A stretch of 64,000 bases of DNA from Bacteroidales bacterium. Lineage in GTDB: Bacteria; Bacteroidota; Bacteroidia; Bacteroidales; WCHB1-69. Within the stretch, counting starts at the first letter, position 1; each line of letters opens with the position of its first letter. The notes beneath the pieces were generated by a model. That model worked only from the letters and a program-made list of their open reading frames with translations, made no database searches and was not told the DNA's origin. Positions 1 through 64,000 of the stretch are shown piece by piece. Both the position numbers and the translations under genes were made by a program. The stretch spans positions 691 to 64,690 of the forward strand of contig JAZLHE010000056.1 in the NCBI GenBank assembly GCA_045616665.1, given 5' to 3'.

Positions 1-3000
1 CTGAACCAGCTGGATCATCTGGCCAAACGCGTTGTAGATGGCGGCTTCCCTCACCAGCACATTGCTGTTGACTGTCAATTCAATATATTTATCTGCCGGA
101 TTTGGCATCAAATTAATGTTATTAGACAATTCAACATTGTCAATACCCACTTCTGGATTCGTGGTGAAAGTGGTGGTTGCAAAGTCGCTCTGGTTGTCGG
201 CTGAGCAAAGGGCCTTCACGCGGAAGTCGTATGTGCTGTTGGCCGTCAGGCCTTCGATGTTGTAGGTCGTCGTGGAAACGGTGGCTTCCTGCCACTGGCT
301 TGTGCTTTGGAGCTTGTAGCCAACCTTCCAGGAGGTTTCGCTGCCGCCGGCGGTCCAGATGGCAACGGCCGAGTTGGTCGTGATGCTGGCAACCTGAAGG
401 TTCGTTGGAGCATCGCAAACTTCTGGTACAGCACCACAATCTGTCGTGAAATCCAATAAGGTTGGAGACGAAATCGCAGACATATCGTTTTGGTTATACA
501 AGACTTCTCCTGAAGGAGCGATCAGGGCCAGAGAACATTCGCCGTCGTAGCCACCCAAAGTCCATTCAATGGTAGTAGGCGTATTGTCGCACAACATCAC
601 TCTGACGGTATCCACGGTAGTCGTACTGGACAAATCGTGGTCTTCTGCTTCTACAATGGCTACGGTGACACCGTTTTGCTTAACTGCGGCGTATGCTCCG
701 TTCCAACCGTCACCATAACTGTCCTTGCACACAAAACGATATTCGCATTGGTCGCTGAGCGAGCAAAGCGTTGTTGCAAAAACGACAGAATTAACGGCAT
801 AATCGCTGGTATCAATAGAACTACACAATGAGCGTACATATACTTCATATTCAGTGCTGGAAGTCAAACCAGTAAGTATGAACGGATTTGAAGTAGCCAA
901 CACCTGAGTACCCGTTCCTGGGGTGAAGTTAGGTTCGCCATATTCAATGATCCAGGAAGTAGCTTCTCCGCGTTCATTCCAAGAAATTTCAGCAGAAGTC
1001 ATATCAATATCATAAACAGAAACTTCATTAGGTCTCTTACAACTTGGAATTGGAGCAATCGTAACCTCATCCAAATACATTAAATTCGTACTTACATTAC
1101 AAGTCTTGAAGGCCACATATTTTCCATTGCCCGTATAATTATCCAAATCAACTTCAAAGAAATCAAATTCATCCGAAGAAGAATAAACGGTATCGACAGA
1201 AACAAAGGTGGTAATGTCATCAGGATTGGTCATCACACCGACAACCATTCCATTGGACGCAGCACTTGAACGGAAATAGAAAGAAACTTCCATCGTACTC
1301 AATTCCGCATCCAATTCCGGAGTAATCGCCATAGCGTAGGTAGAAGGTGAAGCATAGAAATAAAGTGCGCCCACATTGCCTGCACCTCCCATCGAGGTTA
1401 TATATGGGTAAGACGTTGTTGAGCTGTAATTAGAATGTCTGGTCCAACATTGTGGGAAGGCATTGGTACCGGTTCCATACGAATCGAAATTCTCAAAGAA
1501 AGGAATGGTTTCAACATCGCATTCGGTTCTGAAATCAACCATTGTCCATGTACTTACATCAGGATCGCAAACCGAACGCATTCTTACATTGTAAGGCGTG
1601 TTGGCAGTCAAAGCCGACAAGGTAACCAAGCCGTCGGTAGGATTGGGAACCGGAGTCCAAACGGAATCGGTAGCCACGGCATATTCCATTTCCCAAGCAG
1701 TTTCTTCATAACCGGGAACCCAAATCACGTCGGCAGTGGTCGTTGTGATATTATTCACCAACATATTCGGCGCGATACAAGTAACGGAGGCATCACAACT
1801 ACCACCAAAAATCACATTGTTACGTTCTGACAGATTGGTACCTGAAGATGGAGTCGAAGTAATACTATACGGAGAACTGTCTGTATAATTGTATCTGGCA
1901 AGTGTTCCTGAAGTAGTATGGGTGTACCAAGAATTACCAGAAACATAACTACCTGTTTCATCCACAAAAATCAGCATCAGGTTGTCAGTACCATTGTACA
2001 TAAAAGGAGTGTTAAATTCAAAGGTATTCCATCCCACTTGTAAATTAGGCGTACCATCATACATCAACTGGGCATTGCTTACGTTTTCCCAATTTGATAA
2101 AGCAGACAGGGTCGTATGGGTTAAATAAATCTTATAGTGTCTTTGTTGACCCAGGTTAGCCATTTGCAATGAAACGGAAGTGATCGCCGTAGAACCAGCC
2201 ATTTCTGAAGCCAGATAAATTTGTTGAGAATAACCGTAACGATAGAAACTATAAGAAGGAATATATGTATTGGTAGAGGTTCCATTGCCAATGGCAACTT
2301 CTCCACCTGCCAAACAACGAGTAGTAAATGAAATGGTATTCCATGCACTCTCGCTGGCATCTTCGCAATTGATTTTCACACGCACCATATAGGTTGTCAA
2401 TGGTTCAAGACCTGACAAGAAATAGGAGGTTGTCGTCAAATCATTCGTGATGGTGTTCCAAGCATCTGCTTCGTCATCAAATAATTCAATGGTATAGCTT
2501 GAAGCGGTTCCATAATGACCGTTTTGCCAAGAAATCAAGGCAGAAGCACCGGCAATATTACTTGCCGACAAATTAGAAACCGGTGAACATTCTGGCGTCA
2601 AATCCAAAACCATATCATCAATATAACCATAATTTTCGTCGTCAGAAGACACTTTCAAGGCAATATAACTTCCTGTTCCGGTATAAGTGTCAAAATACAC
2701 TTCTTTTTCCTGATACATCGTTCCAACCACTTCAACCGTTTGTACAGGTACAAAGCTCGTTTCGTCGGCAGGATCAGACATCAAACCCACTTCAATGATA
2801 AAAGGATAATCCGATGAATAGGCGCGAGCCATAAAGGATAATTGCAATGAGTTTATGGCCAATTCATTTTCATCAATTTCCGGAAGGATGGCGTATTGAT
2901 CGGCAGCCCAAGAATCGGTATAGAAATACAAACTATTGTTGCCAGAATGGGCAGCAGAAGCAGAATGCCAAACGGTGGGCAGACCTTCATACGAAGTGCT

Positions 3001-6000
3001 TTCATTGATTCTTGACCAGCAGTTAGGAAGAACATTTTCATATTCATCTGTTGATCCCACATAAGAATCAAAATTTTCGACGTATGGCAGACTATTCAAA
3101 GTCATTGCGGCACAACCTGTTCTAAATTCCTTACGCATCCAGGTGCTTTCGTCATCATCACAATCGGCTTGTACATAAATTTCATACAAGGTATTGGGTT
3201 GTAAGTCTGATAAAGCAACCGTATTTTCAGTAACTGGCGTTGCGGGATCCGTTTCCGGATCAATAGTTCCGGCAATACCATATACGTAATTCCACTGTGT
3301 TTCTTCCCCACCCTGTGTCCAAGTTACATCAGCGGTCGTAGCCGTAACATTATTGACTTGGATATTGGAAATGTGAGGACAAGACGGAATATAATCAACG
3401 TAAAGATCATCAATAAAGATATTGTTGGCATTCCATTGAGGCACGCGCAAAGCCACATAACGACCCTCGCCGTCATAATTTGAAGTAAACACTTCGCCCA
3501 ATTCCCAAACATCTATCATAGAAGGCATAAATTGACCTACTTTCGTAAAGCTATTCACGTCGTTAGGATCAGACATAACGCCCACTTCAATCAAATGACC
3601 TTGTGTTGCAACGTATGCGTAAAATTGAATCATCAAATTGTCCATATCAACGGCATCATCCAGACGTGAAGTGATGGCATACGCATAATTTCCACTTGAA
3701 GGACAATTGAAGTACAATGATTTTGAACCAGAATAAGACTGAGTTGAACTAATGTATGGAGAAGCTGTTGTTCCGCTATATAGACGTTGCCAACAATCCA
3801 CAAAGTCAGAAGTACTCCCTTCAAAATCTTCATCAATAGGAAGTTCTACGCTTTCGCAAGGAATAAAGGCCGTAACGGTAGCCCATTCGCTGTTTTCATC
3901 CGTACAGATGGCCTGCAGCCTGATTTCATAGTTCTCGTTAGATAGCAAACCGCTAATCGTATAAGGAGAAGAGGTGACCACTTCGGCATCCCAATCGGTA
4001 GTGCCAATCACTCTGTATTCAAGATTCCATTCGCTTTCTTCGCCATTGGCTTCCCAGGCAATCGTAGCACTTTCACTTGTCGTTTCGCTAATATACAAAT
4101 AAGGAGCTGGGCAAGCCACCGGAACGATTTGGTCGCAGCAGTAGAACTTGACATTGTTACGGTTGTGGCTTAACGTTCCAGAGGGAGGATTCACAGGATC
4201 AGGATTTGTACCATCACTATTATAATATAATGATTTATTATCTGTATTGGTATGGGCATTAAATACGTATGAAGAGCCATTATAGCTACCCGAATTATCA
4301 TCCACAATCACCACCAAGTTGTCATTGCCATTATAATTGAAATAATTGGTCAAGTCAAATTTATTCCAACCCTGAGAACAGTTGAGCGCACCTTCGTAAA
4401 CCAAAGTGGCATCGGCAATAGGAGTCCAGTCGGAGTTAGAGGCAAATACGTCGGAAGAACGATGAGCCAAATAAATCTTCACATTATTTTTGCTGGTCAT
4501 TGAGGAAGAATGCGCATAATTGAAAGCGATAGCCGTAATCACAGTTGGTGTATGGTTTGCACTGATTTCATCGGCTTTGTAAATCTGCTGAGTATAACTA
4601 TAATTAAAGAAATTGTTGACAGGAATGCTATAAGTAGTGGTCGCATTAGTACCGGAAATTTCACGGCCTACAGTGTCTATTTGCGAACATTCAATATACA
4701 GTTCTGTCGTGAAATTGGCGGTCAACGTGTCGGCTTCACCTTCAATGCAATTCGAGAACAGCATCACTTCGTATTCTGTTCCTTGGGTCAAACCTGACAA
4801 TCTATAGTCGGTGGCCTGCACCTCAACGGATGTCATTTCGCCTTCGGGTTCACCATAGATCAAAGTATAGCTTTCCACACCGTATGAAGCCGCATCCCAA
4901 GTCAGATGGGCGGAAGTTCCAGAAATTTCAGATACTGCCAAATTCGCAGGAGCCGAACAAGTTGGCGCTTCATCGACTTTAACCTTAGAAATTACCACAT
5001 AATTTTCACCATTGCCAACAGGAGCGTAAAAAGCCAAATAAATCGGCTCGGTATAGGTTTCCGTCAGCAAGATGGATTTTTCTTCAAAACTACCAACGAC
5101 ACTATAATCATTGGGATATAAAGATTTGAGAACCGTCAAGGTATTGATGTCTTCGGGATCGGTCATCACGCCTACATCCATTCTACCGTAATTTGCAGCG
5201 GTGATGCCTGCCCAGAAACTCAAAGACAAACTGCCGCCTTGGAATGCAGACAAATCCAATGCCTGAGAAACTGCCAAGGAATAATATTGTGAATTAGAAT
5301 AAAACACCATTTGTCCCAATGTCGCACTGGCAGTCGAAATGTACGGGTAATGCGTGGTGGGGTTATTGGTAAGGCGACTCCAACAATAAGGGAAAGCCGT
5401 CTGACCAGTACCATAATCAGTAAAATTATCAATATAGGGAATACCTACGTGCATAGAAACGCAGCGTGTTCTAAAGCTACTTAGCAACCACTCGCTTTGT
5501 TCTGAAGGAGAACAAACCGTGCGAACATATACATCATAAGCCTGATTTTCCATCAAATTCCCCACATTGACAAATGTATCGGTAACCGTATATGAAGTCC
5601 CACTTTCAACGGGTTCGCCTTGCAAGGTCACCACAACTTCCCATTGATAATCTTCAGGACTGTGGGCAGTCCAGCTCACGGTCGCATCCTCGCCGGTAAT
5701 ATTGGAAACATTCACTAAGCTTGGTTTGTAGCAAGTGGGAGCAGGTCCAAAACAAAACTGCATATTATTACGATAACTGGAAAGCGTTCCCGAGCCCAAA
5801 GCCGTGATATCGTATGCACCAGCATCTTGATAAACATAGAGTACTTTATTTCCCGTTGTGCTATGGGTATAAAAACGAGGATCTGAATTAGCGTATGAAC
5901 CCTGATTATTAAGAATGGCTACTACGACATTACTTTGGCCATCCCATTCAAAATCATTGTCAAATTCAATCGTAACCTTATTGGAATCGGCATTAGAACA

Positions 6001-7128
6001 AGCCACCGCACCGTGGAACACCTCGGTTAACGCGGAAGCGGGAACCCAAGCTGAAGCTGAAGCGAAAGTCGCATTGGCCACATTAGCCATATACACCGTA
6101 ATGTCATTCATAACAATCGGTGTGTCATAGAAATAATTGAAAGTAAGCGATTTAATCGTTCCTTCTGTAGCACCCAATTCATCGGGAGCAAACAATTGCT
6201 GAACGTATGAATAATTATAATATGTATTAAAAGGTATTTCATCAGTAGTTCCCGTACCATTCCCAATCATAGGAGCACAGTTCGGCTGTTCCGGGGTTGT
6301 AATGCAAACCTGATCGGAATTCATTGTGGTAGAGGTACATACCGACTGGATTTCATAACAATAGGGAGACAACGGAGAAACCGTATTATCCACATAAGTA
6401 ATGGTACTTGCTGAAAGCAGCGATTCATTTATTTGAACGCCATCACGTAATACATTGAATCCTGTTAACTCTGGAAGAGTTATTTGCAGACAAGCGTCAA
6501 TCATCCAGCCATAGCCAGGAACACCTGCATCAGAAAGATTGTCCCATTCTCCTCCCGATTCAACAAGATCGTTCAGATTCATCATCTCCACATCACTGGC
6601 AGCTGCGGGATATGCCGTTGTTGTGGCAGCAGCCACTTCATAACCAATCCATATTTCTTCCGTAGCGTCAATTTGAATCGGATTGGGCAACATAACAGTA
6701 TTAGGCGTGTTAGCCACTAATGTACTTACATTTACCGGAACCGTAGCCACCAATGTGCCGGGATTCAGCACCCCACCATCAAAACTGCCGCCAGTCCAGA
6801 TTTTTACAGATACAGAACTTACTGCAACATCATACAGCGTAAAACTGACTTTGGTTAAATACAAATTTTCGTGTTCACTCAAACTGGACACGGGATAGCG
6901 AACCGCCACGGTAAAAGGAGTGGTAGAACTCACACCGATACCTGAAGCCAAACTTCCGCCATAAGACAAGGTTGCATCACAAGATTCTTGCGATTGCGGA
7001 GATGTCCAGGAAAGATTCACGTGATTCCAACGTGCATTGGCCTGCACATTGGTAGGGGCATCGCATTGAGCAAACACCGCCGTCAAAGTCAGGACACATA
7101 AACTGAAAAGAAGTAGAATTTTTTTCAT
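1..7128 (-). CDS. Giant modular cell-surface protein, probably T9SS-secreted (C-terminal end runs off the window)
   Basis: Absent from the supplied ORF track because there is no in-window stop. A reverse-strand ATG at 7128-7126 opens a frame I translated by hand to position 1 without a stop (7128 nt = 2376 codons). The N-terminus MKKILLLFSLCVLTLTAVFAQ is a signal peptide. There are at least nine Cys-initiated FN3-like modules (e.g. CSAPANLAVSEISGTSAHLTW) and four 'PYxENFD...CW(S/T)R' choice-of-anchor-J-like modules. A ~190-aa 'GNGT..IP..YNYSY.QQ' module occurs three times, and there is one Cys-bounded module with SYGDGWNG. The last in-window residues, NLMPNPADKYIELTVNSN..IYNAFGQMI, resemble a T9SS C-terminal sorting domain. 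Confidence 0.85.
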   Translation of the reverse strand, partial: MKKILLLFSLCVLTLTAVFAQCDAPTNVQANARWNHVNLSWTSPQSQESCDATLSYGGSLASGIGVSSTTPFTVAVRYPVSSLSEHENLYLTKVSFTLYDVAVSSVSVKIWTGGSFDGGVLNPGTLVATVPVNVSTLVANTPNTVMLPNPIQIDATEEIWIGYEVAAATTTAYPAAASDVEMMNLNDLVESGGEWDNLSDAGVPGYGWMIDACLQITLPELTGFNVLRDGVQINESLLSASTITYVDNTVSPLSPYCYEIQSVCTSTTMNSDQVCITTPEQPNCAPMIGNGTGTTDEIPFNTYYNYSYVQQLFAPDELGATEGTIKSLTFNYFYDTPIVMNDITVYMANVANATFASASAWVPASALTEVFHGAVACSNADSNKVTIEFDNDFEWDGQSNVVVAILNNQGSYANSDPRFYTHSTTGNKVLYVYQDAGAYDITALGSGTLSSYRNNMQFCFGPAPTCYKPSLVNVSNITGEDATVSWTAHSPEDYQWEVVVTLQGEPVESGTSYTVTDTFVNVGNLMENQAYDVYVRTVCSPSEQSEWLLSSFRTRCVSMHVGIPYIDNFTDYGTGQTAFPYCWSRLTNNPTTHYPYISTASATLGQMVFYSNSQYYSLAVSQALDLSAFQGGSLSLSFWAGITAANYGRMDVGVMTDPEDINTLTVLKSLYPNDYSVVGSFEEKSILLTETYTEPIYLAFYAPVGNGENYVVISKVKVDEAPTCSAPANLAVSEISGTSAHLTWDAASYGVESYTLIYGEPEGEMTSVEVQATDYRLSGLTQGTEYEVMLFSNCIEGEADTLTANFTTELYIECSQIDTVGREISGTNATTTYSIPVNNFFNYSYTQQIYKADEISANHTPTVITAIAFNYAHSSSMTSKNNVKIYLAHRSSDVFASNSDWTPIADATLVYEGALNCSQGWNKFDLTNYFNYNGNDNLVVIVDDNSGSYNGSSYVFNAHTNTDNKSLYYNSDGTNPDPVNPPSGTLSHNRNNVKFYCCDQIVPVACPAPYLYISETTSESATIAWEANGEESEWNLEYRVIGTTDWDAEVVTSSPYTISGLLSNENYEIRLQAICTDENSEWATVTAFIPCESVELPIDEDFEGSTSDFVDCWQRLYSGTTASPYISSTQSYSGSKSLYFNCPSSGNYAYAITSRLDDAVDMDNLMIQFYAYVATQGHLIEVGVMSDPNDVNSFTKVGQFMPSMIDVWELGEVFTSNYDGEGRYVALRVPQWNANNIFIDDLYVDYIPSCPHISNIQVNNVTATTADVTWTQGGEETQWNYVYGIAGTIDPETDPATPVTENTVALSDLQPNTLYEIYVQADCDDDESTWMRKEFRTGCAAMTLNSLPYVENFDSYVGSTDEYENVLPNCWSRINESTSYEGLPTVWHSASAAHSGNNSLYFYTDSWAADQYAILPEIDENELAINSLQLSFMARAYSSDYPFIIEVGLMSDPADETSFVPVQTVEVVGTMYQEKEVYFDTYTGTGSYIALKVSSDDENYGYIDDMVLDLTPECSPVSNLSASNIAGASALISWQNGHYGTASSYTIELFDDEADAWNTITNDLTTTSYFLSGLEPLTTYMVRVKINCEDASESAWNTISFTTRCLAGGEVAIGNGTSTNTYIPSYSFYRYGYSQQIYLASEMAGSTAITSVSLQMANLGQQRHYKIYLTHTTLSALSNWENVSNAQLMYDGTPNLQVGWNTFEFNTPFMYNGTDNLMLIFVDETGSYVSGNSWYTHTTSGTLARYNYTDSSPYSITSTPSSGTNLSERNNVIFGGSCDASVTCIAPNMLVNNITTTTADVIWVPGYEETAWEMEYAVATDSVWTPVPNPTDGLVTLSALTANTPYNVRMRSVCDPDVSTWTMVDFRTECDVETIPFFENFDSYGTGTNAFPQCWTRHSNYSSTTSYPYITSMGGAGNVGALYFYASPSTYAMAITPELDAELSTMEVSFYFRSSAASNGMVVGVMTNPDDITTFVSVDTVYSSSDEFDFFEVDLDNYTGNGKYVAFKTCNVSTNLMYLDEVTIAPIPSCKRPNEVSVYDIDMTSAEISWNERGEATSWIIEYGEPNFTPGTGTQVLATSNPFILTGLTSSTEYEVYVRSLCSSIDTSDYAVNSVVFATTLCSLSDQCEYRFVCKDSYGDGWNGAYAAVKQNGVTVAIVEAEDHDLSSTTTVDTVRVMLCDNTPTTIEWTLGGYDGECSLALIAPSGEVLYNQNDMSAISSPTLLDFTTDCGAVPEVCDAPTNLQVASITTNSAVAIWTAGGSETSWKVGYKLQSTSQWQEATVSTTTYNIEGLTANSTYDFRVKALCSADNQSDFATTTFTTNPEVGIDNVELSNNINLMPNPADKYIELTVNSNVLVREAAIYNAFGQMIQLVQ

Positions 7129-7269
7129 AAATTTGTGTTTTTGTTTATAATTTATTGAATACCAATATTTTACAACCGCTATTTAACATTTTCAAAATTG
7201 ATTGCACAAAGTTATAAAAAAATTTTTTTTGTTGTACACTTTTTTTTTATTTTTTTATTTTAAAACATA

Positions 7270-7360
7270 ATTATTGCTTTAGGTCTTGTAAGGAAATTCC
7301 GTTCTCCGCTTTGCGTCAGCGGAATGGAGGTATTTCAACAAGACTAAACGGGATAATCCC
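7270..7360. repeat. Short copy of a MITE-like palindromic intergenic repeat family
   Basis: The ends aattattgctttaggtcttgt / acaagactaaacgggataatccc are imperfect inverted repeats. The inner palindrome is attccg...cggaat. The same termini and core recur at 28704-28973, 42293-42495 and 44778-44978. Confidence 0.6.
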
Positions 7361-7402
7361 AAAATAAATATTTAAACGAATCCATTTTCAAAAAAATATT
7401 AT

Positions 7403-7410
7403 TATTTTTG
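7403..7410 (+). promoter_or_regulatory. Bacteroidota -7 promoter box (TAnnTTTG) for gap
   Basis: tatttttg lies 48 nt upstream of the gap ATG in an AT-rich intergenic region. Confidence 0.5.
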
Positions 7411-7445
7411 CACATCAATAAAGTTTATGAATATCAAAATAATAA

Positions 7446-8459
<1,014 letters not shown>

Positions 8460-8465
8460 TTGACA

Positions 8466-10976
8466 ATGCGTACTTACTTTGCCGACGTTTTACTACCCCT
8501 ACCCTTACCAAGGCTTTTTACCTATCGTGTCCCTCAAGAATTAAATGACAGTGTCACTTGGGGAATACGGGTGGTTGTTCCTTTCGGCAAAAGCAAGATA
8601 TACTCCGGCTTGGTGCTAAACGTCCACGAAAACGCACCCCAGCAAGTCAATATTAAATACATATTAGAGGTCATTGACAATCAATCCATCGTCTCAAAAC
8701 AGCAAATTGCCTTGTGGCAATGGATTTCCAAATACTATATGTGCGGGCTCGGAGAGGTGATGGCCGCCGCCTTCCCCTCCGCCCTTAAACTCGCCAGCGA
8801 AACCAAAATCCAACTCAGTCCAACATTCGACGGAGACTTGTCCATCTTGAATGACAAAGAACTCAAACTGGTAGAAGCCCTGTCTTATCACCCCATCATG
8901 ACCATTGATGAAGTATCAAAAACAATTGATATTCAAAAAGTTATACCTATCATCAAGTCATTGGTGGAAAAAGACATCATCATCACGGATGAGGAAATCC
9001 GAGATTCATATAAACCCAAAACCGAATCCTTCATCAGTCTGGCAGAACCATATTGCAACGATGAAGCTACGGTAATGTCTTTGCTGGACAGTTTGGGAGC
9101 TTCTAAAAAAACCGCCAAACAGCAAGATGTGCTGCTTGCTTTTTTAATGCAGACGAAATCCAACGATAACACTGCAAAATTCAATCTGAAAGCAAGCGTA
9201 AAAAAATCGGATTTGGTGAAAAACACCGACATTTCACAGGCACGGCTGCAAACTTTGATTGACAAGCATATTTTCATACAAGAAAATATCGTCACCAGCC
9301 GATTAAAATCCTTTGATTCGCAGGCAAGCCCTGCCGATATACAACTGTCTTCGCCACAAGAGACAGCGATGAAAGAGATTCTGCATCAATTTCAAGACCA
9401 CGAAACGGTATTACTGCACGGCATCACGGGAAGCGGCAAGACAGAAATCTATATCAAACTAATTGACAAAGTTTTATCGGAAGGAAAACAAGTTCTGTAT
9501 CTGCTTCCGGAAATTGCCTTGACCTCACAAATTGTCAATCGTTTACGCAAATTTTTTGGTGACAAAGTGGGAGTTTATCACTCTCGTTTCAATGAATATG
9601 AACGCGTGGAAATTTGGAATCGCGTGTTAAGTCAAGGCGACACCCAAAACCTCAGCGACAAATACCAACTGATTTTGGGTGCCCGATCCGCTTTACTGTT
9701 GCCCTATAACAATTTAGGCTTGATCATTGTTGATGAGGAACACGACGGTTCCTATAAGCAAGCGGATCCGGCTCCTCGCTATCACGCCCGCGACTGTTCC
9801 GTTGTCTTAGGAAAATTGCATCAGTGCAAAGTCTTGCTCGGAACCGCCACTCCCTCTATTGAAAGTTACTACAACGCGCAACAGGGCAAATACGGCTTAG
9901 TCAATCTCACACAGCGCTTTGCGCAAAGCACCTTGCCCGAAATTTGGGTGGTTGACATTCCTAAAAGCAACCGCCAAAAAAAGATGAACGGACATTTTTC
10001 GCAGTTTCTCATCGACCAAATGACGGAGGCCTTAGCCAAACACGAACAAATAATCCTGTTTCAAAATCGTCGCGGTTATTCCCTTAGAATGTACTGCAAC
10101 ACCTGTCAAAGTATGCCTACCTGCATTCATTGCGACGTTTCGCTTACTTACCACAAACACAGCAATTTGCTCAAGTGCCACTACTGCGGCTATGCCATTC
10201 CCGTCCCCGCGACCTGCCCCCAATGCAACAGCACGGACATTGAAATGCGGGGATTCGGCACCGAAAAAATAGAGGATTCCTTGGCAGAATTATTTCCTGA
10301 CAGCGTCATTGCCCGAATGGACCTGGACACCACCCGATCAAAAAACGCATATCAAAAAATCATTTCTGATTTTGAAGCACATAAAACCGACATTTTAGTC
10401 GGCACCCAAATGGTAACCAAAGGATTAGATTTCGACCGCGTGAGTGTGGTGGGCATCCTTAATGCGGACAATCTGCTGTCCTACCCTGAATTTAGAGCAT
10501 TTGAAAAAGCGTTTCAAATTATGTCGCAAGTGAGTGGCCGTGCCGGCAGAAAAGAAATTCCGGGAAAAGTTATCATTCAAACCTACCAACCCAACCATCC
10601 GGCCCTGAATTATGTGGTCAGCAACGACTACTATAGTATGTACACGCAGCAAATTAATGAGCGAAAGCAATTTAACTTTCCTCCCTTCTGCCGTCTCGTC
10701 AAAATCACATTGAAAAATGCCAACAGCGATCTTGTCAACGAAGCCGCATCAGCATTGACACCTTTACTAAGAACGGCTTTCCCCCAACGTGTTTTAGGTC
10801 CTGAATGGCCATTGGTTTCTAAAATTCAAAATTATTACCTCAAAGATTTCTGGATTAAGTTGAACAAAGATAATCAATTGGAAAACAACAAGTTAACACT
10901 CTATAAAATTCTTCAGGAATTTCAAGAAAATTACCAGTTCAAAAGCGTGCGGCTGGTCGTCAACGTTGATGCCTAA
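8466..10976 (+). CDS. priA: Primosomal replication restart helicase PriA
   Basis: Walker A GITGSGKTE, DEEH box (IIVDEEHD) and a Cys-rich zinc module CNTCQ..CIHCD..CHYCG..CPQCNS. The track starts at TTG 8460; ATG 8466 (MRTYFADVLLPLPL..) fits the usual PriA N-terminus better. Confidence 0.93.
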   Translation: MRTYFADVLLPLPLPRLFTYRVPQELNDSVTWGIRVVVPFGKSKIYSGLVLNVHENAPQQVNIKYILEVIDNQSIVSKQQIALWQWISKYYMCGLGEVMAAAFPSALKLASETKIQLSPTFDGDLSILNDKELKLVEALSYHPIMTIDEVSKTIDIQKVIPIIKSLVEKDIIITDEEIRDSYKPKTESFISLAEPYCNDEATVMSLLDSLGASKKTAKQQDVLLAFLMQTKSNDNTAKFNLKASVKKSDLVKNTDISQARLQTLIDKHIFIQENIVTSRLKSFDSQASPADIQLSSPQETAMKEILHQFQDHETVLLHGITGSGKTEIYIKLIDKVLSEGKQVLYLLPEIALTSQIVNRLRKFFGDKVGVYHSRFNEYERVEIWNRVLSQGDTQNLSDKYQLILGARSALLLPYNNLGLIIVDEEHDGSYKQADPAPRYHARDCSVVLGKLHQCKVLLGTATPSIESYYNAQQGKYGLVNLTQRFAQSTLPEIWVVDIPKSNRQKKMNGHFSQFLIDQMTEALAKHEQIILFQNRRGYSLRMYCNTCQSMPTCIHCDVSLTYHKHSNLLKCHYCGYAIPVPATCPQCNSTDIEMRGFGTEKIEDSLAELFPDSVIARMDLDTTRSKNAYQKIISDFEAHKTDILVGTQMVTKGLDFDRVSVVGILNADNLLSYPEFRAFEKAFQIMSQVSGRAGRKEIPGKVIIQTYQPNHPALNYVVSNDYYSMYTQQINERKQFNFPPFCRLVKITLKNANSDLVNEAASALTPLLRTAFPQRVLGPEWPLVSKIQNYYLKDFWIKLNKDNQLENNKLTLYKILQEFQENYQFKSVRLVVNVDA

Positions 10977-10978
10977 TA

Positions 10979-11836
10979 CTACATTAACGGGATGTGTCCT
11001 TTGAGTTTATTTTCCTTGATCACTTCTTTCACCTTATTCATCGTGGTTTTAGAAAAAAATGCCTCGCTTAATTTTTCGCTAATGTAAGTCACTGCCGAAG
11101 CGGAAGGATGGCAAAGATCATCGGCGTAAAAACGATAATCCCTTAAATCATCCTGCAAAATTTCATACGAGGGGAAATAAAATCTGCTTTCATCATCAAC
11201 AAGCTGATTTACTGACAGATGTAATATCGATTTACTGATTTGACTGGCGTGAAATCCGTCGCCTAAATGCCGCACCGGACTAACGGTAAATATTATTTTC
11301 AATTGAGGATTGAAATCTTTCAATTCTTGAAATAAATCTCGATAAAGCACTACAATCTGCTCGATAGACAAACAAATTTTCTCAAAACGGGAAGCGAGAA
11401 TTTTATGGCAATTCGCCACAATCATATCACGTTCAATCAAGCGATAACAATAGGCTGTTCCGAAAGTCAGAAACAAGAAATCCGCCTGCCTCAATGCCTC
11501 GTGAGCCTGGTGCAATCCTTCGTGTATCTGACGTAAAAAATTATCTTTATTGACATTGGAGAAATGACCGTGGTGAGCATAACTGATCCATTTTTCATTG
11601 ACAAAATCAATATATTTTTCACCGAATAAATCAGGATTGATGCTCATTTCCAAAGCATTGGCGATAGAAACTGGATTAAACAGCGTTCCAAAAGGATTGG
11701 AACAACAAGTAAAATTCAAGTTTTGGAAAAACTGCCCAATATGATCTGAAAAACACGAACCCAACAACATCAACTTATGATTATAATTGATGTCGAACGG
11801 ATATTTAGGAGTTGGTATTTCGGTTCTGAAATTCAT
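10979..11836 (-). CDS. GSCFA-family protein (function unknown)
   Basis: 285 aa with the family-defining N-terminal motif LLGSCFS. Tail-to-tail with priA and immediately downstream of the helicase gene. Confidence 0.6.
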   Translation of the reverse strand: MNFRTEIPTPKYPFDINYNHKLMLLGSCFSDHIGQFFQNLNFTCCSNPFGTLFNPVSIANALEMSINPDLFGEKYIDFVNEKWISYAHHGHFSNVNKDNFLRQIHEGLHQAHEALRQADFLFLTFGTAYCYRLIERDMIVANCHKILASRFEKICLSIEQIVVLYRDLFQELKDFNPQLKIIFTVSPVRHLGDGFHASQISKSILHLSVNQLVDDESRFYFPSYEILQDDLRDYRFYADDLCHPSASAVTYISEKLSEAFFSKTTMNKVKEVIKENKLKGHIPLM

Positions 11837-11838
11837 AT

Positions 11839-14178
11839 TTATTTAGGGATAATCAGTTTGGCGAACTTGAGCATTAACGTTTTGTTTCCGACGGTATCGA
11901 AAGCGACAAGGGCTTTTTTTTCATTGCCGCTGCCTTCGGTGGATATTACAATTCCATAGCCGAACTTGCCATGATATACCCGTTTATTGACAACAATTTG
12001 ATCGAACGTGGCCAATTCGCCGATTTGCGCCAATTCTGCTTCGGTTTTCGTCTGCACTGTCGGCTTAGGAACCACCGGACGAGATGACGGAGAATACGGA
12101 TTGGTACGGACCGTATAAGAACGGTTTTTGGCGAACGAAGGCGTTTCGGGCATAGAAAACGAACCTTTTCCTGCCGATGCCTTTCGCGTGGTATTTAAGT
12201 ATTTTTCGGGAATTTCATCCAAGAAACGACTATGTTCGGCAAATTGCAGAGAACCAAACTTATATCGGGTTTCCGCATAAGTAAGCATCACCCGTTTTCT
12301 GGCACGTGTCAGCGCCACATAAAACAAGCGGCGCTCCTCTTCCAATTCCTTTCGCGTATTGACACAAAGAGAAGACGGAAAAAGATTTTCCTCCAAACCC
12401 GCCACAAAGACATAATCAAATTCAAGACCTTTAGCCGCATGAATGGTCATCATTTTCACTTTATCCTCAGTATCATCCTTTTCATCATCATCACTCAACA
12501 AAGAAACCGTTTCCAAATAATGGTCCAATGACGGGAAATACGTACTGATAAGTTCTCCAGTAGCCTCGTTGAAGGAGGATTCGGGCTCACGCTCGGTAAA
12601 AGCCTTGATAGAATCGAGCAATTCTTCGATATTGTCTATTCTGTCTTTATCGGAAGGATCTTCCCGCAATGCACTCACAATGCCCGAAGATTCAGCGATA
12701 TGCTTAGCCAAATCGAAAGCATCGGTAGTAGGCAGGAGGGCGGTGTAACTCTGTATTCGCGCCGCAAAATCGGTCATTCTTGCCTTGGTGGGCGCATTCA
12801 CATCCAAATTAAAATCATCGGGATGGACCATCACATTCCACATCCGTTCGTGATGTTCTGCGGCACAATTCAGAAGTTTATCCACCGTTGTAGCCCCGAT
12901 TCCACGCTGCGGGTAATTAATCACACGCCGCAACGACTCTTCGTCATAATGATTGACCGCCAATCTGAAATAAGCCATTAAATCCTTGATTTCTTTTCTC
13001 TTATAGAAAGAAAGTCCTGCATAAATCTTATACGGAATATGCCGTTTAATCAGCACTTCCTCAATAGCACGCGATTGGGAATTGGTACGATACAGAATGG
13101 CAAACTGACTATGGGAAGCCTGCTCATTGACCTTGATTTCAAAAATCGCATCCGCAATGGCAAAGGCTTCCTCGGTATCGCTGCCAGTTTTGAGAATATT
13201 GATTTTCGACCCTTCCGCATTATCTGTCCAGATTTCCTTATACATCTGGTTTTTATTATTCTTGATAATCGCATTGGCCGCATTCACAATCACTTGCGTA
13301 GAACGGTAATTCTGCTCCAGCTTGATGATTTCGCACGTGGGATAATCCTGCTTGAAATTCAAGATATTTGTAATATCAGCGCCGCGGAAGGAATAAATAC
13401 TTTGCGCATCGTCGCCCACCACGCAAATATTTTGGTATGCGGCAGCCAATTTCTTGATAATCAGATATTGGGCAAAATTCGTATCCTGATACTCATCCAC
13501 TAAAATATAACGGAAACGCTGCTGGTATTTATAGAGAACATCCGGAAAATCTCTCAAGAGGACATTCATATAGTACAACAAATCGTCGAAATCCATCGCA
13601 TTGGCATTTTTCAGGCGTTGGTTATAACGCATAAAGATGTCGGCAATAAGGGGCTTGCCACTACGGGCGTCGGCCTCGCGGATTTCGGGATTTTTGGCAT
13701 AATCTTCTTCCGAAAAAAGACTTGACTTGGCGGAAGAAATACGATTTTGGATATAATTGGCCACATAAATCTTGGGGTCGAGCTGCATTTCCTTCACGAT
13801 GGACTTGATCATATTCTTGGTATCATCGGCATCGTAAACAGTTAGATTCTGGTTATATCCCAAACGGGAACCTTCCACACGGATGATGCGGTAGAAAATA
13901 GAGTGGAAAGTGCCCATCGAAACGGACTTTGCATTACTGTCTCCTACTAACTTAAAAATACGCTCCTTCATTTCGCCGGCCGCCTTGTTGGTAAAAGTCA
14001 ATGCCAAAATTTGAAACGGGCTGATTCCGCGGGTAAGCATATAGGCGATACGATAGGTTAACACGCGGGTTTTGCCCGAACCCGCGCCCGCAATCACCAT
14101 CACTGGTCCTTCTATCTGTTTTACAGCACGTTGCTGCGCATCATTGAGTTGCGATAACAATTCTTCTTCCTGATTCAT
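11839..14178 (-). CDS. UvrD/PcrA/Rep-family ATP-dependent DNA helicase
   Basis: 779 aa. Walker A AGAGSGKTRVLTYR, motif II ILVDEYQDTN, and later TIHAAKGLEF and YVALTRA. Confidence 0.93.
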   Translation of the reverse strand: MNQEEELLSQLNDAQQRAVKQIEGPVMVIAGAGSGKTRVLTYRIAYMLTRGISPFQILALTFTNKAAGEMKERIFKLVGDSNAKSVSMGTFHSIFYRIIRVEGSRLGYNQNLTVYDADDTKNMIKSIVKEMQLDPKIYVANYIQNRISSAKSSLFSEEDYAKNPEIREADARSGKPLIADIFMRYNQRLKNANAMDFDDLLYYMNVLLRDFPDVLYKYQQRFRYILVDEYQDTNFAQYLIIKKLAAAYQNICVVGDDAQSIYSFRGADITNILNFKQDYPTCEIIKLEQNYRSTQVIVNAANAIIKNNKNQMYKEIWTDNAEGSKINILKTGSDTEEAFAIADAIFEIKVNEQASHSQFAILYRTNSQSRAIEEVLIKRHIPYKIYAGLSFYKRKEIKDLMAYFRLAVNHYDEESLRRVINYPQRGIGATTVDKLLNCAAEHHERMWNVMVHPDDFNLDVNAPTKARMTDFAARIQSYTALLPTTDAFDLAKHIAESSGIVSALREDPSDKDRIDNIEELLDSIKAFTEREPESSFNEATGELISTYFPSLDHYLETVSLLSDDDEKDDTEDKVKMMTIHAAKGLEFDYVFVAGLEENLFPSSLCVNTRKELEEERRLFYVALTRARKRVMLTYAETRYKFGSLQFAEHSRFLDEIPEKYLNTTRKASAGKGSFSMPETPSFAKNRSYTVRTNPYSPSSRPVVPKPTVQTKTEAELAQIGELATFDQIVVNKRVYHGKFGYGIVISTEGSGNEKKALVAFDTVGNKTLMLKFAKLIIPK

Positions 14179-14301
14179 GCCTCAAATTTTTAAGACTGCA
14201 AACTTACACAAAAGTTTTGAGATTTTTATGTTGGACAAATAGAAATTATTTGTATTTTTGCACGATAATAATACTATTGAATTTAGATTATTACAACTTT
14301 A

Positions 14302-14309
14302 TATTTTTG
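14302..14309 (+). promoter_or_regulatory. -7 promoter box upstream of the lipoprotein array
   Basis: tatttttg lies 70 nt upstream of ATG 14379. A second match is at 14253-14260. Confidence 0.4.
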
Positions 14310-14378
14310 TATCAAGAACTGATTAATGGGTTCACCAATTCCTGATACCATATTAACCTATCGAGCCCACAAAAAAAC

Positions 14379-15551
14379 ATGAAAAAAATCAAATTACTCA
14401 CGTTGACATGCCTCCTGCTGTCTGTGGTTTTTATGTCTTGTAAAAAAGACGATCCCAAAAAAGAAGATCCTGACACACCAACTTCAGAGGAAACCGTCTA
14501 TATTATGGGCACATACGGATCTGAATCTTTTCTCCTGACGAATGACAAACTAAGCTTCTTTAACAACGATAAAGGAGATTTTGGCGCGCTTGACATGGCG
14601 ATTGCAGACAACGGCGACGTCTATGTTGCAGGAGAGGTTCAAAGTGCAGCAGCAGGCATGCAGCCAAAATCACTGTTATTCAAAAACGGCGTTCCATGCT
14701 ATGAATACTACTTTGATTACGCCTCATTTTGCAACATTGCGATTGAAGACAATGGCAAGGTGGTCCTTGCGGGATTGCATCTTTCTGATCAAGTTAGACC
14801 CGCCGTTTGGGACGGTACCACCGCTACAAATTTACCTCTTCCCGCCGGAAACGATGTAAATGAATGGTTCATTACAACAATGGATTATAAGGATGGTCAC
14901 GAACTCATTGCCGGTTATTATGTAAATACTAATAGTCAATACGTTCCGGCAGTGTGGGTAGATCGTCAGCTCGTAAATGTGGATCCCATGAACGGCGCTT
15001 CAACTATAGTTGATGCCGGCACACTGATCAATGGTACCAATTTCAAAATTGCAGGTCGTTATTTAAATGAAGAAGGAAACTACATGGCATACGAATACGA
15101 TAGTCAATCTGGCACAGGCACCCGAATCCCTTATCAGTGGGAAGGCTCAAATGTCAGCATGGCCTACGGAATAGTCAATTCTTACAAGTGGAATAAAACC
15201 GAAGCGGAAGGAAGCCGCAGTAACTATTCTTTAATAACTGAAATTTTCCAACATTACGTTCCTGATCCTACAACCGGAGAGCAAATCATAGACACTTGTT
15301 ATGGAGGATTTTATGTGGTGAAAGACGGTAGCGTTATGCCACAAACGATGTACAGATACCCACAAACCAACACCATCAGCTCTATCATCGACATGTCAAT
15401 CAATTCCAAAAACCAGCTTTATCTGGTGGGAAGTTTCTATACCCTTCATGAGGGCATCAAGCCTGCCTATTGGATAGATGGCGTACGCCACGTTATTGAT
15501 CTTGAAAAAGGCGTTGCTTCTAAAATCATCATTAAACCAGCACAAAAATAA
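14379..15551 (+). CDS. Lipoprotein paralog 1, repeated-blade (beta-propeller-like) architecture, unknown function
   Basis: Signal peptide plus lipobox (LLSVVFMSC). Recurring blade-like motifs: DVYVAGEV, KVVLAGLH, HELIAGYY, FKIAGRY, QLYLVGSFY. Confidence 0.8.
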   Translation: MKKIKLLTLTCLLLSVVFMSCKKDDPKKEDPDTPTSEETVYIMGTYGSESFLLTNDKLSFFNNDKGDFGALDMAIADNGDVYVAGEVQSAAAGMQPKSLLFKNGVPCYEYYFDYASFCNIAIEDNGKVVLAGLHLSDQVRPAVWDGTTATNLPLPAGNDVNEWFITTMDYKDGHELIAGYYVNTNSQYVPAVWVDRQLVNVDPMNGASTIVDAGTLINGTNFKIAGRYLNEEGNYMAYEYDSQSGTGTRIPYQWEGSNVSMAYGIVNSYKWNKTEAEGSRSNYSLITEIFQHYVPDPTTGEQIIDTCYGGFYVVKDGSVMPQTMYRYPQTNTISSIIDMSINSKNQLYLVGSFYTLHEGIKPAYWIDGVRHVIDLEKGVASKIIIKPAQK

Positions 15552-15560
15552 TAATACACT

Positions 15561-16727
15561 ATGAAAAAAATCAAATTACTTACCTTGACATGCCTCTTGC
15601 TGTCAGTGGTTTTTATGTCTTGTAAAAAAGACGATCCCAAAAAAGAAGATCCTGATACACCAACTTCAGAAGAAACCGTCTATATTATGGGCACATACGG
15701 ATCTGAATCTTTTCTCCTGACGAATGACAAACTAAGCTTTTTCGACAATAATATAGGAAGATTTGGCGCACTTGACATGGCGGTTGCAGACAACGGCGAT
15801 GTCTATGTTGCAGGAGAAGTAAAAGCATTGTCGATAAGTTCCCCATCATCACTGTTATTCAAAAACGGCGTACCTTGCTATGAATATGTCTTTGATCACG
15901 CTTCATTTTGCGGCATTGCGATTGAAGACAATGGCAAGATTGTTCTTGCAGGTTTGCATTTGTCAGATAAATACAGACCCGCCGTGTGGGACGGTACTAC
16001 CGCGACAGATTTGCCTCTTTCTGGTGAAAGCAACATCAATGAATGGCACGTTACATCTATAGATTATAAGGATGGTCACGAACTCATTGTTGGTTTCTCT
16101 TTGAATTTGGATGGCAAATACAATCCATTAGTGTGGGTAGATCGCCAGTTTGTAAGTGTAGATCCTATGAACGGTGCTTCGGCAAAAATCTTTTCCGGCA
16201 CACTGACCAATGGCACCAATTTCAAAATCGCAGGTAATTTTTTGGATGAAGAAGGAAACTACACGGCATACGAATACGATAGTCAGACAGGCGGCACTCA
16301 AATCAATTATCAGTGGGAAAGCTCAAATTTCAGCGTAGTCTATGGAATAGTCAATTCTTACAAGTGGAATAAAACCGAAGCGGAAGGAACCCGCAGTAAC
16401 TATTCTTTAGTAACTGAAGATTACGAGCACTACGCGATAAATCCAACAACTGGAGAACCATACATAGACTCTTGTTATGGTGGATTTTATGTGATGAAAG
16501 ACGGTAGCGTTATGCCGCAAACGATGTACAGGTACCCACAAACCAACACCATCAGCTCTATCATCGACATGTCAATCAACTCCAAAAACCAGCTTTACCT
16601 GGTGGGAAGTTTCTATGACAATGACGAAGGCATCAAGCCTGCCTATTGGGTGGATGGCGTACGCCACATTATTGATCTTGAAGATGGCGTTGCCTCCAGA
16701 ATCATCATCAAACCAGCCCAAAAGTAA
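15561..16727 (+). CDS. Lipoprotein paralog 2
   Basis: The N-terminal ~60 aa match paralog 1 exactly. Differences cluster in short segments (e.g. EVKALSISSPSS versus EVQSAAAGMQPKS). Confidence 0.8.
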   Translation: MKKIKLLTLTCLLLSVVFMSCKKDDPKKEDPDTPTSEETVYIMGTYGSESFLLTNDKLSFFDNNIGRFGALDMAVADNGDVYVAGEVKALSISSPSSLLFKNGVPCYEYVFDHASFCGIAIEDNGKIVLAGLHLSDKYRPAVWDGTTATDLPLSGESNINEWHVTSIDYKDGHELIVGFSLNLDGKYNPLVWVDRQFVSVDPMNGASAKIFSGTLTNGTNFKIAGNFLDEEGNYTAYEYDSQTGGTQINYQWESSNFSVVYGIVNSYKWNKTEAEGTRSNYSLVTEDYEHYAINPTTGEPYIDSCYGGFYVMKDGSVMPQTMYRYPQTNTISSIIDMSINSKNQLYLVGSFYDNDEGIKPAYWVDGVRHIIDLEDGVASRIIIKPAQK

Positions 16728-16736
16728 TAATACATT

Positions 16737-17912
16737 ATGAAAAAAATCAAATTACTCACGTTGACCTGCCTCTTGCTGTCAGTGGTTTTTATGTCCTGTA
16801 AAAAAGAAGATCCCAAAAAAGAAGATCCTGCTGAACCGACTTCAGAGGAAACCGTTTATATCATGGGAACTTACGGAGTAACCAAGTCATTTCTCCTAAC
16901 GAATGACAAACTAAGCTTCTTTAACAATAATATTGGAGATTTTGGCGCACTTGACATGGCGATTGCCGACAATGGCGACCTCTATGTTGCAGGAGAGGTA
17001 GAACCTGACGATGATGGTGCGCTTCCATCATCGATGTTATTCAAAAATGGCGTACCTTGCTATGAATATGGCTTTGATTATGCTTCATTTTGCCGCATTG
17101 CCATAGAAGACAATGGAAAGATTGTCCTTGCGGGATTGCATTTTACTGATCAAATTAGACCCGCTGTGTGGGATGGTACCACCGCGACAAATTTGCCCCT
17201 TCCTGCCGGAAGCAATATTAGTAAATGGTACATTACATCAATGGATTATAGGAATGGTCACGAACTCATTGCGGGTTTCTATGTAAATGCTAATGGAAAG
17301 TACGTTCCGGCAGTATGGGTGGATCGCCAACTTGTAAACGCAGATCCTATGAGCGGTGCTTCAGCAGTTGTCAATTCTGGCACACTCACCAATGGCGCCA
17401 ATTTCAAAATCGCAGGTAATTATTTGGATGAAGACGGAAACTACACGGCATACGAATACGATAGTCAGACAAGTATGGGCACCCGAATCCCTTATCAGTG
17501 GGAAGGCTCAAATGTCAGCATGGCCTACGGAATAGTCAATTCTTCCAAGTGGAATAAAACCGAAGCGGAAGGAGCCGGCAGTATCTATTCTTTAGTAACT
17601 GAAGATTACGAGCACTACGCGATAAGTCCAACAACTGGAGAACCATACATAGACACTTGTTATGGTGGATTTTATGTGGTGAAAGACGGTAGCGTTATGC
17701 CGCAAACGATGTACAGATACCCACAAACCAACACCATCAGTTCCATCATTGACATGTCAATCAACTCCAAAAACCAACTTTATCTGGTGGGAAGCTTCTA
17801 TACCATTGACGAAGGCATCAAGCCTGCCTATTGGATAGATGGCGTACGCCACGTTATTGATCTTGAAAAAGGCGTTGCTTCTAAAATCATCATTAAACCA
17901 GCACAAAAGTAA
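16737..17912 (+). CDS. Lipoprotein paralog 3
   Basis: Same architecture. It shares the C-terminal tail YWIDGVRHVIDLEKGVASKIIIKPAQK with paralog 1 and the block VTEDYEHYAI.PTTGEPYID with paralog 2. Confidence 0.8.
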   Translation: MKKIKLLTLTCLLLSVVFMSCKKEDPKKEDPAEPTSEETVYIMGTYGVTKSFLLTNDKLSFFNNNIGDFGALDMAIADNGDLYVAGEVEPDDDGALPSSMLFKNGVPCYEYGFDYASFCRIAIEDNGKIVLAGLHFTDQIRPAVWDGTTATNLPLPAGSNISKWYITSMDYRNGHELIAGFYVNANGKYVPAVWVDRQLVNADPMSGASAVVNSGTLTNGANFKIAGNYLDEDGNYTAYEYDSQTSMGTRIPYQWEGSNVSMAYGIVNSSKWNKTEAEGAGSIYSLVTEDYEHYAISPTTGEPYIDTCYGGFYVVKDGSVMPQTMYRYPQTNTISSIIDMSINSKNQLYLVGSFYTIDEGIKPAYWIDGVRHVIDLEKGVASKIIIKPAQK

Positions 17913-17941
17913 TATTTGCAAAGGTTTTATATAAATTTCAA

Positions 17942-17977
17942 AGAGAGGCGGATTATCACGATTCGCCTCTCTTTTTG
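17942..17977. terminator. Hairpin terminator between the lipoprotein array and the convergent YitT gene
   Basis: Perfect 9-bp stem agagaggcg / cgcctctct followed by a T-run. Confidence 0.7.
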
Positions 17978-18046
17978 TCAAAAAACATCAAGCTTCGACA
18001 AAGAAACAACAAAATTTCCGTCTTGGATTTCTTTGTCCGACAGGCA

Positions 18047-18913
18047 TTACAGCTTCAGCTGATCGAAATTCTTTCCAAACACGCCGTAAGTTTTAGAAAT
18101 ACTGATGAATGCCGTATCGTCAATATCCTTGATGATACGCGTGATGAGCACCTTGTCGGTTTTATGGGCGATAATGAGCAGAATTTCGCTTTCTTCTTTC
18201 GTATAGGAGCCATAACTTTTGATGAGGGTGGCACCACGGTGAAGGTCGTTGTTGATTTTATCGGCGATTTCGCGATTCTTTTTAGAAAATACCATAATCT
18301 GATAGCTCTGCCTATAACCGTCGATTACCACATCGGAAATCACGGTATAGACGAACATCACCACCATACTATACACCAGTTTTTCCACCGAATGGACGAT
18401 GAAGTAGGAAGACCCGACAATCAATATATTGGAATAAAAAGACACGCGACCATACGAGATATTCCGGTACTTTCCAATCATCAGGGCAATGATATCGGTT
18501 CCGCCCGTATTTCCTCCGAAATTGATGGCCATACCCACACCGAAAGCAGCGAGACCCGCACCAATCATTGAGCACATAAAGGCATCATCCACCAAAGGCT
18601 GCTTGAAAATGGCCTGCCCCACGGAAAGCAGAGAAGACAAAATCAACGTGCATATCATCGTATTGATGCAGAAGCGGCGACCGAGGACTTTCCATGCAAT
18701 GACGACCAAAACCAAGTTCAGCACGAAAGCGGTAACACCAACCGGAATAGTTTTGGTGGCAAAGTAAACGATAGCGGCGATACCACTCACACCGCCACCA
18801 GTAAGGGCGTTAGGAATAAGAAAAGCGGTCCATCCGAATGCGAAAATTGCCAAACCGATGGTAATAAATACGAAATTTTTAATCTCCTTGAGTAATTCTG
18901 AAGTGGTAATCAT
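18047..18913 (-). CDS. YitT-family membrane protein (DUF2179 C-terminal domain)
   Basis: 288 aa, polytopic. It carries GGGVSGIAAIVYF and GGNTGGTDIIALMIGKY, with a soluble C-terminal domain typical of YitT. Confidence 0.8.
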   Translation of the reverse strand: MITTSELLKEIKNFVFITIGLAIFAFGWTAFLIPNALTGGGVSGIAAIVYFATKTIPVGVTAFVLNLVLVVIAWKVLGRRFCINTMICTLILSSLLSVGQAIFKQPLVDDAFMCSMIGAGLAAFGVGMAINFGGNTGGTDIIALMIGKYRNISYGRVSFYSNILIVGSSYFIVHSVEKLVYSMVVMFVYTVISDVVIDGYRQSYQIMVFSKKNREIADKINNDLHRGATLIKSYGSYTKEESEILLIIAHKTDKVLITRIIKDIDDTAFISISKTYGVFGKNFDQLKL

Positions 18914-19048
18914 GATAAAATTCTTGGGTTAATATTGATTATTGAATTATTATCTTACTGAATTCCAATAAATTAAATTTTGACAATTATATCAAAATGC
19001 AAAATTACGAAAAAAAATAAAAAAAGCTTGTATTAATTAAAAAAAGTT

Positions 19049-19056
19049 GTATTTTT
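19049..19056 (+). promoter_or_regulatory. -7 promoter box for tRNA-Asn
   Basis: tatttttg lies 33 nt upstream of the tRNA 5' end. Confidence 0.5.
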
Positions 19057-19088
19057 GCAGCGTTAAAAAAAAAGCGAAAAAGCGCAAC

Positions 19089-19162
19089 GCTTCCTTAGCT
19101 CAGTCGGTTAGAGCATCTGACTGTTAATCAGAGGGTCCTAGGTTCAAGTCCTAGAGGGAGCG
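19089..19162 (+). tRNA. tRNA-Asn (anticodon GTT)
   Basis: Hand-folded 74-nt cloverleaf. Acceptor gcttcct/agggagc (one G-U), D stem gctc/gagc, anticodon stem tctga/tcaga. Anticodon loop ctGTTaa, T arm ctagg-ttcaagt-cctag. CCA is not encoded. Confidence 0.93.
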
Positions 19163-19170
19163 CAAAGAAA

Positions 19171-19205
19171 AGCACCTATTCTCAATGAGTTAGGTGCTTT
19201 TTTTT
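19171..19205 (+). terminator. Rho-independent terminator after tRNA-Asn
   Basis: 8-bp stem agcaccta / taggtgct followed by a T-run. Confidence 0.8.
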
Positions 19206-19274
19206 GTTGCCTTCCGGATAGGGGGAAATGTGGCGATTTCAACAGGTTTTGGGTAAAAAATCTATAATAGTTCA

Positions 19275-20501
19275 CTAATTTTCTGAAGTTGTCAAACTTT
19301 GTATATCTTTTTGTTCATCTTCCGCAGTCACCTTATTCACAATCAGCATCAAGGCACCGTCGCCAGCCACGTTTACTGCCGTTCCCAATGAGTCTAACGC
19401 AATGCTCAACGTAATCATTATCGCAATCATCGGATCCGAAAAACCAAGCATAGATTGGATCATTCCCGCGGCCGCCATAATCACACCACCGGGAATGCCG
19501 GGAGCTGCCAGTACCGTGATAGAGAAAATCATAATAAACACGAAATACAATGTGAAATTGTAGGTCACACCATACATCAGCATGGTGGCAACAGCCAGGG
19601 CCACGGTTCTGATTGACGCACCGGACAAATGAATATTCGCACACATCGGAATGACAAAATTCACCACATTGGGTCTCACACCCATCTTATTGGCACAACG
19701 AAGCGTCACAGGAAGCGTTGCCGCCGAAGACGACGAGGCCAAGGCGGTAAACAAAGCCGGAAACATCGTACGTAACGACTTTAACGGATTCCGTTTCGCA
19801 ATTATTCCTGCTATAATATACTGTATCAGCAACCACGCGATAAAAAGAACGATCATCACTAAAATCACCTTCGAATAAACCTTGATCACCATATTCATTT
19901 CTCCAGAAACCGTCATTTTCAAAAACATTCCGAAAATATATATGGGCAATAAGGGCAAAATGATACTGTTGATAATCATCATCACCACATCTTTCAACTC
20001 GATCACGCCAGACTTAATGCTGTGATGATTGTACTTGAGGATGGCAAAACCCAAAATAAACGATAAGAGCAAAGCCGACATCGTATCCATTAATGGTGGA
20101 AAATCAATCTTAAAATACGGATCCAATGCCGCCGATGAAACGCCTCCCGCAAGATCGGTCGTAGAATTTATTTGGCCACCAACAAGAGATGGAAACACCA
20201 GATCGGAAACACCAAATGTGAATAAACCGGCGATGACCGTTGAGACATACGACAACACCAACGTCCAAATAAGCATTTTGCCCACCCCTTTGTCCGTTTC
20301 CACGATAGCACTCGTAATCAATGCCAAGATCAGCAATGGCACGGTGAATGCCAAAAGAGACGAAAATAATCCGTCAAAAGTAATGAAGATTCTCACAAAC
20401 CAAAGAGGCATAAACTGTCCCAAGGCAATTCCCAATGCCACCGCCAAGGCAACAGTTGCCAATAAGTTTTTCTTGAAAAAATTTAATATACGCTTGAACA
20501 T
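19275..20501 (-). CDS. Dicarboxylate/amino acid:cation symporter (DAACS family)
   Basis: 408 aa, polytopic. It has motifs typical of the GltP/SstT family (SSSAATLPV, AAPGIPGGVIMAAAG). A minus-strand tatttttg box sits at about 20526-20540. Confidence 0.8.
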   Translation of the reverse strand: MFKRILNFFKKNLLATVALAVALGIALGQFMPLWFVRIFITFDGLFSSLLAFTVPLLILALITSAIVETDKGVGKMLIWTLVLSYVSTVIAGLFTFGVSDLVFPSLVGGQINSTTDLAGGVSSAALDPYFKIDFPPLMDTMSALLLSFILGFAILKYNHHSIKSGVIELKDVVMMIINSIILPLLPIYIFGMFLKMTVSGEMNMVIKVYSKVILVMIVLFIAWLLIQYIIAGIIAKRNPLKSLRTMFPALFTALASSSSAATLPVTLRCANKMGVRPNVVNFVIPMCANIHLSGASIRTVALAVATMLMYGVTYNFTLYFVFIMIFSITVLAAPGIPGGVIMAAAGMIQSMLGFSDPMIAIMITLSIALDSLGTAVNVAGDGALMLIVNKVTAEDEQKDIQSLTTSEN

Positions 20502-20597
20502 AATTGATATTGCATTTTATTTTCTGCAAAAATACAACAATTATTGATTATATTCGTATGCGTAATTAATCGGATTTATGCATAACCGACGATGGTA

Positions 20598-22916
20598 TCA
20601 ATAGTACCAAACACTGTTTTTCCAATCAGCGTTGTTCTTCCCGTAATCCCTCCATCTGTCGCAAAAAACATTCCGAACGTCTTTCTTAAACTTTTTTTCG
20701 GAAGCATACTTGTGTTGGACAATCACCTGCAAATCTTTTCGATGTTGGCTATGGAGAATTTCACATTTCAGAGAAAAAATCCGGTCTTTTCTATAAGTAA
20801 GAGCTTGGTCAAGCCTGCGGTTCACATTGATTTGCCAAAGTCTAAGCTGAGGATCGTCATTCTCCGTTAAGTCCTCCAAAAAATTGCCCAAATCTACATA
20901 ACTAATACCATAATTGCTTAAAAACCACGCTCTTCCCTTATAACTTTGATAAAGTCCCAAAGCATAGGCATAAGCGGCATTGGCTCGCTCCTCATCAGTT
21001 TTAGCCGACTTACATTCCTTGCTCAAACGTAGCATAATTTGGCAAAAATTCAGCTTACTTGGATTTTTGGCGTATGCGTCCGCAGGATTAAAGGAAAGCT
21101 TGAATTTTCCTTGCAGTTCCTTATTCGTAATCCATCTTTCGACAAAGGGATTGTGTTTATCATCGAAATATTCCGCTATATTTTGTGTCTTCAAGAATTC
21201 TTCACTCACTTTTTGAAAATAGGGAATGGCTTTCGCATATTGTTCCTGTCGCAAATATTTTGTACCAATGAGTTCATAGAAATAATTCAAATCCTTATAA
21301 CTGTTTCGGATGAGATATTTTTCCATTGGGGTTTGGCCGCCAGAACGAATAAATGTCACATATTGCAATAAAGTCTCGACATTAACCGTATCTATATATT
21401 GAAACAGCTTTGTGCCGTAGTCAAAATTCAGACAATAGGACAGGGTATCAATATATCCTTCACGACGTATCGGTGGATGCTTATAGCATTTCCCCGATTC
21501 ATTCACTTTGGCAATAAATTTCCCTTTCCTCGCAAGGTTTCGGATTTTTTTATCATTGTAATAAACTTCAGTATATAGATTTAAATAAGCAATGACTTTA
21601 TGCGATTGATTCATTCTTTCAAAATGCGGAATAACGCCAAGAAAAATCACCCGACGGAACACCTTTACATAATGCGCGGCAAGAGAGGGGTGTTGATATT
21701 CTATTGAACAATCAGGATATAGTGCACCATAAGTTTTGTCATATTTGAAGTATTCTATATCACTCTTTTTCAAATCACTATTGATTTTATTGCTTAACCA
21801 TTTCAAGTCGGGATAAAGGGTTTCTTCGTACAAGCTGTCGTTATCACTGCGTGTGGAATTAAAAAGCAGCTTCATCAGCCGAATATTCTCTTTCACCATA
21901 GCGGTTCCCTGCAGTTTTTCAGCCTCTTTTAGAATTTTCAAAGCATCCTCGTGATTTCGATTGATATAGGCCAGCGCCGCCTGTGCCGATTTCCATAAGG
22001 CAGGATTCCGGGTTTTGCCCTCACGGAGCACCTCGTCCGCCAAACGATTGAACGCCATTGCCCTTTCAGCTTTCGGATGATCAAAATAATAATTGACAAA
22101 TTGCTGCAACATAAATTCAAAACATTCATTGTTGGGAGTTTGTTGGTATATCGTACGCAGCACGGCAGGATCATAATGCAGATTGATATCACAGTAACCG
22201 ATATTGGCATAAACGACAGCCGCTTCTGCCTTACGTTTGAGCCGAAGCAACGCGCCGCCATAATAATTTTGGCATTGGGTTCGCAAGACACTTTGAGGTA
22301 TATTTTTGCCATAGCTATCCCAAACAGACACACATTTCTGATATTCCGCACAATAAAAATACTTGCGCATCAACTGCAACACATAACGATTTCGAATGTG
22401 ACGATTGTTACATTGTATTATGCAACTTTCATCCAATTCGCGAACCTTGAATATACTCACATCCATTTTTTGTTTTGACGGATCGGTCGGATCACACCAA
22501 TCATCATAATGGCCGACATTATAGTACCAAGCAGACTGCTTCCAAGCGACCTCCTTGATAGCCGCTTCGTCTGTCACCTTCAAACTCTGCCAATATTGCA
22601 GGGCAGTCGTGTCATTATGCTTTATCAAATATCTGAAAAAGTCATTGCCGGTCTTGTTATTCAGACAATAAACACGGTATAACGCATCCTCCACCGATTT
22701 CCGCGATACCGACTTTTTCACATATTGGTGCCAGAACTCAATATTTTCTTTGCGAAATTGTTCGTCCAACACCCTTTGCCAATCCCCTTCGCCAGGATAT
22801 CCCGTATAAAAAAACCAATGGTATTGCGGATCAACTTCATAACCTCCAACACATCCATCAGCTGAAAAACAGCGAACCAAAAATAATAAACTAATTAAAA
22901 AATGCCTGAATTTCAT
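20598..22916 (-). CDS. Secreted hypothetical protein (772 aa), helical-repeat-like
   Basis: N-terminal signal peptide MKFRHFLISLLFLVRCFS. I recognise no catalytic motif. Its start overlaps the end of the upstream gene by 26 nt. Confidence 0.5.
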   Translation of the reverse strand: MKFRHFLISLLFLVRCFSADGCVGGYEVDPQYHWFFYTGYPGEGDWQRVLDEQFRKENIEFWHQYVKKSVSRKSVEDALYRVYCLNNKTGNDFFRYLIKHNDTTALQYWQSLKVTDEAAIKEVAWKQSAWYYNVGHYDDWCDPTDPSKQKMDVSIFKVRELDESCIIQCNNRHIRNRYVLQLMRKYFYCAEYQKCVSVWDSYGKNIPQSVLRTQCQNYYGGALLRLKRKAEAAVVYANIGYCDINLHYDPAVLRTIYQQTPNNECFEFMLQQFVNYYFDHPKAERAMAFNRLADEVLREGKTRNPALWKSAQAALAYINRNHEDALKILKEAEKLQGTAMVKENIRLMKLLFNSTRSDNDSLYEETLYPDLKWLSNKINSDLKKSDIEYFKYDKTYGALYPDCSIEYQHPSLAAHYVKVFRRVIFLGVIPHFERMNQSHKVIAYLNLYTEVYYNDKKIRNLARKGKFIAKVNESGKCYKHPPIRREGYIDTLSYCLNFDYGTKLFQYIDTVNVETLLQYVTFIRSGGQTPMEKYLIRNSYKDLNYFYELIGTKYLRQEQYAKAIPYFQKVSEEFLKTQNIAEYFDDKHNPFVERWITNKELQGKFKLSFNPADAYAKNPSKLNFCQIMLRLSKECKSAKTDEERANAAYAYALGLYQSYKGRAWFLSNYGISYVDLGNFLEDLTENDDPQLRLWQINVNRRLDQALTYRKDRIFSLKCEILHSQHRKDLQVIVQHKYASEKKFKKDVRNVFCDRWRDYGKNNADWKNSVWYY

Positions 22917-23943
22917 CGTCTGAATATTTTGAAAGTTGTTTTGCCTCTAAGTGGTAAAGTATGACGGATTTATCGCTACAATAACGACTCAACAGTTTTT
23001 TCGCCTCTAAAATCGTTTGGGCCGAAACTTCCTCATAACGGACATATTTCGTGGCACTCTCGGGCAACCTGTCAATCAGCTCGTAACGATTGCCCGATAG
23101 AAGTCTGTATTTTGTGGTGTCATTAACAGGACAATCAGATTTATTGAGACAGACAAATTCCTTGTTTTCATCAAACTCCACACACCAAGAATACGTCGGA
23201 AGAGCCAAAGTCAAAGGCAACGGGTAATCTTTCAGCTTGCGATTCACATATTGTTTTACGTCTTTCACATCCAAAATTGAATTTTCCGTGTCAAAATTCT
23301 TGAAATCGCCTGTATTGTAACACATTAGCACGCCATAATCTGCCTTAGGCGCTTCCTGCGTAAGCTGATGCAATCGAATGGTGGTGGAAATCTTAAGGGT
23401 ATCTTGAAAATACTGATTCAAATACTCACGAACATCCGTAAGAAACGTAAAATAGTCCTGTTGGGTGGAAGTGGTCCAATCACAATCAAACTGTACTTCT
23501 TTGATATCAATATTGTTGTCTGTGCACATCGCAAACAATCTATGGGCAAGATGGTCGGTAAACGTTGAATATGATCTTATCGCTTCCGGCGTAATAAAAA
23601 CAACCGGTACGATTTCTATACCTGAATTTTGCACAGAATCCAAATCAAATACAGAAAATTCGACACTGGCCACTGGAGCGCACACGTCATTGAAATTCGG
23701 ATTTCGGTTTATATCCACATCAAAAAAGCGAACATATATTTTCTTTATCTCATTGTCTATCAAAAATCTACGTTCTGCGTCATTGAATGAGAAAAAAGTA
23801 CGCCAATAATACACTGAATTTTTCTGCGGGATGGTTTCCTTCGAACCACACAGATATTCGGATGGAATTCGATTGGCAAGGAAAATGACGAAGAAGAGCA
23901 ACACGGCGGCTACAATTAGTAAGATCAAATGGGATTTTTTCAT
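22891..23943 (-). CDS. Membrane-anchored hypothetical protein, possibly DUF3142-like
   Basis: I prefer the start at ATG 23943 (MKKSHLILLIVAAVLLFFVIF). A minus-strand tatttttg box at 23967-23974 lies inside the longer track ORF. The segment EVQFDCDWTTSTQQDYFTFLTDVREYL resembles the DUF3142 core as I remember it. Confidence 0.5.
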   Translation of the reverse strand: MKKSHLILLIVAAVLLFFVIFLANRIPSEYLCGSKETIPQKNSVYYWRTFFSFNDAERRFLIDNEIKKIYVRFFDVDINRNPNFNDVCAPVASVEFSVFDLDSVQNSGIEIVPVVFITPEAIRSYSTFTDHLAHRLFAMCTDNNIDIKEVQFDCDWTTSTQQDYFTFLTDVREYLNQYFQDTLKISTTIRLHQLTQEAPKADYGVLMCYNTGDFKNFDTENSILDVKDVKQYVNRKLKDYPLPLTLALPTYSWCVEFDENKEFVCLNKSDCPVNDTTKYRLLSGNRYELIDRLPESATKYVRYEEVSAQTILEAKKLLSRYCSDKSVILYHLEAKQLSKYSDDEIQAFFN

Positions 23944-24110
23944 ATTCCAAAGATTTAATATTTTAGCAAAAATAGCATTATAATACACCCATTGAACCTT
24001 TTTGCCCTGCCTAATGTACGAAATTCCGTATCTATTGTATGAATCGACGAGAAGTACATCCATACACAATAAATTTCAATGAAAAAACGATTCATTTTGT
24101 AGTTATTTTG

Positions 24111-24118
24111 TATCTTTG
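24111..24118 (+). promoter_or_regulatory. -7 promoter box for the M16 peptidase gene
   Basis: tatctttg lies 71 nt upstream of ATG 24189. Confidence 0.45.
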
Positions 24119-24188
24119 CCGTCAAATAATAACTCTTATTGGAAAATAATTTATATTGTCAATATAACAAATTAAAAACCAACGATTT

Positions 24189-27110
24189 ATGAAAAAACTC
24201 AGATTATCGGCCATCGTATTTACGATGATTATGTTGTGTATCGGTTCTCTGTTCGCACAGAAATCATACACCTACAAAACTTTCCCTAACGATCCCCTTC
24301 AGGTTCGTGAATACACTTTGGACAACGGTTTGAAAGTGTATATGAGCGTTTACAAGGACGCCCCTAAAATCCAGACCTACATTGCCGTTCGCGCGGGAAG
24401 CAAAAACGACCCACACGAAACCACTGGTTTGGCCCACTATTTGGAACACATGATGTTCAAGGGCAGCGAACGCCTTGGCACTTCCGACTGGGAAAAGGAA
24501 AAAGTGCTGATTCAAAAAATTGAAGACCTTTTTGAGGCCTATCGTATGTTTGACGACCAAGCCACCCGCACGGCTATCTATCATAAAATCGACAGTCTTT
24601 CGTACGAGGCATCAAAGATTGCCATTGCCAACGAATACGACAAAGCAATGAGCTGTATCGGTTCGGAAGGAACCAACGCATTCACCAGCAACGACTTCAC
24701 GATGTATGTTGAAAACATTCCCAACAACCAGTTGGAAACCTGGTGCGACGTTGAAGCCGACCGTTTCCAACACTTGGTACTTCGTTTGTTCCACACCGAA
24801 TTGGAAACCATCTATGAAGAGAAAAACATGAGTTTGACCAAAGACGGCCGCCGCGTAAACGAACAAATGTTCGCAGCCCTGTTTCCTCATCATCCATATG
24901 GCACACAAACCACTTTGGGAGAACAGGAACACCTCAAAAATCCTTCTATGCGCAACATTCGCAACTTCGTAGCCACTTATTATGTGCCCAACAATATGTG
25001 TATCAGCTTGGCCGGTGATTTCAATCCCGACGAAGCCATTGCCATCATCGACAAATATTGGGGAAATATGAAGCCCGGCAATGTTCCTGTGTTCCAAAAA
25101 ATTCCAGAAAGTCCTATTACCACCCCTATCGTTAAGACTATCACTGGTTTAGATCCTGAAAACACCACTATTGCCTATCGTATTGACGCCGGTAACGGCA
25201 GTCACGAAGTGCTGCTGGCTTCCTTGCTCGAATCCGTATTGAATAACGGCAAATGCGGTTTGATTGACATCAACATCAACCAACAGCAAAAATGCTTGGG
25301 CGCCTACGCTGGATGCTACGCTTTGAATGACTATTCCGCATTCATGTTCGGCGGCAGTCCAAACCAAGGTCAGACTTTGGAACAACTCCAACAGCTTTTG
25401 TTTGAGCAAATCGCATTGGTTAAGAAAGGCGAATTTGACGAAAGCATTCTCGAAGCTGCCATCAACAATATGAAACTCAGCATTATGAAGATGGCGGAAA
25501 GTAATAACAGCCGTGCTTCTCAAATGGCCTACGCATTTGTGGAACACCAAGATTGGGGCGATGTTTGCAACGAACTTAACGAATTGGCGAAAATCTCTAA
25601 AAAAGACTTGGTTGACTTTGCCAATCAAATCTTCAAAGACAATAATTATGTAATTATCAACAAATTACAAGGCGAACCTGATCCTGTATTGAAGGTTTCC
25701 AAACCTGCCATCACTCCTATCGAAGTAAGCCGCGACAAAGAAAGCGCATTCTTGAAAGATATCAAGAACCGTCAGGTGACTCCTATCGAACCTGCATACG
25801 TGGATTTCAGCAAGGATTTGCAAAAAAGCAAGATGAATAACGGTGCCGAAATTCTTTATGTAAAGAATGTTGAAAACAAGACTTTCAACTTAAATTATTA
25901 CTTCGATTTCGGTTATCGTGCCGATAAGACCATCGATTTGGCTGCCGACTTGATGGATTACTTGGGAACTTCAAAACATACTCCCGAACAATTACAACTT
26001 GAATTCTACAAACTCGCCTGCAACTATTCTTTAAGTGTGGGCAACGAAAATATCGTGGTCAGCATCAGTGGTTTAAGCGAAAATATGGAAAAGGCCATGG
26101 CCTTGGTAGAAGAAATATTTGCTGACGTTCAACCCAATGAGGAAGCCCTTCAAATGCTTGTTTCAAGAATCATCAAGAGCCGTACCGACAACAAGCAAAA
26201 CCAACAACGTGCATTTAGCGCCTTGCGCAACTATGGCGTTTATGGCGAAGACAGCCCAACAAAGGACGTACTCAGCGAAAGCCAATTGAAAGCATACAAC
26301 AGCCAGCAGCTCTGCGATGCCATCAAGCAGTTATTCAACTACAAACACCGCATTCTATACTATGGTCCTGAAAGTATGGATAACTTGAAGGCCATCATCG
26401 CCCGCGACCACAAAATGCCGGCCAAATTTGCCAAAACTCCCGTAAACAAGAAATTGGTGCCTAACGCAGTAAACGAAAACACCATTTACTTCGTTGACTA
26501 CAACGCCAACCAAACCTATATGCAGGAATACCTCCGCGGTGACAAATTCGATGTCAAGATTCTGCCTCAATTGAACTTGTTCAACGAATATTTCGGTGGA
26601 TCTATGAACGCCATCGTATTCCAGGAAATGCGTGAAAAACGCTCTTTGGCCTACAGTGCTCAAAGTTATTATGTGACACCTAACCGCAAAGACGGCTATT
26701 TCACCAATGTGGCCATTATTGCCACTCAAAACGACAAACTGCTTGACGCTATGAACGCTTTCAACGACTTGTTTGAAAACATGCCTGTGGCTGAAGCCAA
26801 CTTCAAGCTGGCTCAAGACGCCGCAATAAGCAGCATCCGCACCGACCGCACCACGAAATTCTCCATCATCAACAGTTACCTCACTTACGAAAAAATGGGT
26901 TTCGATATGAAGAAAACCCGTGGCCAGATTTTATTTGAAACCTATCCTACATTGTCTATGCAGGATTTGGTGAACTTTAACCACAAATACCTCAAAGGAC
27001 AAAAGAAATTTTACCTGGTTTTAGGTCGCGAATCCGATATGGACTTCAACGCTTTGTCAAAATTTGGTAAAGTTAAAAAATTAACTTTGGAAGATATTTT
27101 CGGATACTAA
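24189..27110 (+). CDS. M16-family (pitrilysin/insulinase-like) zinc peptidase, secreted
   Basis: 973 aa. Signal peptide, inverted zinc motif HYLEHMMFKG (HxxEH), and a double-length M16 architecture. Confidence 0.9.
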   Translation: MKKLRLSAIVFTMIMLCIGSLFAQKSYTYKTFPNDPLQVREYTLDNGLKVYMSVYKDAPKIQTYIAVRAGSKNDPHETTGLAHYLEHMMFKGSERLGTSDWEKEKVLIQKIEDLFEAYRMFDDQATRTAIYHKIDSLSYEASKIAIANEYDKAMSCIGSEGTNAFTSNDFTMYVENIPNNQLETWCDVEADRFQHLVLRLFHTELETIYEEKNMSLTKDGRRVNEQMFAALFPHHPYGTQTTLGEQEHLKNPSMRNIRNFVATYYVPNNMCISLAGDFNPDEAIAIIDKYWGNMKPGNVPVFQKIPESPITTPIVKTITGLDPENTTIAYRIDAGNGSHEVLLASLLESVLNNGKCGLIDININQQQKCLGAYAGCYALNDYSAFMFGGSPNQGQTLEQLQQLLFEQIALVKKGEFDESILEAAINNMKLSIMKMAESNNSRASQMAYAFVEHQDWGDVCNELNELAKISKKDLVDFANQIFKDNNYVIINKLQGEPDPVLKVSKPAITPIEVSRDKESAFLKDIKNRQVTPIEPAYVDFSKDLQKSKMNNGAEILYVKNVENKTFNLNYYFDFGYRADKTIDLAADLMDYLGTSKHTPEQLQLEFYKLACNYSLSVGNENIVVSISGLSENMEKAMALVEEIFADVQPNEEALQMLVSRIIKSRTDNKQNQQRAFSALRNYGVYGEDSPTKDVLSESQLKAYNSQQLCDAIKQLFNYKHRILYYGPESMDNLKAIIARDHKMPAKFAKTPVNKKLVPNAVNENTIYFVDYNANQTYMQEYLRGDKFDVKILPQLNLFNEYFGGSMNAIVFQEMREKRSLAYSAQSYYVTPNRKDGYFTNVAIIATQNDKLLDAMNAFNDLFENMPVAEANFKLAQDAAISSIRTDRTTKFSIINSYLTYEKMGFDMKKTRGQILFETYPTLSMQDLVNFNHKYLKGQKKFYLVLGRESDMDFNALSKFGKVKKLTLEDIFGY

Positions 27111-27131
27111 ACCATCAATGATATCCTGGAA

Positions 27132-27164
27132 GGGAAGTGTTCAAGCGAATACTTCCCTTTTTTT
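27132..27164 (+). terminator. Rho-independent terminator after the M16 gene
   Basis: 7-bp stem gggaagt / acttccc followed by T7. Confidence 0.7.
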
Positions 27165-27199
27165 ATGGAAATTTGTCGTATTTTTGCAAAAAAAGAACG

Positions 27200-27745
27200 A
27201 TGTCCATTTTACTCCGATCCGCCTCCATTCAAGATGTGTCCTTTGTGGCCTGGACCATTGTCACCGCCGTCGGTATCAGCCAAACAGACGAAGCGCTATT
27301 GAAACAGGTTGCCGCGATATGCAGCCGGGAAGACGTGCTCTATAGTTGGAAAAACTCGATCATTGCCGAATTTGACGGGCAAGCTGCCGGCGGTCTCTGT
27401 TGCTATGAGGGCAAAAGATACCAAGCGATGAGGGGCGTCACCTTTCCCATCATTGCCCAACATACCGGGAATGATTTCAGCAAAATGGATTTGGAAACCG
27501 TACCCGGCGAGTATTACATAGACTCGATGGCCGTGCTTCCCGAATACCGGCATCGTGGAGTGGCAACGGCCTTGCTGACCGAAGGCATTCGCCAAGCGAC
27601 GGAATTAGGGATAAAGCAAGTGTCTATGATTGTATCTCCTGAAAATCCTGCGGCCCAACGGCTTTACGAATCGATGGGATTCCGCTACCGTGGCAACATT
27701 TCCGCCTTTGGCGAACCCTACCGGAAAATGATTAAGGAGATATAG
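27200..27745 (+). CDS. GNAT-family N-acetyltransferase
   Basis: Acetyl-CoA motif SMAVLPEYRHRGVATALL...AQRLYESMGF. A tatttttg box at 27179-27186 lies inside the longer track ORF, so ATG 27200 (MSILLRSA..) is the likelier start. Confidence 0.85.
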   Translation: MSILLRSASIQDVSFVAWTIVTAVGISQTDEALLKQVAAICSREDVLYSWKNSIIAEFDGQAAGGLCCYEGKRYQAMRGVTFPIIAQHTGNDFSKMDLETVPGEYYIDSMAVLPEYRHRGVATALLTEGIRQATELGIKQVSMIVSPENPAAQRLYESMGFRYRGNISAFGEPYRKMIKEI

Positions 27746-27844
27746 GCATCAAAGTCCATTGGTGAGACTACTCGAAATTAAATCTTATAAGATTGAAAAA
27801 ACTCAATTATTTTTCATCAATTATAAGACGGAGTAAGTTTTCGA

Positions 27845-28141
27845 CTATAATTTGCTGGTTATATCCATACTTTCGTGAAGGATTCTGATTATCGTAACAA
27901 GGTCATCTGCTGAATATTTATAAAAAATCAAGTGCTTATGACAATGTCTGCACTTCAGGCCAGACTGTATTTCAGCGTATTCCTTGTCTGCATTGAAACT
28001 ATCTTTACAAACGCTCTCACAAGCGGTTATCAAGTCATGATAATATTGATCGGCCTGCTTCTCTGACCAGACTTCGCACGTGTAAAGCCAAATAGAATCC
28101 AAATCTTCTATGGCCTTATTTGTCAATTGATAATTAGCCAT
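27845..28141 (-). CDS. parE: Type II toxin, RelE/ParE family (ParE-like)
   Basis: 98 aa. The pattern Y.LT..A..DL..IW.YT...W...QA..Y, then [21 protein letters not shown], is typical of ParE. It overlaps the antitoxin gene by 8 nt. Confidence 0.85.
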
Positions 28142-28379
28142 TGCGATGCTTTTTCTTCAATTCTTGCAAATGTTTTTTGGAATCGAAATTCTCGCAAATA
28201 CCACTTTCTTCACCTTCGTGGATGGCAGCACTCAGTTGCTGCAGTTTTTTTTCGTTTTCCTCTAAAAGTCGCAAACCCGCACGAATCACTTCACTTGCAT
28301 TATTGTACCGCCCTGATTGGATAGTAGAACTGATGAAATTTTCAAAGTAAGGACCTAAAGCGACCGATGTATTTTTCAT
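28134..28379 (-). CDS. parD: Type II antitoxin, ParD family (ribbon-helix-helix)
   Basis: From ATG 28379: [43 protein letters not shown].., the canonical ParD N-terminus. Confidence 0.85.
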
Positions 28380-28404
28380 AAGTAATAAATTTAGAACTGC
28401 AAAA

Positions 28405-28497
28405 TTACCAAAATTTGGTAACAATTGGAACAATTACCATCTTTTTTCTTGAGTTTTACCCAAATCAATGATTTTTTTACCGTTTTTGGTAAAACTC
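28405..28497. promoter_or_regulatory. Palindromic TTACC/GGTAA sites upstream of parDE (candidate operator)
   Basis: A perfect 8-1-8 palindrome ttaccaaaatttggtaa lies at 28405-28421. A 10-bp inverted repeat gagttttacc / ggtaaaactc lies at 28451-28460 / 28488-28497. Confidence 0.4.
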
Positions 28498-28703
28498 AAC
28501 TGCTCTGTCTTTTAGCATCAAAGTCCTTTTTCGTGGCAACAGATGAAAAATATGGTGCTTTTTGTTTCTAAACCGATAAATATCAATCACTTTGCCAATG
28601 AAGCAACAAAATGATTGTCAATTAAATTCATTAATAATCAGATGGTTATAAGTTAATTTTTTCCATTCTTCTATGGTTTAGCACACAGCAATAAAAAAAC
28701 GAA

Positions 28704-28973
28704 ATTATCCCTTTCTGTCTTGTAGAGAGATTCCTTCGCTACGCTTCGGAATGACGATGCGCTGCACACAAGAAAATGGCGGCGACGGAAAGTAATAACG
28801 CAACAATACTGTCGTGGTGTCGCCGCAGTAATCGCGATTGCGGCGGCATCACACACCGACCCTGATCGACCACCTTGCGCCGCCGCTTCACTATGTTCCC
28901 CGAGTGCACTCGTCATCCAGAGCGGAGCACAGCGGAGTGAAGGGGTCTCAACAAGATTAAACGGGATAATCCC
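28704..28973. repeat. MITE-like intergenic repeat, long copy
   Basis: Left end attatccctttctgtcttgtagagagattcc, right end caacaagattaaacgggataatccc, with a G+C-rich interior. The track ORFs 28671-28916 and 28913-29179 lie across it and look spurious. Confidence 0.6.
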
Positions 28974-29021
28974 GTAAAAAAATTCAAAATCTCACAAATA
29001 AGTGATTTTTGGGAAAAATGT

Positions 29022-29029
29022 GTATTTTT
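29022..29029 (+). promoter_or_regulatory. -7 promoter box ~300 nt upstream of the MBOAT gene
   Basis: tatttttg. It implies a long 5' leader. Confidence 0.45.
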
Positions 29030-29123
29030 GCAGAATATAAAGAATTCATTGTTAAATATAAAAACAGTATATAGAAAAATAGAATAACATAGTAATAATC
29101 TGAGCTTTACGCTCTTGTTCTCT

Positions 29124-29276
29124 ACTCCGTAAACGACCAATTTATTTAGTAGGTGAGAATAAGATAGCGGAAGGTTCACGTCTTAGGCGTGAACTGTTTC
29201 GTGCTTATTTACCTACAAGGCTTTGGTCGGCCCACGGAGTGAAATAAGCGACTAAGAAACGGCGAGCGCCTTTTTT
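29124..29276 (+). ncRNA. Candidate structured 5' leader RNA of the MBOAT operon
   Basis: Five nested helices. P1 is actccgt 29124-30 / acggagt 29234-40. P2 is cgaccaa 29134-40 / ttggtcg 29223-29. P3 is gtaggt 29149-54 / acctac 29211-16. P4 is aataag 29158-63 / cttatt 29204-09. P5 is gttcacg 29174-80 / cgtgaac 29188-94. An alternative 8-bp pairing joins gcttattt 29203-10 with aaataagc 29242-49. A T6 run follows at 29271-76. Confidence 0.4.
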
Positions 29277-29325
29277 AGTTGGGAAGAGTTCCAAGAGTAG
29301 GAAGCTTTAAACGACACATTAAACA

Positions 29326-30759
29326 ATGCTTTTTAACTCATTCTCCTTCGGATTCTTCCTTGTGACAGTCTATCTACTGTACTGGTTGGCCTTTAATCGC
29401 AACATAAAGTTGCGCAATTTGTTCATTTTGGTGGCCAGCTATTTTTTCTATGGCTTCTGGAATTGGAAACTACTGATATTGATTATCATCGTTTCTGCCA
29501 CCGATTTCCTCTTCGGCAATTTGATATACAAAGAGGAAAGCGAAAAACGGAGAAAACTGTATTTGACACTCGCGTTAGTCATTAATTTGGGCATACTCGG
29601 ATTTTTCAAATACTGCAATTTCTTTGTTGATAGTTTTTATTCGCTGCTTCACCTTTTCGGTGCATCTGGGACGTTCACGCCTTTCAACATCATTTTGCCC
29701 GTGGGCATCAGTTTTTACACATTCCAAGGATTGAGTAATGTATTAGATATTTACTATAGGAAGTTTGAACCGACCAAAGACCCGATTGCCTTTTGCGCAT
29801 TTTTGGCCTTTTTTCCACAGCTCATTGCCGGACCTATCGAGCGTGCGCGTGATTTGCTGCCTCAATTCTTCACTCCAAAGAAATTCAATTACGACGATGC
29901 CAGAAAGGGATTATTCCTGATTGCTGTCGGTCTTTTCAAGAAAATCATCATTGCGGACAGATTAGCGATATACGTTGACTCTGTGTATGGAAACGTGTCA
30001 GAAGTGCACGGCTTGCCAGCATTGGTTGCCGTATTATTCTTTGCATTCCAACTTTATTTGGATTTTTCAGCCTATTCGCAAATCGCCATTGGTACGGCGC
30101 GGATTTTCGGTTTCAAACTAAGCACTAACTTCAACAAGCCCTATTTGGCCACTTCTTTCAAGGACTTTTGGTCTCGTTGGCATATCACGCTCACCAGCTG
30201 GTTCCGCGACTATCTGTATTTCCCATTAGGAGGAAACAGGAGAGGTAAATTCAGAACTTATCTCAATGTGATTATCATTTTCACGGTAAGCGGACTATGG
30301 CATGGCGCATCCTGGAATTTCGTTATTTGGGGATTCTTGAACGGTATCTTCCTTGCTGTTTTCGACAAGGCATTTCATTTGAAACCGACTAAGATGTTGT
30401 CAAAGATCATTTGTTGTCTTTTCGTCACAGCGGCTTGGGCCTTATCTTTGATATTTTTCCGTGCAGGCACCTTTAGCGAGGCTATGACAATGTTTGGAAA
30501 TCTGGGCTTCGGAAATTCAGCCGATTTGCTCGCACACGGAATGGATGCCGTAGAACTCAAGTTCACATTCTGGCTGTTGGCAGGTTTGATGTTGATAGAA
30601 CTAATCTTGAAAAACAAACAGGAAAAAATAGAGAACTTTTTCTTCAATAAATTTTTCATGTTCCGATGGGCCATCTACCTCATCATTATTTTGGTTACCA
30701 TCTATTTGGGTGTATATGGGATCGGCAGCGACAATTCTTTTATTTATTTCCAATTCTAA
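29326..30759 (+). CDS. MBOAT-family membrane O-acyltransferase (AlgI/DltB-like)
   Basis: 477 aa, polytopic. Conserved-His region VSGLWHGASWNFVIWG. Typical MBOAT N-terminus MLFNSFSF..FL. Confidence 0.9.
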   Translation: MLFNSFSFGFFLVTVYLLYWLAFNRNIKLRNLFILVASYFFYGFWNWKLLILIIIVSATDFLFGNLIYKEESEKRRKLYLTLALVINLGILGFFKYCNFFVDSFYSLLHLFGASGTFTPFNIILPVGISFYTFQGLSNVLDIYYRKFEPTKDPIAFCAFLAFFPQLIAGPIERARDLLPQFFTPKKFNYDDARKGLFLIAVGLFKKIIIADRLAIYVDSVYGNVSEVHGLPALVAVLFFAFQLYLDFSAYSQIAIGTARIFGFKLSTNFNKPYLATSFKDFWSRWHITLTSWFRDYLYFPLGGNRRGKFRTYLNVIIIFTVSGLWHGASWNFVIWGFLNGIFLAVFDKAFHLKPTKMLSKIICCLFVTAAWALSLIFFRAGTFSEAMTMFGNLGFGNSADLLAHGMDAVELKFTFWLLAGLMLIELILKNKQEKIENFFFNKFFMFRWAIYLIIILVTIYLGVYGIGSDNSFIYFQF

Positions 30760-30771
30760 ATTCGACAGACA

Positions 30772-32250
30772 ATGGACGCAAAAACATCATATTCAAAGAA
30801 AAATGCAAACGCCAAACAGTCAACCCCTGCCATAGTGAAAAAGGAGAAAAAATGGTATGTGCTATTAGTGAAATTCCTGATTTTGCTTGGCATTGTGGTT
30901 TCGGTAGTTGTTTTTACTGATAAAAAGGGGTATTTTGAACCGGATCAATCAAACAATCATACCAGCAGAAAATGGAATTCATTTTATGATTTTACGGAAA
31001 AGGACACCGTTGATGTTGTACTTGTTGGAAATTCCCATTGTTATGCTGGTGTGAATCCTAAAAATCTATCGGCTGCGTTAGGTGCAACCTGCTTTGTGTT
31101 GGCCTCCCCAGGAACAACCATCATGGACTCCTACTTTTGTTTGGAAGAAGCACTGAAAAAGACTTCCCCCAAGGTTGCAATTATTGAAACATACGGAATA
31201 AGTAATACCACCAATCATGAATTAACTGCTGGTGGATTGTCGGATCAATTTAAAAGCTTCAATGCACGCAAAGACTTAAAATACAAAACATTATCTATGT
31301 TTCAGTTGTTTTCACCGGAATATTACATTTCTTCGTGGTCTAAAACTATACGAAATCATGATTTTATTTTTCGGGATAGAAATCAACTTAAGATTAACGC
31401 TGAACTTATGCGGAAAAAACCTAAAAAAGAAAAAGGGTTATATTTAGGAAGATTTGTAAGTTTTACTACAGGCATAGAAGATTCTACTATCGTCAAATAT
31501 CAAAAATTGGGTGCACCTGTTAATGGCAATAACCGAAAAGTGAACGAGGAAAATGCCAAATATGTGCGGAAAATAGTGGAATTGTGTAAAAAACATCAGG
31601 TTACTCCTGTATTTGTTACACTGCCCATGTATTATCAACATGTAAAAAATTACGATGCGTGGAAAAATGAGGTGGCAAAAGTCATTAAACCAACTGGTGC
31701 GGCATGGTTGGATTTACAATCTCCGTATGATACTGTGAAATTTGATAGAAGTTGTTTTGAAAACACGTATGATGCTAATCAACACATGACGTACACTGGC
31801 TCTTTGGTGAGTGCATACAAACTTGCCCATTATCTTAAAGACAGTCTGAAACTCAATCTGCCCCAACGAAATCTCACCCAACATTGGAATGACCTATTTT
31901 ATGGAGAAGAAGGATATTTTGAAAATTATCCTTCGCGTATAAACGATCCGAAAAATGTTTTGATTTGCAGTAATCAGCAATTTGGCAAATATGAAGTGAA
32001 AGATTGCATTCTGCAGAAGATGGATAATAACAATGTTATTCTGTTAAAAGTTGCCAAAAACGACCAATCTGCACATTTAGGGAACAAAATAAAGGTCTTA
32101 GCCGTTGTGAAACTCAACGGGCAACAACTGCTAACCTATTTGGAGATGTATCGTCCTAAAGAATATGACCCAATAGGACATTATCTTTACGAAATGCCAT
32201 TAATAAAAGAAGCTGAATTAGTTGAAATAAAGGGTGTTGAGGCTTTATAA
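30772..32250 (+). CDS. Membrane-anchored partner of the MBOAT enzyme, SGNH/DltD-like (tentative)
   Basis: 492 aa. One TM helix (WYVLLVKFLILLGIVVSVVVF) followed by VDVVLVGNSHCYAGVNP, a GxSH-type block. It lies 12 nt downstream of the MBOAT gene. Confidence 0.45.
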   Translation: MDAKTSYSKKNANAKQSTPAIVKKEKKWYVLLVKFLILLGIVVSVVVFTDKKGYFEPDQSNNHTSRKWNSFYDFTEKDTVDVVLVGNSHCYAGVNPKNLSAALGATCFVLASPGTTIMDSYFCLEEALKKTSPKVAIIETYGISNTTNHELTAGGLSDQFKSFNARKDLKYKTLSMFQLFSPEYYISSWSKTIRNHDFIFRDRNQLKINAELMRKKPKKEKGLYLGRFVSFTTGIEDSTIVKYQKLGAPVNGNNRKVNEENAKYVRKIVELCKKHQVTPVFVTLPMYYQHVKNYDAWKNEVAKVIKPTGAAWLDLQSPYDTVKFDRSCFENTYDANQHMTYTGSLVSAYKLAHYLKDSLKLNLPQRNLTQHWNDLFYGEEGYFENYPSRINDPKNVLICSNQQFGKYEVKDCILQKMDNNNVILLKVAKNDQSAHLGNKIKVLAVVKLNGQQLLTYLEMYRPKEYDPIGHYLYEMPLIKEAELVEIKGVEAL

Positions 32251-32567
32251 AAATTTTCCCCGAAATCTTTTTACGAAAAATATACCGTGACCCCGAAATC
32301 TTTCGATAGCCGAGAACATCGAGGAACCAGACGGGCAGCCGCCGGCTTCACGCTTACGGCAACGCCAGAGGCTCCGGAAGCATCAGGACGGCAGCACCGT
32401 CACCTTCTACGGAGTGAAGAAAGTGAAGTTCACCAATCAGGACGGAACATCGGCCGTGCGCGTGACACGTAACAACGACAACACGGAAACGTATGAGAAT
32501 CCTAAGAATGGGGAATTTGGGGAAGGATTGAGGATTTTCCAATAAGCTACAGATTGCACAAAAATTA

Positions 32568-32630
32568 CCGCCAACTCGGTGAACAAAATTTGGCCAACTA
32601 GGTGAACGAGATCTGGCCGACTAGGTGAAC
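32568..32630 (+). repeat. Three direct repeats of GCC(A/G)ACT(A/C)GGTGAAC with 23-bp period
   Basis: ccgccaactcggtgaac (32568-84), tggccaactaggtgaac (32591-607), tggccgactaggtgaac (32614-30). They end about 50 nt upstream of the -7 box at 32680-32687. Confidence 0.8.
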
Positions 32631-32711
32631 GAAACAAAGAAAAATAGCGGATTTATTTACGTATATCATTTATTTTTAGTATTTTTGCGCCCGAATTACA
32701 AATCTAAACAA

Positions 32712-33992
32712 ATGGAAGATTATAGAGTACGAATTGCAGACCAATTACTATCTGAAAGTTTAGAGGCATTGGGGGCCGTCATTGTGCAGGGGACGAAGTG
32801 GTGTGGCAAGACCACCACGTCTGTTCATCATGCCGGAAGTGTTCTCTATATGGATGATCCGACGCAAAAGGAGCAGAATCTTTCGCTGGCGCAGACCAAC
32901 ATAAAGCGTTTGTTGGAAGGTGCCACTCCACGAGTGATTGACGAGTGGGAGTTAGCGCCCCAACTGTGGGATGCTGCACGTTTTGAGATTGACCATCGGC
33001 AAGTGCATATCGGACAATTTATTTTTACGGGTTCAGCCGTTCCAAAGGAGAAAGACAGGAAACGGATTTTTCACAGCGGCGCCGGTCGCTTCGACTGGAT
33101 CACAATGCGCACCATGTCACTTTGGGAATCAGGAGACAGCACCGGTGACGTCAGTCTCCAAGCATTATTCAATGGAGCGATGCCTGATGGTGCTGCCACA
33201 ATAGATTTGGACAGATTAGCATATCTTACTTGCCGTGGCGGATGGCCGGGAACACTTTCATTATCTGAGCGAGCCGCACTGCATGTTCCGCATGCCTACC
33301 TGAAAGCAGTGCTCAATTCGGATATATCCAAGGTGGATGATGTTAGACGCGATGCCAATACGATGTCGCGCATCATCCGAAGTCTGGCCCGTAACCAAGG
33401 CGAACAGATTCCTTACACCACTATTCGTGCAGACATAATCAACAATGAAAACACAACCATCAGCACAGACACGGTGGAGGACTATGTAAAGGTGCTGAAC
33501 AAGATATTTTTAGAAGAGGACATGCGGGCTTGGAATCCCAATTTGCGTAGCAAAACGGCCATACGGACCACTGACACTCGCTATTTTGTTGATCCCAGTA
33601 TCGCCACATCGGCATTGGGAATCGGACCAAAGGATTTGTTGAATAATTTGGCTGACTTTGGCTTCTACTTTGAAACCTTGGCTGTTCGCGATTTGCGTGT
33701 TTATGCCGACGCCTTGGATGGGGAGGTCTTCCACTTTCGCGACAAAAACGGCTTGGAGTGTGACGCTGTCCTCCATCGTCGCAATGGGGCATACGGACTT
33801 ATTGAAATCAAATTGGGAGGCGCAGATAATATAGAAAAAGGTGCAATCACCCTTAAAACATTATCCGCCAAGATTGACACTGAAAAGATGAACGCGCCAT
33901 CGTTTATGATGGTACTGACAGGAATAGGCCAATATGCCTATCGCCGTCTGGATGGTGTGTATGTCGTGCCCATCGGCTGCTTGAAACCGTGA
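32712..33992 (+). CDS. AAA-type ATP-binding protein (AAA_14/DUF4143-like)
   Basis: Walker A GTKWCGKTTT. The C-terminal half is typical of DUF4143 ATPases. A tatttttg box at 32680-32687 lies inside the GTG-started track ORF, so ATG 32712 (MEDYRVR..) is preferred. Confidence 0.75.
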   Translation: MEDYRVRIADQLLSESLEALGAVIVQGTKWCGKTTTSVHHAGSVLYMDDPTQKEQNLSLAQTNIKRLLEGATPRVIDEWELAPQLWDAARFEIDHRQVHIGQFIFTGSAVPKEKDRKRIFHSGAGRFDWITMRTMSLWESGDSTGDVSLQALFNGAMPDGAATIDLDRLAYLTCRGGWPGTLSLSERAALHVPHAYLKAVLNSDISKVDDVRRDANTMSRIIRSLARNQGEQIPYTTIRADIINNENTTISTDTVEDYVKVLNKIFLEEDMRAWNPNLRSKTAIRTTDTRYFVDPSIATSALGIGPKDLLNNLADFGFYFETLAVRDLRVYADALDGEVFHFRDKNGLECDAVLHRRNGAYGLIEIKLGGADNIEKGAITLKTLSAKIDTEKMNAPSFMMVLTGIGQYAYRRLDGVYVVPIGCLKP

Positions 33993-34008
33993 ACAGAAAC
34001 CGGAACAT

Positions 34009-34958
34009 CTAATTGCCTGATTTCCGTTCCATATAGTCTCTGAAGGCGTAAAGCGGGATGTTCTCCAACCACGGCTGGTCTTCGTAGTTTTTCATGCTCA
34101 GCCGGATGCCTTTGAGGTCGGGGTTGTTCTCTATGAAGATCTTTAATGATTTCGCCCTGACATTCTCTTCGGCTTTCACCTCCACGGGATACACATTGTC
34201 GTCGAGCTGAATCACGAAGTCGAGTTCTATGCGCGACTTCTCCACGGAATGATAATATACGGGGATGCCGGTGGTGGCGAGTTGCGACTCCACATATACT
34301 TCGGTGAAAGCCCCTTTATACTCCTTGAAGATGTTGTTGCCGACCATCATCTGGCTTGCGGGGATGTCGGCCATTGCGCCCATCAGCCCGACATCGAGGA
34401 TGAAGAGTTTGAAGGCGTTGGCATCTTCATAGAACTTCAGCGGCATCCTGACTGCGTTCACGCAGTTGATTTTATATACGATTCCCGCATCGACAAGCCA
34501 TTGGATTGACTCCTCGAATTCGGAGGCTCTGGCTCCGTGCTTCATAACACCGAAAATGAACTTCTTGTTCTCCTTGGTCAGCTGCGATACGAGGCTCTGC
34601 CACATGCCGCAATGTGATATTCGGGCGCATCTTCGGCCAAGGCCTTCAGCCTTGTCAGCGCAACGGGGCAGTCTTGTATTTCGTCTAAAATAACGAGAGT
34701 GTTGCCGGGGACTATGTCAACATCGGTTATGGCCGATAGACCTTTCAGTAACCTGTCCGCGGACTTCTCCGCCGTAAAAAGCTGACATGCGGCATCGTTT
34801 CGGTCGAAGCTGACAAAGGATATGCTTTTATATTCGTTTTTCCCGAATTCCTTCAGCAGCCATGTCTTGCCAACCTGCCGCGCTCCGAACAGCACTAACG
34901 GTTTCCTGTCTTTAGAAAGTTTCCATTTTATTAAGTCGTTGTATAAATATCGCCTCAT
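34009..34958 (-). pseudogene. Disrupted AAA/DUF4143-type ATPase gene (frameshift plus internal deletion)
   Basis: The 126-aa ORF carries the N-terminal AAA part (GARQVGKTWLL, VILDEIQ, ..HIAACG). The 198-aa ORF carries the C-terminal DUF4143-like part (SQLTKENKKFIFG..). The two are in different frames and overlap at 34578-34605. The combined length is roughly 100 aa short of the intact relative at 32712. Confidence 0.7.
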
Positions 34959-35067
34959 AATATTATGATTCAGTCGGTTGTGTTGAATTATTACATTTTT
35001 TCAACGTAAAAATAGCTGCAAAAATACATTTTTTGAAAAATCGTCTTTGACACAACTTAAAAGCAAC

Positions 35068-35192
35068 AAGTTATCCGTGCCATTTCCGGAATGCCGAAGT
35101 GGAAGCCCGGCGCCAATATGGGTCAGCCAGTCAACTGCTACTACCCAGTGCCGGTAATTTCCCGCAACGACGAGCCGGTTGAGGAAAGGTAA
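35068..35192 (+). pseudogene. Orphan 3' fragment of a TonB-C-terminal-domain gene
   Basis: The frame reads VIRAISGMPKWKPGANMGQPVNCYYPVPVISRN..* and matches the TonB_C signature (MPKW.PG...G.PV). An in-frame stop lies immediately upstream. The stretch is visibly G+C-richer than its surroundings. Confidence 0.4.
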
Positions 35193-35306
35193 AACTCAAA
35201 AAAAACTACTTCCATTTCTCGGCTGTGGAATTTTTATGTATTTTTGCGCCTTGTTTTTGCCTTCAATCGGCAAAAAGTGAAATCACGGATTATTAACCAA
35301 TTTGGA

Positions 35307-36347
35307 ATGAAAGAAAAAAACAACATAGTACAAAGCACGATCGATGCATCTTTTCTTGCTGAAGTGAAGCACATTGTTGAGCAAGGTCGCCAACAAGCAT
35401 ACGCCTCCGTAAGTCAGCTGATGATTGAAACCTATTGGAAAATAGGAGAACGTATTGTTTTGCAAGAGCAAAAAGGATCTAATCGTGCCGAATATGGAAC
35501 TCAACTTATTGCTCAACTTTCAGAGGAGTTGACGCGAACATACGGAAAAGGATTCAGTGGAAGATATTTGAGAGCATTTAGACAGTTTTATCTTGTTGTT
35601 CCTGATTTGGAGATTTGGAAATCGCGATTTCCAAATCTTACTTGGACCCATATTCTTAAAACTTTACGAGTTGAGGATCCTACAGCTGTACGTTGGTATC
35701 TGTCAACAGCTTCACAAGAGATGTGGAGCGTGCGCACACTCGACCGCAATATTTCCACGCAATACTATGAGCGTCATTTTAAGCAACCGCAGTTGGTTGA
35801 AAATACCGAGAATGACAATAAGGTTGACAAATTGGAAATTCTAAAAAACCCAATAATGGCAGAATTTCTTGGATTCAAGCAAAATACCGACTTTACGGAA
35901 ACCGATTTGGAAAAAGGCCTGATTCAGCATCTTCAAGACTTTCTTGTTGAATTAGGCAGGGGATTTGCATTTGTTGCACGGCAACAGCATATTTTCACCG
36001 ATGCCGGTGACTTTTATATCGATTTGGTATTCTACAACTACATCTTGAAATGTTTCGTGCTGATAGATTTGAAAAAAGGTCAGATAACCCATCAGGATGT
36101 TGGGCAAATGGATATGTATGTGCGTATGTACGACGATTTGAAACGCACGGAAGGCGACAACCCCACCATAGGTATAGTACTTTGCAGCGAAACGAGCAAA
36201 GACATTGCACGCTATTCCATATTACGGGATAGCGATAATTTATTTGCCGCTAAATATATGCCCCTAATGCCTACCGAAGAAGAACTTCGCAGGGAGATAG
36301 AGGCTCAAAAAGAATTGTTTAATTTGCAAAATGACAAAATAGAATAA
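35307..36347 (+). CDS. DUF1016/YhcG-family PD-(D/E)XK nuclease-like protein, copy 1
   Basis: The N-terminal region ..AYASVSQLMIETYWKIGERIV..GSNRAEYGTQLI.QLS..L....GKGFS..YLRAFRQFY is typical of YhcG. The C-terminal core is FYIDLVFYNYILKCFVLIDLKKGQITHQDVGQM. A -7 box lies at 35239-35246. Confidence 0.8.
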   Translation: MKEKNNIVQSTIDASFLAEVKHIVEQGRQQAYASVSQLMIETYWKIGERIVLQEQKGSNRAEYGTQLIAQLSEELTRTYGKGFSGRYLRAFRQFYLVVPDLEIWKSRFPNLTWTHILKTLRVEDPTAVRWYLSTASQEMWSVRTLDRNISTQYYERHFKQPQLVENTENDNKVDKLEILKNPIMAEFLGFKQNTDFTETDLEKGLIQHLQDFLVELGRGFAFVARQQHIFTDAGDFYIDLVFYNYILKCFVLIDLKKGQITHQDVGQMDMYVRMYDDLKRTEGDNPTIGIVLCSETSKDIARYSILRDSDNLFAAKYMPLMPTEEELRREIEAQKELFNLQNDKIE

Positions 36348-36375
36348 AAAAGATATTTTAAACTAACATATTATC

Positions 36376-36399
36376 AATCATAGCGTTTGCTATTTGTTC
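36376..36399 (+). repeat. 24-bp direct repeat, copy A (aatcatagcgtttgctatttgttc)
   Basis: Identical 24-mer at 37616-37639. This copy ends 6 nt before ATG 36406. Confidence 0.9.
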
Positions 36400-36405
36400 T
36401 AAATC

Positions 36406-37509
36406 ATGAAAGAAAAAAAGACAGATATTGTTCAAGACGAGATTGGTCGTGCGGATATGCTTGCATCTCGCATTGAGGCACTGATTACGGAAGCACGTAC
36501 CAAAGTCGTTTCGTTTGTGAATACCGCTATGGTATATACCTATTATGAGATAGGACGGTATATCGTTGAAGATGAACAAAATGGAGACAACCGAGCTTCT
36601 TACGGCAAAGAAGTGTTGGAGAATTTGTCGTGCAGACTCACAGATAAATTTGGCAAAGGTTGGTCTGCTGCCAATCTCAGGGCTATGCGTCAATTTTATG
36701 CGGTGTATTCAAAAACGCTAACCACTGGTCAGCAAATTGGCAATGAAAACGCTAACCGTTGGTCAGCAAAATTGACTGATCAAAATATAACACCTGAGTT
36801 TAAATTGTCGTGGACTCATTATCAAATTTTAATGAGAGTTGAAAATCCACAAGCTCGAAGTTTTTATGAAATAGAATGTTATAACCAACATTGGGACAAG
36901 CGTTATCTGCAACGGCAAATTGGCAGCAGTTTGTACGAGCGTTTGGCATTAAGCCGGAACAAAAATGAAATAATCCGTTTGGCCAAAGAAGGTCAAACCA
37001 TAGAGAAACCGTCTGACGTAATAAAAGACCCGATTGTATTGGAATTTATGGGTCTTAAATCCGATGCTTCTTATTCCGAGACATCACTTGAAAGCGCGAT
37101 AATCGGCAAACTGCAACATTTTTTGTTAGAAATGGGCAAAGGATTCCTGTTTGAGGCACGACAGAAAAGATTTTCGTTTGAAGAACGCAATTTTTATGTC
37201 GATTTGGTACTGTACAACAGGCTTTTGCAATGCTATGTGCTGATAGATTTGAAAATGGACGACCTGACGCATCAGGATTTGGGACAGATGCAGATGTATG
37301 TGAACTACTACGACCGGTATGTGAAACAAGATTTCGAGAAGCCGACAATCGGCATTTTGCTGTGTGAACAAAAAGACGATATGCTGGTTGAATTAACATT
37401 GCCAAAAGACGCTAACATTTATGCGCAGCAATATGCACTCTATCTGCCAGACAAAGATCTCCTGCAAAAAAAATTACGGGAATGGATTGATGAGCAAAAC
37501 GAAAATTAA
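36406..37509 (+). CDS. DUF1016/YhcG-family PD-(D/E)XK nuclease-like protein, copy 2
   Basis: Same architecture as copy 1 but strongly diverged: FYVDLVLYNRLLQCYVLIDLKMDDLTHQDLGQM. Confidence 0.8.
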   Translation: MKEKKTDIVQDEIGRADMLASRIEALITEARTKVVSFVNTAMVYTYYEIGRYIVEDEQNGDNRASYGKEVLENLSCRLTDKFGKGWSAANLRAMRQFYAVYSKTLTTGQQIGNENANRWSAKLTDQNITPEFKLSWTHYQILMRVENPQARSFYEIECYNQHWDKRYLQRQIGSSLYERLALSRNKNEIIRLAKEGQTIEKPSDVIKDPIVLEFMGLKSDASYSETSLESAIIGKLQHFLLEMGKGFLFEARQKRFSFEERNFYVDLVLYNRLLQCYVLIDLKMDDLTHQDLGQMQMYVNYYDRYVKQDFEKPTIGILLCEQKDDMLVELTLPKDANIYAQQYALYLPDKDLLQKKLREWIDEQNEN

Positions 37510-37615
37510 CCATCTTTGCAGTCACAAATCAGATACTGCGATTCTTATTAAATCATTAAACAACAAACAATTAACAAAAACAGAAAGATAAACATTCAAC
37601 TGATATATTATAATA

Positions 37616-37639
37616 AATCATAGCGTTTGCTATTTGTTC
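37616..37639 (+). repeat. 24-bp direct repeat, copy B
   Basis: Perfect match to 36376-36399. It lies 176 nt upstream of the methyltransferase ATG. Confidence 0.9.
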
Positions 37640-37815
37640 GAGAAACTCTGAAACGTAGGAAATTTCAAAAGTTGATACCGAGGACAGATTGCGAATGTTC
37701 ACGCTTACGTGGGCATTCTTGTCTGTATCAATCGGTTTCCTACGACCGCAGAGTTTGGGCAAGATTAGCCCACGTTCTGTGTTCGTAGGGAACAAGTGCC
37801 AGACGCTAAAAGCAA

Positions 37816-38919
37816 ATGCGTATGGCAAACAAGAATTTATCGCAGGCAAAAGCGAAAAAAAACGATGAGTTTTATACTCAGTATGCGGACATTCAAAATG
37901 AAATAAACGCCTATTTGGAATATAATCCGGATGTGTTTCGAGACAAAACTATCCTTCTTCCGTGTGACGATCCCGAATGGTCAAACTTTACAAAATTCTT
38001 TGCACAGAATTTTGAAAATTTCGGCTTGAAAAAGCTGATTAGCACAAGTTATGCTATAGAAAGCAAAAACATAGACCTGAACTGGCAGCCAACTTTGTTT
38101 GAACAGGAAAATCCCAACTTTGATTTGGATAAGACCAAAATCAAAGGTAAGATTTTCACGCTTGAACGTGACACCAATGCCAGTGGAAAGATTGACATTG
38201 AAGATTTGGAATGGCAATACTTAGAAGGCGACGGCGACTTCCGCAGTGATGAAGTAAAGGCCTTGCGAGACGAAGCCGACATAATCATCACCAATCCACC
38301 GTTTTCGTTGTTTACATCTTTTTTGATGTGGATTATGGAAGCAGATAAAAAGTTTCTGATTTTAGGTAATATGAATGCTATTGCCTACAAAGAAATTTTT
38401 CCAAAGATTAAGGAGAATAAAATGTGGCTGGGTGTAAAAAGCGGTGCCAGAGAATATTTGAAACCCAATGGTGGTATCCAAAAAATGGGCAACACCTATT
38501 GGTTTACAAATCTTGAGCATGGGCGTCGTCATCAACCTATGAAACTGATGACATTGGATGATAATATCAAGTACAGCAAGCACAAAGAAGTAAAAAATGT
38601 TGGTTATAAAAGGTATGTGAATTTTGATGCTATTGAGATTCCCAAATCTGATGCTATACCGAGTGATTACAATGGTGTGATGGGTGTCCCTATTTCTTGG
38701 CTGGACAAATATTGTCCAGAACAATTTGAGATTATTGGAATGGCCAATGGTGGAAATCTTGGCATAGAATGCGGCGTTAGTTCAAATTTATCCGAAGAAG
38801 ATTGTAAAAAGCTATTTAAAGAGGATAAAGGTTTTAGACGAGGAAAATTGTGCTATAGAAATGATGATGGAAAGTTAATCAGCCTTTTCGCAAAAATATT
38901 AATCCGTAAAAAACAATAA
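37816..38919 (+). CDS. EcoRI-family N6-adenine DNA methyltransferase
   Basis: The N-terminal signature [21 protein letters not shown]....[19 protein letters not shown] resembles the EcoRI_methylase family. Catalytic motif IV is IIITNPPFS. Confidence 0.8.
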
Positions 38920-38920
38920 A

Positions 38921-40078
38921 ATGAAAACGACATTAAAAGAGTACACAATTCAGGAAGTTTGTGAAGGTTTCTTATACAACGAATTAGAAGGCAAAGGTTT
39001 GTTCGGCTTGGGTGGTCAATTGACAATCCAGCCCGAATACCAAAGAAACTACATTTACAATGATGGCAAAAAGGACGTGGCCGTTATAGAATCCGTGCTG
39101 AAAGGTTATCCACTGGGGCTCATCTATTTCAACAAAGTAGATGACAGGCTTGAAGTGCTGGACGGGCAACAACGCATCACTTCCTTGGGTCGGTTTGTCA
39201 CCGGAAAGTTTGCCATTAAAGACGCCAACGGAATGGAACAGTACTTTTCAAGTTTGGCATCGGACAAACAACAACTTATCAACAACTCAAAACTGTTGGT
39301 TTATATTTGTGAAGGAACCGAAACAGAAATAAAAGAGTGGTTCAAGATCATCAATATTGCCGGTGTTCCATTGAAACCGCAAGAGCTGTTGAACGCGGTA
39401 TATTCCGGGCCGTTTGTAACCAAAGCAAAAGAAGTGTTTAGCAATTCACAAAACGCAAACATCCAGAAATGGAGTGCATTCATCAAAGGTGTTGCCAACC
39501 GCCAAGACTTTTTGGAATGCGCCTTGGATTGGGTGAGCAAAGGAAATATTGAAAATTATATGGCCACCCATCGTTCGGATACGGACATCAATGAAATGGA
39601 AACCTATTTCAATAGCGTGATTGGTTGGATTGACAGTGTGTTTCCAACAGTTAAAAAAGAGATGTGCGGTTTGGAGTGGGGTCGTCTGTATGAAACGTAT
39701 CATAAAAATCCGTACAATAAAATTAAAGTCGGTTCAGAAGTTGACCGATTATATGCAGACGAATATGTTGCCAACAAAAAAGGAATATTTGAATATGTTT
39801 TGGGCGGCTGCGCTGATGATAGGTTGTTGGAAATTCGTGTTTTTGACAATGCAACAAAGAATACCGTATATCATAAACAGACAACCGATGCCATTGCGAA
39901 AGGCATATCCAACTGCCCGTTGTGTGCTATGGGTACGAATGCTAACAGAACAAGAATCTGGAAGTTGAATGAAATGGATGCCGATCACGTCACTGCTTGG
40001 AGCAAAGGTGGCAGCACCTCCATCGGAAATTGTGAAATGCTTTGCCAAACGCACAACCGAGCCAAAGGAAATAAATAA
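38921..40078 (+). CDS. DUF262 (ParB-like, DGQQR) domain protein with C-terminal HNH nuclease
   Basis: QPEYQRNY and [13 protein letters not shown] are DUF262 hallmarks. The C-terminus CPLC....[33 protein letters not shown] is an HNH motif. The start is 1 nt after the methyltransferase stop. Confidence 0.8.
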
Positions 40079-40092
40079 AGAGAATGTTCTTT

Positions 40093-40122
40093 CCCCTCGT
40101 CATCCGCGAGGGGCGTTTTTTT
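40093..40122 (+). terminator. Rho-independent terminator after the MTase / DUF262-HNH pair
   Basis: 7-bp stem cccctcg / cgagggg followed by T7. Confidence 0.75.
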
Positions 40123-40143
40123 GCTTTTCCGCTCCTCAAAATC

Positions 40144-40422
40144 TTATTTGAACAAATCAGAATGAGAACCCGTGCGGAAAAGATTCAAAATTTGCAGCTC
40201 TTCATCGGATTTGCTATACAACAACAACCAATCCGGCTGAATATGGCATTCTCGAACACCATCTTTGTTTCCGACAAGAATATGATCACGATTGGCTGGA
40301 GAAAGGGGTTCGTCGTTGGCAAGCCGAAATACTATTTCGTTTAATTTTTCTTCTGGCAGTCCTCTTTTACGCGCCAATTTCAAGTCCTTCTTGTATTGAG
40401 TTGAAATTACAATTGTTCTCAT
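40144..40422 (-). CDS. yafQ: Type II toxin, YafQ/RelE family
   Basis: 92 aa. RDHILVGNKDGVRECHIQPDWLLLY....L.L.RTGSHSDLF matches the YafQ signature. Confidence 0.85.
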   Translation of the reverse strand: MRTIVISTQYKKDLKLARKRGLPEEKLNEIVFRLANDEPLSPANRDHILVGNKDGVRECHIQPDWLLLYSKSDEELQILNLFRTGSHSDLFK

Positions 40423-40625
40423 TGTATTGCTTTCAGGTATTCTTCAAAACTATTGCAACGGGTGCCGCCACCATTTTTTATTTCTTCAATGGCCTGCGCG
40501 GTGGCATCATTGAATGAGGTCTCCTGCTTAATGAAAATACCCGAATTTATCAGACTGTTTATTAGTTTTCTGATAGTTTCGTTACTCGCATCATAACTTA
40601 CTGTTATCGTTTCCATTTCTCTCAA
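40419..40625 (-). CDS. Putative cognate antitoxin of the YafQ-like toxin
   Basis: A 65-68 aa ORF overlapping the toxin start by 4 nt (ATGA). Family not recognised. A minus-strand tacttttg box lies at about 40640-40647. Confidence 0.55.
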   Translation of the reverse strand: MREMETITVSYDASNETIRKLINSLINSGIFIKQETSFNDATAQAIEEIKNGGGTRCNSFEEYLKAIQ

Positions 40626-40695
40626 AATTTAGAGTTGCAAAAGTACTCAAAATACAAACAAAATACACCTCCACGTTGATACTTTTTGAATTTTT

Positions 40696-40838
40696 TAAAA
40701 AATCAAGTGCTTATAGCAATGTCTGCACTTTAGACCTTTTTCTTCAATTCTTGCAAATGGTTTTTGGAATCGAAATTCTCGCAAATGCCGCTTTCTTCGC
40801 CTTCGCGGATGGCAGCACTCAGTTGCTGCAGTTTTTTT
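40696..40838 (-). pseudogene. Relic of a second parDE locus (internally deleted, both ends truncated)
   Basis: 40696-40737 matches 27920-27961 (within parE). 40737-40838 matches about 28150-28250 (within parD). The ~190 bp that separate these blocks in the intact locus are missing. Confidence 0.8.
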
Positions 40839-40849
40839 GAATGATTTTT

Positions 40850-41595
40850 TTAATACAGCAAACCGAACATCCAAAGAGGAATGCGATGACCATGACCAAG
40901 TTCAGCACCTGCCACCGCCAAATAGCTGTCAGGAAGGTCTTTAATCTGCTCAGAACTTTTGCTTCCGCCTCCGACTTCAAACAGATATTTGCCGTCAACA
41001 AGAAAGTCTCCTTTTGGAGGATAATGCACTTTGGCCACTGCGGAAAGTTGGTTTAAGAAAAATGTCTCACGCAAGGTGCCCACATTCGCCATCGGTGAAA
41101 GTGCATACATCAAGTTGGTGTTACCCACATAAAGTTTGTCGGGTTTGGACATCCGCTTTAAGGATTTGCTTTCAGAACTCAGCAACGCCATCAAACCTGC
41201 TCGTTCAAGCAGGTCCAACATTTTTAATCCTTGATCCCTTGATGTGTTCAATTGGGCATATACTTCGTTCATTTTGGGTGTTTGAGGCACTTTGTCAGCC
41301 AAAATCATCAACATTTGTTTGATTTTTTGAATTGTAGCGTATGAAACATCTTCAATACTTGGCAAATCAGACTCCAATACCTGTTTAATCATACTTTGTA
41401 ACCTATCTGGGAATCCATCTCCTTCCTCAGAGAAAAAGGGATAATAGCCAAATCGGAGATATGACTCGAAAAGAGGAAGAACTTTTATCGAGGATGATAT
41501 ATCAAGTGCTATGGTCAAATGTTTTTCCAACAAATTAGGAAGAGATATTTTTCCCAGTTTGTAATGACAGCTGAACGCCAAGAATTCCCTGAATA
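40850..41595 (-). pseudogene. 5'-truncated AAA-family ATPase gene remnant
   Basis: Only a C-terminal portion is plausible (..FGYYPFF....LESDLP....KPDKLYVGNTNLMYAL...FFLNQL....HRIPLWMFGLLY*). No Walker A is present. The N-terminal ~45 aa of the track ORF overlap the exonuclease gene and look like read-through. Confidence 0.55.
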
Positions 41596-41600
41596 GATTC

Positions 41601-42098
41601 CTATTCCAAAATCCGCAACGCGATGGCGGCACATGCCTCGGCATCCGCCAACGCGTGATGATGATGCTCCAGATTATAGCCGCAAGCCGCGGAAACAGTA
41701 TGTAACTGCAGGTTCTCCAAGGTTTTGCCAAAATGCCTTTTGGCCGCTCTATAGGTACAATAAAACTTATAATCAGGATAATCCATTTGATATAACTTAA
41801 AAACCGCCTTCAAACAGCTCTCATCAAACTGGCTGTTGTGTGCCACCATCGGCAATCCCTCAATTTTTGGAGCTACCCGCGCCCATACTTTCGGGAAAAT
41901 CGGGGCATCGTCGGTATCTTCATTCGACAAGCCGTGTACCCGCTGACAATAATAATTATAAAAATTAGGCTCAGGTTTGATCAAACTATAAAAACTGTCC
42001 ACCACCACGCCGTCACGCACTACCACTACGCCCACACTGCACACACTACTCGGTGCGAAATTGGCAGTCTCAAAATCAATGGCAGCAAAATCCTTCAT
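41601..42098 (-). CDS. DEDDh 3'-5' exonuclease (DnaQ/epsilon-like), stand-alone
   Basis: 165 aa. Exo I AIDFETAN, Exo II VAHNSQFDESCL, Exo III HHALADAEACA. A minus-strand tatttttg box lies at about 42160-42180. Confidence 0.88.
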   Translation of the reverse strand: MKDFAAIDFETANFAPSSVCSVGVVVVRDGVVVDSFYSLIKPEPNFYNYYCQRVHGLSNEDTDDAPIFPKVWARVAPKIEGLPMVAHNSQFDESCLKAVFKLYQMDYPDYKFYCTYRAAKRHFGKTLENLQLHTVSAACGYNLEHHHHALADAEACAAIALRILE

Positions 42099-42286
42099 TT
42101 TCTATCGTCATTTTTAATTTACAAAGATACAACATAAAATAATACTATGTGAATTATCTTGTGCAAAAATAGCACAAGGGTGTGCCCTTTTGGGGCACAC
42201 GACTGAAAGACGTGGCATCGCTTTCGCTAATTTCTGAGACTCAAGATTTCACACCAAACATGCCCATCTGCACTAACCACCTGAAA

Positions 42287-42532
42287 AACCAAATTATCCC
42301 TTTAAGTCTTGTAATGAGATTCCGCCTTCCGCTTCGCTTCGGCGGAATGGCGGTGAATTAGGCGGCTCCACTCACATACTTTTACCTCTTCCGTTGCGCC
42401 GCCGCCCTGACGTAGGTATGACTCGTCGCCATTCCGATGTTTCCAACGTATGGTGGAAACACCGGAATCTCAATATGCTTAAACGGGATAATTCCGTGAT
42501 TTTTTATATCTCAAAAATTTTGTGTAAGTTTG
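42287..42532 (+). repeat. ~245-bp direct repeat, left copy (MITE-like element plus promoter box)
   Basis: Near-identical to 44771-45016 (I saw only a handful of mismatches or indels). It contains the inverted termini attatccctttaag / cttaaacgggataat and ends in the TAnnTTTG box taagtttg (42525-32). Confidence 0.9.
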
Positions 42533-42552
42533 CTTTCAAAATTAAATGCGAT

Positions 42553-44079
42553 ATGATTATAATTATTATAGTTGTTGTTTTTATAATTTTCCCATATCTT
42601 AAAAATAAATACAAGGAAAACCATTCAAAAGAAGAAAGCATTGCGGCAAGAAAAAATGAGACTAACAGGCTTGATTATGAGACTGAACGAAAGCATTTAA
42701 AACGATTAGGCATTTGCTTTTTGATACTTCTGTTTTTGGGAACAAGTGTTTTTATCGGTATTATTTCTGAATTAAAATCATCTTTTGAGATTATTTTACT
42801 GGTTGACTTCTTCTATTTCATTCCTACGATTCTATTAGTGAAAATAGCTCGCAAAATGCAACAATTGATTTTTCTTGACGAACATCGTCACCTTGATGAA
42901 TCGCAAAATGAAAAAGAAGCTCAGCAAAATGTTATTGAAAAAAAATATAAACCACTATCCGAAATAGCAGATAGCATTATTGTTTGCAAGCAAGAGAATG
43001 AATTAACGACTTGTTTATTTAACGAACAGGAATTAAAGGAATTTTATCCACACACACAAACGTGGAGAATTAAAAATTGGCATGCAGATGAATTTGATTA
43101 TGTGAAAAAGGGGGAAGAATTACTCACCTTGGAAGCATTATACGATTCCAACCATCATTTTTCAATAAAAGCTCCATCTTCTGGATTTTTACACATAAAA
43201 CAATTAAATTTTCATGATTATCATCAAGATGATTTGATTTGTGAAATATATAGCAATATGGATTCTCTTATTGATACATTATCTGTTAATGAAATCAAAG
43301 TTGTAAAAGACGATTTTTCAGAAGACATTATTATCAGAGGAGAGAAAATGGCGGGTTCGCAAAATGGTTTTATCATTGGCGACATAAGTATTAATTTTGA
43401 AAACAGAATGGGAGAGTATGGTTTGATAGTAAAGTTTACAAGAAAAACAATAAACATTAGAAAAAATGACACACTTCAATTATTATTTGATAACGGAACA
43501 ACTATCTCATTAAATACCACTTCAAGTCCAATTAAATGCGTTAACTGCAAAGAAGATTCCGTTGTTAGATTTGGGTTGAATGCAGAGCATATAAATTTAT
43601 TTAAAGATTCATATCTGTTAAAATGGCAAATTAAATCTAGTGATAGTGAAATTATCGGAAGAAATGAAATTCATCACCAAGATAAGGGAATAGGTTTAGT
43701 GTTTAATGATTTCATTATTAAATTCGAGAATGAGGTTAAGAATAATATTCCAGAATCAGAAATAATAAAATGCAAACAAACTTTTGAACCCGAAAAACAA
43801 GAAAACGCATTAGAATGCTGTTATGTGTACTTAATGAAAGACTGCGCAAATCATTTCTTTAAAATAGGCATTTCCAACAATCCAAAATATCGTGAAAAGA
43901 CTCTTCAAAGTGAAAAACCTACAATAGAACTGATATGTAACAAGAAATTTCCGTCTCGGAAAATGGCTAGGGCTATTGAATCTGCATTACACACAACATT
44001 TTCAAATCAACACATTCGTGGCGAATGGTTTGACTTGAATGAAAATGACGTAGCTGAGGTAATCAATACTCTTTCCTAA
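42553..44079 (+). CDS. Membrane-anchored protein with C-terminal T5orf172 (GIY-YIG-like) domain
   Basis: I prefer ATG 42553, downstream of the repeat-borne promoter. Three N-terminal hydrophobic helices. A central segment resembles a lipoyl/biotinyl barrel-sandwich hybrid (W...DYVKKGEELLTLEA....SIKAPSSGFLHI). The C-terminus CYVYLMKD..HFFKIGISNNPKYREKTL.....IRGEWFDL matches T5orf172/MUG113. Confidence 0.7.
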   Translation: MIIIIIVVVFIIFPYLKNKYKENHSKEESIAARKNETNRLDYETERKHLKRLGICFLILLFLGTSVFIGIISELKSSFEIILLVDFFYFIPTILLVKIARKMQQLIFLDEHRHLDESQNEKEAQQNVIEKKYKPLSEIADSIIVCKQENELTTCLFNEQELKEFYPHTQTWRIKNWHADEFDYVKKGEELLTLEALYDSNHHFSIKAPSSGFLHIKQLNFHDYHQDDLICEIYSNMDSLIDTLSVNEIKVVKDDFSEDIIIRGEKMAGSQNGFIIGDISINFENRMGEYGLIVKFTRKTINIRKNDTLQLLFDNGTTISLNTTSSPIKCVNCKEDSVVRFGLNAEHINLFKDSYLLKWQIKSSDSEIIGRNEIHHQDKGIGLVFNDFIIKFENEVKNNIPESEIIKCKQTFEPEKQENALECCYVYLMKDCANHFFKIGISNNPKYREKTLQSEKPTIELICNKKFPSRKMARAIESALHTTFSNQHIRGEWFDLNENDVAEVINTLS

Positions 44080-44172
44080 ATCTTACTTATCAATAACATC
44101 GGATGGTGTGTGACTCACTTTCGTTAATTCGTTGTCAAAATATAAAGTAAAATCCTGCAAAACCTTGTTTCC

Positions 44173-44583
44173 CTATGCATTATTTCCACGTGCACTTATT
44201 TCCATTTTTTTGATTGAATAAGTTTTGTTTACAGTATTATCTATAATATTTTGGAAACTGTCAGCAATAGCTAATTGTTTTTCAGCTTCTGCCATATAAA
44301 TGTCATATTCTGTCGTACCGACACCATATATATCAGCCATATCCATTTGATGATTTGCTTCCCTAACAGCAGACTCCATATCAATAGCTATAAGCCATTT
44401 TTCATCAAATTCATAGGTGTAATCTTGCAAATTACTACATTTGACGATTTCAATTTTTCCATCATTGGAATTTTCTTCTAGATAATTTTTTACCATTTTT
44501 TTTGCCTTAGAAGCATCTGAACAGCTAACAAAAACAATTGCAATGGCAGCAAAACTCAATAACAGTATCTTTTTCATACTCAA
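44173..44583 (-). CDS. Small lipoprotein, unknown function
   Basis: Signal peptide plus lipobox (IAIVFVSC). A minus-strand tatttttg box lies just upstream, at about 44588-44600. Confidence 0.65.
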   Translation of the reverse strand: MSMKKILLLSFAAIAIVFVSCSDASKAKKMVKNYLEENSNDGKIEIVKCSNLQDYTYEFDEKWLIAIDMESAVREANHQMDMADIYGVGTTEYDIYMAEAEKQLAIADSFQNIIDNTVNKTYSIKKMEISARGNNA

Positions 44584-44770
44584 CTATTTTTTTGCAAAAA
44601 TACAAAAAAACTAACAAATTTCACAACAAACGACAAAAAAAGAAAAAACAAATCAGAAAATTTTCATTTCCACAGAATTGAAATTTTCAACTTCCTCGCA
44701 TAATCTTGCATATTATTTGTTTCTGACAAAAGACAACATAAAGTGTTGATTACAAGCTTGTTGTTTAATG

Positions 44771-45016
44771 AACCAAAATTATCCCTTTAAGTCTTGTAAT
44801 GAGATTCCGCCTTCCGCTTCGCTTCAGCGGAATGGCGGTGAATTAGGCGGCTCCACTCACATACTTTTACCTCTTACGTTGCGCCGCCCCCTGACGTAGG
44901 TATGACTCGTCGCCATTCCGATGTTTCCAACGTATGGTGGAAACACCGGAATCTCAATATGCTTAAACGGGATAATTCCGTGATTTTTTATATCTCAAAA
45001 ATTTTGTATAACTTTG
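44771..45016 (+). repeat. ~245-bp direct repeat, right copy (carries the miaB promoter box)
   Basis: See the left copy. It ends in taactttg (45009-16), 4 nt before the miaB ATG. Confidence 0.9.
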
Positions 45017-45020
45017 CAAT

Positions 45021-46340
45021 ATGAAAAATTTATTTATCGAAACATACGGTTGTCAAATGAATGTTGCTGATAGTGAGGTGGTTGCATCTATCTTATCAGC
45101 AGAATACCAAATTTGCGACAACATCAAGAACGCCGACCTCATCCTTTTAAACACTTGTTCTGTTCGCGATCACGCCGAACAGCGAATCAGAAAACGCCTT
45201 AACGAATTAGGAGCCCTGAAAAAGAAAAAGGCCGGACTTCAAATCGGTTTGCTCGGTTGCATGGCCGAGCGTGTCAAGGAAAAGCTGCTTCACGAAGAAA
45301 CAGCATTGGACTTCATCGCCGGACCCGACGCTTACCGCAGCCTGCCTGCTCTAATACAAGAATCTGCCTTTGGCAAAACCGCCTTCAATGTTTTGCTCTC
45401 CACCGAAGAAACATACGACGACATTGAGCCCATTCGCTACGACACCAACGGCATTTCGGCATTTATCTCCATCATGCGCGGCTGTAACAATTTTTGCAGC
45501 TATTGCGTCGTGCCTTATACCCGCGGTCGCGAGCGCAGCCGCAGCTCTGAAACCATCATTCGCGAAGCACGGCAATTAATAGATCAAGGCTATAAGGAAA
45601 TCACTTTGTTGGGACAGAATGTCAATTCATATTGCTCGAATGAAAACGGCGAAGTGGTCAATTTCGCCAAATTGCTCGAAAAAGTGGCCTTGCTTTCGCC
45701 GCAAGTACGTGTGCGTTTTGCTACCTCCCATCCCAAAGACATTTCCGATGAGCTCATCGAAACCATCGCCAAATACGACAACTGCTGCAAATACATTCAT
45801 CTGCCCGTCCAGGCAGGAAGCAACGTGATGCTCAAACGGATGAATCGCGTCTATACCCGCGAATACTACCTGGAACGCATCGCCACCATCAAACGACTGA
45901 TTCCCGATTGTGCCATTGCCACAGACATTATCGCCGGCTTCAGCGGCGAAACCGAAGAAGACCACCAGGCCACTTTGTCGCTGATGAAAGAGGTGGGCTA
46001 CTGCGCCGCCTATATGTTCAAATACTCTGAACGCGACTGCACGATGGCTGCCAAACGCTTCCCCGACGACATTCCCGACGAGGTCAAGGGCCGCCGCCTG
46101 GAAGAAATCATCGCACTGCAACAAGAGTTGTCATTGGCACACAACCAAAAAGACATAGGCAAAACTTTTGAAGTGCTGGTGGAAGGCGCCTCTAAACGCG
46201 ATGCCAACGAATATTTCGGTCGCAATAGTCAAAATAAAGTCATCATATTCCCTAAAGGAAATGCCCAAATCGGCAAATACGTAATGGTGACCGTGCAATC
46301 CTGCTCACCCGCTACGCTGAAAGGCGTTTTGGCCAAATAA
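45021..46340 (+). CDS. miaB: tRNA-2-methylthio-N6-dimethylallyladenosine synthase MiaB
   Basis: 439 aa. N-terminal ETYGCQMNVADSE, radical-SAM cluster GCNNFCSYCVVPYTRGRERS, C-terminal TRAM domain. Confidence 0.95.
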   Translation: MKNLFIETYGCQMNVADSEVVASILSAEYQICDNIKNADLILLNTCSVRDHAEQRIRKRLNELGALKKKKAGLQIGLLGCMAERVKEKLLHEETALDFIAGPDAYRSLPALIQESAFGKTAFNVLLSTEETYDDIEPIRYDTNGISAFISIMRGCNNFCSYCVVPYTRGRERSRSSETIIREARQLIDQGYKEITLLGQNVNSYCSNENGEVVNFAKLLEKVALLSPQVRVRFATSHPKDISDELIETIAKYDNCCKYIHLPVQAGSNVMLKRMNRVYTREYYLERIATIKRLIPDCAIATDIIAGFSGETEEDHQATLSLMKEVGYCAAYMFKYSERDCTMAAKRFPDDIPDEVKGRRLEEIIALQQELSLAHNQKDIGKTFEVLVEGASKRDANEYFGRNSQNKVIIFPKGNAQIGKYVMVTVQSCSPATLKGVLAK

Positions 46341-46348
46341 AACAAGCT

Positions 46349-47575
46349 ATGCTGCTCATCCTGTCACCCCAAAATTCACCCCGACTTGACTATGTTTGCC
46401 ACGTCATTTTCAAGCTGATACTGAATTTGGATTATGCCATTACACAGAATGAGCAAACTTACCAGCAACACCAGGATCTTAAATTACGCTACCTTCCAAA
46501 GTCCAATATCCTGTTTGAAAATGACATCTGCCCGCAGGATGAAACTCTGCTTTTGCAGGACAAACCGGCCCTGGCATTTTTCCTGTTAAGCAATTACGAA
46601 GAATACCTCCCCGACTGCCCCCGCGACCAACATGGAAGAATCATTCACGAAAAATCTTTTGTAGTCAGGCACAAGCTGCACAACCAAGCCGTTGTTCACC
46701 GTATTGCACTGAAATACAAAGAAATACTTGCAAAGCAAAAGGCTTCTTTTCAATGGAAAGAACGAAAATATAAGTTTATTCCCACCTTTGACGTGGATAT
46801 TGCTTACGCATTCAAAGGCAAGAGTTTCGGGCATTTTTGCGGTGCATTGTTCAAATCACTGCTGAAAGGCAAAATTCAAAATGCCAAAAACATCCTCAAG
46901 GCTAAATTTGACAAAAATTTTGATGATCCTTACGATTTGTATGATGCGGAAAAAGAACTCTGCATCCGGCATCAACTCAAACCCACCTACTTTGTCCTTA
47001 CTTCCAGACGCAGCCAGTACGACCGTAACATATCTCCACAAACATCTGCTTTTGATCAGTTGATTCATCAATTGCAATCCTTTGCCAATATCGGTTTGCA
47101 CACATCATATTATGCTGAAAATCTGAATGAGATTCTTCATCAGAAAAAAATATTGGAAATCAAAACGCAAAAACGCATTTTTTCATCACGGCAGCATTTT
47201 TTGAAGGAAAAAATGCCACAAACCTTCCAAAATCTGCATGCCGCCGGCATTACGGACGACTACAGTCTCGGCTTTTACGACCGCATCGGTTTCCGCAACG
47301 GAATGTCCATTCCATTTCCCTTTTTCGACCTGAAAAAGGGAGAAAAGACAAAACTCATCCTTCATCCCTTGTTATTTATGGATTCCGCCGCCATCCGGTC
47401 CGATTTTTCGGAAAAAACATATTGGAATGACTTGCAATCCCTTATTCAAGAAGTGCAACTGGTTCAAGGAGAGATGATTGCCCTTTGGCATAACAACTTT
47501 ATGCCCAAAGGTTCAAAAGAAGAGGCATTGTTCAAAGCCAGTTTCAATAAAATGGCCCAAGGCACCCTTATTTAG
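46349..47575 (+). CDS. Hypothetical protein, possibly polysaccharide-deacetylase-like (NodB-fold)
   Basis: 408 aa. The blocks PTFDVDIAYAF, IGLHTSYY and RQHFL....GITDDYSLGF.DRIGFRNGMSIPFPFFD resemble a deacetylase-like family as I remember it. Not verified. Confidence 0.4.
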   Translation: MLLILSPQNSPRLDYVCHVIFKLILNLDYAITQNEQTYQQHQDLKLRYLPKSNILFENDICPQDETLLLQDKPALAFFLLSNYEEYLPDCPRDQHGRIIHEKSFVVRHKLHNQAVVHRIALKYKEILAKQKASFQWKERKYKFIPTFDVDIAYAFKGKSFGHFCGALFKSLLKGKIQNAKNILKAKFDKNFDDPYDLYDAEKELCIRHQLKPTYFVLTSRRSQYDRNISPQTSAFDQLIHQLQSFANIGLHTSYYAENLNEILHQKKILEIKTQKRIFSSRQHFLKEKMPQTFQNLHAAGITDDYSLGFYDRIGFRNGMSIPFPFFDLKKGEKTKLILHPLLFMDSAAIRSDFSEKTYWNDLQSLIQEVQLVQGEMIALWHNNFMPKGSKEEALFKASFNKMAQGTLI

Positions 47576-48839
47576 AATAGTACAAAATTGCGTCTTCGAG
47601 AGCATCCAGACAAACCGGACAATAATGATTATAGACAATCTGGTGCATCGTACAATGCATAGACGGACGGAAAACGCCTTCCGCCACATAGCCGCCACCT
47701 TCAAAAACGCCTAATTTTTCCTTATATTCCTCTATTGCGGGAGTAGGAATCGGCATACCCGGTTCAATCATATATTTCCATTTGGCATCAAAATCCACCA
47801 AAGTCGTTAAATTGGGCTCGATAGGTTCTACATCTTCGGGATAAAAATCGCGAGTGGAAACTTCAGACTGATAATATTCATCGCCCAAACCACCAATCAA
47901 ATGGCCCATTTCGTGTACGATGACATAATCTGAATGTTCGCCTTCATTATTCACCGTACAATAATAATTATAGATGCCGCCACCGCCATATTTCTTGCTG
48001 TTGCAAATCAAAATAATGAAATCGTATGGAGCGTCATCAGCGATAGCGTGCATTTTCCACACGTTCAGACACATCAGATAGCGGTCGAGGTCAATGACAT
48101 TGTAACTGCAATTTAAAAGTGTTTTCTTGAAAATCTTAGCATTGGGATCCGTAATGCCGGACTCCTCCGAATAACCTTCAATAGCCCTGATATTCACGTG
48201 GTCGGCCATTTCCTTGTAGGGAGAGCACTCCATAATGTGTTTCGTGAAGCGCTTGAAATCCGCCATCATCTCCTTCTTGTCGTCCTTGGTATAGCCATCA
48301 GGAATAAACAAAATGTCGATGGCGTCGCGGGAATCGGCGGCAACATGCAAATTCTTGACTTTATACTCCTTCTTCATCGGTTGGCAGGCCGTACTTTGCG
48401 GGTCAAACGAACCCTGGAACAATTCGGTGGGACGATTGTGACGGTCGAAACCCGTAAATTTGTATTTCACCAACATCTTGGGCATAGGGAAACGCACACA
48501 TTCCTCAAAAGCGGCCACTTCCTTTTCGCCGCGCTCCGTAGTACGATACTCATAAAACAGACAGTCGCTGCTACGACTATAAATCAACTTGCCGGATAAC
48601 GCGTCAAAAACCTCGAACATCAGGGTCCCGTGACGCTCAAACTCTACCAAATGGGATACGGTACCCGTCCATTGTTCACCCACATAATAATTCTCGATTT
48701 CAATTTTCTCGCTCTTACTATTTCCAATATGTTTGTAATCAATACGCACGGTCTTGTTTTCAAAATAGTAATCAAAATTCTGAGCAAACAAGCCCATTGT
48801 CATTACAAGAAGGGCCAAAGTAACAAATATTTTACGCAT
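47568..48839 (-). CDS. M64-family (IgA-peptidase-like) zinc metallopeptidase, secreted
   Basis: Zinc motif VHEMGHLIGGLGDEY. I prefer ATG 48839 (MRKIFVTLALLVMTMGLFAQ, a signal peptide), which abuts the stop of the upstream gene. Confidence 0.85.
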   Translation of the reverse strand: MRKIFVTLALLVMTMGLFAQNFDYYFENKTVRIDYKHIGNSKSEKIEIENYYVGEQWTGTVSHLVEFERHGTLMFEVFDALSGKLIYSRSSDCLFYEYRTTERGEKEVAAFEECVRFPMPKMLVKYKFTGFDRHNRPTELFQGSFDPQSTACQPMKKEYKVKNLHVAADSRDAIDILFIPDGYTKDDKKEMMADFKRFTKHIMECSPYKEMADHVNIRAIEGYSEESGITDPNAKIFKKTLLNCSYNVIDLDRYLMCLNVWKMHAIADDAPYDFIILICNSKKYGGGGIYNYYCTVNNEGEHSDYVIVHEMGHLIGGLGDEYYQSEVSTRDFYPEDVEPIEPNLTTLVDFDAKWKYMIEPGMPIPTPAIEEYKEKLGVFEGGGYVAEGVFRPSMHCTMHQIVYNHYCPVCLDALEDAILYYSK

Positions 48840-48840
48840 T

Positions 48841-50688
48841 TTATTGATTTTTAATAAGATAATTAATATTTTCGTCTTTATAATAAACATCATCCCGATA
48901 TTGAATATAATCATTATCTCCTACGAAACAAGTGTAATATTCAATATAGAGAGGCATTGTGTTTTCCAAATGAATAGAAGTGGGACGGGTTTTCCTGTAA
49001 AAATGCTTTTTTTCAGCGGACAGATTTTGATAATATTTTTCCTCCCTTTCCTCTTTATTTTTCAAGAATTCCTCGCCGTCCTCGGTCGTGGGCGCATTGC
49101 CCACGATAATGCCCAACTCTTCGATTCTCTGTTCATCAAATTCATTCATCTCATAAATAATCGCCGCTAAATCGAAAGGATTTTCCACCCTGACACAACC
49201 GTGACTGATGGCGCGTTTACGCCGCTTAAACGCAGACTTATTATTGGTGTCGTGCAAATATACGGATTCCGAATTTGCAAAGTCAAATTTCACTAATCCC
49301 AAAGCATTATATTTTCCCGAAGATTGAATCAAGCGATAAGGAATATTTCTTCGATTGACTTTATGCCAATCGATAGAATCGGGAATTATATTTTTTTTAC
49401 TTTTTGCTTGAATAACATATAGATGTTCCTTATTGATAACGGCGGTATTGCTCTTCAACAACTTCGGATAATATTCATCTTTGAGAATAGAATACGGTAT
49501 ATTCCATTCTGGATTGAGCACAATACGGGTGATTTCGCTGGCCAGGAGCGGCGTTTCGGACTTAAACGGGCGGATGAGCCCGTTTTTATAGCGTTCGTCG
49601 TCTCCTTTCGGATCTTGAGATTTCCCGCAACAGACATTGGTCGTCAAAACCTTTGCGCCCTGACGAAAAACACTGAGCGAAAAATCTGGCAGATTGACAG
49701 CGATATAGTCTTCGCCTTTCTGAGGCAGCACCTTCCATCTGAGACGTTCCATATTGACCGATAGTTTGTCGATATAGTACGAAATCGGGCGATTGAGTTT
49801 CTCAACCGTTTCCACATCCAAATGGGGACTTTCCGGAATGGCATTATTGACTCTGAACAGGTTGACCGCCGCCATTACCGCCTCGGTCAAGGTATCCGTA
49901 TGCTCAAAATCCTGTGGCAGTTCCCCTGTTAATTGAAGACGTTGACATAACAAAAGAATCATTTTGTCCTTCTGATTCAAGGATAAATTTTTGGCTTCCA
50001 AAGGTTCGAAAAGCGAATCTTTAAGCGGATAAAGACGCAACAATTCCTGTCTCAGGCGCAGGTAAGCCGAATCTTGTGACGCCATCGCGGTCAGAGTCGG
50101 GGTCAATGCCGTCCATTGGTGCAGCAATCCGACCACAAATGCCGAATCGGCAGTTTGGATTTGATTAAACCATTTGTCGCCATTTACCAGTTTCGGATCA
50201 GTCGCGCCAAATTGAAGGGCACTGGCATAACGTATATACGAGGTAGTCAACTGTTTTTCAAGATGGAACAACGCAGGATATAAAGTTTCAGCAGAATTAT
50301 GCACCTTATGATTTTTCAGCAGATTGATACAAGAATCAAGTTCTTCATGATAAAAAAAAGATGACGGCAAGCCGTGTGTATAAGAGTCTGATAGAAAAAG
50401 AAACAAGGTGTCGATTTTATGTTCCTGCAATCCGTTTAAGGTCCACAGCGGCTCATAACCGCGCTGCTGATAGAATTGCTTAACGGCATTGCCAAAAAGC
50501 ATAAAGTCGGAAGACAAGGCGTTGATCTCCCGACTGAAATATTGTTGATAATCCTTCTTATTGAACGAAGAGTATTCATCGAACCAATGCGGCACAGGTT
50601 CCACCTCCGTAGTCTTGGTTTTACAAGATAATAAAAGCAAGAGGAAAAGTGCGACGGCAAACTTTTCCCAGAAGGATTTTTTGATCAT
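48841..50688 (-). CDS. L,D-transpeptidase family protein (YcbB-like, with N-terminal scaffold domain)
   Basis: 615 aa. Catalytic block VYLHDTNNKSAF.....ISHGCVRVENP. Confidence 0.85.
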   Translation of the reverse strand: MIKKSFWEKFAVALFLLLLLSCKTKTTEVEPVPHWFDEYSSFNKKDYQQYFSREINALSSDFMLFGNAVKQFYQQRGYEPLWTLNGLQEHKIDTLFLFLSDSYTHGLPSSFFYHEELDSCINLLKNHKVHNSAETLYPALFHLEKQLTTSYIRYASALQFGATDPKLVNGDKWFNQIQTADSAFVVGLLHQWTALTPTLTAMASQDSAYLRLRQELLRLYPLKDSLFEPLEAKNLSLNQKDKMILLLCQRLQLTGELPQDFEHTDTLTEAVMAAVNLFRVNNAIPESPHLDVETVEKLNRPISYYIDKLSVNMERLRWKVLPQKGEDYIAVNLPDFSLSVFRQGAKVLTTNVCCGKSQDPKGDDERYKNGLIRPFKSETPLLASEITRIVLNPEWNIPYSILKDEYYPKLLKSNTAVINKEHLYVIQAKSKKNIIPDSIDWHKVNRRNIPYRLIQSSGKYNALGLVKFDFANSESVYLHDTNNKSAFKRRKRAISHGCVRVENPFDLAAIIYEMNEFDEQRIEELGIIVGNAPTTEDGEEFLKNKEEREEKYYQNLSAEKKHFYRKTRPTSIHLENTMPLYIEYYTCFVGDNDYIQYRDDVYYKDENINYLIKNQ

Positions 50689-51992
50689 TAATGATTTGCT
50701 TTGAATGCTTTTAATCTTTCTTCAAGCGCAGGGAATTGATTTCTGTTGACCAAAGAAACGCAGGCACGGAGACCTTCGGTTCTTTCGCTGCCCGTAATAG
50801 ACAAAGCAATGGCGCTGATACCATAGTACAGAAATTCCTTCAGTAGTTGTTCGCCGCTCATACCGGGGTATGCCAGCGTAAAATAGAAACCGTCAGCCAA
50901 AGGCATGTCGCCATCCTTATCGTAAACAATCACGAAGCCGTTGTCGAGGAACATCTTCTTCATGATAGCGGCTTTTTCAGCATACTCTTTTACATCGTCC
51001 AAATAATTGTAAGTGCCGTTATTGCAAGCTTTCAGGATAGCAGCCAAGGCATATTGAGCTGAATGTGAAGTACCTGAACTGATAGCATAAACGGTTCCAT
51101 AAATGATGGCCCTGCCCAATTTCGGGGTTCCGAAATAAGGAACGAGATCTGGAAATTCGCTGTTATACAATTTGTTGGACAAAATCAGCAAAGCGATACG
51201 TTCACCGGCATAACTAAAGGCCTTGGAACCGGAAATCATCAATGCGTAATTGTCGGTGTATTTGCCAACGGAAGGCTGGAACACACCGGGTTTGGAAATA
51301 TCGCGACGGAAATCCATACCGAAATAGGCAAGGTCCTCGAAAACGAAAACGTCATACTTGTTGGCCATTTCGCCGATAATCTGCAATTCCTCTTCCGTCA
51401 AGCAAACCCAAGAAGGATTATTAGGATTGGAATACATAATAGAATGGATATTTCCGTTTTTGAGATAGCTTTCGAGTTTGTCTCTCAACTTGGCACCACG
51501 ATAATTATAGACATCAAAGGTTTCATATTTGAATCCCATCACGCGGTGCTGCTGTTTTTGCACTGGGAAACCGGGATCGATGAACAACGTGGTGTCGCGT
51601 TCCTTGCGGGCACGAACAAAGGTCATAAAGCCGGCCATACCGCCCATCATCGAACCGACTGTGGGAATACAGCAGGCAGGATCCACATCCAGATCAATAA
51701 AGTTCTTCACGAACTTGGCAGCTTCCTCTTTCAATTCTACCGTACCATCGATATCGGGATAAATAGCGGCCACGCCGTCCTGCAAGGCCTTGATTTGGGC
51801 ATCAACACCAATTTGGCAAGCAGGAAGACCCGGAATGCCCATTTCCATTCTCACGAATTTCTCGCCACTGGCGCTCTCGATATCGTTAATCAAACGTTTA
51901 ATTTCACGAATAGAGGCTTTACCGACTTCATTAATGCCACTACCGGCCACAATTTTGTCAACAATTTCTGCTGGGATGGGAGTATTTTTCAT
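50688..51992 (-). CDS. PLP-dependent aminotransferase (class I/II)
   Basis: 434 aa. The PLP-lysine region is MISGSKAFSYAGERI. Its stop overlaps the L,D-transpeptidase start (TAATG). Confidence 0.8.
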   Translation of the reverse strand: MKNTPIPAEIVDKIVAGSGINEVGKASIREIKRLINDIESASGEKFVRMEMGIPGLPACQIGVDAQIKALQDGVAAIYPDIDGTVELKEEAAKFVKNFIDLDVDPACCIPTVGSMMGGMAGFMTFVRARKERDTTLFIDPGFPVQKQQHRVMGFKYETFDVYNYRGAKLRDKLESYLKNGNIHSIMYSNPNNPSWVCLTEEELQIIGEMANKYDVFVFEDLAYFGMDFRRDISKPGVFQPSVGKYTDNYALMISGSKAFSYAGERIALLILSNKLYNSEFPDLVPYFGTPKLGRAIIYGTVYAISSGTSHSAQYALAAILKACNNGTYNYLDDVKEYAEKAAIMKKMFLDNGFVIVYDKDGDMPLADGFYFTLAYPGMSGEQLLKEFLYYGISAIALSITGSERTEGLRACVSLVNRNQFPALEERLKAFKANH

Positions 51993-52184
51993 TATGCAAG
52001 TTTTTATGAATAATAATATTAAGGTCTCAACAAATTTGGAGCAAAGATACTAAATTTTTTGATTAGTTCAACAAATTAAAAATGATTACTTGATTTATAT
52101 CATCAATAGAAAAAAACAAGCATAGTCTCAGTTGTTTTGAACCAAGAAACATCATTTTTCTAAGGGAAAGAATATCTAATTGGC

Positions 52185-53867
52185 CTATTGACGGCGCAGG
52201 ATTGTTTTGCCCATATTGATCCAGTGGTCGGCGATACGTTCTGCATTGGAAGAAAGTGACAGGTATTCGGCACCTACCGTCGGGGTACAAATCCCGTTTG
52301 CCATTCTTTCAATATGATTTTCTTCCATCTGCTTGGTATAATCATCAATTTGATCTTCAATTACGTCACCTTCATTGAAGGCCTCCACGTCGTCTTCGCC
52401 GTATGCCTTCATCATTTTTTCATATAATCTGCTGATCATCAAGCGCAATTCCGAAATTTCCTGTAATGCGACCTCTGAGAAGCGAGCTTGCGAAGCCTGC
52501 AGGGTTTCCGCATATTCCACGATATTCTCGGCATAATCTCCGATACGCTCAATATCTCGAACCGTACGGAACACGGTCGTCAAATACCAGTGGTCATTCG
52601 CGTCAAGCTGTTTCTTTTCGGACAGGCGCACCACGAAATTCACGATTTCCAAATTAAGGAAATTCAATTCATTTTCCACCTTTCTAAACTTATCCACTTC
52701 TTCGAAATTCATACTGCTGATAATGGTAAAGGCACGATTTACATTTTCGTTGGCCAACAATGCCATATTAACCACTTCGTTTTTCGTTTGCTGCACAGCC
52801 ACGACTGGCGTCTTCAGCATATTTTTATCGATAAAATATAGATGAGGAGCATCCGGATCCTGTGCCGGCTCATAGTCAGGAATAAGTCGGCAAACAGTCT
52901 TCACCATCAAAGATGTCAATGGCAAGACAATGAGCACGGTTATCACATTGAAGATGGTATGGAACATTGCCAACTGTGTTTGTGGCGCTCCCGGAAACAT
53001 TTTTTCAAACAAAGTGCCAAAAGTAACATCTTCGTGTGTAAATACGCTAAGCAGAGCTGCCACAACCATAAATATCACCACCCCGCTACAATTGAAAATC
53101 AAATGGATCAAAGCGGTACGCTTGGCATTCATTCCGCTGGTGAGGCCTGCGATGATAGCCACCACACAAGAACCGATATTGGAACCCATCGTCAAGAAGA
53201 TACCTTGGTCAAGGGAAATCAGGTGAGTATAAACCATCGCAATCGCGATAGAAGTCATTACGGATGAACTTTGAATAATCGCCGTCAACAAAGTACCGAT
53301 AAGGACCAGCAACAGCGGATTGTTGATTTTTGCCAAGAACAATTTGACGGAATCCAAGGCGGCAAATTCCGACATTGAATCACTCATCAATGTCAAACCG
53401 ACAAAAAGCATACCAAAACCGGTAATGATTCCGCCCAACTTTTTCAGCATTTCCTTTTTGGCAAAGAGCATCATAAAGGCGCCGATACCGGCAAACGCGG
53501 AGAAAATAACGGAAGTAGATAAGGTATTGGCGCCAAACATACCCAACGCTACAATTTGAGCGGTAATGGTAGTTCCAATATTTGCGCCGTAAATCATCGT
53601 GGCTGCCTGCGCTAGTGAAATAATGCCCGCATTGACAAATCCGATGACCATTACGGTAGTCGCACCCGAACTTTGAATGGCTGCCGTGGTAACCGTGCCG
53701 ATTCCAACCCCCAACCACTTGTTGTTGGAAACCTTGGAAAATAGAGTACGTAATTTTTGAGAACTTGCTGATTCAAGGTTGGTACTCATCATCTGACACG
53801 CCACCAAAAAGATACCAATCCCCGCGGTTAACATCAAAATTGCAGATAAAATTGCCGTAATAGACAT
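52185..53867 (-). CDS. Na/Pi cotransporter family protein with C-terminal PhoU-like domains
   Basis: Polytopic N-terminal half with duplicated Na/Pi motifs. C-terminal ERIGDYAENIVEYA and ERIADHWINMG. I prefer ATG 53867 (MSITAIL..) over the upstream TTG. Confidence 0.85.
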   Translation of the reverse strand: MSITAILSAILMLTAGIGIFLVACQMMSTNLESASSQKLRTLFSKVSNNKWLGVGIGTVTTAAIQSSGATTVMVIGFVNAGIISLAQAATMIYGANIGTTITAQIVALGMFGANTLSTSVIFSAFAGIGAFMMLFAKKEMLKKLGGIITGFGMLFVGLTLMSDSMSEFAALDSVKLFLAKINNPLLLVLIGTLLTAIIQSSSVMTSIAIAMVYTHLISLDQGIFLTMGSNIGSCVVAIIAGLTSGMNAKRTALIHLIFNCSGVVIFMVVAALLSVFTHEDVTFGTLFEKMFPGAPQTQLAMFHTIFNVITVLIVLPLTSLMVKTVCRLIPDYEPAQDPDAPHLYFIDKNMLKTPVVAVQQTKNEVVNMALLANENVNRAFTIISSMNFEEVDKFRKVENELNFLNLEIVNFVVRLSEKKQLDANDHWYLTTVFRTVRDIERIGDYAENIVEYAETLQASQARFSEVALQEISELRLMISRLYEKMMKAYGEDDVEAFNEGDVIEDQIDDYTKQMEENHIERMANGICTPTVGAEYLSLSSNAERIADHWINMGKTILRRQ

Positions 53868-54039
53868 AATTTCAAAAAAATTTTCACCAATATAATTATT
53901 TTGCAAAAATACACAAATTTTTGAATGAGTCTCAAAAACTTTTGAAATTGCCTTCTTACGTCTAACAAAGAGATTCCGACTTCGCTGAAATGTCGATGTC
54001 TCTACTTGGTTCTAACAACCGCTACGGCCGGCGAGAACA

Positions 54040-54756
54040 TTAAAATCGTTTCAACTTTTCCCTGTCTATGGGGTCGATGGTGAAAACATCGTCGCTGACG
54101 TGGATGACGATGACTCCCTTCTCGCGGGCATAAGCTTCCGCCTCCTTCGTGTAATTCAGCGCCGCAATGGCAACATAGACATCCAAGTCCGCAAAACGCG
54201 GGTACAGCAGCTTGAAGTTGCGCATCTGCTTCAGGAAGTGGTTGATCTTGGCCTTGGTGCAGTTCGTCTTCACCTCCACCGCGATGGCCTCCGTCGTGTC
54301 CGCGTAAAGAAGGTCTATCTCCATATTGAGTCCGAGTTCGCTGTTCGAACCGGTCATCTCCTTGAAGCTCTGCTCCACCCTGAAACCCGCCTTCTGCAAC
54401 GCACGCAATGCCGAACGCTTCGTCAACCCTTCCAGGATGTGGCCCGTCTGCGAGATGAACTGGTCGTTCAGGTTTCTGAACTTCTTGTCGGTTTCTTGAA
54501 ACAGGCGTTTCGTCTCCCGCATCTGCCTGTCGGTCTCTATTCTTGATGCTTCTATACGCTTATCTGTCTCTATTCTCGACGCCTCTATACGTCGGTCGGT
54601 CTCTATTCTTGACGCTTCTATGCGTTTATCGGTCTCTTGAAACATCCGTTTCGTTTCTTGCATCTGAGACGAGATGGCCGAAATGTATTCCTTCAGTTCT
54701 GCCCATGACAACTGGTGTGGGTCTTGATTCAATATTGGATTTACTGCAGGTTTCAT
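54040..54756 (-). CDS. Coiled-coil repeat protein with C-terminal PD-(D/E)XK-like nuclease fold
   Basis: 238 aa. The N-terminal half has repeats (D[KR]RIEASRIET x3 flanked by M(Q/R)ETKR(M/L)FQETDK). The C-terminus EIDLLYADTTEAIAVEVKT...A...YA.EKG has a D...E.K arrangement. It is visibly more G+C-rich than its neighbours. Confidence 0.6.
   Translation of the reverse strand: MKPAVNPILNQDPHQLSWAELKEYISAISSQMQETKRMFQETDKRIEASRIETDRRIEASRIETDKRIEASRIETDRQMRETKRLFQETDKKFRNLNDQFISQTGHILEGLTKRSALRALQKAGFRVEQSFKEMTGSNSELGLNMEIDLLYADTTEAIAVEVKTNCTKAKINHFLKQMRNFKLLYPRFADLDVYVAIAALNYTKEAEAYAREKGVIVIHVSDDVFTIDPIDREKLKRF
54534..54632. repeat. 3 x 33-bp in-frame tandem repeat inside the 54040-54756 CDS
   Basis: The units start at 54534, 54567 and 54600 (tctctattct[tc]ga[tc]gc[tc]tctat[ag]cg...). 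They are flanked by a further pair of related ~34-bp segments at 54491-54525 and 54633-54666. Confidence 0.85.
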
Positions 54757-54957
54757 TGTTCAATTTAGTATTATGTTAGTCAACGTTTGTAATCGGATGC
54801 AAAGATAGCATAATTTTTTATCAATCCGCATATTCATTAAAAAAATTATCCCTGTCAACATCAATATGTTACAAAATTATAATTTATATATTAGCAATTA
54901 ATAGTTAAATTATAGATTTAAAATGGGAGTTTTGGCGGTTGATAGTGCGTTTTGCGG

Positions 54958-55061
54958 CAACCACCCCGGCCTACGGCCACCCATGAGACCTACGGTCGCC
55001 AGCCTATTCCGTGCGGAAACAACCACCCCGGCCTACGGCCACCCCTCCTTAAAAGGAGGGG
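54958..55061. repeat. 25-bp perfect direct repeat pair plus CCCCTCC/GGAGGGG hairpin
   Basis: caaccaccccggcctacggccaccc occurs at 54958-54982 and 55020-55044. The hairpin arms are at 55042-48 and 55055-61. Confidence 0.8.
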
Positions 55062-55391
55062 AATTATACGGCATCTTCGCTTCCTTCTCGACGTTACATT
55101 CTCACAGATGCCGATTATTGTTTTTTATACAAAACAATTTTCTACACATTTTGTTTATTATAAAAAACACTTTTTTTATGAAAGAGAATGATTTTTTGGG
55201 AGAATCACCACTTTTAGTTTTGTAAATAGATTCCGTCTTTGCTGTTCGCCGCCGCCCATCTGGTTTTTCCCTACCGGCAAGCCCCGCCATTCGGCAAGCG
55301 ACCGGAGGGAGCACAGCGGAACCTCATTCCACATCGTTCATTGACCTGGATGTGGCATCTCTCCGAGATGCCTGGGACCTACTCCTCATCC

Positions 55392-55480
55392 CGCCCCAGA
55401 TTACGCTGGCGCTTACGTCACGCCCCAGATTACGCTGGCGCTTACGTCACGCCCCAGATTACGCTGGCGCTAATCTGGGG
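55392..55480. repeat. 29-bp tandem repeat (about 3 units) ending in a 10-bp perfect hairpin
   Basis: The units cgccccagattacgctggcgcttacgtca start at 55392, 55421 and 55450 with no spacers. The last unit forms ccccagatta (55452-61) / taatctgggg (55471-80). Confidence 0.85.
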
Positions 55481-55725
55481 TTATGGAGATACGACCTCTT
55501 CGAGGTCTGTTGTGTACCTCAGACTCCTTTTTATATTTCAACCCATTGGTTTACGGCATTTTGGCTTCCCTCACGTCTAACCCCTCTACCCTAAACCCTA
55601 TACCCTACTTCGGCACCAAGTGAAGTAAAGCGGATAGCACGACGGCACAGCAAGGTGTCGGACCGCCCTAAAAACAAAAAAACACGGATTATTTACTCCC
55701 GACAAATTCGTCATTTCTATTTTTA

Positions 55726-55733
55726 TTATTTTT
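55726..55733 (+). promoter_or_regulatory. -7 promoter box for the GH2 gene
   Basis: tatttttg lies 27 nt upstream of ATG 55760. Confidence 0.5.
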
Positions 55734-55741
55734 GCAGCTAA

Positions 55742-59524
<3,783 letters not shown>

Positions 59525-59530
59525 TTAAAT

Positions 59531-60961
59531 ATGAAAAAAAACAGCTCTATATTCATCGTTTTTCTGATTCTTCTGACTTCATTTTCAGCCAAATCACAAG
59601 AAATTGACAGCGTCACGGCGAAAAATGTGGCAAAAAATTTCTATCGAACACTCCCAAAAGCAACCACACGCGGTTTTCAAGCCTCTATTGCCTATCAATC
59701 TGAAATCATAAGTTCACAAAAAGGCAGCAGCGTTGGATTTTACATCATCAATTTGGGTGACGAAGGTTTTGTCATCGTCAGTGGGGACCAAAAAGTGCAA
59801 CCCATTTTAGGATTTTCCACGGAAGGAGCATTTCATTCAGAGAACATACCCGAGAATCTGCATTTTTTACTACGGGAATACGACAAAGAAATTCAAGCCA
59901 TCATAGAAAGTCCAGCAACCGACTCACATTGTTTTGACCAAAAATGGGCATCATTAACGCAGTCCAGGTCAAAAATTAGGGCAACAGGCACCGTGGTTGT
60001 CGGGCCATTGGTAACATCAAAATGGACACAGGGAAAATATTACAACAACCATTGTCCCGTAGATGCCAGTGCGCCAGCAGCGGCGGGAGGCCACGCATTG
60101 GTAGGTTGCGGTGCCATTGTGATGGGGCAGGTCATGCGCTATTGGCACTATCCTATCACGGGTAGCGGCACCCATTCGTACAACAGCGGCAGTTACGGCA
60201 CCCTTTCCGCCGATTTCGGCAACACCATCTACGACTATGACAATATGCCTGTACGACTCTTGAATTCCTCAACTAATGAGCAAGTCGAGGCAGTTTCAAC
60301 TTTGCTGTATCACTGTGGTGTGGCCGTGAATATGAATTACGGACCTTCGGCCAGCTGGTCCAATTCCAACAACATCGTGGCGGCCATGTCCAACTATTTC
60401 AGCTATCCCGCCACGATTGAATACATTGAGCGAAGTTCTACCAATGCCACCACCTGGCTTGAACTTATCAAGGGTGAATTGGACGATTTTGCCCCCTTCT
60501 TTTATGGCGGAACGGGCAGTCAAGGCGGCCACGTCTTTGTATGTGACGGCTACCGTGACGACAACTTCGTGCACATCAACTGGGGCCTGGGCTCCTACGA
60601 CGGCTATTTTGCCGTTACCGCACTCAATCCCGGACCATACAATTTCAGTTCTTCACAAGCCATCATCATTGGCATTCGCGGACCGGAACCGCCGGTCAGT
60701 ATTACCGACAACAAGACTGGCAACATCACCATTTATCCCAATCCCACATCTGACCTTCTGCGTATTGAAACCACGGGAAAACTCAATGGCGCCAATCTTT
60801 CCCTTTACGACATCAACGGCCGACTTCTGCTTTCAGACAAAATCAATATGGATGGGCAAAATTCTTATTCCATTCACTTGAAACATCTATCAAAAGGAAT
60901 GTATTTTTTATCAATTGATAATGAAAACAATCATTTTTGGGAAAAAGTAATCGTAGAATAA
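59531..60961 (+). CDS. C10-family (streptopain-like) cysteine peptidase with T9SS C-terminal sorting domain
   Basis: Signal peptide and an N-terminal inhibitor-like propeptide. Catalytic Cys context GCGAIVMGQVMRYW and catalytic His context GGHVFVCDGY. The C-terminus ITIYPNPTSDLLRIE...GMYFLSI matches the T9SS sorting domain. Confidence 0.85.
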   Translation: MKKNSSIFIVFLILLTSFSAKSQEIDSVTAKNVAKNFYRTLPKATTRGFQASIAYQSEIISSQKGSSVGFYIINLGDEGFVIVSGDQKVQPILGFSTEGAFHSENIPENLHFLLREYDKEIQAIIESPATDSHCFDQKWASLTQSRSKIRATGTVVVGPLVTSKWTQGKYYNNHCPVDASAPAAAGGHALVGCGAIVMGQVMRYWHYPITGSGTHSYNSGSYGTLSADFGNTIYDYDNMPVRLLNSSTNEQVEAVSTLLYHCGVAVNMNYGPSASWSNSNNIVAAMSNYFSYPATIEYIERSSTNATTWLELIKGELDDFAPFFYGGTGSQGGHVFVCDGYRDDNFVHINWGLGSYDGYFAVTALNPGPYNFSSSQAIIIGIRGPEPPVSITDNKTGNITIYPNPTSDLLRIETTGKLNGANLSLYDINGRLLLSDKINMDGQNSYSIHLKHLSKGMYFLSIDNENNHFWEKVIVE

Positions 60962-61062
60962 ATAAATTTCAGTTCCTTTGTATTTGGTAGTCGAATGGGC
61001 TAACTCAACATTTGTACCGCTAAAATAATCACAAAAAAACTCGGTTTCCCAAGACAATGCCC

Positions 61063-61839
61063 TTATTTTACAGATATGATAATCGGGTTTTCAGGATCTG
61101 ACGGGTTGTGTAAGGTAACGTATTCGCTATTTTCTTCCAGAATGGCTTGCCTCATTATCAATAGGTTGCGACCCACCTGCACACAATCTTCCCCTATCAG
61201 TTCCTTTATTTCCTTCAAGGTCGTTAGGGTCGTGTATTCGCCATCTCGGGTGAAATAATGCGTGTAGTTCCTGTCTTGTCTGCAATAGAGCAATTGGGGT
61301 ATTTCTATAAAACAGTCTTCCTTCTGATTGTCCTTTACTCTAAGCAGATGTAGCTGGTTCGCAGAGGCCGCTTTCATATTCTTTTCCTCACTAACCGCCT
61401 TTTCATATAGTCCGAAAAGTATGTAGATGGCCAGTGTCGCGATGTTCCTCATAAAGATGGCCGCAATGTCTTGTACAAACAGTCCCGTTTGAAAGGGAAC
61501 TGGAACTTTTGCATAAAAGTATTTGTCCAGGTACGGCTTCAGAAAGCCGACTTCACAACAACTCCACACGAGGGCGGTGACGATAGCCATAACGACATAC
61601 TGGGTATATTTTCTCTGTAATAGGAACTTTGGTATAAGAAAACAATAGTGCAGGTAAAGAAACAACAGCACAAACGCCGCACACGCATACTCCAGATAGG
61701 CCGGGTGAGGTATTAGCGGACGCATCACCGACATGTGGGTGAACACGTAGGCAAAGCCCACGCAAAAAATCAAATGAAAAGCCCAATTTCTTCCGAAACG
61801 ATGTGAAAACAGGGTGCTTTTCGTCCAGTTTTCGTCCAT
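61063..61839 (-). CDS. Membrane-associated LytTR-domain DNA-binding protein
   Basis: Four to five hydrophobic helices, then a LytTR-like C-terminus (FIEIPQLLYCRQDRNYTHYFTRDGEYTTLTTLKEIKELIG). I prefer ATG 61839 because a minus-strand tacatttg box (61868-61875) lies inside the longer track ORF. Confidence 0.75.
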   Translation of the reverse strand: MDENWTKSTLFSHRFGRNWAFHLIFCVGFAYVFTHMSVMRPLIPHPAYLEYACAAFVLLFLYLHYCFLIPKFLLQRKYTQYVVMAIVTALVWSCCEVGFLKPYLDKYFYAKVPVPFQTGLFVQDIAAIFMRNIATLAIYILFGLYEKAVSEEKNMKAASANQLHLLRVKDNQKEDCFIEIPQLLYCRQDRNYTHYFTRDGEYTTLTTLKEIKELIGEDCVQVGRNLLIMRQAILEENSEYVTLHNPSDPENPIIISVK

Positions 61840-61990
61840 AATCCGTTTATAATCATTTTTTTCAAGGCAAATGTATGAAAAAAAACAAGGTGAAACGACA
61901 AAAATTTTCGGTCTCGTAAAACATTGACACATTGTTCGTTAGGACGAAAACTGGACGAAAAGTTGACGAAAACTGGACGAACTTTGACGA
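61817..61990. promoter_or_regulatory. 21-bp perfect inverted repeat flanking a 104-bp promoter-bearing segment, plus 11-bp phased T(G/T)GACGAAAA repeats
   Basis: 61817-61837 is the exact reverse complement of 61942-61962 (ggacgaaaactggacgaaaag). The motif recurs at 61942, 61953, 61964, 61975 and 61986 on the plus strand, and twice on the minus strand at 61838-61817. Confidence 0.6.
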
Positions 61991-62068
61991 TTTTTCTCAT
62001 ACAACGCGGTGACTTTTTTGTTTTATTTGTAAATTTGTAAGAAAAAAATCAAACCAAACTTTTGTTTT

Positions 62069-62203
62069 ATGAAAAAAATCAGCTTTGCATTTGTGTTGGC
62101 ATTTTTGTTGCTTTGTCTCTGTCGGTGTGCCAAGCCGGTGGAACACGTCCATTCCAACAATCAGGGAATTTACTCCGGCAGCCAATATTACAGAAACAAT
62201 TAA
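62069..62203 (+). CDS. Possible 44-aa small secreted/lipoprotein-like peptide (below the ORF-track cutoff)
   Basis: MKKISFAFVLAFLLLCLCRCAKPVEHVHSNNQGIYSGSQYYRNN*. The N-terminus is signal-peptide-like. There is no other support. Confidence 0.25.
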   Translation: MKKISFAFVLAFLLLCLCRCAKPVEHVHSNNQGIYSGSQYYRNN

Positions 62204-62486
62204 CAGCGGAAATATGAACCGATTGCTTTATTTGCTGGGAAAGAACAACTTCATTAATGATGTTCCCGTTGCGTGTGTGCCGGCAACGGGAACGAAAAAG
62301 CCGACAAGGCTAAAGGCGATGCGCGACACTGCGACCAGGGTAAAAAAAATGTTTTCTCCCGCCGCACTAGTGAGTGCTGTGCATAAAACACATTAAAAAA
62401 ACCTGTAGATGCACCTGGCTTGATTTCAGTAATACAATAAATAAAACCTATTGTTGTTCTTGTAATTGTTTAAATCAATAAATTCC

Positions 62487-64000
62487 ATGAAACAGTTTTT
62501 TGTCATCATTTTGCTGTGTAATATAGTTTATACTTCGTTTTCAAAAATTATTGAAGGAGGTGCTTATTATTCAACCACAAAAGAAATCACTTTTGATCTA
62601 GACCATTCAGATTACATGCGAGATTGGTATATTTCAACAGAAGATGATCCTAATGTCCTTTATCTATATTGTGAAAATCCGATAGAACTGACATTCCATC
62701 TTCCCTCTCAAGATTTGAATTTTCTGGTTTCAAATCTAGACACCATCCGTTTGGTGTTTATTATCAATGACAAAGATTCTATCAATACGTTGATTATTGG
62801 TGTACACGATATTCCCAACAACATTAGTGAGGACGAAAAACTGTTTCATTTAAGCCGCCTATGGAGTGAGGTGAAATATAATTTTGTCAATATTGACCAA
62901 ATTGATTTTGATTGGGACAGTCTGTATAAAGCCTATATTCCTTTGGTAAAGAACACGAGCAACGATTATGATTTTTATCGGATTTTACAGCGTTTTTACG
63001 CAACACTCCACGATGGCCACACTGAAGTCTATATGCCATATTCTCTAACGGCATACGAAGATTATGTTCCAGTAGCAATAGACTATTTCGACAAGCAGCT
63101 GTATATTACATCAACTATAGCCCAAGACTACGACTCCTCCTTTTTGGCTGCTAAAATACTTATGATTAACAATATTCCTATTCATCAATACTTACAAGAT
63201 AGCATTTCCCCTTATATATCTGCTTCCACAGAACAATCTCTTTGGACGCGGATTCCACAAGCCATTTGTTATGGATTGCGTTGCAAACCCTTGGTTTTTG
63301 AAATACAAAAACAAAATGGCGAAAAAGCCAGTATGAATTTGGTACGTAATGGTGAAGCTACAAGACGCGAGAACATTCAGCATTGCAGGTTAAGGGAAAA
63401 GACTTCTGAACCTTGGGATTTTGTTCAACTGTTTTGGCATCAGGATTCTATTCTTCAACTATCTATCAATTCATTCTACCCAGATGAATATGTAATATCG
63501 CTTATAGCTAAGAAGGAGAATGAAATACAAAAGGCAAAAGGGCTGATTATAGATTTGAGACAAAATGGTGGAGGATCCACTGTCGTCGCCCATTATTTAC
63601 AGTCTCACTTGACCCAAGCACCTTATTTTATCAATTTTGCATGGCAAAGCCGTATTAATGACGGGGTAAGAAAAGCCAATGGCAATTGGATCAAGGAATA
63701 CAAAGATTATTATTTAGAAAAGGCCTATCGAACAGAAGCTGGGGATACCATTGCTATAGCAGACTCTATACAGCGATGGTCCATGCCAACCGTAGTCCTT
63801 TTCGGCGAATACACATTCTCCGCGGCAGAAGATTTTTTGGTCAATCTGTACGAAACTCCCAATCGACCTTTATTTATTGGCAAAGAATCTGGAGGTTCAA
63901 CTGGGTCGCCACTGGTAATAAACGACCTTCCTTTAGACGGATACGCTAGATTATGTACTCGAAGAATCCTTTTTCCGTATAGTCAGACAGCATTTGTTGG
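62487..64000 (+). CDS. S41-family (tail-specific/C-terminal processing type) serine peptidase, 3' end off-window
   Basis: Absent from the ORF track because there is no in-window stop. ATG 62487 opens a frame that stays open to 64000. Signal-like N-terminus MKQFFVIILLCNIVYTSFS. S41 hallmarks GLIIDLRQNGGGS and TFSAAEDF. Confidence 0.8.
   Translation, partial: MKQFFVIILLCNIVYTSFSKIIEGGAYYSTTKEITFDLDHSDYMRDWYISTEDDPNVLYLYCENPIELTFHLPSQDLNFLVSNLDTIRLVFIINDKDSINTLIIGVHDIPNNISEDEKLFHLSRLWSEVKYNFVNIDQIDFDWDSLYKAYIPLVKNTSNDYDFYRILQRFYATLHDGHTEVYMPYSLTAYEDYVPVAIDYFDKQLYITSTIAQDYDSSFLAAKILMINNIPIHQYLQDSISPYISASTEQSLWTRIPQAICYGLRCKPLVFEIQKQNGEKASMNLVRNGEATRRENIQHCRLREKTSEPWDFVQLFWHQDSILQLSINSFYPDEYVISLIAKKENEIQKAKGLIIDLRQNGGGSTVVAHYLQSHLTQAPYFINFAWQSRINDGVRKANGNWIKEYKDYYLEKAYRTEAGDTIAIADSIQRWSMPTVVLFGEYTFSAAEDFLVNLYETPNRPLFIGKESGGSTGSPLVINDLPLDGYARLCTRRILFPYSQTAFV

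Follow-up and report, generated by a model that had tools for sequence, protein, structure and literature searches.

The enzymes described so far that are built around the ParB-like DUF262 domain are GmrSD, BrxU and SspE, which place this domain and its DGQQR motif at the N terminus, follow it with a helical linker and end in a His-Me-finger nuclease of the DUF1524 type. They act alone on modified DNA or are tuned by it. In BrxU, the DGQQR substitutions Q101A and R102A leave nucleotide binding intact, while hydrolysis, DNA cleavage and phage defence are lost; nucleotide binding turns the BrxU dimer into a monomer. In SspE, the arginine of the same motif is essential for GTP hydrolysis, and the motif is needed for defence. 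The EcoRI restriction–modification (R-M) system is a two-gene Type II module whose methylase belongs to Pfam family PF13651 and carries an NPPF motif, and whose nuclease, R.EcoRI, is of the PD-(D/E)XK type. The Type IIP enzymes KpnI, Hpy99I, PacI and SphI, which are likewise part of Type II R-M pairs, use a beta-beta-alpha-metal HNH fold with a Cys4 zinc site, and none of them has been described with a ParB or DUF262 domain. A 2008 fold census apparently holds no named, characterised HNH subfamily with a DUF262–HNH architecture. R.AccI was considered as a characterised relative and rejected, as the same census lists AccI under 'unknown fold' and not under HNH.

We analysed a 64,000-nucleotide stretch of a Bacteroidales bacterium contig (the window), which carries a two-gene locus on its forward strand. 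ORF1 (37816–38919, 367 aa) encodes an EcoRI-family N6-adenine DNA methyltransferase and ORF2 (38921–40078, 385 aa) a nuclease composed of a DUF262 domain, a helical middle part and a C-terminal zinc-ribbon HNH domain. The TAA codon of ORF1 ends at 38919 and the ATG of ORF2 begins at 38921, leaving a single spacer base, as an earlier note on this DNA had stated. The same note had recognised ORF1 as an EcoRI_methylase-type protein from its NDEFYTQY and NPPF motifs. Both motifs are present in the translation, with the catalytic NPPF at residues 160–163 (38293–38304), and the Pfam EcoRI_methylase profile (PF13651) matches ORF1 over its full length (profile positions 1–345 of 345, E = 1.9e-111), placing it in the family of the EcoRI methylase. 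The PADLOC profile MTase_II (PDLC03297) also matches ORF1 (E = 1.7e-78), and RefSeq names its relatives 'adenine-specific methyltransferase EcoRI family protein'. A search of NCBIfam returned no model for ORF1 or ORF2.

In the nuclease, the DUF262/GmrSD_N domain spans residues 35–161 (39023–39403; Pfam E = 9.9e-21) and contains the motifs QPEYQRNY and DGQQR, the latter at 39161–39175. The zinc-ribbon HNH domain (39914–40075) is supported by the Pfam HNH match (PF01844, residues 350–385, E = 6.1e-7; HNH_5 was also reported) and by conserved residues. These Pfam matches, like that of ORF1, lie far beyond chance, which confirms the combination of DUF262 with a C-terminal HNH read earlier from the letters. 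The translated C terminus shows the pattern CPLC...DADH..W..GG...N..LC..HN..K, with CPLC at residues 332–335, DADH at 353–356, followed by N370, C371, C375 and H378-N379. ORF2 thus shares with GmrSD, BrxU and SspE an N-terminal ParB-like domain with DGQQR, a helical linker and a His-Me-finger nuclease at the C terminus. By contrast, the nuclease domain of those enzymes is DUF1524, for which a Pfam search found no match in ORF2, whereas ORF2 has a classical zinc-ribbon HNH; it is also shorter, at 385 aa compared with about 580 aa for BrxU and 560–771 aa for the SspE chains. Its HNH domain differs equally from the PD-(D/E)XK fold of R.EcoRI, although the two methylases belong to one Pfam family.

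Aligning the close family of ORF2 with a second large subfamily of nucleases, about 40% identical to it, revealed which residues are kept across both. In the DUF262 domain, these are Q41, R42 and the whole of D81-G82-Q83-Q84-R85; in the HNH and zinc-binding part, they are C332, C335, D355, H356, N370, C371, C375 and N379. D353 and H378 are invariant in the close family and variable in the second subfamily. The invariant set takes in both signature motifs of DUF262 as well as the catalytic residues of the HNH domain and the four cysteines of a zinc site. DGQQR is almost certainly functional, because it is invariant across proteins that differ at about 60% of their other positions.

The two-subfamily alignment also served to build an AF2 model of ORF2 (pLDDT 84.8, pTM 0.69), which replaced a model from a shallow alignment whose HNH part was of low quality (pLDDT 70). 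The predicted layout comprises an alpha/beta N-terminal domain, an all-helical middle part (residues ~134–345) and a beta-beta-alpha element (residues 352–383). Foldseek searches of ORF2 models against the PDB matched CTP-bound ParB (6sdk and 7bnr, probability 0.97–0.98), as well as Noc and PadC, and BrxU (7p9k) with a probability of 0.97 in one search and 0.66 in another; the C terminus matched the Gme HNH nuclease (4h9d, 0.96–0.98) and EcoKMcrA (6ghc, 0.89). Every E-value in these searches exceeded 1e-3 and only the probabilities were high, so the matches indicate resemblance at the level of the fold. No solved Type II restriction enzyme was among the Foldseek PDB matches. A sequence search of the PDB gave nothing significant, its sole relevant match being 24 residues of BrxU (E = 0.95). 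RefSeq calls the relatives of the nuclease simply 'DUF262 domain-containing protein', and the names of cluster members contributed nothing to its identity.

DNA comparison with relatives delimits the unit to which the two genes belong. A non-coding leader on the forward strand (37550–37815) travels with the cassette: DNA shared with the three relatives compared (L001–L003) begins at about 37366, 37550 or 37576. Within the leader lies a 31-nt element (37609–37639), of which a second copy (36369–36399; repeat family D8) is found 5' of a neighbouring DUF1016 gene. Downstream, an intrinsic-terminator-like hairpin with a T run (40093–40123, forward strand) closes the two-gene unit; its stem–loop (40093–40113) has eight pairs, six of them G-C, and a 5-nt loop, and is followed by the T run. 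Similarity to the relatives stops at 40079–40124, so that the cassette common to them covers about 37550–40124. The earlier reading of a terminated, self-contained module thus agrees with where the hairpin lies and where similarity ends. The locus is best read as an intact, self-contained and horizontally mobile Type II-like R-M cassette, and we regard this explanation as a whole as probable.

Accessory genes surround the cassette, in a region bounded on one side by an MBOAT-family gene (29326–30759) and on the other by a radical-SAM/TRAM gene (45021–46340) whose Pfam domains are MiaB-like. Its neighbours there are DUF4143/AAA_14 ATPase genes (one intact, one split and one truncated), a tandem pair of DUF1016/YhcG nuclease genes, a YafQ toxin gene preceded by a small ORF, an RNase T-like exonuclease gene and a T5orf172/MUG113 gene. 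Long direct repeats flank parts of this region.

Relatives of the nuclease are extremely numerous. The family extends over many phyla at 63–74% identity and occurs on chromosomes, on plasmids and in a phage. A word-indexed search with ORF2 returned at least 8,000 clusters, and the best 120 of these are 70–98% identical to it, full length and equipped with the same two Pfam domains. An exhaustive search of representatives at 50% identity gave 432 with E < 1e-30; among the matches listed, most full-length representatives are 36–50% identical and 360–420 aa long. When each species was represented by a single genome, a relative was encoded in 213 stretches; the best 80 of the 213 (63–98% identical) belong to Bacteroidota, Chloroflexota, Bacillota, Alphaproteobacteria, Actinomycetota, Patescibacteria, Kiritimatiellia, Melainabacteria-type lineages and others. 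The cassettes of relatives sit in varied defence-type neighbourhoods. Mobile carriers range from a 9-kb Moraxella plasmid to Enterococcus faecium plasmids of about 240 kb, and in the Flavobacterium phage vB_FspS_laban6-1 the pair adjoins the tail tape-measure gene on the opposite strand.

The pairing with the methylase is obligate and ordered. Where a genome locus has sufficient DNA in front of the nuclease gene, the immediate upstream neighbour on that strand is an EcoRI-family methylase gene without exception (73/73); the remaining 7 of the 80 loci, in which no methylase was seen, were left out because fewer than 440 bases, and in 6 of the 7 fewer than 100, precede the nuclease. In 55 of 69 complete pairs, the spacing of the methylase and nuclease genes falls between −4 and +13 nt, which argues that methylase-first expression, probably translationally coupled, is a conserved feature. 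The same methylase neighbour is annotated beside plasmid-borne relatives that are 37–43% identical, for example in Gordonia, Mammaliicoccus, Aeromonas, Sulfitobacter and Variovorax. In metagenome contigs with the second subfamily (363–375 aa), EcoRI_methylase again lies directly upstream, and the methylase is present in 75 of 80 metagenome loci with this subfamily. One natural protein, P0185, fuses EcoRI_methylase, GmrSD_N and HNH in a single chain of 688 aa; such fusions are rare (1 in 150 representatives). Nuclease and methylase are therefore co-inherited in genome loci, on plasmids, in the second subfamily and in a phage, and the ordered pairing together with the fusion marks the pair as a functional R-M module, not as a Type IV enzyme that happens to sit beside a methylase.

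PADLOC already covers this combination. Its profile REase_II PDLC03418 ('Type II restriction enzyme') matches ORF2 over its full length (residues 8–385 against profile positions 8–372 of 372, E = 1.7e-86), and the second subfamily is the best match to this profile, at up to 448 bits. The architecture represented by PDLC03418 and MTase_II is the same as that of the pair in the window, with no difference. Given both matches, a defence-finding tool would call the locus an ordinary Type II R-M system. Judged by these profiles, the combination is catalogued as Type II R-M and is extremely common; we take the PADLOC R-M profiles to derive from REBASE-based sets. The earlier note had called the pair atypical, a description that this full-length match and the abundance of relatives overturn. 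It had also counted a REBASE listing of this exact architecture as a characterised Type II system among the grounds for refutation, and the filing as Type II by PADLOC comes close to that. A literature search on the DUF262–HNH nuclease and the EcoRI-family methylase found no paper describing the pair or the mechanism of the nuclease. The locus thus belongs, as an ordinary member, to a very common R-M family for which Type II profiles exist, and its nuclease architecture is unstudied within the literature searched.

Weaker, partial PADLOC matches to ORF2 fall in its DUF262 part only and belong to NsnA, PD-T4-2_A and HEC-05/06. The profiles for NsnA of the Menshen system (E = 3.7e-29) and PD-T4-2_A (E = 9.4e-12) match the DUF262 domain and the helical region following it, a pairing that has been termed ParB-DUF262 plus ParBDB. 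Unlike Menshen (NsnABC), the locus has an HNH domain of its own and a methylase partner, and it is without genes for NsnB (an ABC ATPase) and NsnC (the effector); the cassette is followed by the terminator and, beyond it, by a YafQ toxin pair in the opposite orientation.

Site avoidance was analysed as a possible guide to the recognition sequence. The window contains no GTMKAC site (no GTATAC, GTCGAC, GTAGAC or GTCTAC) compared with 21.7 expected; strong depletion extends to CATATG, CTCGAG and CATG, and the neighbouring words GTTAAC, GTCAAC, GTGCAC and GTACAC occur at expectation. Of 96 degenerate palindromes compared across 80 related loci, none was more depleted than GTMKAC (observed/expected (O/E) 0.71); its lead was narrow, and the effect lay mostly in Bacteroidota. 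Control loci with the other subfamily (n = 80; for the most part from rumen metagenomes, to judge by the names of the records) showed the same depletion, with O/E values of 0.65 for GTMKAC, 0.30 for GTATAC, 0.31 for CATATG and 0.40 for CTCGAG. We therefore rejected GTMKAC avoidance as evidence of specificity and treat it as an unexplained property of the host, as the signal does not single out the cassette. GAATTC is mildly depleted (O/E 0.49 in the window and 0.75–0.91 in related loci), and a scan of gapped palindromes for a recognition site gave no informative signal.

The reading that best accommodates the pairing is methylation-protected restriction, the first of two options offered in the earlier note. 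The EcoRI-family methylase would be transcribed and translated first and would place N6-methyladenine on a specific site in host DNA; the nuclease, translated by coupling from the same mRNA, would then cut DNA lacking the mark with a single-metal HNH active site braced by a Cys4 zinc ribbon. Its sensitivity to methylation we infer from the strict co-occurrence in the 73 of 73 loci, in the relatives of about 40% identity, in 75 of 80 second-subfamily loci and in the fusion protein. The nuclease is probably dimeric, given one HNH site per chain, and DNA binding most likely falls to its ParB/Srx-like DUF262 domain and the helical region behind it. Given the invariant DGQQR, nucleotide binding and hydrolysis by the DUF262 domain are also probable, and we propose, by analogy with BrxU and SspE, that they would gate dimerisation or cleavage. 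Type II enzymes by definition need no nucleotide, and the invariant motif casts doubt on whether this 'no NTP' clause applies here. In view of that definition, we advance the nucleotide-gated step only tentatively. The fuller version, in which a ParB/Srx NTP switch, the one that drives GmrSD, BrxU and SspE, would govern how the nuclease dimerises, clamps DNA or takes over from the methylase before the HNH domain cuts unmethylated DNA, is conceivable but somewhat doubtful.

Conservation within the cassette keeps another arrangement alive, in which the nuclease would have little or no specificity of its own and would be recruited or licensed by the methylase at an unmethylated site, as in a Type III-like complex; the ParB-like domain would then draw on a nucleotide to clamp DNA or travel along it ahead of the HNH cut. 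The nuclease is more conserved than the methylase in 94% of 2,346 locus pairs (mean identity 69% versus 59%), and the two identities correlate only weakly across pairs (Spearman 0.23). In the closest relative (L001), the nuclease is 98% identical to that of the window while the methylase is a mosaic, with 92% identity over its 5' half, 76% over the following 230 nt and no possible alignment of the final 160 nt. This contrast, together with the existence of the single-chain methylase–DUF262–HNH fusion, would fit a methylase that guides its partner, and the ParB structures recovered by Foldseek are CTP-dependent DNA clamps. However, most of the extra divergence of the methylase falls in two loops and one insert (residues ~305–360) that the conservation profile marks as hypervariable and variable in length, and the core is conserved about as well as the nuclease. 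We therefore do not take the contrast to prove that specificity resides in the methylase alone. With fusions limited to 1 of 150 representatives and PADLOC filing the nuclease as an ordinary Type II restriction enzyme, we consider methylase guidance unlikely.

The second option of the earlier note, in which self-methylation tunes a Type IV-like sensor, would resemble SspE: the DUF262 domain would sense the host N6-methyladenine mark and thereby tune its NTPase and nuclease against unmarked invader DNA. The GTPase of SspE is stimulated about threefold by phosphorothioate-modified DNA of the host type, and the invariance of DGQQR in the nuclease family would suit such a sensor. However, the sequence data do not separate this scheme from plain methyl-blocked cutting, and the nuclease domain and protein size are unlike those of SspE and GmrSD. 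The strong profile match is to Type II restriction enzymes, and DUF262 defence sensors match weakly. With no positive support, the scheme is disfavoured and seems quite improbable. More remote still is a modification-dependent Type IV nuclease that merely adjoins an unrelated orphan methylase. It would accord with the described DUF262 enzymes GmrSD, BrxU and SspE being modification-dependent or modification-sensing, and some databases call relatives of ORF2 'McrA'. Ordered, coupled pairing in 73/73 loci and across subfamilies of about 40% identity, the natural fusion protein and a C-terminal domain that is not DUF1524 make it very hard to sustain. A methylation-protected Type II-like cassette, in which the nuclease family is paired with a cognate methylase where GmrSD, BrxU and SspE act alone on modified DNA or are tuned by it, thus remains the preferred reading.

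The locus therefore adds a further copy of a mobile R-M cassette, called Type II by defence tools, and no new category is needed for it. What it draws attention to is an intact ParB-like NTPase motif in a nuclease architecture that ranks among the commonest of R-M systems in public data, present in thousands of clusters from Bacteroidota, Bacillota, Chloroflexota, Actinomycetota, Pseudomonadota and Patescibacteria and from plasmids and phage. Possible nucleotide gating is the only part of this picture with real potential for novelty. If the switch is functional, the DUF262 module would be used on both sides of the divide between modified and unmodified DNA, and the nuclease family, at 385 aa for the protein described here, would offer an easy, small model for studying DUF262. 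Beside the modification-dependent DUF262 enzymes, such an enzyme would stand as their methylation-sensitive counterpart, and it would blur the boundaries between Type II, Type III and Type IV systems.

Comparison of the methylase–nuclease pair in the window with that of its closest relative (L001; compared over window positions 37366–40079) revealed that the two genes have diverged very differently. The nuclease genes are 98% identical, whereas the L001 methylase is mosaic with respect to that of the window, with 92% identity up to 38432, 76% over 38500–38732 and no alignable sequence at 38733–38894. A mosaic methylase beside a nearly identical nuclease implies recombination within the methylase gene. 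In six other relatives (L054, L055, L058, L072, L079 and L080; three Muribaculaceae, one Duncaniella of the same family, one Porphyromonadaceae and one unclassified Bacteroidales), the contig stops 33–94 nt upstream of the nuclease start, within the methylase 3′ end; in L035, it ends 437 nt upstream of that start. Contig ends near the methylase 3′ end may reflect assemblies broken by strain-level methylase polymorphism.

The two proteins also occur as one natural chain, the 688-aa representative-library protein P0185, which combines EcoRI_methylase, GmrSD_N (DUF262) and HNH domains. Its methylase part carries FPSF in place of NPPF, a substitution that may mean that this part has lost its activity and persists solely to recognise DNA.

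In the window, the pair lies immediately downstream of two tandem genes (35244–36347 and 36406–37509; 367 aa each) that encode DUF1016_N and YhcG_C (PD-(D/E)XK) domains. A 31-nt element just 5′ of the second of these genes (36369–36399) recurs 5′ of the methylase (37609–37639). On the other side, a gene for a YafQ-family toxin of 92 aa (E = 9e-30) and a small ORF (40144–40625, minus strand) converge on the terminator of the pair. The small ORF, of 68 aa, overlaps the start of the toxin gene by 4 nt and is probably the antitoxin; it has no Pfam match. The window also contains three AAA_14/DUF4143 ATPase genes or remnants (32625–33992; 34009–34958, minus strand; and 40850–41731, minus strand), of which one is intact, one is split and one has a weak, partial DUF4143 match as its sole domain match. 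The split gene, in two overlapping ORFs (34578–34958 and 34009–34605), looks as if it had been frameshifted.

Direct repeats at 27917–28251 and 40692–40838 (89–95% identical, 12.6–12.8 kb apart) enclose an MBOAT-family gene, ATPases, the DUF1016 genes, the methylase–nuclease pair and the toxin pair. Further downstream, repeats of approximately 250 nt (42284–42533 and 44769–45017; 96–98% identical), with a partial copy at 28695–28975, flank a T5orf172/MUG113-domain gene (42394–44079) and a small ORF. The downstream copy directly precedes the 5′ end of a radical-SAM/TRAM gene, and the T5orf172/MUG113 region looks like an insertion accompanied by duplication of the leader of that gene.

A phage copy of the pair is present in the siphophage Flavobacterium phage vB_FspS_laban6-1 (L089; record 10219–12581), on the strand opposite to its neighbours and adjoining the tail tape-measure gene; its nuclease is 69% identical, and its methylase and nuclease genes overlap by 4 nt. 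Cassettes of the second subfamily, whose nucleases are about 40% identical to that of the window, adjoin other defence-type genes (L082–L086 and L088), namely a Piwi-domain (prokaryotic Argonaute-like) gene and a nucleotidyltransferase/HepT pair, and an Abi_2 gene in L087.

Finally, several sites are avoided across the window (1–64000), an avoidance that could not be linked to the methylase/DUF262–HNH pair. The AccI-type site GTMKAC is absent (21.7 expected; each of its four words at zero), and GTTAAC, GTCAAC, GTGCAC and GTACAC occur at expected counts. Strong depletion was also observed for CTCGAG (0 versus 4 expected), CATATG (1 versus 15 expected) and CATG (observed/expected 0.32). Restriction–modification systems against GTMKAC, CTCGAG, CATATG and CATG are probably present in the host now, or were for a long time in the past.

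Follow-up and report, generated by a model that had tools for sequence, protein, structure and literature searches.

A low-GC cassette with a candidate single-gene defence nuclease, bracketed by MITE-plus-promoter repeats upstream of miaB in a Bacteroidales genome

In this work, a cassette of 2.2 kb was found upstream of miaB in a 64,000-nucleotide stretch of a Bacteroidales contig (the window), bracketed by two near-identical direct repeats. At 30%, its GC content is below that of the window (42%) and of the flanking genes (47-49%). We hypothesize that this low-GC cassette, which consists of a T5orf172-family gene and an orphan lipoprotein gene, was recently inserted between an exonuclease gene and miaB by homologous recombination (Campbell-type or homology-anchored) via the MITE-plus-promoter segment, that MITE copies would serve as portable homology, and that the 508-aa product may be a stand-alone conflict or defence nuclease. 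Taken together as one explanation of cassette, route and function, we give this reading a little better than even chances. The features of the locus are as follows.

41601-42098, minus strand: RNase_T/DnaQ-like exonuclease gene, conserved to the left of miaB in relatives (Pfam, contigs of relatives)
42200-44994: entire stretch that relatives with a naive exonuclease-miaB site lack (BLAST)
42291-42496, plus strand: left MITE-like copy, terminal inverted repeats AATTATCCCTTTAAG and CTTAAACGGGATAATT, no ORF (repeat comparison, folding, dispersed family)
42497-42533, plus strand: left promoter segment (P'), TAnnTTTG box TAAGTTTG at 42525-42532, 20 nt 5' of the ATG (repeat comparison)
42553-44079, plus strand: gene of the 508-aa protein (Pfam, AF2, Foldseek, hydropathy, invariant residues)
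Domains of the 508-aa protein: transmembrane part, aa 1-98; lipoyl-like barrel, about aa 143-233; beta domain, about aa 247-372; helical linker, aa 378-411; T5orf172/MUG113 domain, aa 423-507
44080-44172: spacer of 93 bp separating the convergent genes, no attC-type sequence by eye
44173-44577, minus strand: orphan lipoprotein gene, 134 aa, lipobox FVSC, with its own upstream TAnnTTTG box on the minus strand
44609-44775: cassette-specific spacer of 167 bp, between the right repeat and the promoter region of the lipoprotein gene (comparison with the second locus L224 and the unitig L001)
44776-44980, plus strand: right MITE-like copy (repeat comparison)
44981-45017, plus strand: right promoter segment (P), the native miaB promoter, box TAACTTTG at 45009-45016 (homology to relatives)
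45021-46340, plus strand: miaB, tRNA methylthiotransferase, the host gene 3' of the insertion (Pfam UPF0004, Radical_SAM, TRAM)

The repeats and the route of insertion

The initial annotation described near-identical direct repeats around the cassette, and the comparison bears this out: 42291-42533 (243 bp) and 44776-45017 (242 bp) are 98% identical, being four substitutions and one indel apart, and a repeat core of 40 nt occurs exactly twice in the window, where none is expected by chance. Each copy comprises a 206-bp MITE followed by a promoter segment of about 37 bp. The proposed composition of the repeat, a MITE-like element with inverted termini plus a TAnnTTTG box, was also recovered, as the terminal inverted repeats, the hairpin (folding z-scores of -4.8 and -6.0 for the two strands) and the box are present in both copies. 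No RNA family was assigned to the repeat by Rfam, with the whole window searched at gathering thresholds and 42150-45150 at permissive thresholds, and no exact match of the repeat interior was found in viral contigs. The right copy was rightly taken for the miaB promoter: its promoter part is homologous, starting at 44990-44995, to the DNA upstream of miaB in genomes that have neither MITE nor cassette, and it has the variant TATAACTTTGC seen in these MITE-free relatives. The left promoter copy has the variant GTGTAAGTTTGC, which also travels with the cassette at L224. A promoter box identical in 25 of 26 positions lies at 14198-14223 on the minus strand. Since the repeat is composed of a MITE together with the native miaB promoter, and identity between the copies does not stop at the MITE end but takes in a further 37 bp of this promoter DNA, it points to a segmental duplication and not to two transposition events. 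By duplication of these 243 bp of resident-type MITE and promoter, the incoming gene and miaB would each keep a promoter.

The MITE is non-coding and has terminal inverted repeats of 15-16 bp with extended pairing. Four to five copies or fragments are present in the window, including 7268-7362 and 28703-28977, and the terminal pattern was found at 59 loci in Bacteroidales MAGs, mostly as a single match and at six loci as two oppositely oriented matches. The family is spread across rumen and horse-gut Bacteroidales. Moreover, the contig L235 carries a MITE (16099-16315) where the window is empty, with an ATAGA(AAA) target duplication at the L235 copy. The MITE is a genuine dispersed, transposon-like mobile family. 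At the two copies of the miaB locus no target duplication is recognisable. A composite transposon was considered and rejected because the flanks ..GAAAAACC and TGATTTTTT.. share nothing and the repeat runs 37 bp into the promoter. A target-site preference of the MITE was likewise dismissed as the cause of the shared MITE-promoter junction, the right flanks of other copies being unrelated.

In congeneric genomes with 85-90% nucleotide identity (including GCA_024400755.1) the site is naive: the exonuclease gene and miaB are separated by 205 or 236 bp, with the miaB promoter box but no MITE and no cassette, as read in seven sequences from two contig sets listing 14 contigs altogether. BLAST homology to L225-L238 ends at 42199 and restarts at 44995, and the cassette is absent from more distant relatives too. 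Another sample has the cassette, 99% identical, at a different place in the chromosome (second locus, L224), beside a different MITE copy. This copy is only about 80% identical, and identity jumps to 100% precisely at the right end of the MITE. At L224 a local duplicated terminator-like hairpin of 47-52 bp brackets the cassette, a truncated MITE adjoins, and the 167-bp spacer is missing. A further independent unitig (L001) holds the same cassette, with ends at the points where, assuming k = 31, k-mers become common to both repeat copies. These conspecific contexts were found via cluster members; exact-protein look-ups gave no match for MiaB (439-aa and 427-aa forms), the exonuclease or the lipoprotein. 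The view of the cassette as a captured accessory insertion is upheld by the cassette-free exonuclease-miaB sites of close relatives, the foreign composition and the second locus. On the other hand, an empty site with one repeat copy 5' of miaB had been predicted, and the empty sites found have no repeat copy. The naive sites and the 99% identical copy at a second locus show that the cassette is mobile and arrived recently; no recombinase is encoded in it. The cassette occupies the margin of a variable island made up of restriction-modification (RM), TA and nuclease genes, among them an EcoRI-like methyltransferase, a DUF262-HNH endonuclease, a YafQ toxin and two YhcG PDDEXK nucleases.

Sequence comparison makes homologous recombination via the MITE and promoter the probable route of insertion, with transposition or site-specific recombination less likely. 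The right copy is not divergent, as a simple single crossover with a donor MITE of about 80% identity would have made it, and the route therefore requires gene conversion or a donor of near-identical sequence. Neither an intermediate allele with one repeat copy nor a circular form was found. As the contig is metagenome-assembled, the repeats exceed most assembly k-mers and the MITE family is multi-copy, it might be argued that the repeat-cassette-repeat order is an assembly artefact, or arose by two independent MITE insertions in place of a duplication. We regard this as highly improbable. The five differing positions are spaced by 120 bp at most, and each copy would be tied to its own flanks by k-mers of about 120-141, both cassette-to-repeat junctions recur in independent Logan unitigs, and two separate insertions would leave the 37 bp of identity beyond the MITE end unaccounted for. 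Mis-assembly of the MAG contig through the 243-bp repeat is a small residual part of this improbable alternative.

The 508-aa protein and its relatives

Three hydrophobic N-terminal segments were located by hydropathy (aa 1-15, 52-72 and 78-98), which agrees with the three transmembrane helices first proposed, except that the first segment is short and the count is therefore two to three. The helices would lie in the inner membrane, and the nuclease domain is predicted, judging by the charge distribution, to be in the cytoplasm. Membrane tethering did not hold as a trait of the family: in 45 of 70 members the N-terminus is not hydrophobic, so anchoring is not central to the mechanism. The AF2 models are confident (pLDDT 85 and 93). 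In Foldseek the barrel matches biotinyl/lipoyl folds (BCCP, lipoyl domains) with a probability of 1.0 and TM scores of 0.6-0.68 over about 66 aligned residues, and its hairpin reads LEALYDS with no conserved lysine, in columns that are variable or gapped across the family. The suggested lipoyl/biotinyl-like barrel without a modifiable lysine is thus well founded. No confident structural match was returned by Foldseek for the beta domain; a resemblance to IalB was weak (TM about 0.45, RMSD about 7 A) and homology was not accepted. Pfam and Foldseek revealed no recognisable DNA-binding domain in the protein.

The C-terminal T5orf172/GIY-YIG-like domain was confirmed, with Pfam matches at aa 424-506 to MUG113 (1e-13, 52 bits, cut-off 22.3) and T5orf172 (1e-10, 42.2 bits, cut-off 20). 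All 70 relatives match these models, and Y426, K437, I438, G439, R447, E476, H480, R489 and E491 are invariant across the 70 sequences. By likeness to I-TevI-type enzymes, we take Y426, the KIG motif, R447 and E491 to have a catalytic-type role. A single-sequence search with aa 135-420 gave 39 representatives at E <= 0.001 among 1.84 billion proteins; with so few, this region evolves fast. PADLOC gave no model match beyond PDC-S57 (E = 0.007), to the T5orf172 part only, and the family is not in PADLOC-DB 2.0, the sole defence catalogue checked. The family is undescribed.

No conserved partner gene was found in 80 family loci. The coordinates and low-complexity sequence of the second-largest neighbour cluster suggest an ORF antisense to the gene itself. 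Inverse core sites (GTTRRRY/RYYYAAC) hug the ORF at 15 of the 66 evaluable metagenome loci, with 10 perfect 10-mers, compared with 4.5% in the controls, and some of these integron-type loci sit in arrays of 100-230-bp repeats. On sequence grounds, a family member is a canonical integron cassette at no fewer than 10-15 of the 66 loci. These distant homologues raise a further possibility for the route, namely that an integron-like cassette system with structure-specific recombination uses the MITE-like hairpins of these Bacteroidales as its sites, and that insertion at the miaB MITE was site-specific. The element-cassette-element order resembles attC-cassette-attC, the element forms a long hairpin, and the cassette begins exactly at the right end of the MITE in both known contexts. 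We nevertheless consider this very unlikely. A scripted test detected no inverse core sites at the flanks of the window cassette, repeat and ORF scans of 41000-46500 gave no repeat array, and no integrase gene was present among the ORFs scanned at 29.3-47.6 kb. The other copies in the window and that of L235 are solitary and intergenic, the filled/empty pair has a transposon-like target duplication, and single matches prevail at the 59 loci, with six of paired opposite orientation. In addition, a crossover at the element end does not explain the 37-bp identity past it, and the cassette consists of two convergent genes, each with its own promoter. An attC reading of the window repeat itself was rejected on the lack of inverse core sites and the solitary state of other copies. 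Homologous recombination stays the preferred route.

Function of the cassette

From its sequence context, the 508-aa protein is a reasonable candidate for a single-gene defence protein. Its earlier interpretation as a defence effector or a phage-derived moron can be narrowed to the first: the full module is near-absent from viral and phage data, being covered by one of 293 viral matches, while the eight phage-record matches include the nuclease domain only, and the plasmid collection gave no match to the family. The context also favours defence over a moron, given the occurrence as integron cassettes and neighbours that score as AbiLi/AbiLii, SIR2-domain proteins, AbiTii-like and type III RM, together with TA genes. 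In the proposed mechanism, the N-terminal helices would anchor the protein at the inner membrane and leave the remainder cytoplasmic, sensing or regulation would fall to the lysine-less barrel and the novel beta domain, and infection would trigger the GIY-YIG-type T5orf172 domain to cut nucleic acid. Both the nuclease activity and the anti-phage role are predicted, and the association with neighbouring defence genes is an indirect argument.

The gene could instead be a selfish, free-standing element of homing-endonuclease type, which cleaves naive sites so that repair copies the cassette, with the repeats as by-products and no gain for the host. T5orf172 genes reportedly behave like homing endonuclease genes at phage recombination boundaries (PMC10448857), and the cassette occupies two loci without its own recombinase gene and moves among related genomes at 99% identity. 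Against this, no recognisable DNA-binding domain was found and the N-terminal two thirds are made up of transmembrane helices, barrel and beta domain, the two insertion loci are unrelated with no common target, and 243-bp target duplications are not a homing product. Homing also fits poorly with the near-absence of the full module in phages and with many relatives being ordinary, integrase-moved integron cassettes. We judge it unlikely.

A non-defence role of the toxin or nuclease (interbacterial competition, DNA uptake or membrane-associated DNA processing), with the lipoprotein as possible immunity protein or partner, is improbable to the same degree. The lipoprotein gene converges on the 508-aa ORF, as stated at first (134 aa, minus strand, lipobox ..FVSC), both genes are co-inherited in the window and at L224 and are equally low in GC, and the nuclease has a membrane-associated N-terminus. 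On the other hand, the lipoprotein forms just two clusters in 5.8 billion proteins and is absent from all 80 other family loci. In L001 its promoter and first ~48 codons are deleted, the nuclease gene is intact, and the last 75 bp of the spacer (44701-44775) are spared. The lipoprotein, an orphan that is partly deleted in one sample, is therefore not an obligatory partner. Furthermore, no secretion signal or toxin-delivery domain is present, and the nuclease domain is predicted, from charge distribution, to be cytoplasmic. Defence remains our preferred assignment.

Wider meaning and comparison with known systems

The locus offers a clean natural example of how foreign promoter-poor DNA may be domesticated, as duplication of the MITE and miaB promoter would maintain expression of the incoming gene and of the essential gene downstream. 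A cassette that lacks a recombinase may be able to move by means of the dispersed MITE copies. Across many environments the family already occurs in defence islands and in arrays of integron cassettes. Should the protein prove to be a defence nuclease, it would constitute a small system of a single gene whose sensor is unusual, pairing a lipoyl-like barrel that carries no cofactor with a fold without confident structural match. As a long shot, the family might be a widespread single-gene anti-phage system and the MITE hairpins landing pads (portable homology or attC-like sites) that shuffle promoter-equipped defence cassettes. It would mean an integron-like cassette economy in gut Bacteroidales, in whose phylum, to our knowledge, integrons are rarely reported.

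The element resembles bacterial MITEs and MITE-flanked mobilisable units in being a short, non-coding element with terminal inverted repeats that is multi-copy and polymorphic among relatives, with a target duplication at the L235 copy. It differs from the flanked units in that the window pair is not a composite transposon, since it has no flanking target duplication and its repeat unit includes promoter DNA. The barrel shares the barrel-sandwich hybrid fold of biotinyl/lipoyl carrier domains, and Pfam Biotin_lipoyl matches 17 of the 70 relatives, but it has no cofactor-bearing hairpin lysine. Such domains are also used as structural modules in membrane-fusion proteins, and the barrel serves for scaffolding or interaction and not as a carrier. 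The PADLOC candidate PDC-S57 matches weakly to the T5orf172 part of the window protein and of 11 of the 70 relatives; only residues 424-507 align, to profile positions 7-93 of 212, and the window protein is not a member. With T5orf172/MUG113 proteins (phage homing endonucleases, ICP1/PLE nucleases) the C-terminal 85 residues are shared and superpose on viral T5orf172 with an RMSD of 2.6-2.9 A. Phage T5orf172 proteins reportedly act as homing endonucleases or regulators (PMC10448857, PMC8096241). They match the nuclease domain alone, whereas the window protein adds transmembrane helices, a lipoyl-like barrel and a novel beta domain, and its full module is cellular, not viral.

Integron cassettes are known to encode single-gene defence proteins, for example Epona, a transmembrane-plus-nuclease fusion (bioRxiv 10.1101/2024.07.02.601686). 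Epona, an Mrr_cat nuclease with a 2-TM holin-like domain in a sedentary chromosomal integron cassette, differs from the window protein, which has a GIY-YIG-type nuclease and other sensor domains, lies outside an integron without attC, and is a candidate for a defence role only. The two have in common the one-protein architecture of membrane helices plus nuclease, and relatives of the window protein resemble integron defence cassettes as well, being cassettes with canonical inverse core sites in arrays with AbiL.

Structure of the cassette and of its bracketing repeats

The low-G+C insertion upstream of miaB lies between two direct repeats, at 42291-42533 (243 bp) and 44776-45017 (242 bp), with four substitutions and one indel between them. 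Within 64 kb, exactly two occurrences of a 40-nt repeat core were counted, against none in shuffled sequences. The G+C content of the inter-repeat DNA (42534-44775) is 30%, compared with a window mean of 42% and with 47-49% in the flanking exonuclease and miaB genes. Two convergent genes are carried, and no recombinase gene is encoded in the cassette. The repeat-bracketed cassette noticed in the initial annotation was thus borne out in its repeats and its two convergent genes.

Features of the cassette, the promoter boxes and the MITE copies in the window
42553-44079 (+): 508-aa ORF
44173-44577 (-): 134-aa lipoprotein gene, lipobox ..FVSC
42525-42532: TAnnTTTG box, left repeat copy
45009-45016: TAnnTTTG box, right repeat copy
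14198-14223 (-), 42508-42533 (+), 44992-45017 (+): copies of the 26-nt promoter box
7268-7362: diverged MITE copy, about 95 bp, interior differs; intergenic, TAnnTTTG-like box 55-65 nt downstream
28703-28977: diverged MITE copy, about 275 bp, interior differs; intergenic, TAnnTTTG-like box 55-65 nt downstream
about 55203-55239: MITE-family fragment, intergenic

Each repeat copy opens with a 206-bp element whose terminal inverted repeats measure 15-16 bp (AATTATCCCTTTAAG / CTTAAACGGGATAATT). The element folds as a long, branched hairpin (z-score -4.8 on one strand and -6.0 on the other) and is matched by no Rfam family. The terminal pattern matches 59 loci in MAGs of uncultured rumen and horse-gut Bacteroidales. 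Furthermore, the presence of the MITE varies between relatives: the close relative L235 has a copy at 16099-16315, bordered by a short ATAGA(AAA) duplication, and the corresponding window site (about 52113) is without it. The dispersed copies, this polymorphism and the flanking duplication in L235 indicate that the 206-bp element is a genuine MITE-like transposable element.

The last ~37 bp of the repeat lie outside the MITE and contain the Bacteroidetes-type TAnnTTTG box. In the right copy they are homologous to the DNA immediately upstream of miaB in genomes without a MITE at that site, which argues that the repeat is a segmental duplication of the MITE plus the native miaB promoter, and not the product of two separate transpositions. 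The 26-nt promoter box ATCTCAAAAnTTTTGTnTAAnTTTGC is present three times in 64 kb with no more than 1-2 differences (0 expected by chance). Its third copy (25/26 identical) lies upstream of a 779-aa ORF at 11839-14178 (-) with no MITE beside it; evidently, promoters of this kind are common in the genome. The start of miaB is ambiguous (45021 vs 45057): 4 nt separate the end of the TAnnTTTG box from the first ATG, which would make for an almost leaderless miaB mRNA. In relatives, many gene calls begin at Met13 instead, giving 427-428 aa.

Empty sites, further insertions and the possible route

Close relatives (MiaB protein 90-98% and DNA 85-90% identical) were compared at the same site. In all seven sequences that were read (two contig sets, the NCBI MAG GCA_024400755.1 among them), the exonuclease gene is followed by a 205-236 bp spacer and miaB, with neither MITE nor cassette at the exonuclease-miaB site; homology to the window ends at 42199 and restarts at 44995. 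In more distant relatives (MiaB 89% protein and about 75% DNA identity), a peptidase gene lies immediately upstream of miaB. The initial annotation had expected an empty site with one repeat copy: cassette-less sites were found, the repeat copy was absent from them together with its MITE, and no intermediate allele with a single copy was found. Its interpretation was largely right, refined in that the repeat is composed of a MITE and the native promoter and that naive sites lack both MITE and cassette. The cassette is a recent, mobile insertion.

In the relatives L225-L237, the naive spacer (e.g. L236 1170-1265) holds CCTATTAC(C/T)-like units in tandem, in numbers that vary; the window spacer 42200-42290 (91 bp) is unrelated. 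An inverted repeat, GTGTGCCCTTTTGGGGCACAC, at window 42160-42200 upstream of the exonuclease start codon is kept in all relatives and could be a regulatory or terminator-like hairpin.

The cassette was also found in two other samples. In L001 (SRR25429146) it is 99.8% identical to that of the window, and the unitig ends coincide with the points where k-mers (assuming k = 31) become common to both repeat copies, so both cassette-repeat junctions are corroborated. In L224 (SRR21151011) a 99% identical cassette occupies another locus, downstream of an acetyltransferase gene, of which L235 has the naive form. Here the cassette gene is preceded by the promoter variant of the left repeat, GTGTAAGTTTGC. 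Upstream of this lies a MITE copy that shares only about 80% identity with that of the window; identity rises to 100% exactly at the MITE right end. This insertion is bracketed by another local repeat, a 47-52-bp terminator-like hairpin downstream of the acetyltransferase gene, on both cassette sides.

Terminator-like hairpin at the second insertion locus
L224 2395-2480
L235 6434-6491

The second hairpin copy in L224 adjoins a MITE that is truncated and belongs to another subfamily (cf. positions 2530-2562 of the sequence L021).

We hypothesize that the cassette moves by homologous or homology-anchored recombination, for which the MITE copies would provide portable homology. If a Campbell-type event took place at miaB through the segment of MITE plus promoter, the duplication seen there would follow, and each of the two genes would retain a promoter. 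This route does not explain everything: either gene conversion must be assumed, or else a donor whose MITE is nearly identical. The gene appears to ride a cassette that has no recombinase and uses repeated host elements for its insertion, and our confidence in the exact route is lower.

The 508-aa protein and the lipoprotein

Pfam identifies MUG113 (1e-13) and T5orf172 (1e-10) at aa 424-506, in agreement with the domain first proposed. In an alignment of 70 homologues, Y426, K437-I438-G439, R447, E476, H480, R489 and E491 are invariant, which fits a putative active GIY-YIG-type site; the catalytic roles of these residues (Y426, K437-I438-G439, R447, E491 etc.) are presumed. The AlphaFold models are confident (pLDDT 85 for the whole protein, 93 for aa 240-415). 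They place three N-terminal helices before a barrel (about aa 143-233), which is followed by a beta domain (about aa 247-372), a pair of linker helices and the nuclease domain. The barrel resembles biotinyl/lipoyl domains (Foldseek probability 1.0, TM 0.6-0.68), and Biotin_lipoyl of Pfam matches 17 of the 70 relatives. The cofactor lysine is absent, as the initial annotation had also recognized, and its position is not conserved in the family. The beta domain has a weak IalB-like resemblance and nothing better. Hydropathy gives three hydrophobic segments, and the charge distribution suggests a cytoplasmic C-terminal part. Since only 25 of the 70 relatives have a hydrophobic N-terminus, membrane anchoring is optional in the family.

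The lipoprotein is an orphan, represented by two clusters among 5.8 billion proteins, and its gene is absent from all other family loci (80 metagenome loci). In L001 a 281-bp deletion between 15-nt repeats has removed its promoter and 5' end, and the nuclease gene is intact. For these reasons we treat the lipoprotein as a probable passenger, not as an obligatory partner or antitoxin.

Genomic company and comparison with known systems

The cassette is located at the edge of a defence-type island. This contains two YhcG/DUF1016 PDDEXK nucleases (tandem paralogues), an EcoRI-like adenine methyltransferase with a DUF262(GmrSD_N)-HNH endonuclease (PADLOC REase_II, 1.7e-86), a YafQ toxin preceded by a small antitoxin-like ORF, and DUF4143 ATPase fragments. 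The 126-aa and 198-aa ORFs together make one DUF4143/AAA_14 ATPase; a 293-aa ORF has a weak partial DUF4143 match only and overlaps the exonuclease gene. The block of about 28.5 to 40.7 kb, which includes the island, has only short matches in the relatives L235 and L237.

Defence-type island and adjoining ATPase genes
35244-40625: defence-type island
34009-34958 (-) and 40850-41731 (-): DUF4143/AAA_14 ATPase genes, apparently split or truncated

Elsewhere in the window, a long leader-like region at 29060-29300 upstream of an MBOAT gene has several hairpins (e.g. GGTTCACGTCTTAGGCGTGAAC), and no family reaches the Rfam gathering score anywhere in it. A G+C-rich non-coding stretch at 54930-55700, upstream of a 1254-aa ORF, has internal repeats, such as three tandem CCCCAGATTACGCTGGCGCTTACGTCACG units near 55395-55470 and a repeated ACCACCCCGGCCTACGGCCACCC.

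A word-indexed search with the 508-aa protein gave 634 related clusters; among the best 120, by residue ranges matched, partial-coverage matches fell mostly on the C-terminal two thirds of the query. The middle region alone retrieved only 39 representatives in 1.84 billion proteins and is therefore fast-evolving. Plasmid records gave no match whatever to the family, and beyond cellular chromosomes the full module hardly occurs. A phage-moron origin, which the initial annotation had offered beside a defence role, is unlikely, as the full module was present in 1 of 293 viral-contig matches and in none of 50,697 phage records. No neighbour gene is conserved across the 80 metagenome loci.

Neighbour genes, by score, at four metagenome loci of the family
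L209: AbiLi/AbiLii, same array as the family gene
L188: SIR2-domain defence-type protein
L174: AbiTii-like protein
L145: type III RM system

Among PADLOC models, a weak match to the nuclease domain is all that the family gives, and a full-text literature search returned no paper in which T5orf172 or MUG113 occurs together with lipoyl or integron. With moderate confidence, we propose that the gene encodes a candidate single-gene defence protein whose domain architecture is new among the T5orf172 nucleases.

Direct repeats of 100-230 bp flank many of the family copies, in some cases in long arrays. Each repeat starts after ...AAC and runs to ...GTT, and the cassette-specific inverse core sites are mutually complementary; this is the integron attC signature. 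In a scripted test, 15 of 66 evaluable loci had the inverse-core signature (perfect 10-mers in 10 of the 15), compared with 4.5% in shuffled pairings. In L209 1-15811 (Ga0209692_10001288) and L208, at least 12 repeats, about 200 bp long and with ...AAACGTT at the end of each, make up an integron-type array, with all cassettes in the same direction, AbiLi/AbiLii in one and the T5orf172-family gene in another. For attC sites these repeats are of unusual length, and a promoter-like segment is present in them. Compact defence genes, a TM-plus-nuclease fusion among them, are documented in integron cassettes, which serve as stores of such genes (bioRxiv 10.1101/2024.07.02.601686).

Follow-up and report, generated by a model that had tools for sequence, protein, structure and literature searches.

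Phased 11-bp repeats between divergent promoters at a membrane-anchored LytTR regulator gene of Bacteroidales: a probable operator that mimics an invertible switch

Introduction

LytTR regulators activate their own expression by way of direct repeats that lie just upstream of their own promoters and of peptide or bacteriocin promoters (PMC6193735). The canonical binding site consists of two 9-bp repeats with 10-13 bp between them (PMC11347149, PMC6193735). AlgR recognizes the 9-mer CCGTTCGTC and uses an inverted third site as well as sites within an open reading frame (ORF), and looping has been proposed (PMC4064291). CoxC, a membrane-bound LytTR regulator, binds three direct repeats at the promoter that it targets (PMC11347149).

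A second class of system with which inverted repeats around a promoter invite comparison is the invertible promoter switch, of which Bacteroidales make wide use (PMC8748976). Such switches are recognized by the PhaseFinder criterion, i.e., by sequencing reads that support both the forward and the reverse orientation (PMC8748976).

In the 64-kb stretch of Bacteroidales DNA analyzed here (the window), the start of a LytTR regulator gene is embedded in a perfect inverted repeat around a promoter-bearing segment. A preliminary description offered two readings of this arrangement: (a) an invertible promoter, or (b) an autoregulatory LytTR operator array. Here, we compare the locus with its orthologues, distant homologues and duplicate copies, and find that the candidate switch is largely explained away. 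In the literature that we searched, there was no description of this membrane-anchored LytTR family, nor of an operator format of four 11-bp units.

Results

The LytTR regulator gene and its promoters

The features of the locus are collected in Table 1. The regulator matched the LytTR domain at residues 176-237 with a score of 29.1 bits (cut-off 22.6), and its hydropathy profile revealed approximately four hydrophobic helices within residues 20-145. Searches of Pfam and NCBIfam yielded nothing besides LytTR at E <=0.01, including no MHYT domain, and a PDB sequence search gave no match at E <=1. Orthologues are 258 aa in length and show 62-68% identity, and the PF04397 match recurs in all homologues. 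Word-index protein searches returned no relatives outside a shell of 59-68% identity; when the distant homologue P0025 (described below) was used as query, it found itself alone. The start codon (61839-61837) is backed by the orthologues, all of which begin at an aligned MD(E/K/G)(N/K), and its A and T fall within the 104 bp between the repeat arms, as had been claimed. No co-directional partner gene is present beside the LytTR gene; its conserved neighbor is the divergent lipoprotein gene.

Table 1. Features of the LytTR locus (window coordinates).
Feature	Position	Strand	Basis
LytTR regulator gene, 258 aa, membrane-anchored	61063..61839	-	Pfam PF04397, hydropathy, orthologues
469-bp module, multi-copy in the closest genome	61787..62255	.	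Copies on JAKSMG010000017.1
Left pair, two inverted 11-bp units over the ATG and codons 1-8	61818..61839	-	Sequence; left arm
LytTR promoter -7 box TACATTTG, Bacteroidetes type	61868..61875	-	Sequence and conserved spacing
Right array, four 11-bp phased units and a degenerate fifth	61941..61995	+	Sequence; includes right arm
Divergent -7 box TAAATTTG, perfect TAnnTTTG	62030..62037	+	Sequence and conserved spacing
44-aa ORF	62069..62203	+	Cys-rich 159-165-aa lipoprotein with in-frame internal deletion
S41-family peptidase gene, exceeds the window	62487..64000	+	Peptidase_S41 8.5e-13, Tricorn_C1 6e-7 (Pfam)

The promoters of Bacteroidetes are of the -7/-33 kind, a different type from those of sigma-70. 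The minus-strand box tacatttg, which the preliminary description had placed at 61875-61868, was confirmed in the sequence. A second box had been overlooked; 35 nt separate it from the right-hand edge of the array, and it is directed toward the 44-aa ORF. No -33 element was evident at either promoter. The divergent promoter is predicted to drive expression of the lipoprotein remnant represented by the 44-aa ORF, as well as of the downstream peptidase genes, the divergent operon's first large gene being that of the S41 peptidase. Given that these plus-strand genes have their own promoter at 62030, inversion is not needed for their expression. The ORF itself aligns with residues 1-33 and 156-165 of a 165-aa protein from the orthologous lineage L011, and public contigs carry 369 additional nt exactly at 62168/62169. 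In relatives, the divergent promoter precedes genes for grasp-with-spasm maturation, GG-leader peptides and S41 peptidases.

Based on the -7 consensus, transcripts are predicted to start at approximately 61862 (minus strand) and 62042 (plus strand). With these predicted positions, the array would occupy approximately -47 to -101 of the divergent promoter, which is the usual position for an activator, and approximately -79 to -133 of the LytTR promoter, while the inverted pair would fall at approximately +25 to +45 of the LytTR transcript. The distance from inverted pair to array is 109 bp, or approximately 10.4 helical turns. Contigs from the metatranscriptomes X25-X28 covered the whole intergenic region; they are unstranded and may include DNA, with neither a transcript start nor a direction visible in them.

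The arms of the inverted repeat are built of phased 11-bp units

The two arms (61817-61837 and 61942-61962) are, as previously stated, exact reverse complements of each other (21 of 21 nt, 100%) with 104 nt between them. At up to three mismatches, the 21-mer arm was found at this locus alone in the 64 kb, with none expected from 100 shuffles. Each arm is composed of 11-bp units with the core GGACG/CGTCC. The earlier count of five such units on the right and two on the left also held, the right-hand set consisting of four units in phase and one that is degenerate. In this set, GACG starts at 61943, 61954, 61965 and 61976, i.e., in exact 11-bp phase, followed by the degenerate fifth unit at 61986 with an offset of 10; read on the plus strand, the units are aimed at the promoter at 62030. 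The GGACG cores of the left pair lie at 61837-61833 and 61826-61822 on the gene strand, where the left arm encodes codons 1-8 (MDENWTKS). Zero-mismatch matches to TKGACGAAAA in the window were confined to 61818 and 61829 on the minus strand and 61952 and 61963 on the plus strand. Phased runs of two or more cores were absent from the rest of the 64-kb window, and runs of three or more were absent from 200 shuffles. In the window lineage, the array additionally displays a 22-bp super-period, with the 17-mer at 61943-61959 identical to that at 61965-61981. The array units, TTTTCGTCC / GGACGAAAA, recur once per helical turn, and most likely represent protein-binding sites, all on a single face of the DNA.

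The geometry of the units, rather than the long repeat, is conserved

The orthologous lineages compared were L011-13, L014, L015-17, L020-23, L024, L025-26, L027-29 and L030, represented by contigs from many samples. In all of these lineages, the regulator gene is preceded by one common layout. Four cores in 11-bp steps were present in all homologues, including two distant ones with 35% and 24% protein identity; in the orthologous lineages, the core is CGTCC, rarely CATCC, TGTCC or CGTCA, and the last unit always reads C(G/A)TCC(T/C)AAC. Measured from the last core, the TAnnTTTG box of the LytTR gene lies at +70 to +72 in nine lineages (+60 in L020), and a GGAC on the ATG, which was seen in every homologue examined, lies at 108-110 nt (99 in L020), with a second unit 11 bp upstream of it in most orthologues. 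On the other side, 57-58 nt separate the divergent TAnnTTTG box from the first core in most lineages (68 nt in L015 and L030). All of these departures in spacing amount to approximately one helical turn, and 10 or more lineages keep the four phased units upstream of both promoter boxes. Seven regions were aligned, six of them from orthologous lineages and the seventh an old paralogous copy in L011; in this alignment, the six 5-bp core blocks were 87% identical, as opposed to 57% for the remaining intergenic columns. When 2000 sets of six 5-column blocks were drawn at random, only one matched the 87% figure.

The length of the perfect inverted repeat varied from 21 nt in the window to 18 in L015, 11 in L020, 10 in L024 and in a second copy in L011, and fewer than 10 in L011 and L014. 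The long perfect repeat is specific to the window lineage, and the geometry is the conserved feature. The 21-bp perfection is best read as a probable local homogenization of sites in the window lineage, and not as a substrate for recombination. Beside the second module in L011 (16135-16172) are genes whose products are secreted by the T9SS. The LytTR stub of this module is dead (MDGKQD followed by a stop) and the -7 box on the LytTR side has been lost, while the four cores, the two opposed units and the divergent box at 57 nt are retained.

Distant homologues retain the array and show that it can be flipped

A profile search of 1.84 billion representatives identified 158 clusters (at 50% identity) with E <=0.001, in most of which the match spans both the membrane and the LytTR parts. 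For one of the homologues, P0018, no representative genome was found to contain it. Another, P0019, is 35% identical and is encoded in a metagenome-assembled genome (MAG) from water-buffalo reticulum (L031). At this locus, cores are present at 2349, 2360, 2371 and 2382, followed by the LytTR box TATTTTTG at +70, ATGGAC at +109 and, at +131, another unit in the opposed orientation, GGGACGAAA. The divergent gene again encodes a lipoprotein homologue, of 159 aa, and at a distance of 58 nt from the first core there is an imperfect box.

The homologue P0025, with 24% identity (L032), carries the units GGACGAAAA, TGTCGAAAA, GGACGAAAT and GGACGAAAA at 2394, 2405, 2416 and 2427, and the unit on its ATG is ATGGATCGAAAA, at 2501. 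In L032 the array is flipped, such that array and ATG unit form direct repeats. From the flipped array it is 54-55 nt to the LytTR box TACTTTTG (2482), which the array faces, and 86 nt to the lipoprotein box (2308). This indicates that the array and the promoter that it faces behave as one unit; whether the sites appear as an inverted or as a direct repeat is a consequence of which promoter the array faces.

The locus belongs to a duplicated module placed ahead of different cassettes

The closest genome is a Bacteroidales MAG from horse feces, in which the LytTR protein, on contig JAKSMG010000017.1, is 97% identical to that of the window. On this contig, a 469-bp module that includes the small ORF and the two sets of repeats together with both promoter boxes, and that covers the LytTR gene's initial 53 nt, occurs at 17911-18378, 22900-23335 and 25701-26168 (these copies being mutually 100% identical), and a fourth time, with 98% identity, at 30121-30411. 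An intact LytTR gene extends beyond the module in copy 1 only. To the left, copies 2-4 are fused to a C39-peptidase ABC transporter stub of 23 codons (MGKFSFYRQLDAMDCGPTCLRMI), to the 3' end of a gene for a SPASM maturase and to a dead LytTR stub of 34 codons. In 4/4 copies the internal orientation is identical.

A different cassette lies behind each module copy. One consists of two S41 peptidases and another of a GG-leader peptide and an FGE-sulfatase-like protein. The third contains a GG-leader peptide, a DUF6624 protein, three short ORFs in succession that resemble an ATP-grasp gene in fragments, and, in truncated form, a grasp-with-spasm SPASM maturase (TIGR04193, 209 bits as opposed to a cut-off of 175). 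Taken over the loci surveyed, the cassettes that follow the module include GG-leader peptides, grasp-with-spasm maturases, S41 peptidases, an FGE-sulfatase-like protein and T9SS proteins.

Loose contig ends at 61787, 62077 and 62255 recurred in many independent public runs, from which it follows that alternative module junctions exist in nature. More broadly, the loose ends at 61787, 61973, 62077, 62168/9 and 62255 match alternative cassette junctions. One of these junctions, at 61973, lies inside the array. Breakage of contigs near the arms was considered as a sign of branching caused by inversion and was rejected, as the multi-copy 469-bp module and strain variants account for the breaks.

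These duplications raise the alternative that the repeats are a functionless by-product of slippage and gene conversion in a recently duplicated, recombination-prone module. The 98-100% identity of the copies within one MAG, which is partly a matter of recent duplication and not of selection, and the presence of junctions at several points, including the one within the array, fit such an origin. However, the cores, their phase and their distances have been kept in spite of flanks with approximately 57% identity and proteins with 24-35% identity, a pattern that drift would not preserve, and distant loci differ outside the cores, which argues against recent horizontal copying. We rate this explanation as very improbable.

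Only one orientation of the segment was found

To look for the alternative orientation of 61838-61941, we searched Logan contigs of 19 public runs (15 of DNA or unknown type and four metatranscriptomes), as well as raw reads of a single run, X21 (four reads over 1.1 kb). No strand-change joint was found in the contigs of the 19 runs or in the four reads, a result that applies to common forms since Logan contigs drop rare variants, such that a rare inverted form could escape. Contigs from four runs crossed the flank, left arm, segment and right arm, all in the orientation of the window: X14 (61600-61966, at a depth of 99), X30 and X40 (both 61700-61973) and X13 (61787-62100). The inverted form was likewise absent from approximately 30 assembled contigs representing approximately 10 lineages. 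A low-frequency inversion in a minority of molecules is unlikely.

The consensus of the B. fragilis Mpi repeat is ARACGTWCGT; a literature search for it returned no paper. Among the 30 large ORFs of the window, none encoded a recombinase domain. A tyrosine recombinase gene (Phage_integrase) was found beside the LytTR gene in the L020-23/L028 lineages only. When a 20-mer of the arm was searched against JGI metagenome contigs, there were six matches, all of them unrelated chance singles without a second unit. A match to the arm in a Bacilli MAG was discarded, given that it lay within an apparently ordinary coding region and had no second arm.

On the reading as an invertible promoter, a trans-encoded, site-specific recombinase would flip 61838-61941, thereby switching off the LytTR gene and adding a second promoter directed toward the plus-strand genes. 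A perfect 21-bp inverted repeat around a segment with one TAnnTTTG box is what such a switch would look like, invertible promoters are widespread in Bacteroidales (PMC8748976), and one orthologous lineage (L020-L023, L028) does have a tyrosine recombinase gene beside that of the regulator. Nevertheless, a single orientation was seen across the approximately 30 contigs from 10 or so lineages, and strand-change joints numbered zero in 20 public runs. In orthologues, the repeat is imperfect and shrinks to 10 bp or less while the phased cores remain, and the array and ATG unit of L032 share one orientation, as direct repeats. Moreover, the left arm is coding and a flip would abolish the start codon, the plus-strand genes have a promoter of their own at 62030, no recombinase was found among the 30 large ORFs of the window, and 104 bp is short for a recombinase synapse. 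In the light of these data, we hold the invertible promoter, for which no support was found, to be extremely improbable.

Discussion

Our comparisons suggest that the region is probably a bidirectional control region, in which phased operator sites are bound by the adjacent LytTR regulator, and not a switch. The reading as an autoregulatory operator array is supported by the conservation of the cores, their exact spacing, the linkage to the regulator gene and the precedents among LytTR systems. It was, however, too narrow in scope, for the array has a divergent promoter on either side and points toward the one that does not belong to the LytTR gene.

The sites, their conservation and spacing, their linkage to the gene family and their single orientation can be read directly from the loci compared; the binding protein, the sign of regulation and the looping are what we infer from them. 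That the LytTR protein would be the one that binds is suggested by the invariable linkage of the array to the LytTR gene family, down to 24% protein identity, by the habit of LytTR regulators of regulating themselves, and by the TTCGTC that the unit has in common with the AlgR site. In the mechanism that we propose, the membrane-anchored LytTR protein would oligomerize on the phased array and activate the promoter that the array faces, i.e., that of the lipoprotein remnant and S41 peptidase in the window, and in relatives one that feeds GG-leader peptides and grasp-with-spasm maturases. The protein would also feed back on its own promoter. The pair of units on the ATG could close a loop with the array, or could act as an autorepressing roadblock that limits the positive feedback. 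For an inverted site, intragenic sites and proposed looping, AlgR sets a precedent (PMC4064291), as does CoxC for a membrane-bound LytTR protein that works through three direct repeats (PMC11347149).

The main discrepancy is the period of the sites, which is 11 bp as compared with a spacing of approximately 21 bp between the centers of canonical LytTR sites. In place of a pair of 9-bp repeats, there are four to five units placed 11 bp from start to start, and neighboring LytTR domains at this spacing might clash. Given the 22-bp super-period, only alternate units may be filled. The same discrepancy bears on another explanation, namely that the operators are bound by a different transcription factor, encoded elsewhere, for which the LytTR gene is a target. 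While the 11-bp spacing is indeed atypical for LytTR domains (PMC11347149, PMC6193735), the array and the LytTR family co-occur in all lineages to 24% identity with the motif unchanged, the sole other invariably linked gene encodes a secreted lipoprotein, and the shared TTCGTC is part of a known LytTR-family site (PMC4064291). We consider binding by a different factor to be unlikely, and favor the adjacent LytTR regulator.

It is an evenly balanced matter whether the locus represents an undescribed, one-component and membrane-anchored LytTR family of herbivore-gut Bacteroidales, which is characterized by a fixed phased operator and by a module that is copied in front of cassettes. The fixed operator design may consist of four 11-bp sites, a promoter approximately 55 nt away in the direction in which they point, and a site on the regulator's ATG. 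This last site may couple DNA binding to the first codons of the protein (MD...). Copying of the module, with its regulator stub, ahead of cassettes may wire new genes into a single peptide-linked regulon.

The findings have several consequences. A false candidate can be struck from the list of phase-variable switches, and a trap for inverton prediction has been identified, in that opposed operator sites around a promoter mimic an inverton exactly. For an uncharacterized family of membrane-bound LytTR proteins, a candidate operator is now available, with its motif, exact spacings and two promoters. The family is furthermore tied to RiPP-like peptide loci in Bacteroidales, a group in which, to our knowledge, peptide-responsive regulation is poorly known. 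If the LytTR domain does bind, its known formats of binding would be extended by a spacing of 11 bp and by a site that overlaps a start codon.

How the locus stands in relation to known systems can be summarized as follows. In common with the invertons of Bacteroidales, it has short inverted repeats around a segment with a TAnnTTTG promoter, and the module is present at several loci of a single genome. In contrast to invertons, the segment was observed in one orientation only, conservation does not extend to the repeat as such, one of its arms is coding and no invertase was found nearby.

The resemblance to systems of the S. mutans HdrR/BrsR, AgrA, ComE and PlnC types lies in a LytTR gene situated beside direct repeats upstream of its own promoter. 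As in these systems, the repeats also precede operons for exported peptides, represented here by GG-leader peptides, the C39 stub and RiPP maturases. Membrane-dependent control is a further likeness (PMC6193735), one that at this locus we infer from the sequence. The differences from this type are that the units recur every 11 bp and number four or five, as against two 9-mers with a 12-bp spacer, that the start codon carries an additional, opposed pair, and that the membrane part is fused to the regulator with no separate inhibitor gene. In place of the two-gene operon, with a LytTR regulator and a distinct transmembrane inhibitor, by which Zou et al. (2018) define a LytTR regulatory system (LRS), there is one fused protein of 258 aa. 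Further differences are that the regulator lacks a receiver domain and that its host belongs to the Bacteroidales, with -7/-33 promoters.

A further parallel is provided by AlgR at algD and algC of P. aeruginosa, where the recognition sequence CCGTTCGTC shares TTCGTC with the unit TTTTCGTCC, one site is opposed to the others, and sites also occur past the transcript start and within an ORF. AlgR differs from the protein described here in being a response regulator with isolated sites that are hundreds of bp apart instead of in a phased tandem series. CoxC is an MHYT-LytTR protein of Alphaproteobacteria, as opposed to the Bacteroidales host and the 258-aa protein without a detectable MHYT domain described here. 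Its repeats, unlike those of the locus, are 8 bp long with 12-13-bp spacers and overlap the -35 box, in keeping with its role as a repressor. What CoxC and the present regulator share is their architecture, with a multi-pass membrane domain at the N-terminus joined to a LytTR domain at the C-terminus.

Strain variation around the LytTR gene

On alignment, the 44-aa ORF is a conserved, 159-165-aa Cys-rich lipoprotein (motif IGHS..C.GCV...C.G.G..C) from which an internal part has been removed in frame, the part that it matches being residues 1-33 and 156-165 of the lipoprotein in the orthologous lineage L011. In public contigs, a further 369 nt (123 codons) stand precisely at the variant junction, and this long form is present at about the depth of the short form within the same samples.

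Contigs from at least seven public sequencing runs match the window as far as 61973, a position inside the array, past the third unit, and thereafter read AACTTTTTTACCCCTTTCGAATGTTTTATC. A contig of run X40 joins this variant without a break to the coding flank of the LytTR gene. Taken together, these contigs and the X40 linkage indicate that some strains possess a three-unit array and a different divergent region. The interval between the module and the S41 peptidase gene (window 62296-62437) is also polymorphic in length, being approximately 300 nt longer in the closest genome, a MAG (18419-18857), while positions 62398-62436 are skipped in one public contig.

On the other side, the C10 peptidase gene lies between the LytTR gene and a GH2 beta-galactosidase gene. 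This peptidase gene is strain-variable, since the GH2 gene directly follows the LytTR gene in two contigs, L018 and L019, the LytTR protein of which is P0001, at 98% identity. Loose ends at window 61052 in RNA runs are consistent with the shorter form, without the peptidase gene.

Features of the window and of homologous contigs
Feature	Location	Description
C10 (streptopain-like) peptidase gene	window 59531-60961	Spi inhibitor pro-domain and T9SS sorting tail
44-aa ORF	window 62069-62203	Cys-rich lipoprotein with in-frame internal deletion; variant junction 62168/62169
469-bp module, four copies	MAG contig JAKSMG010000017.1, 17911-30411 (L010, L008)	
Tyrosine recombinase (Phage_integrase) gene	L020 3828-4952; L021-L023; L028 1600-2028	convergent to LytTR gene
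Apparent defence island	window 35244-40078	YhcG/DUF1016 nucleases, adenine methyltransferase, GmrSD-N/HNH endonuclease
Three tandem ORFs, 388-391 aa	window 14379-17912	plus strand

Module copies and a neighbouring recombinase gene

In the MAG, each module copy stands in front of a different cassette, the contents including S41 peptidases, GG-leader peptides, FGE-sulfatase-like and DUF6624 proteins, and grasp-with-spasm maturase remnants. Copies 2-4 share one fusion, to a C39 ABC-transporter stub of 23 codons and the tail of a SPASM gene, the copy order being provisional, as it comes from a short-read MAG with perfect 470-630-bp repeats. The arrangement looks like one junction duplicated repeatedly, followed by cassette turnover. 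In two orthologous lineages (L020-L023 and L028), the Phage_integrase gene beside the LytTR gene may mark a mobile-element border; all seven contigs of these lineages keep the array in its usual orientation.

Other loci of the window

The three tandem ORFs, which had no Pfam match at an E-value of 0.001 or better, may constitute a paralogous family with a function unassigned by Pfam. The apparent defence island encodes two PDDEXK nuclease paralogues in tandem (367 aa each), together with the endonuclease and a methyltransferase of the EcoRI type, and DUF4143/AAA_14 ATPase genes lie close by (window 32625-34605 and 40850-41731).
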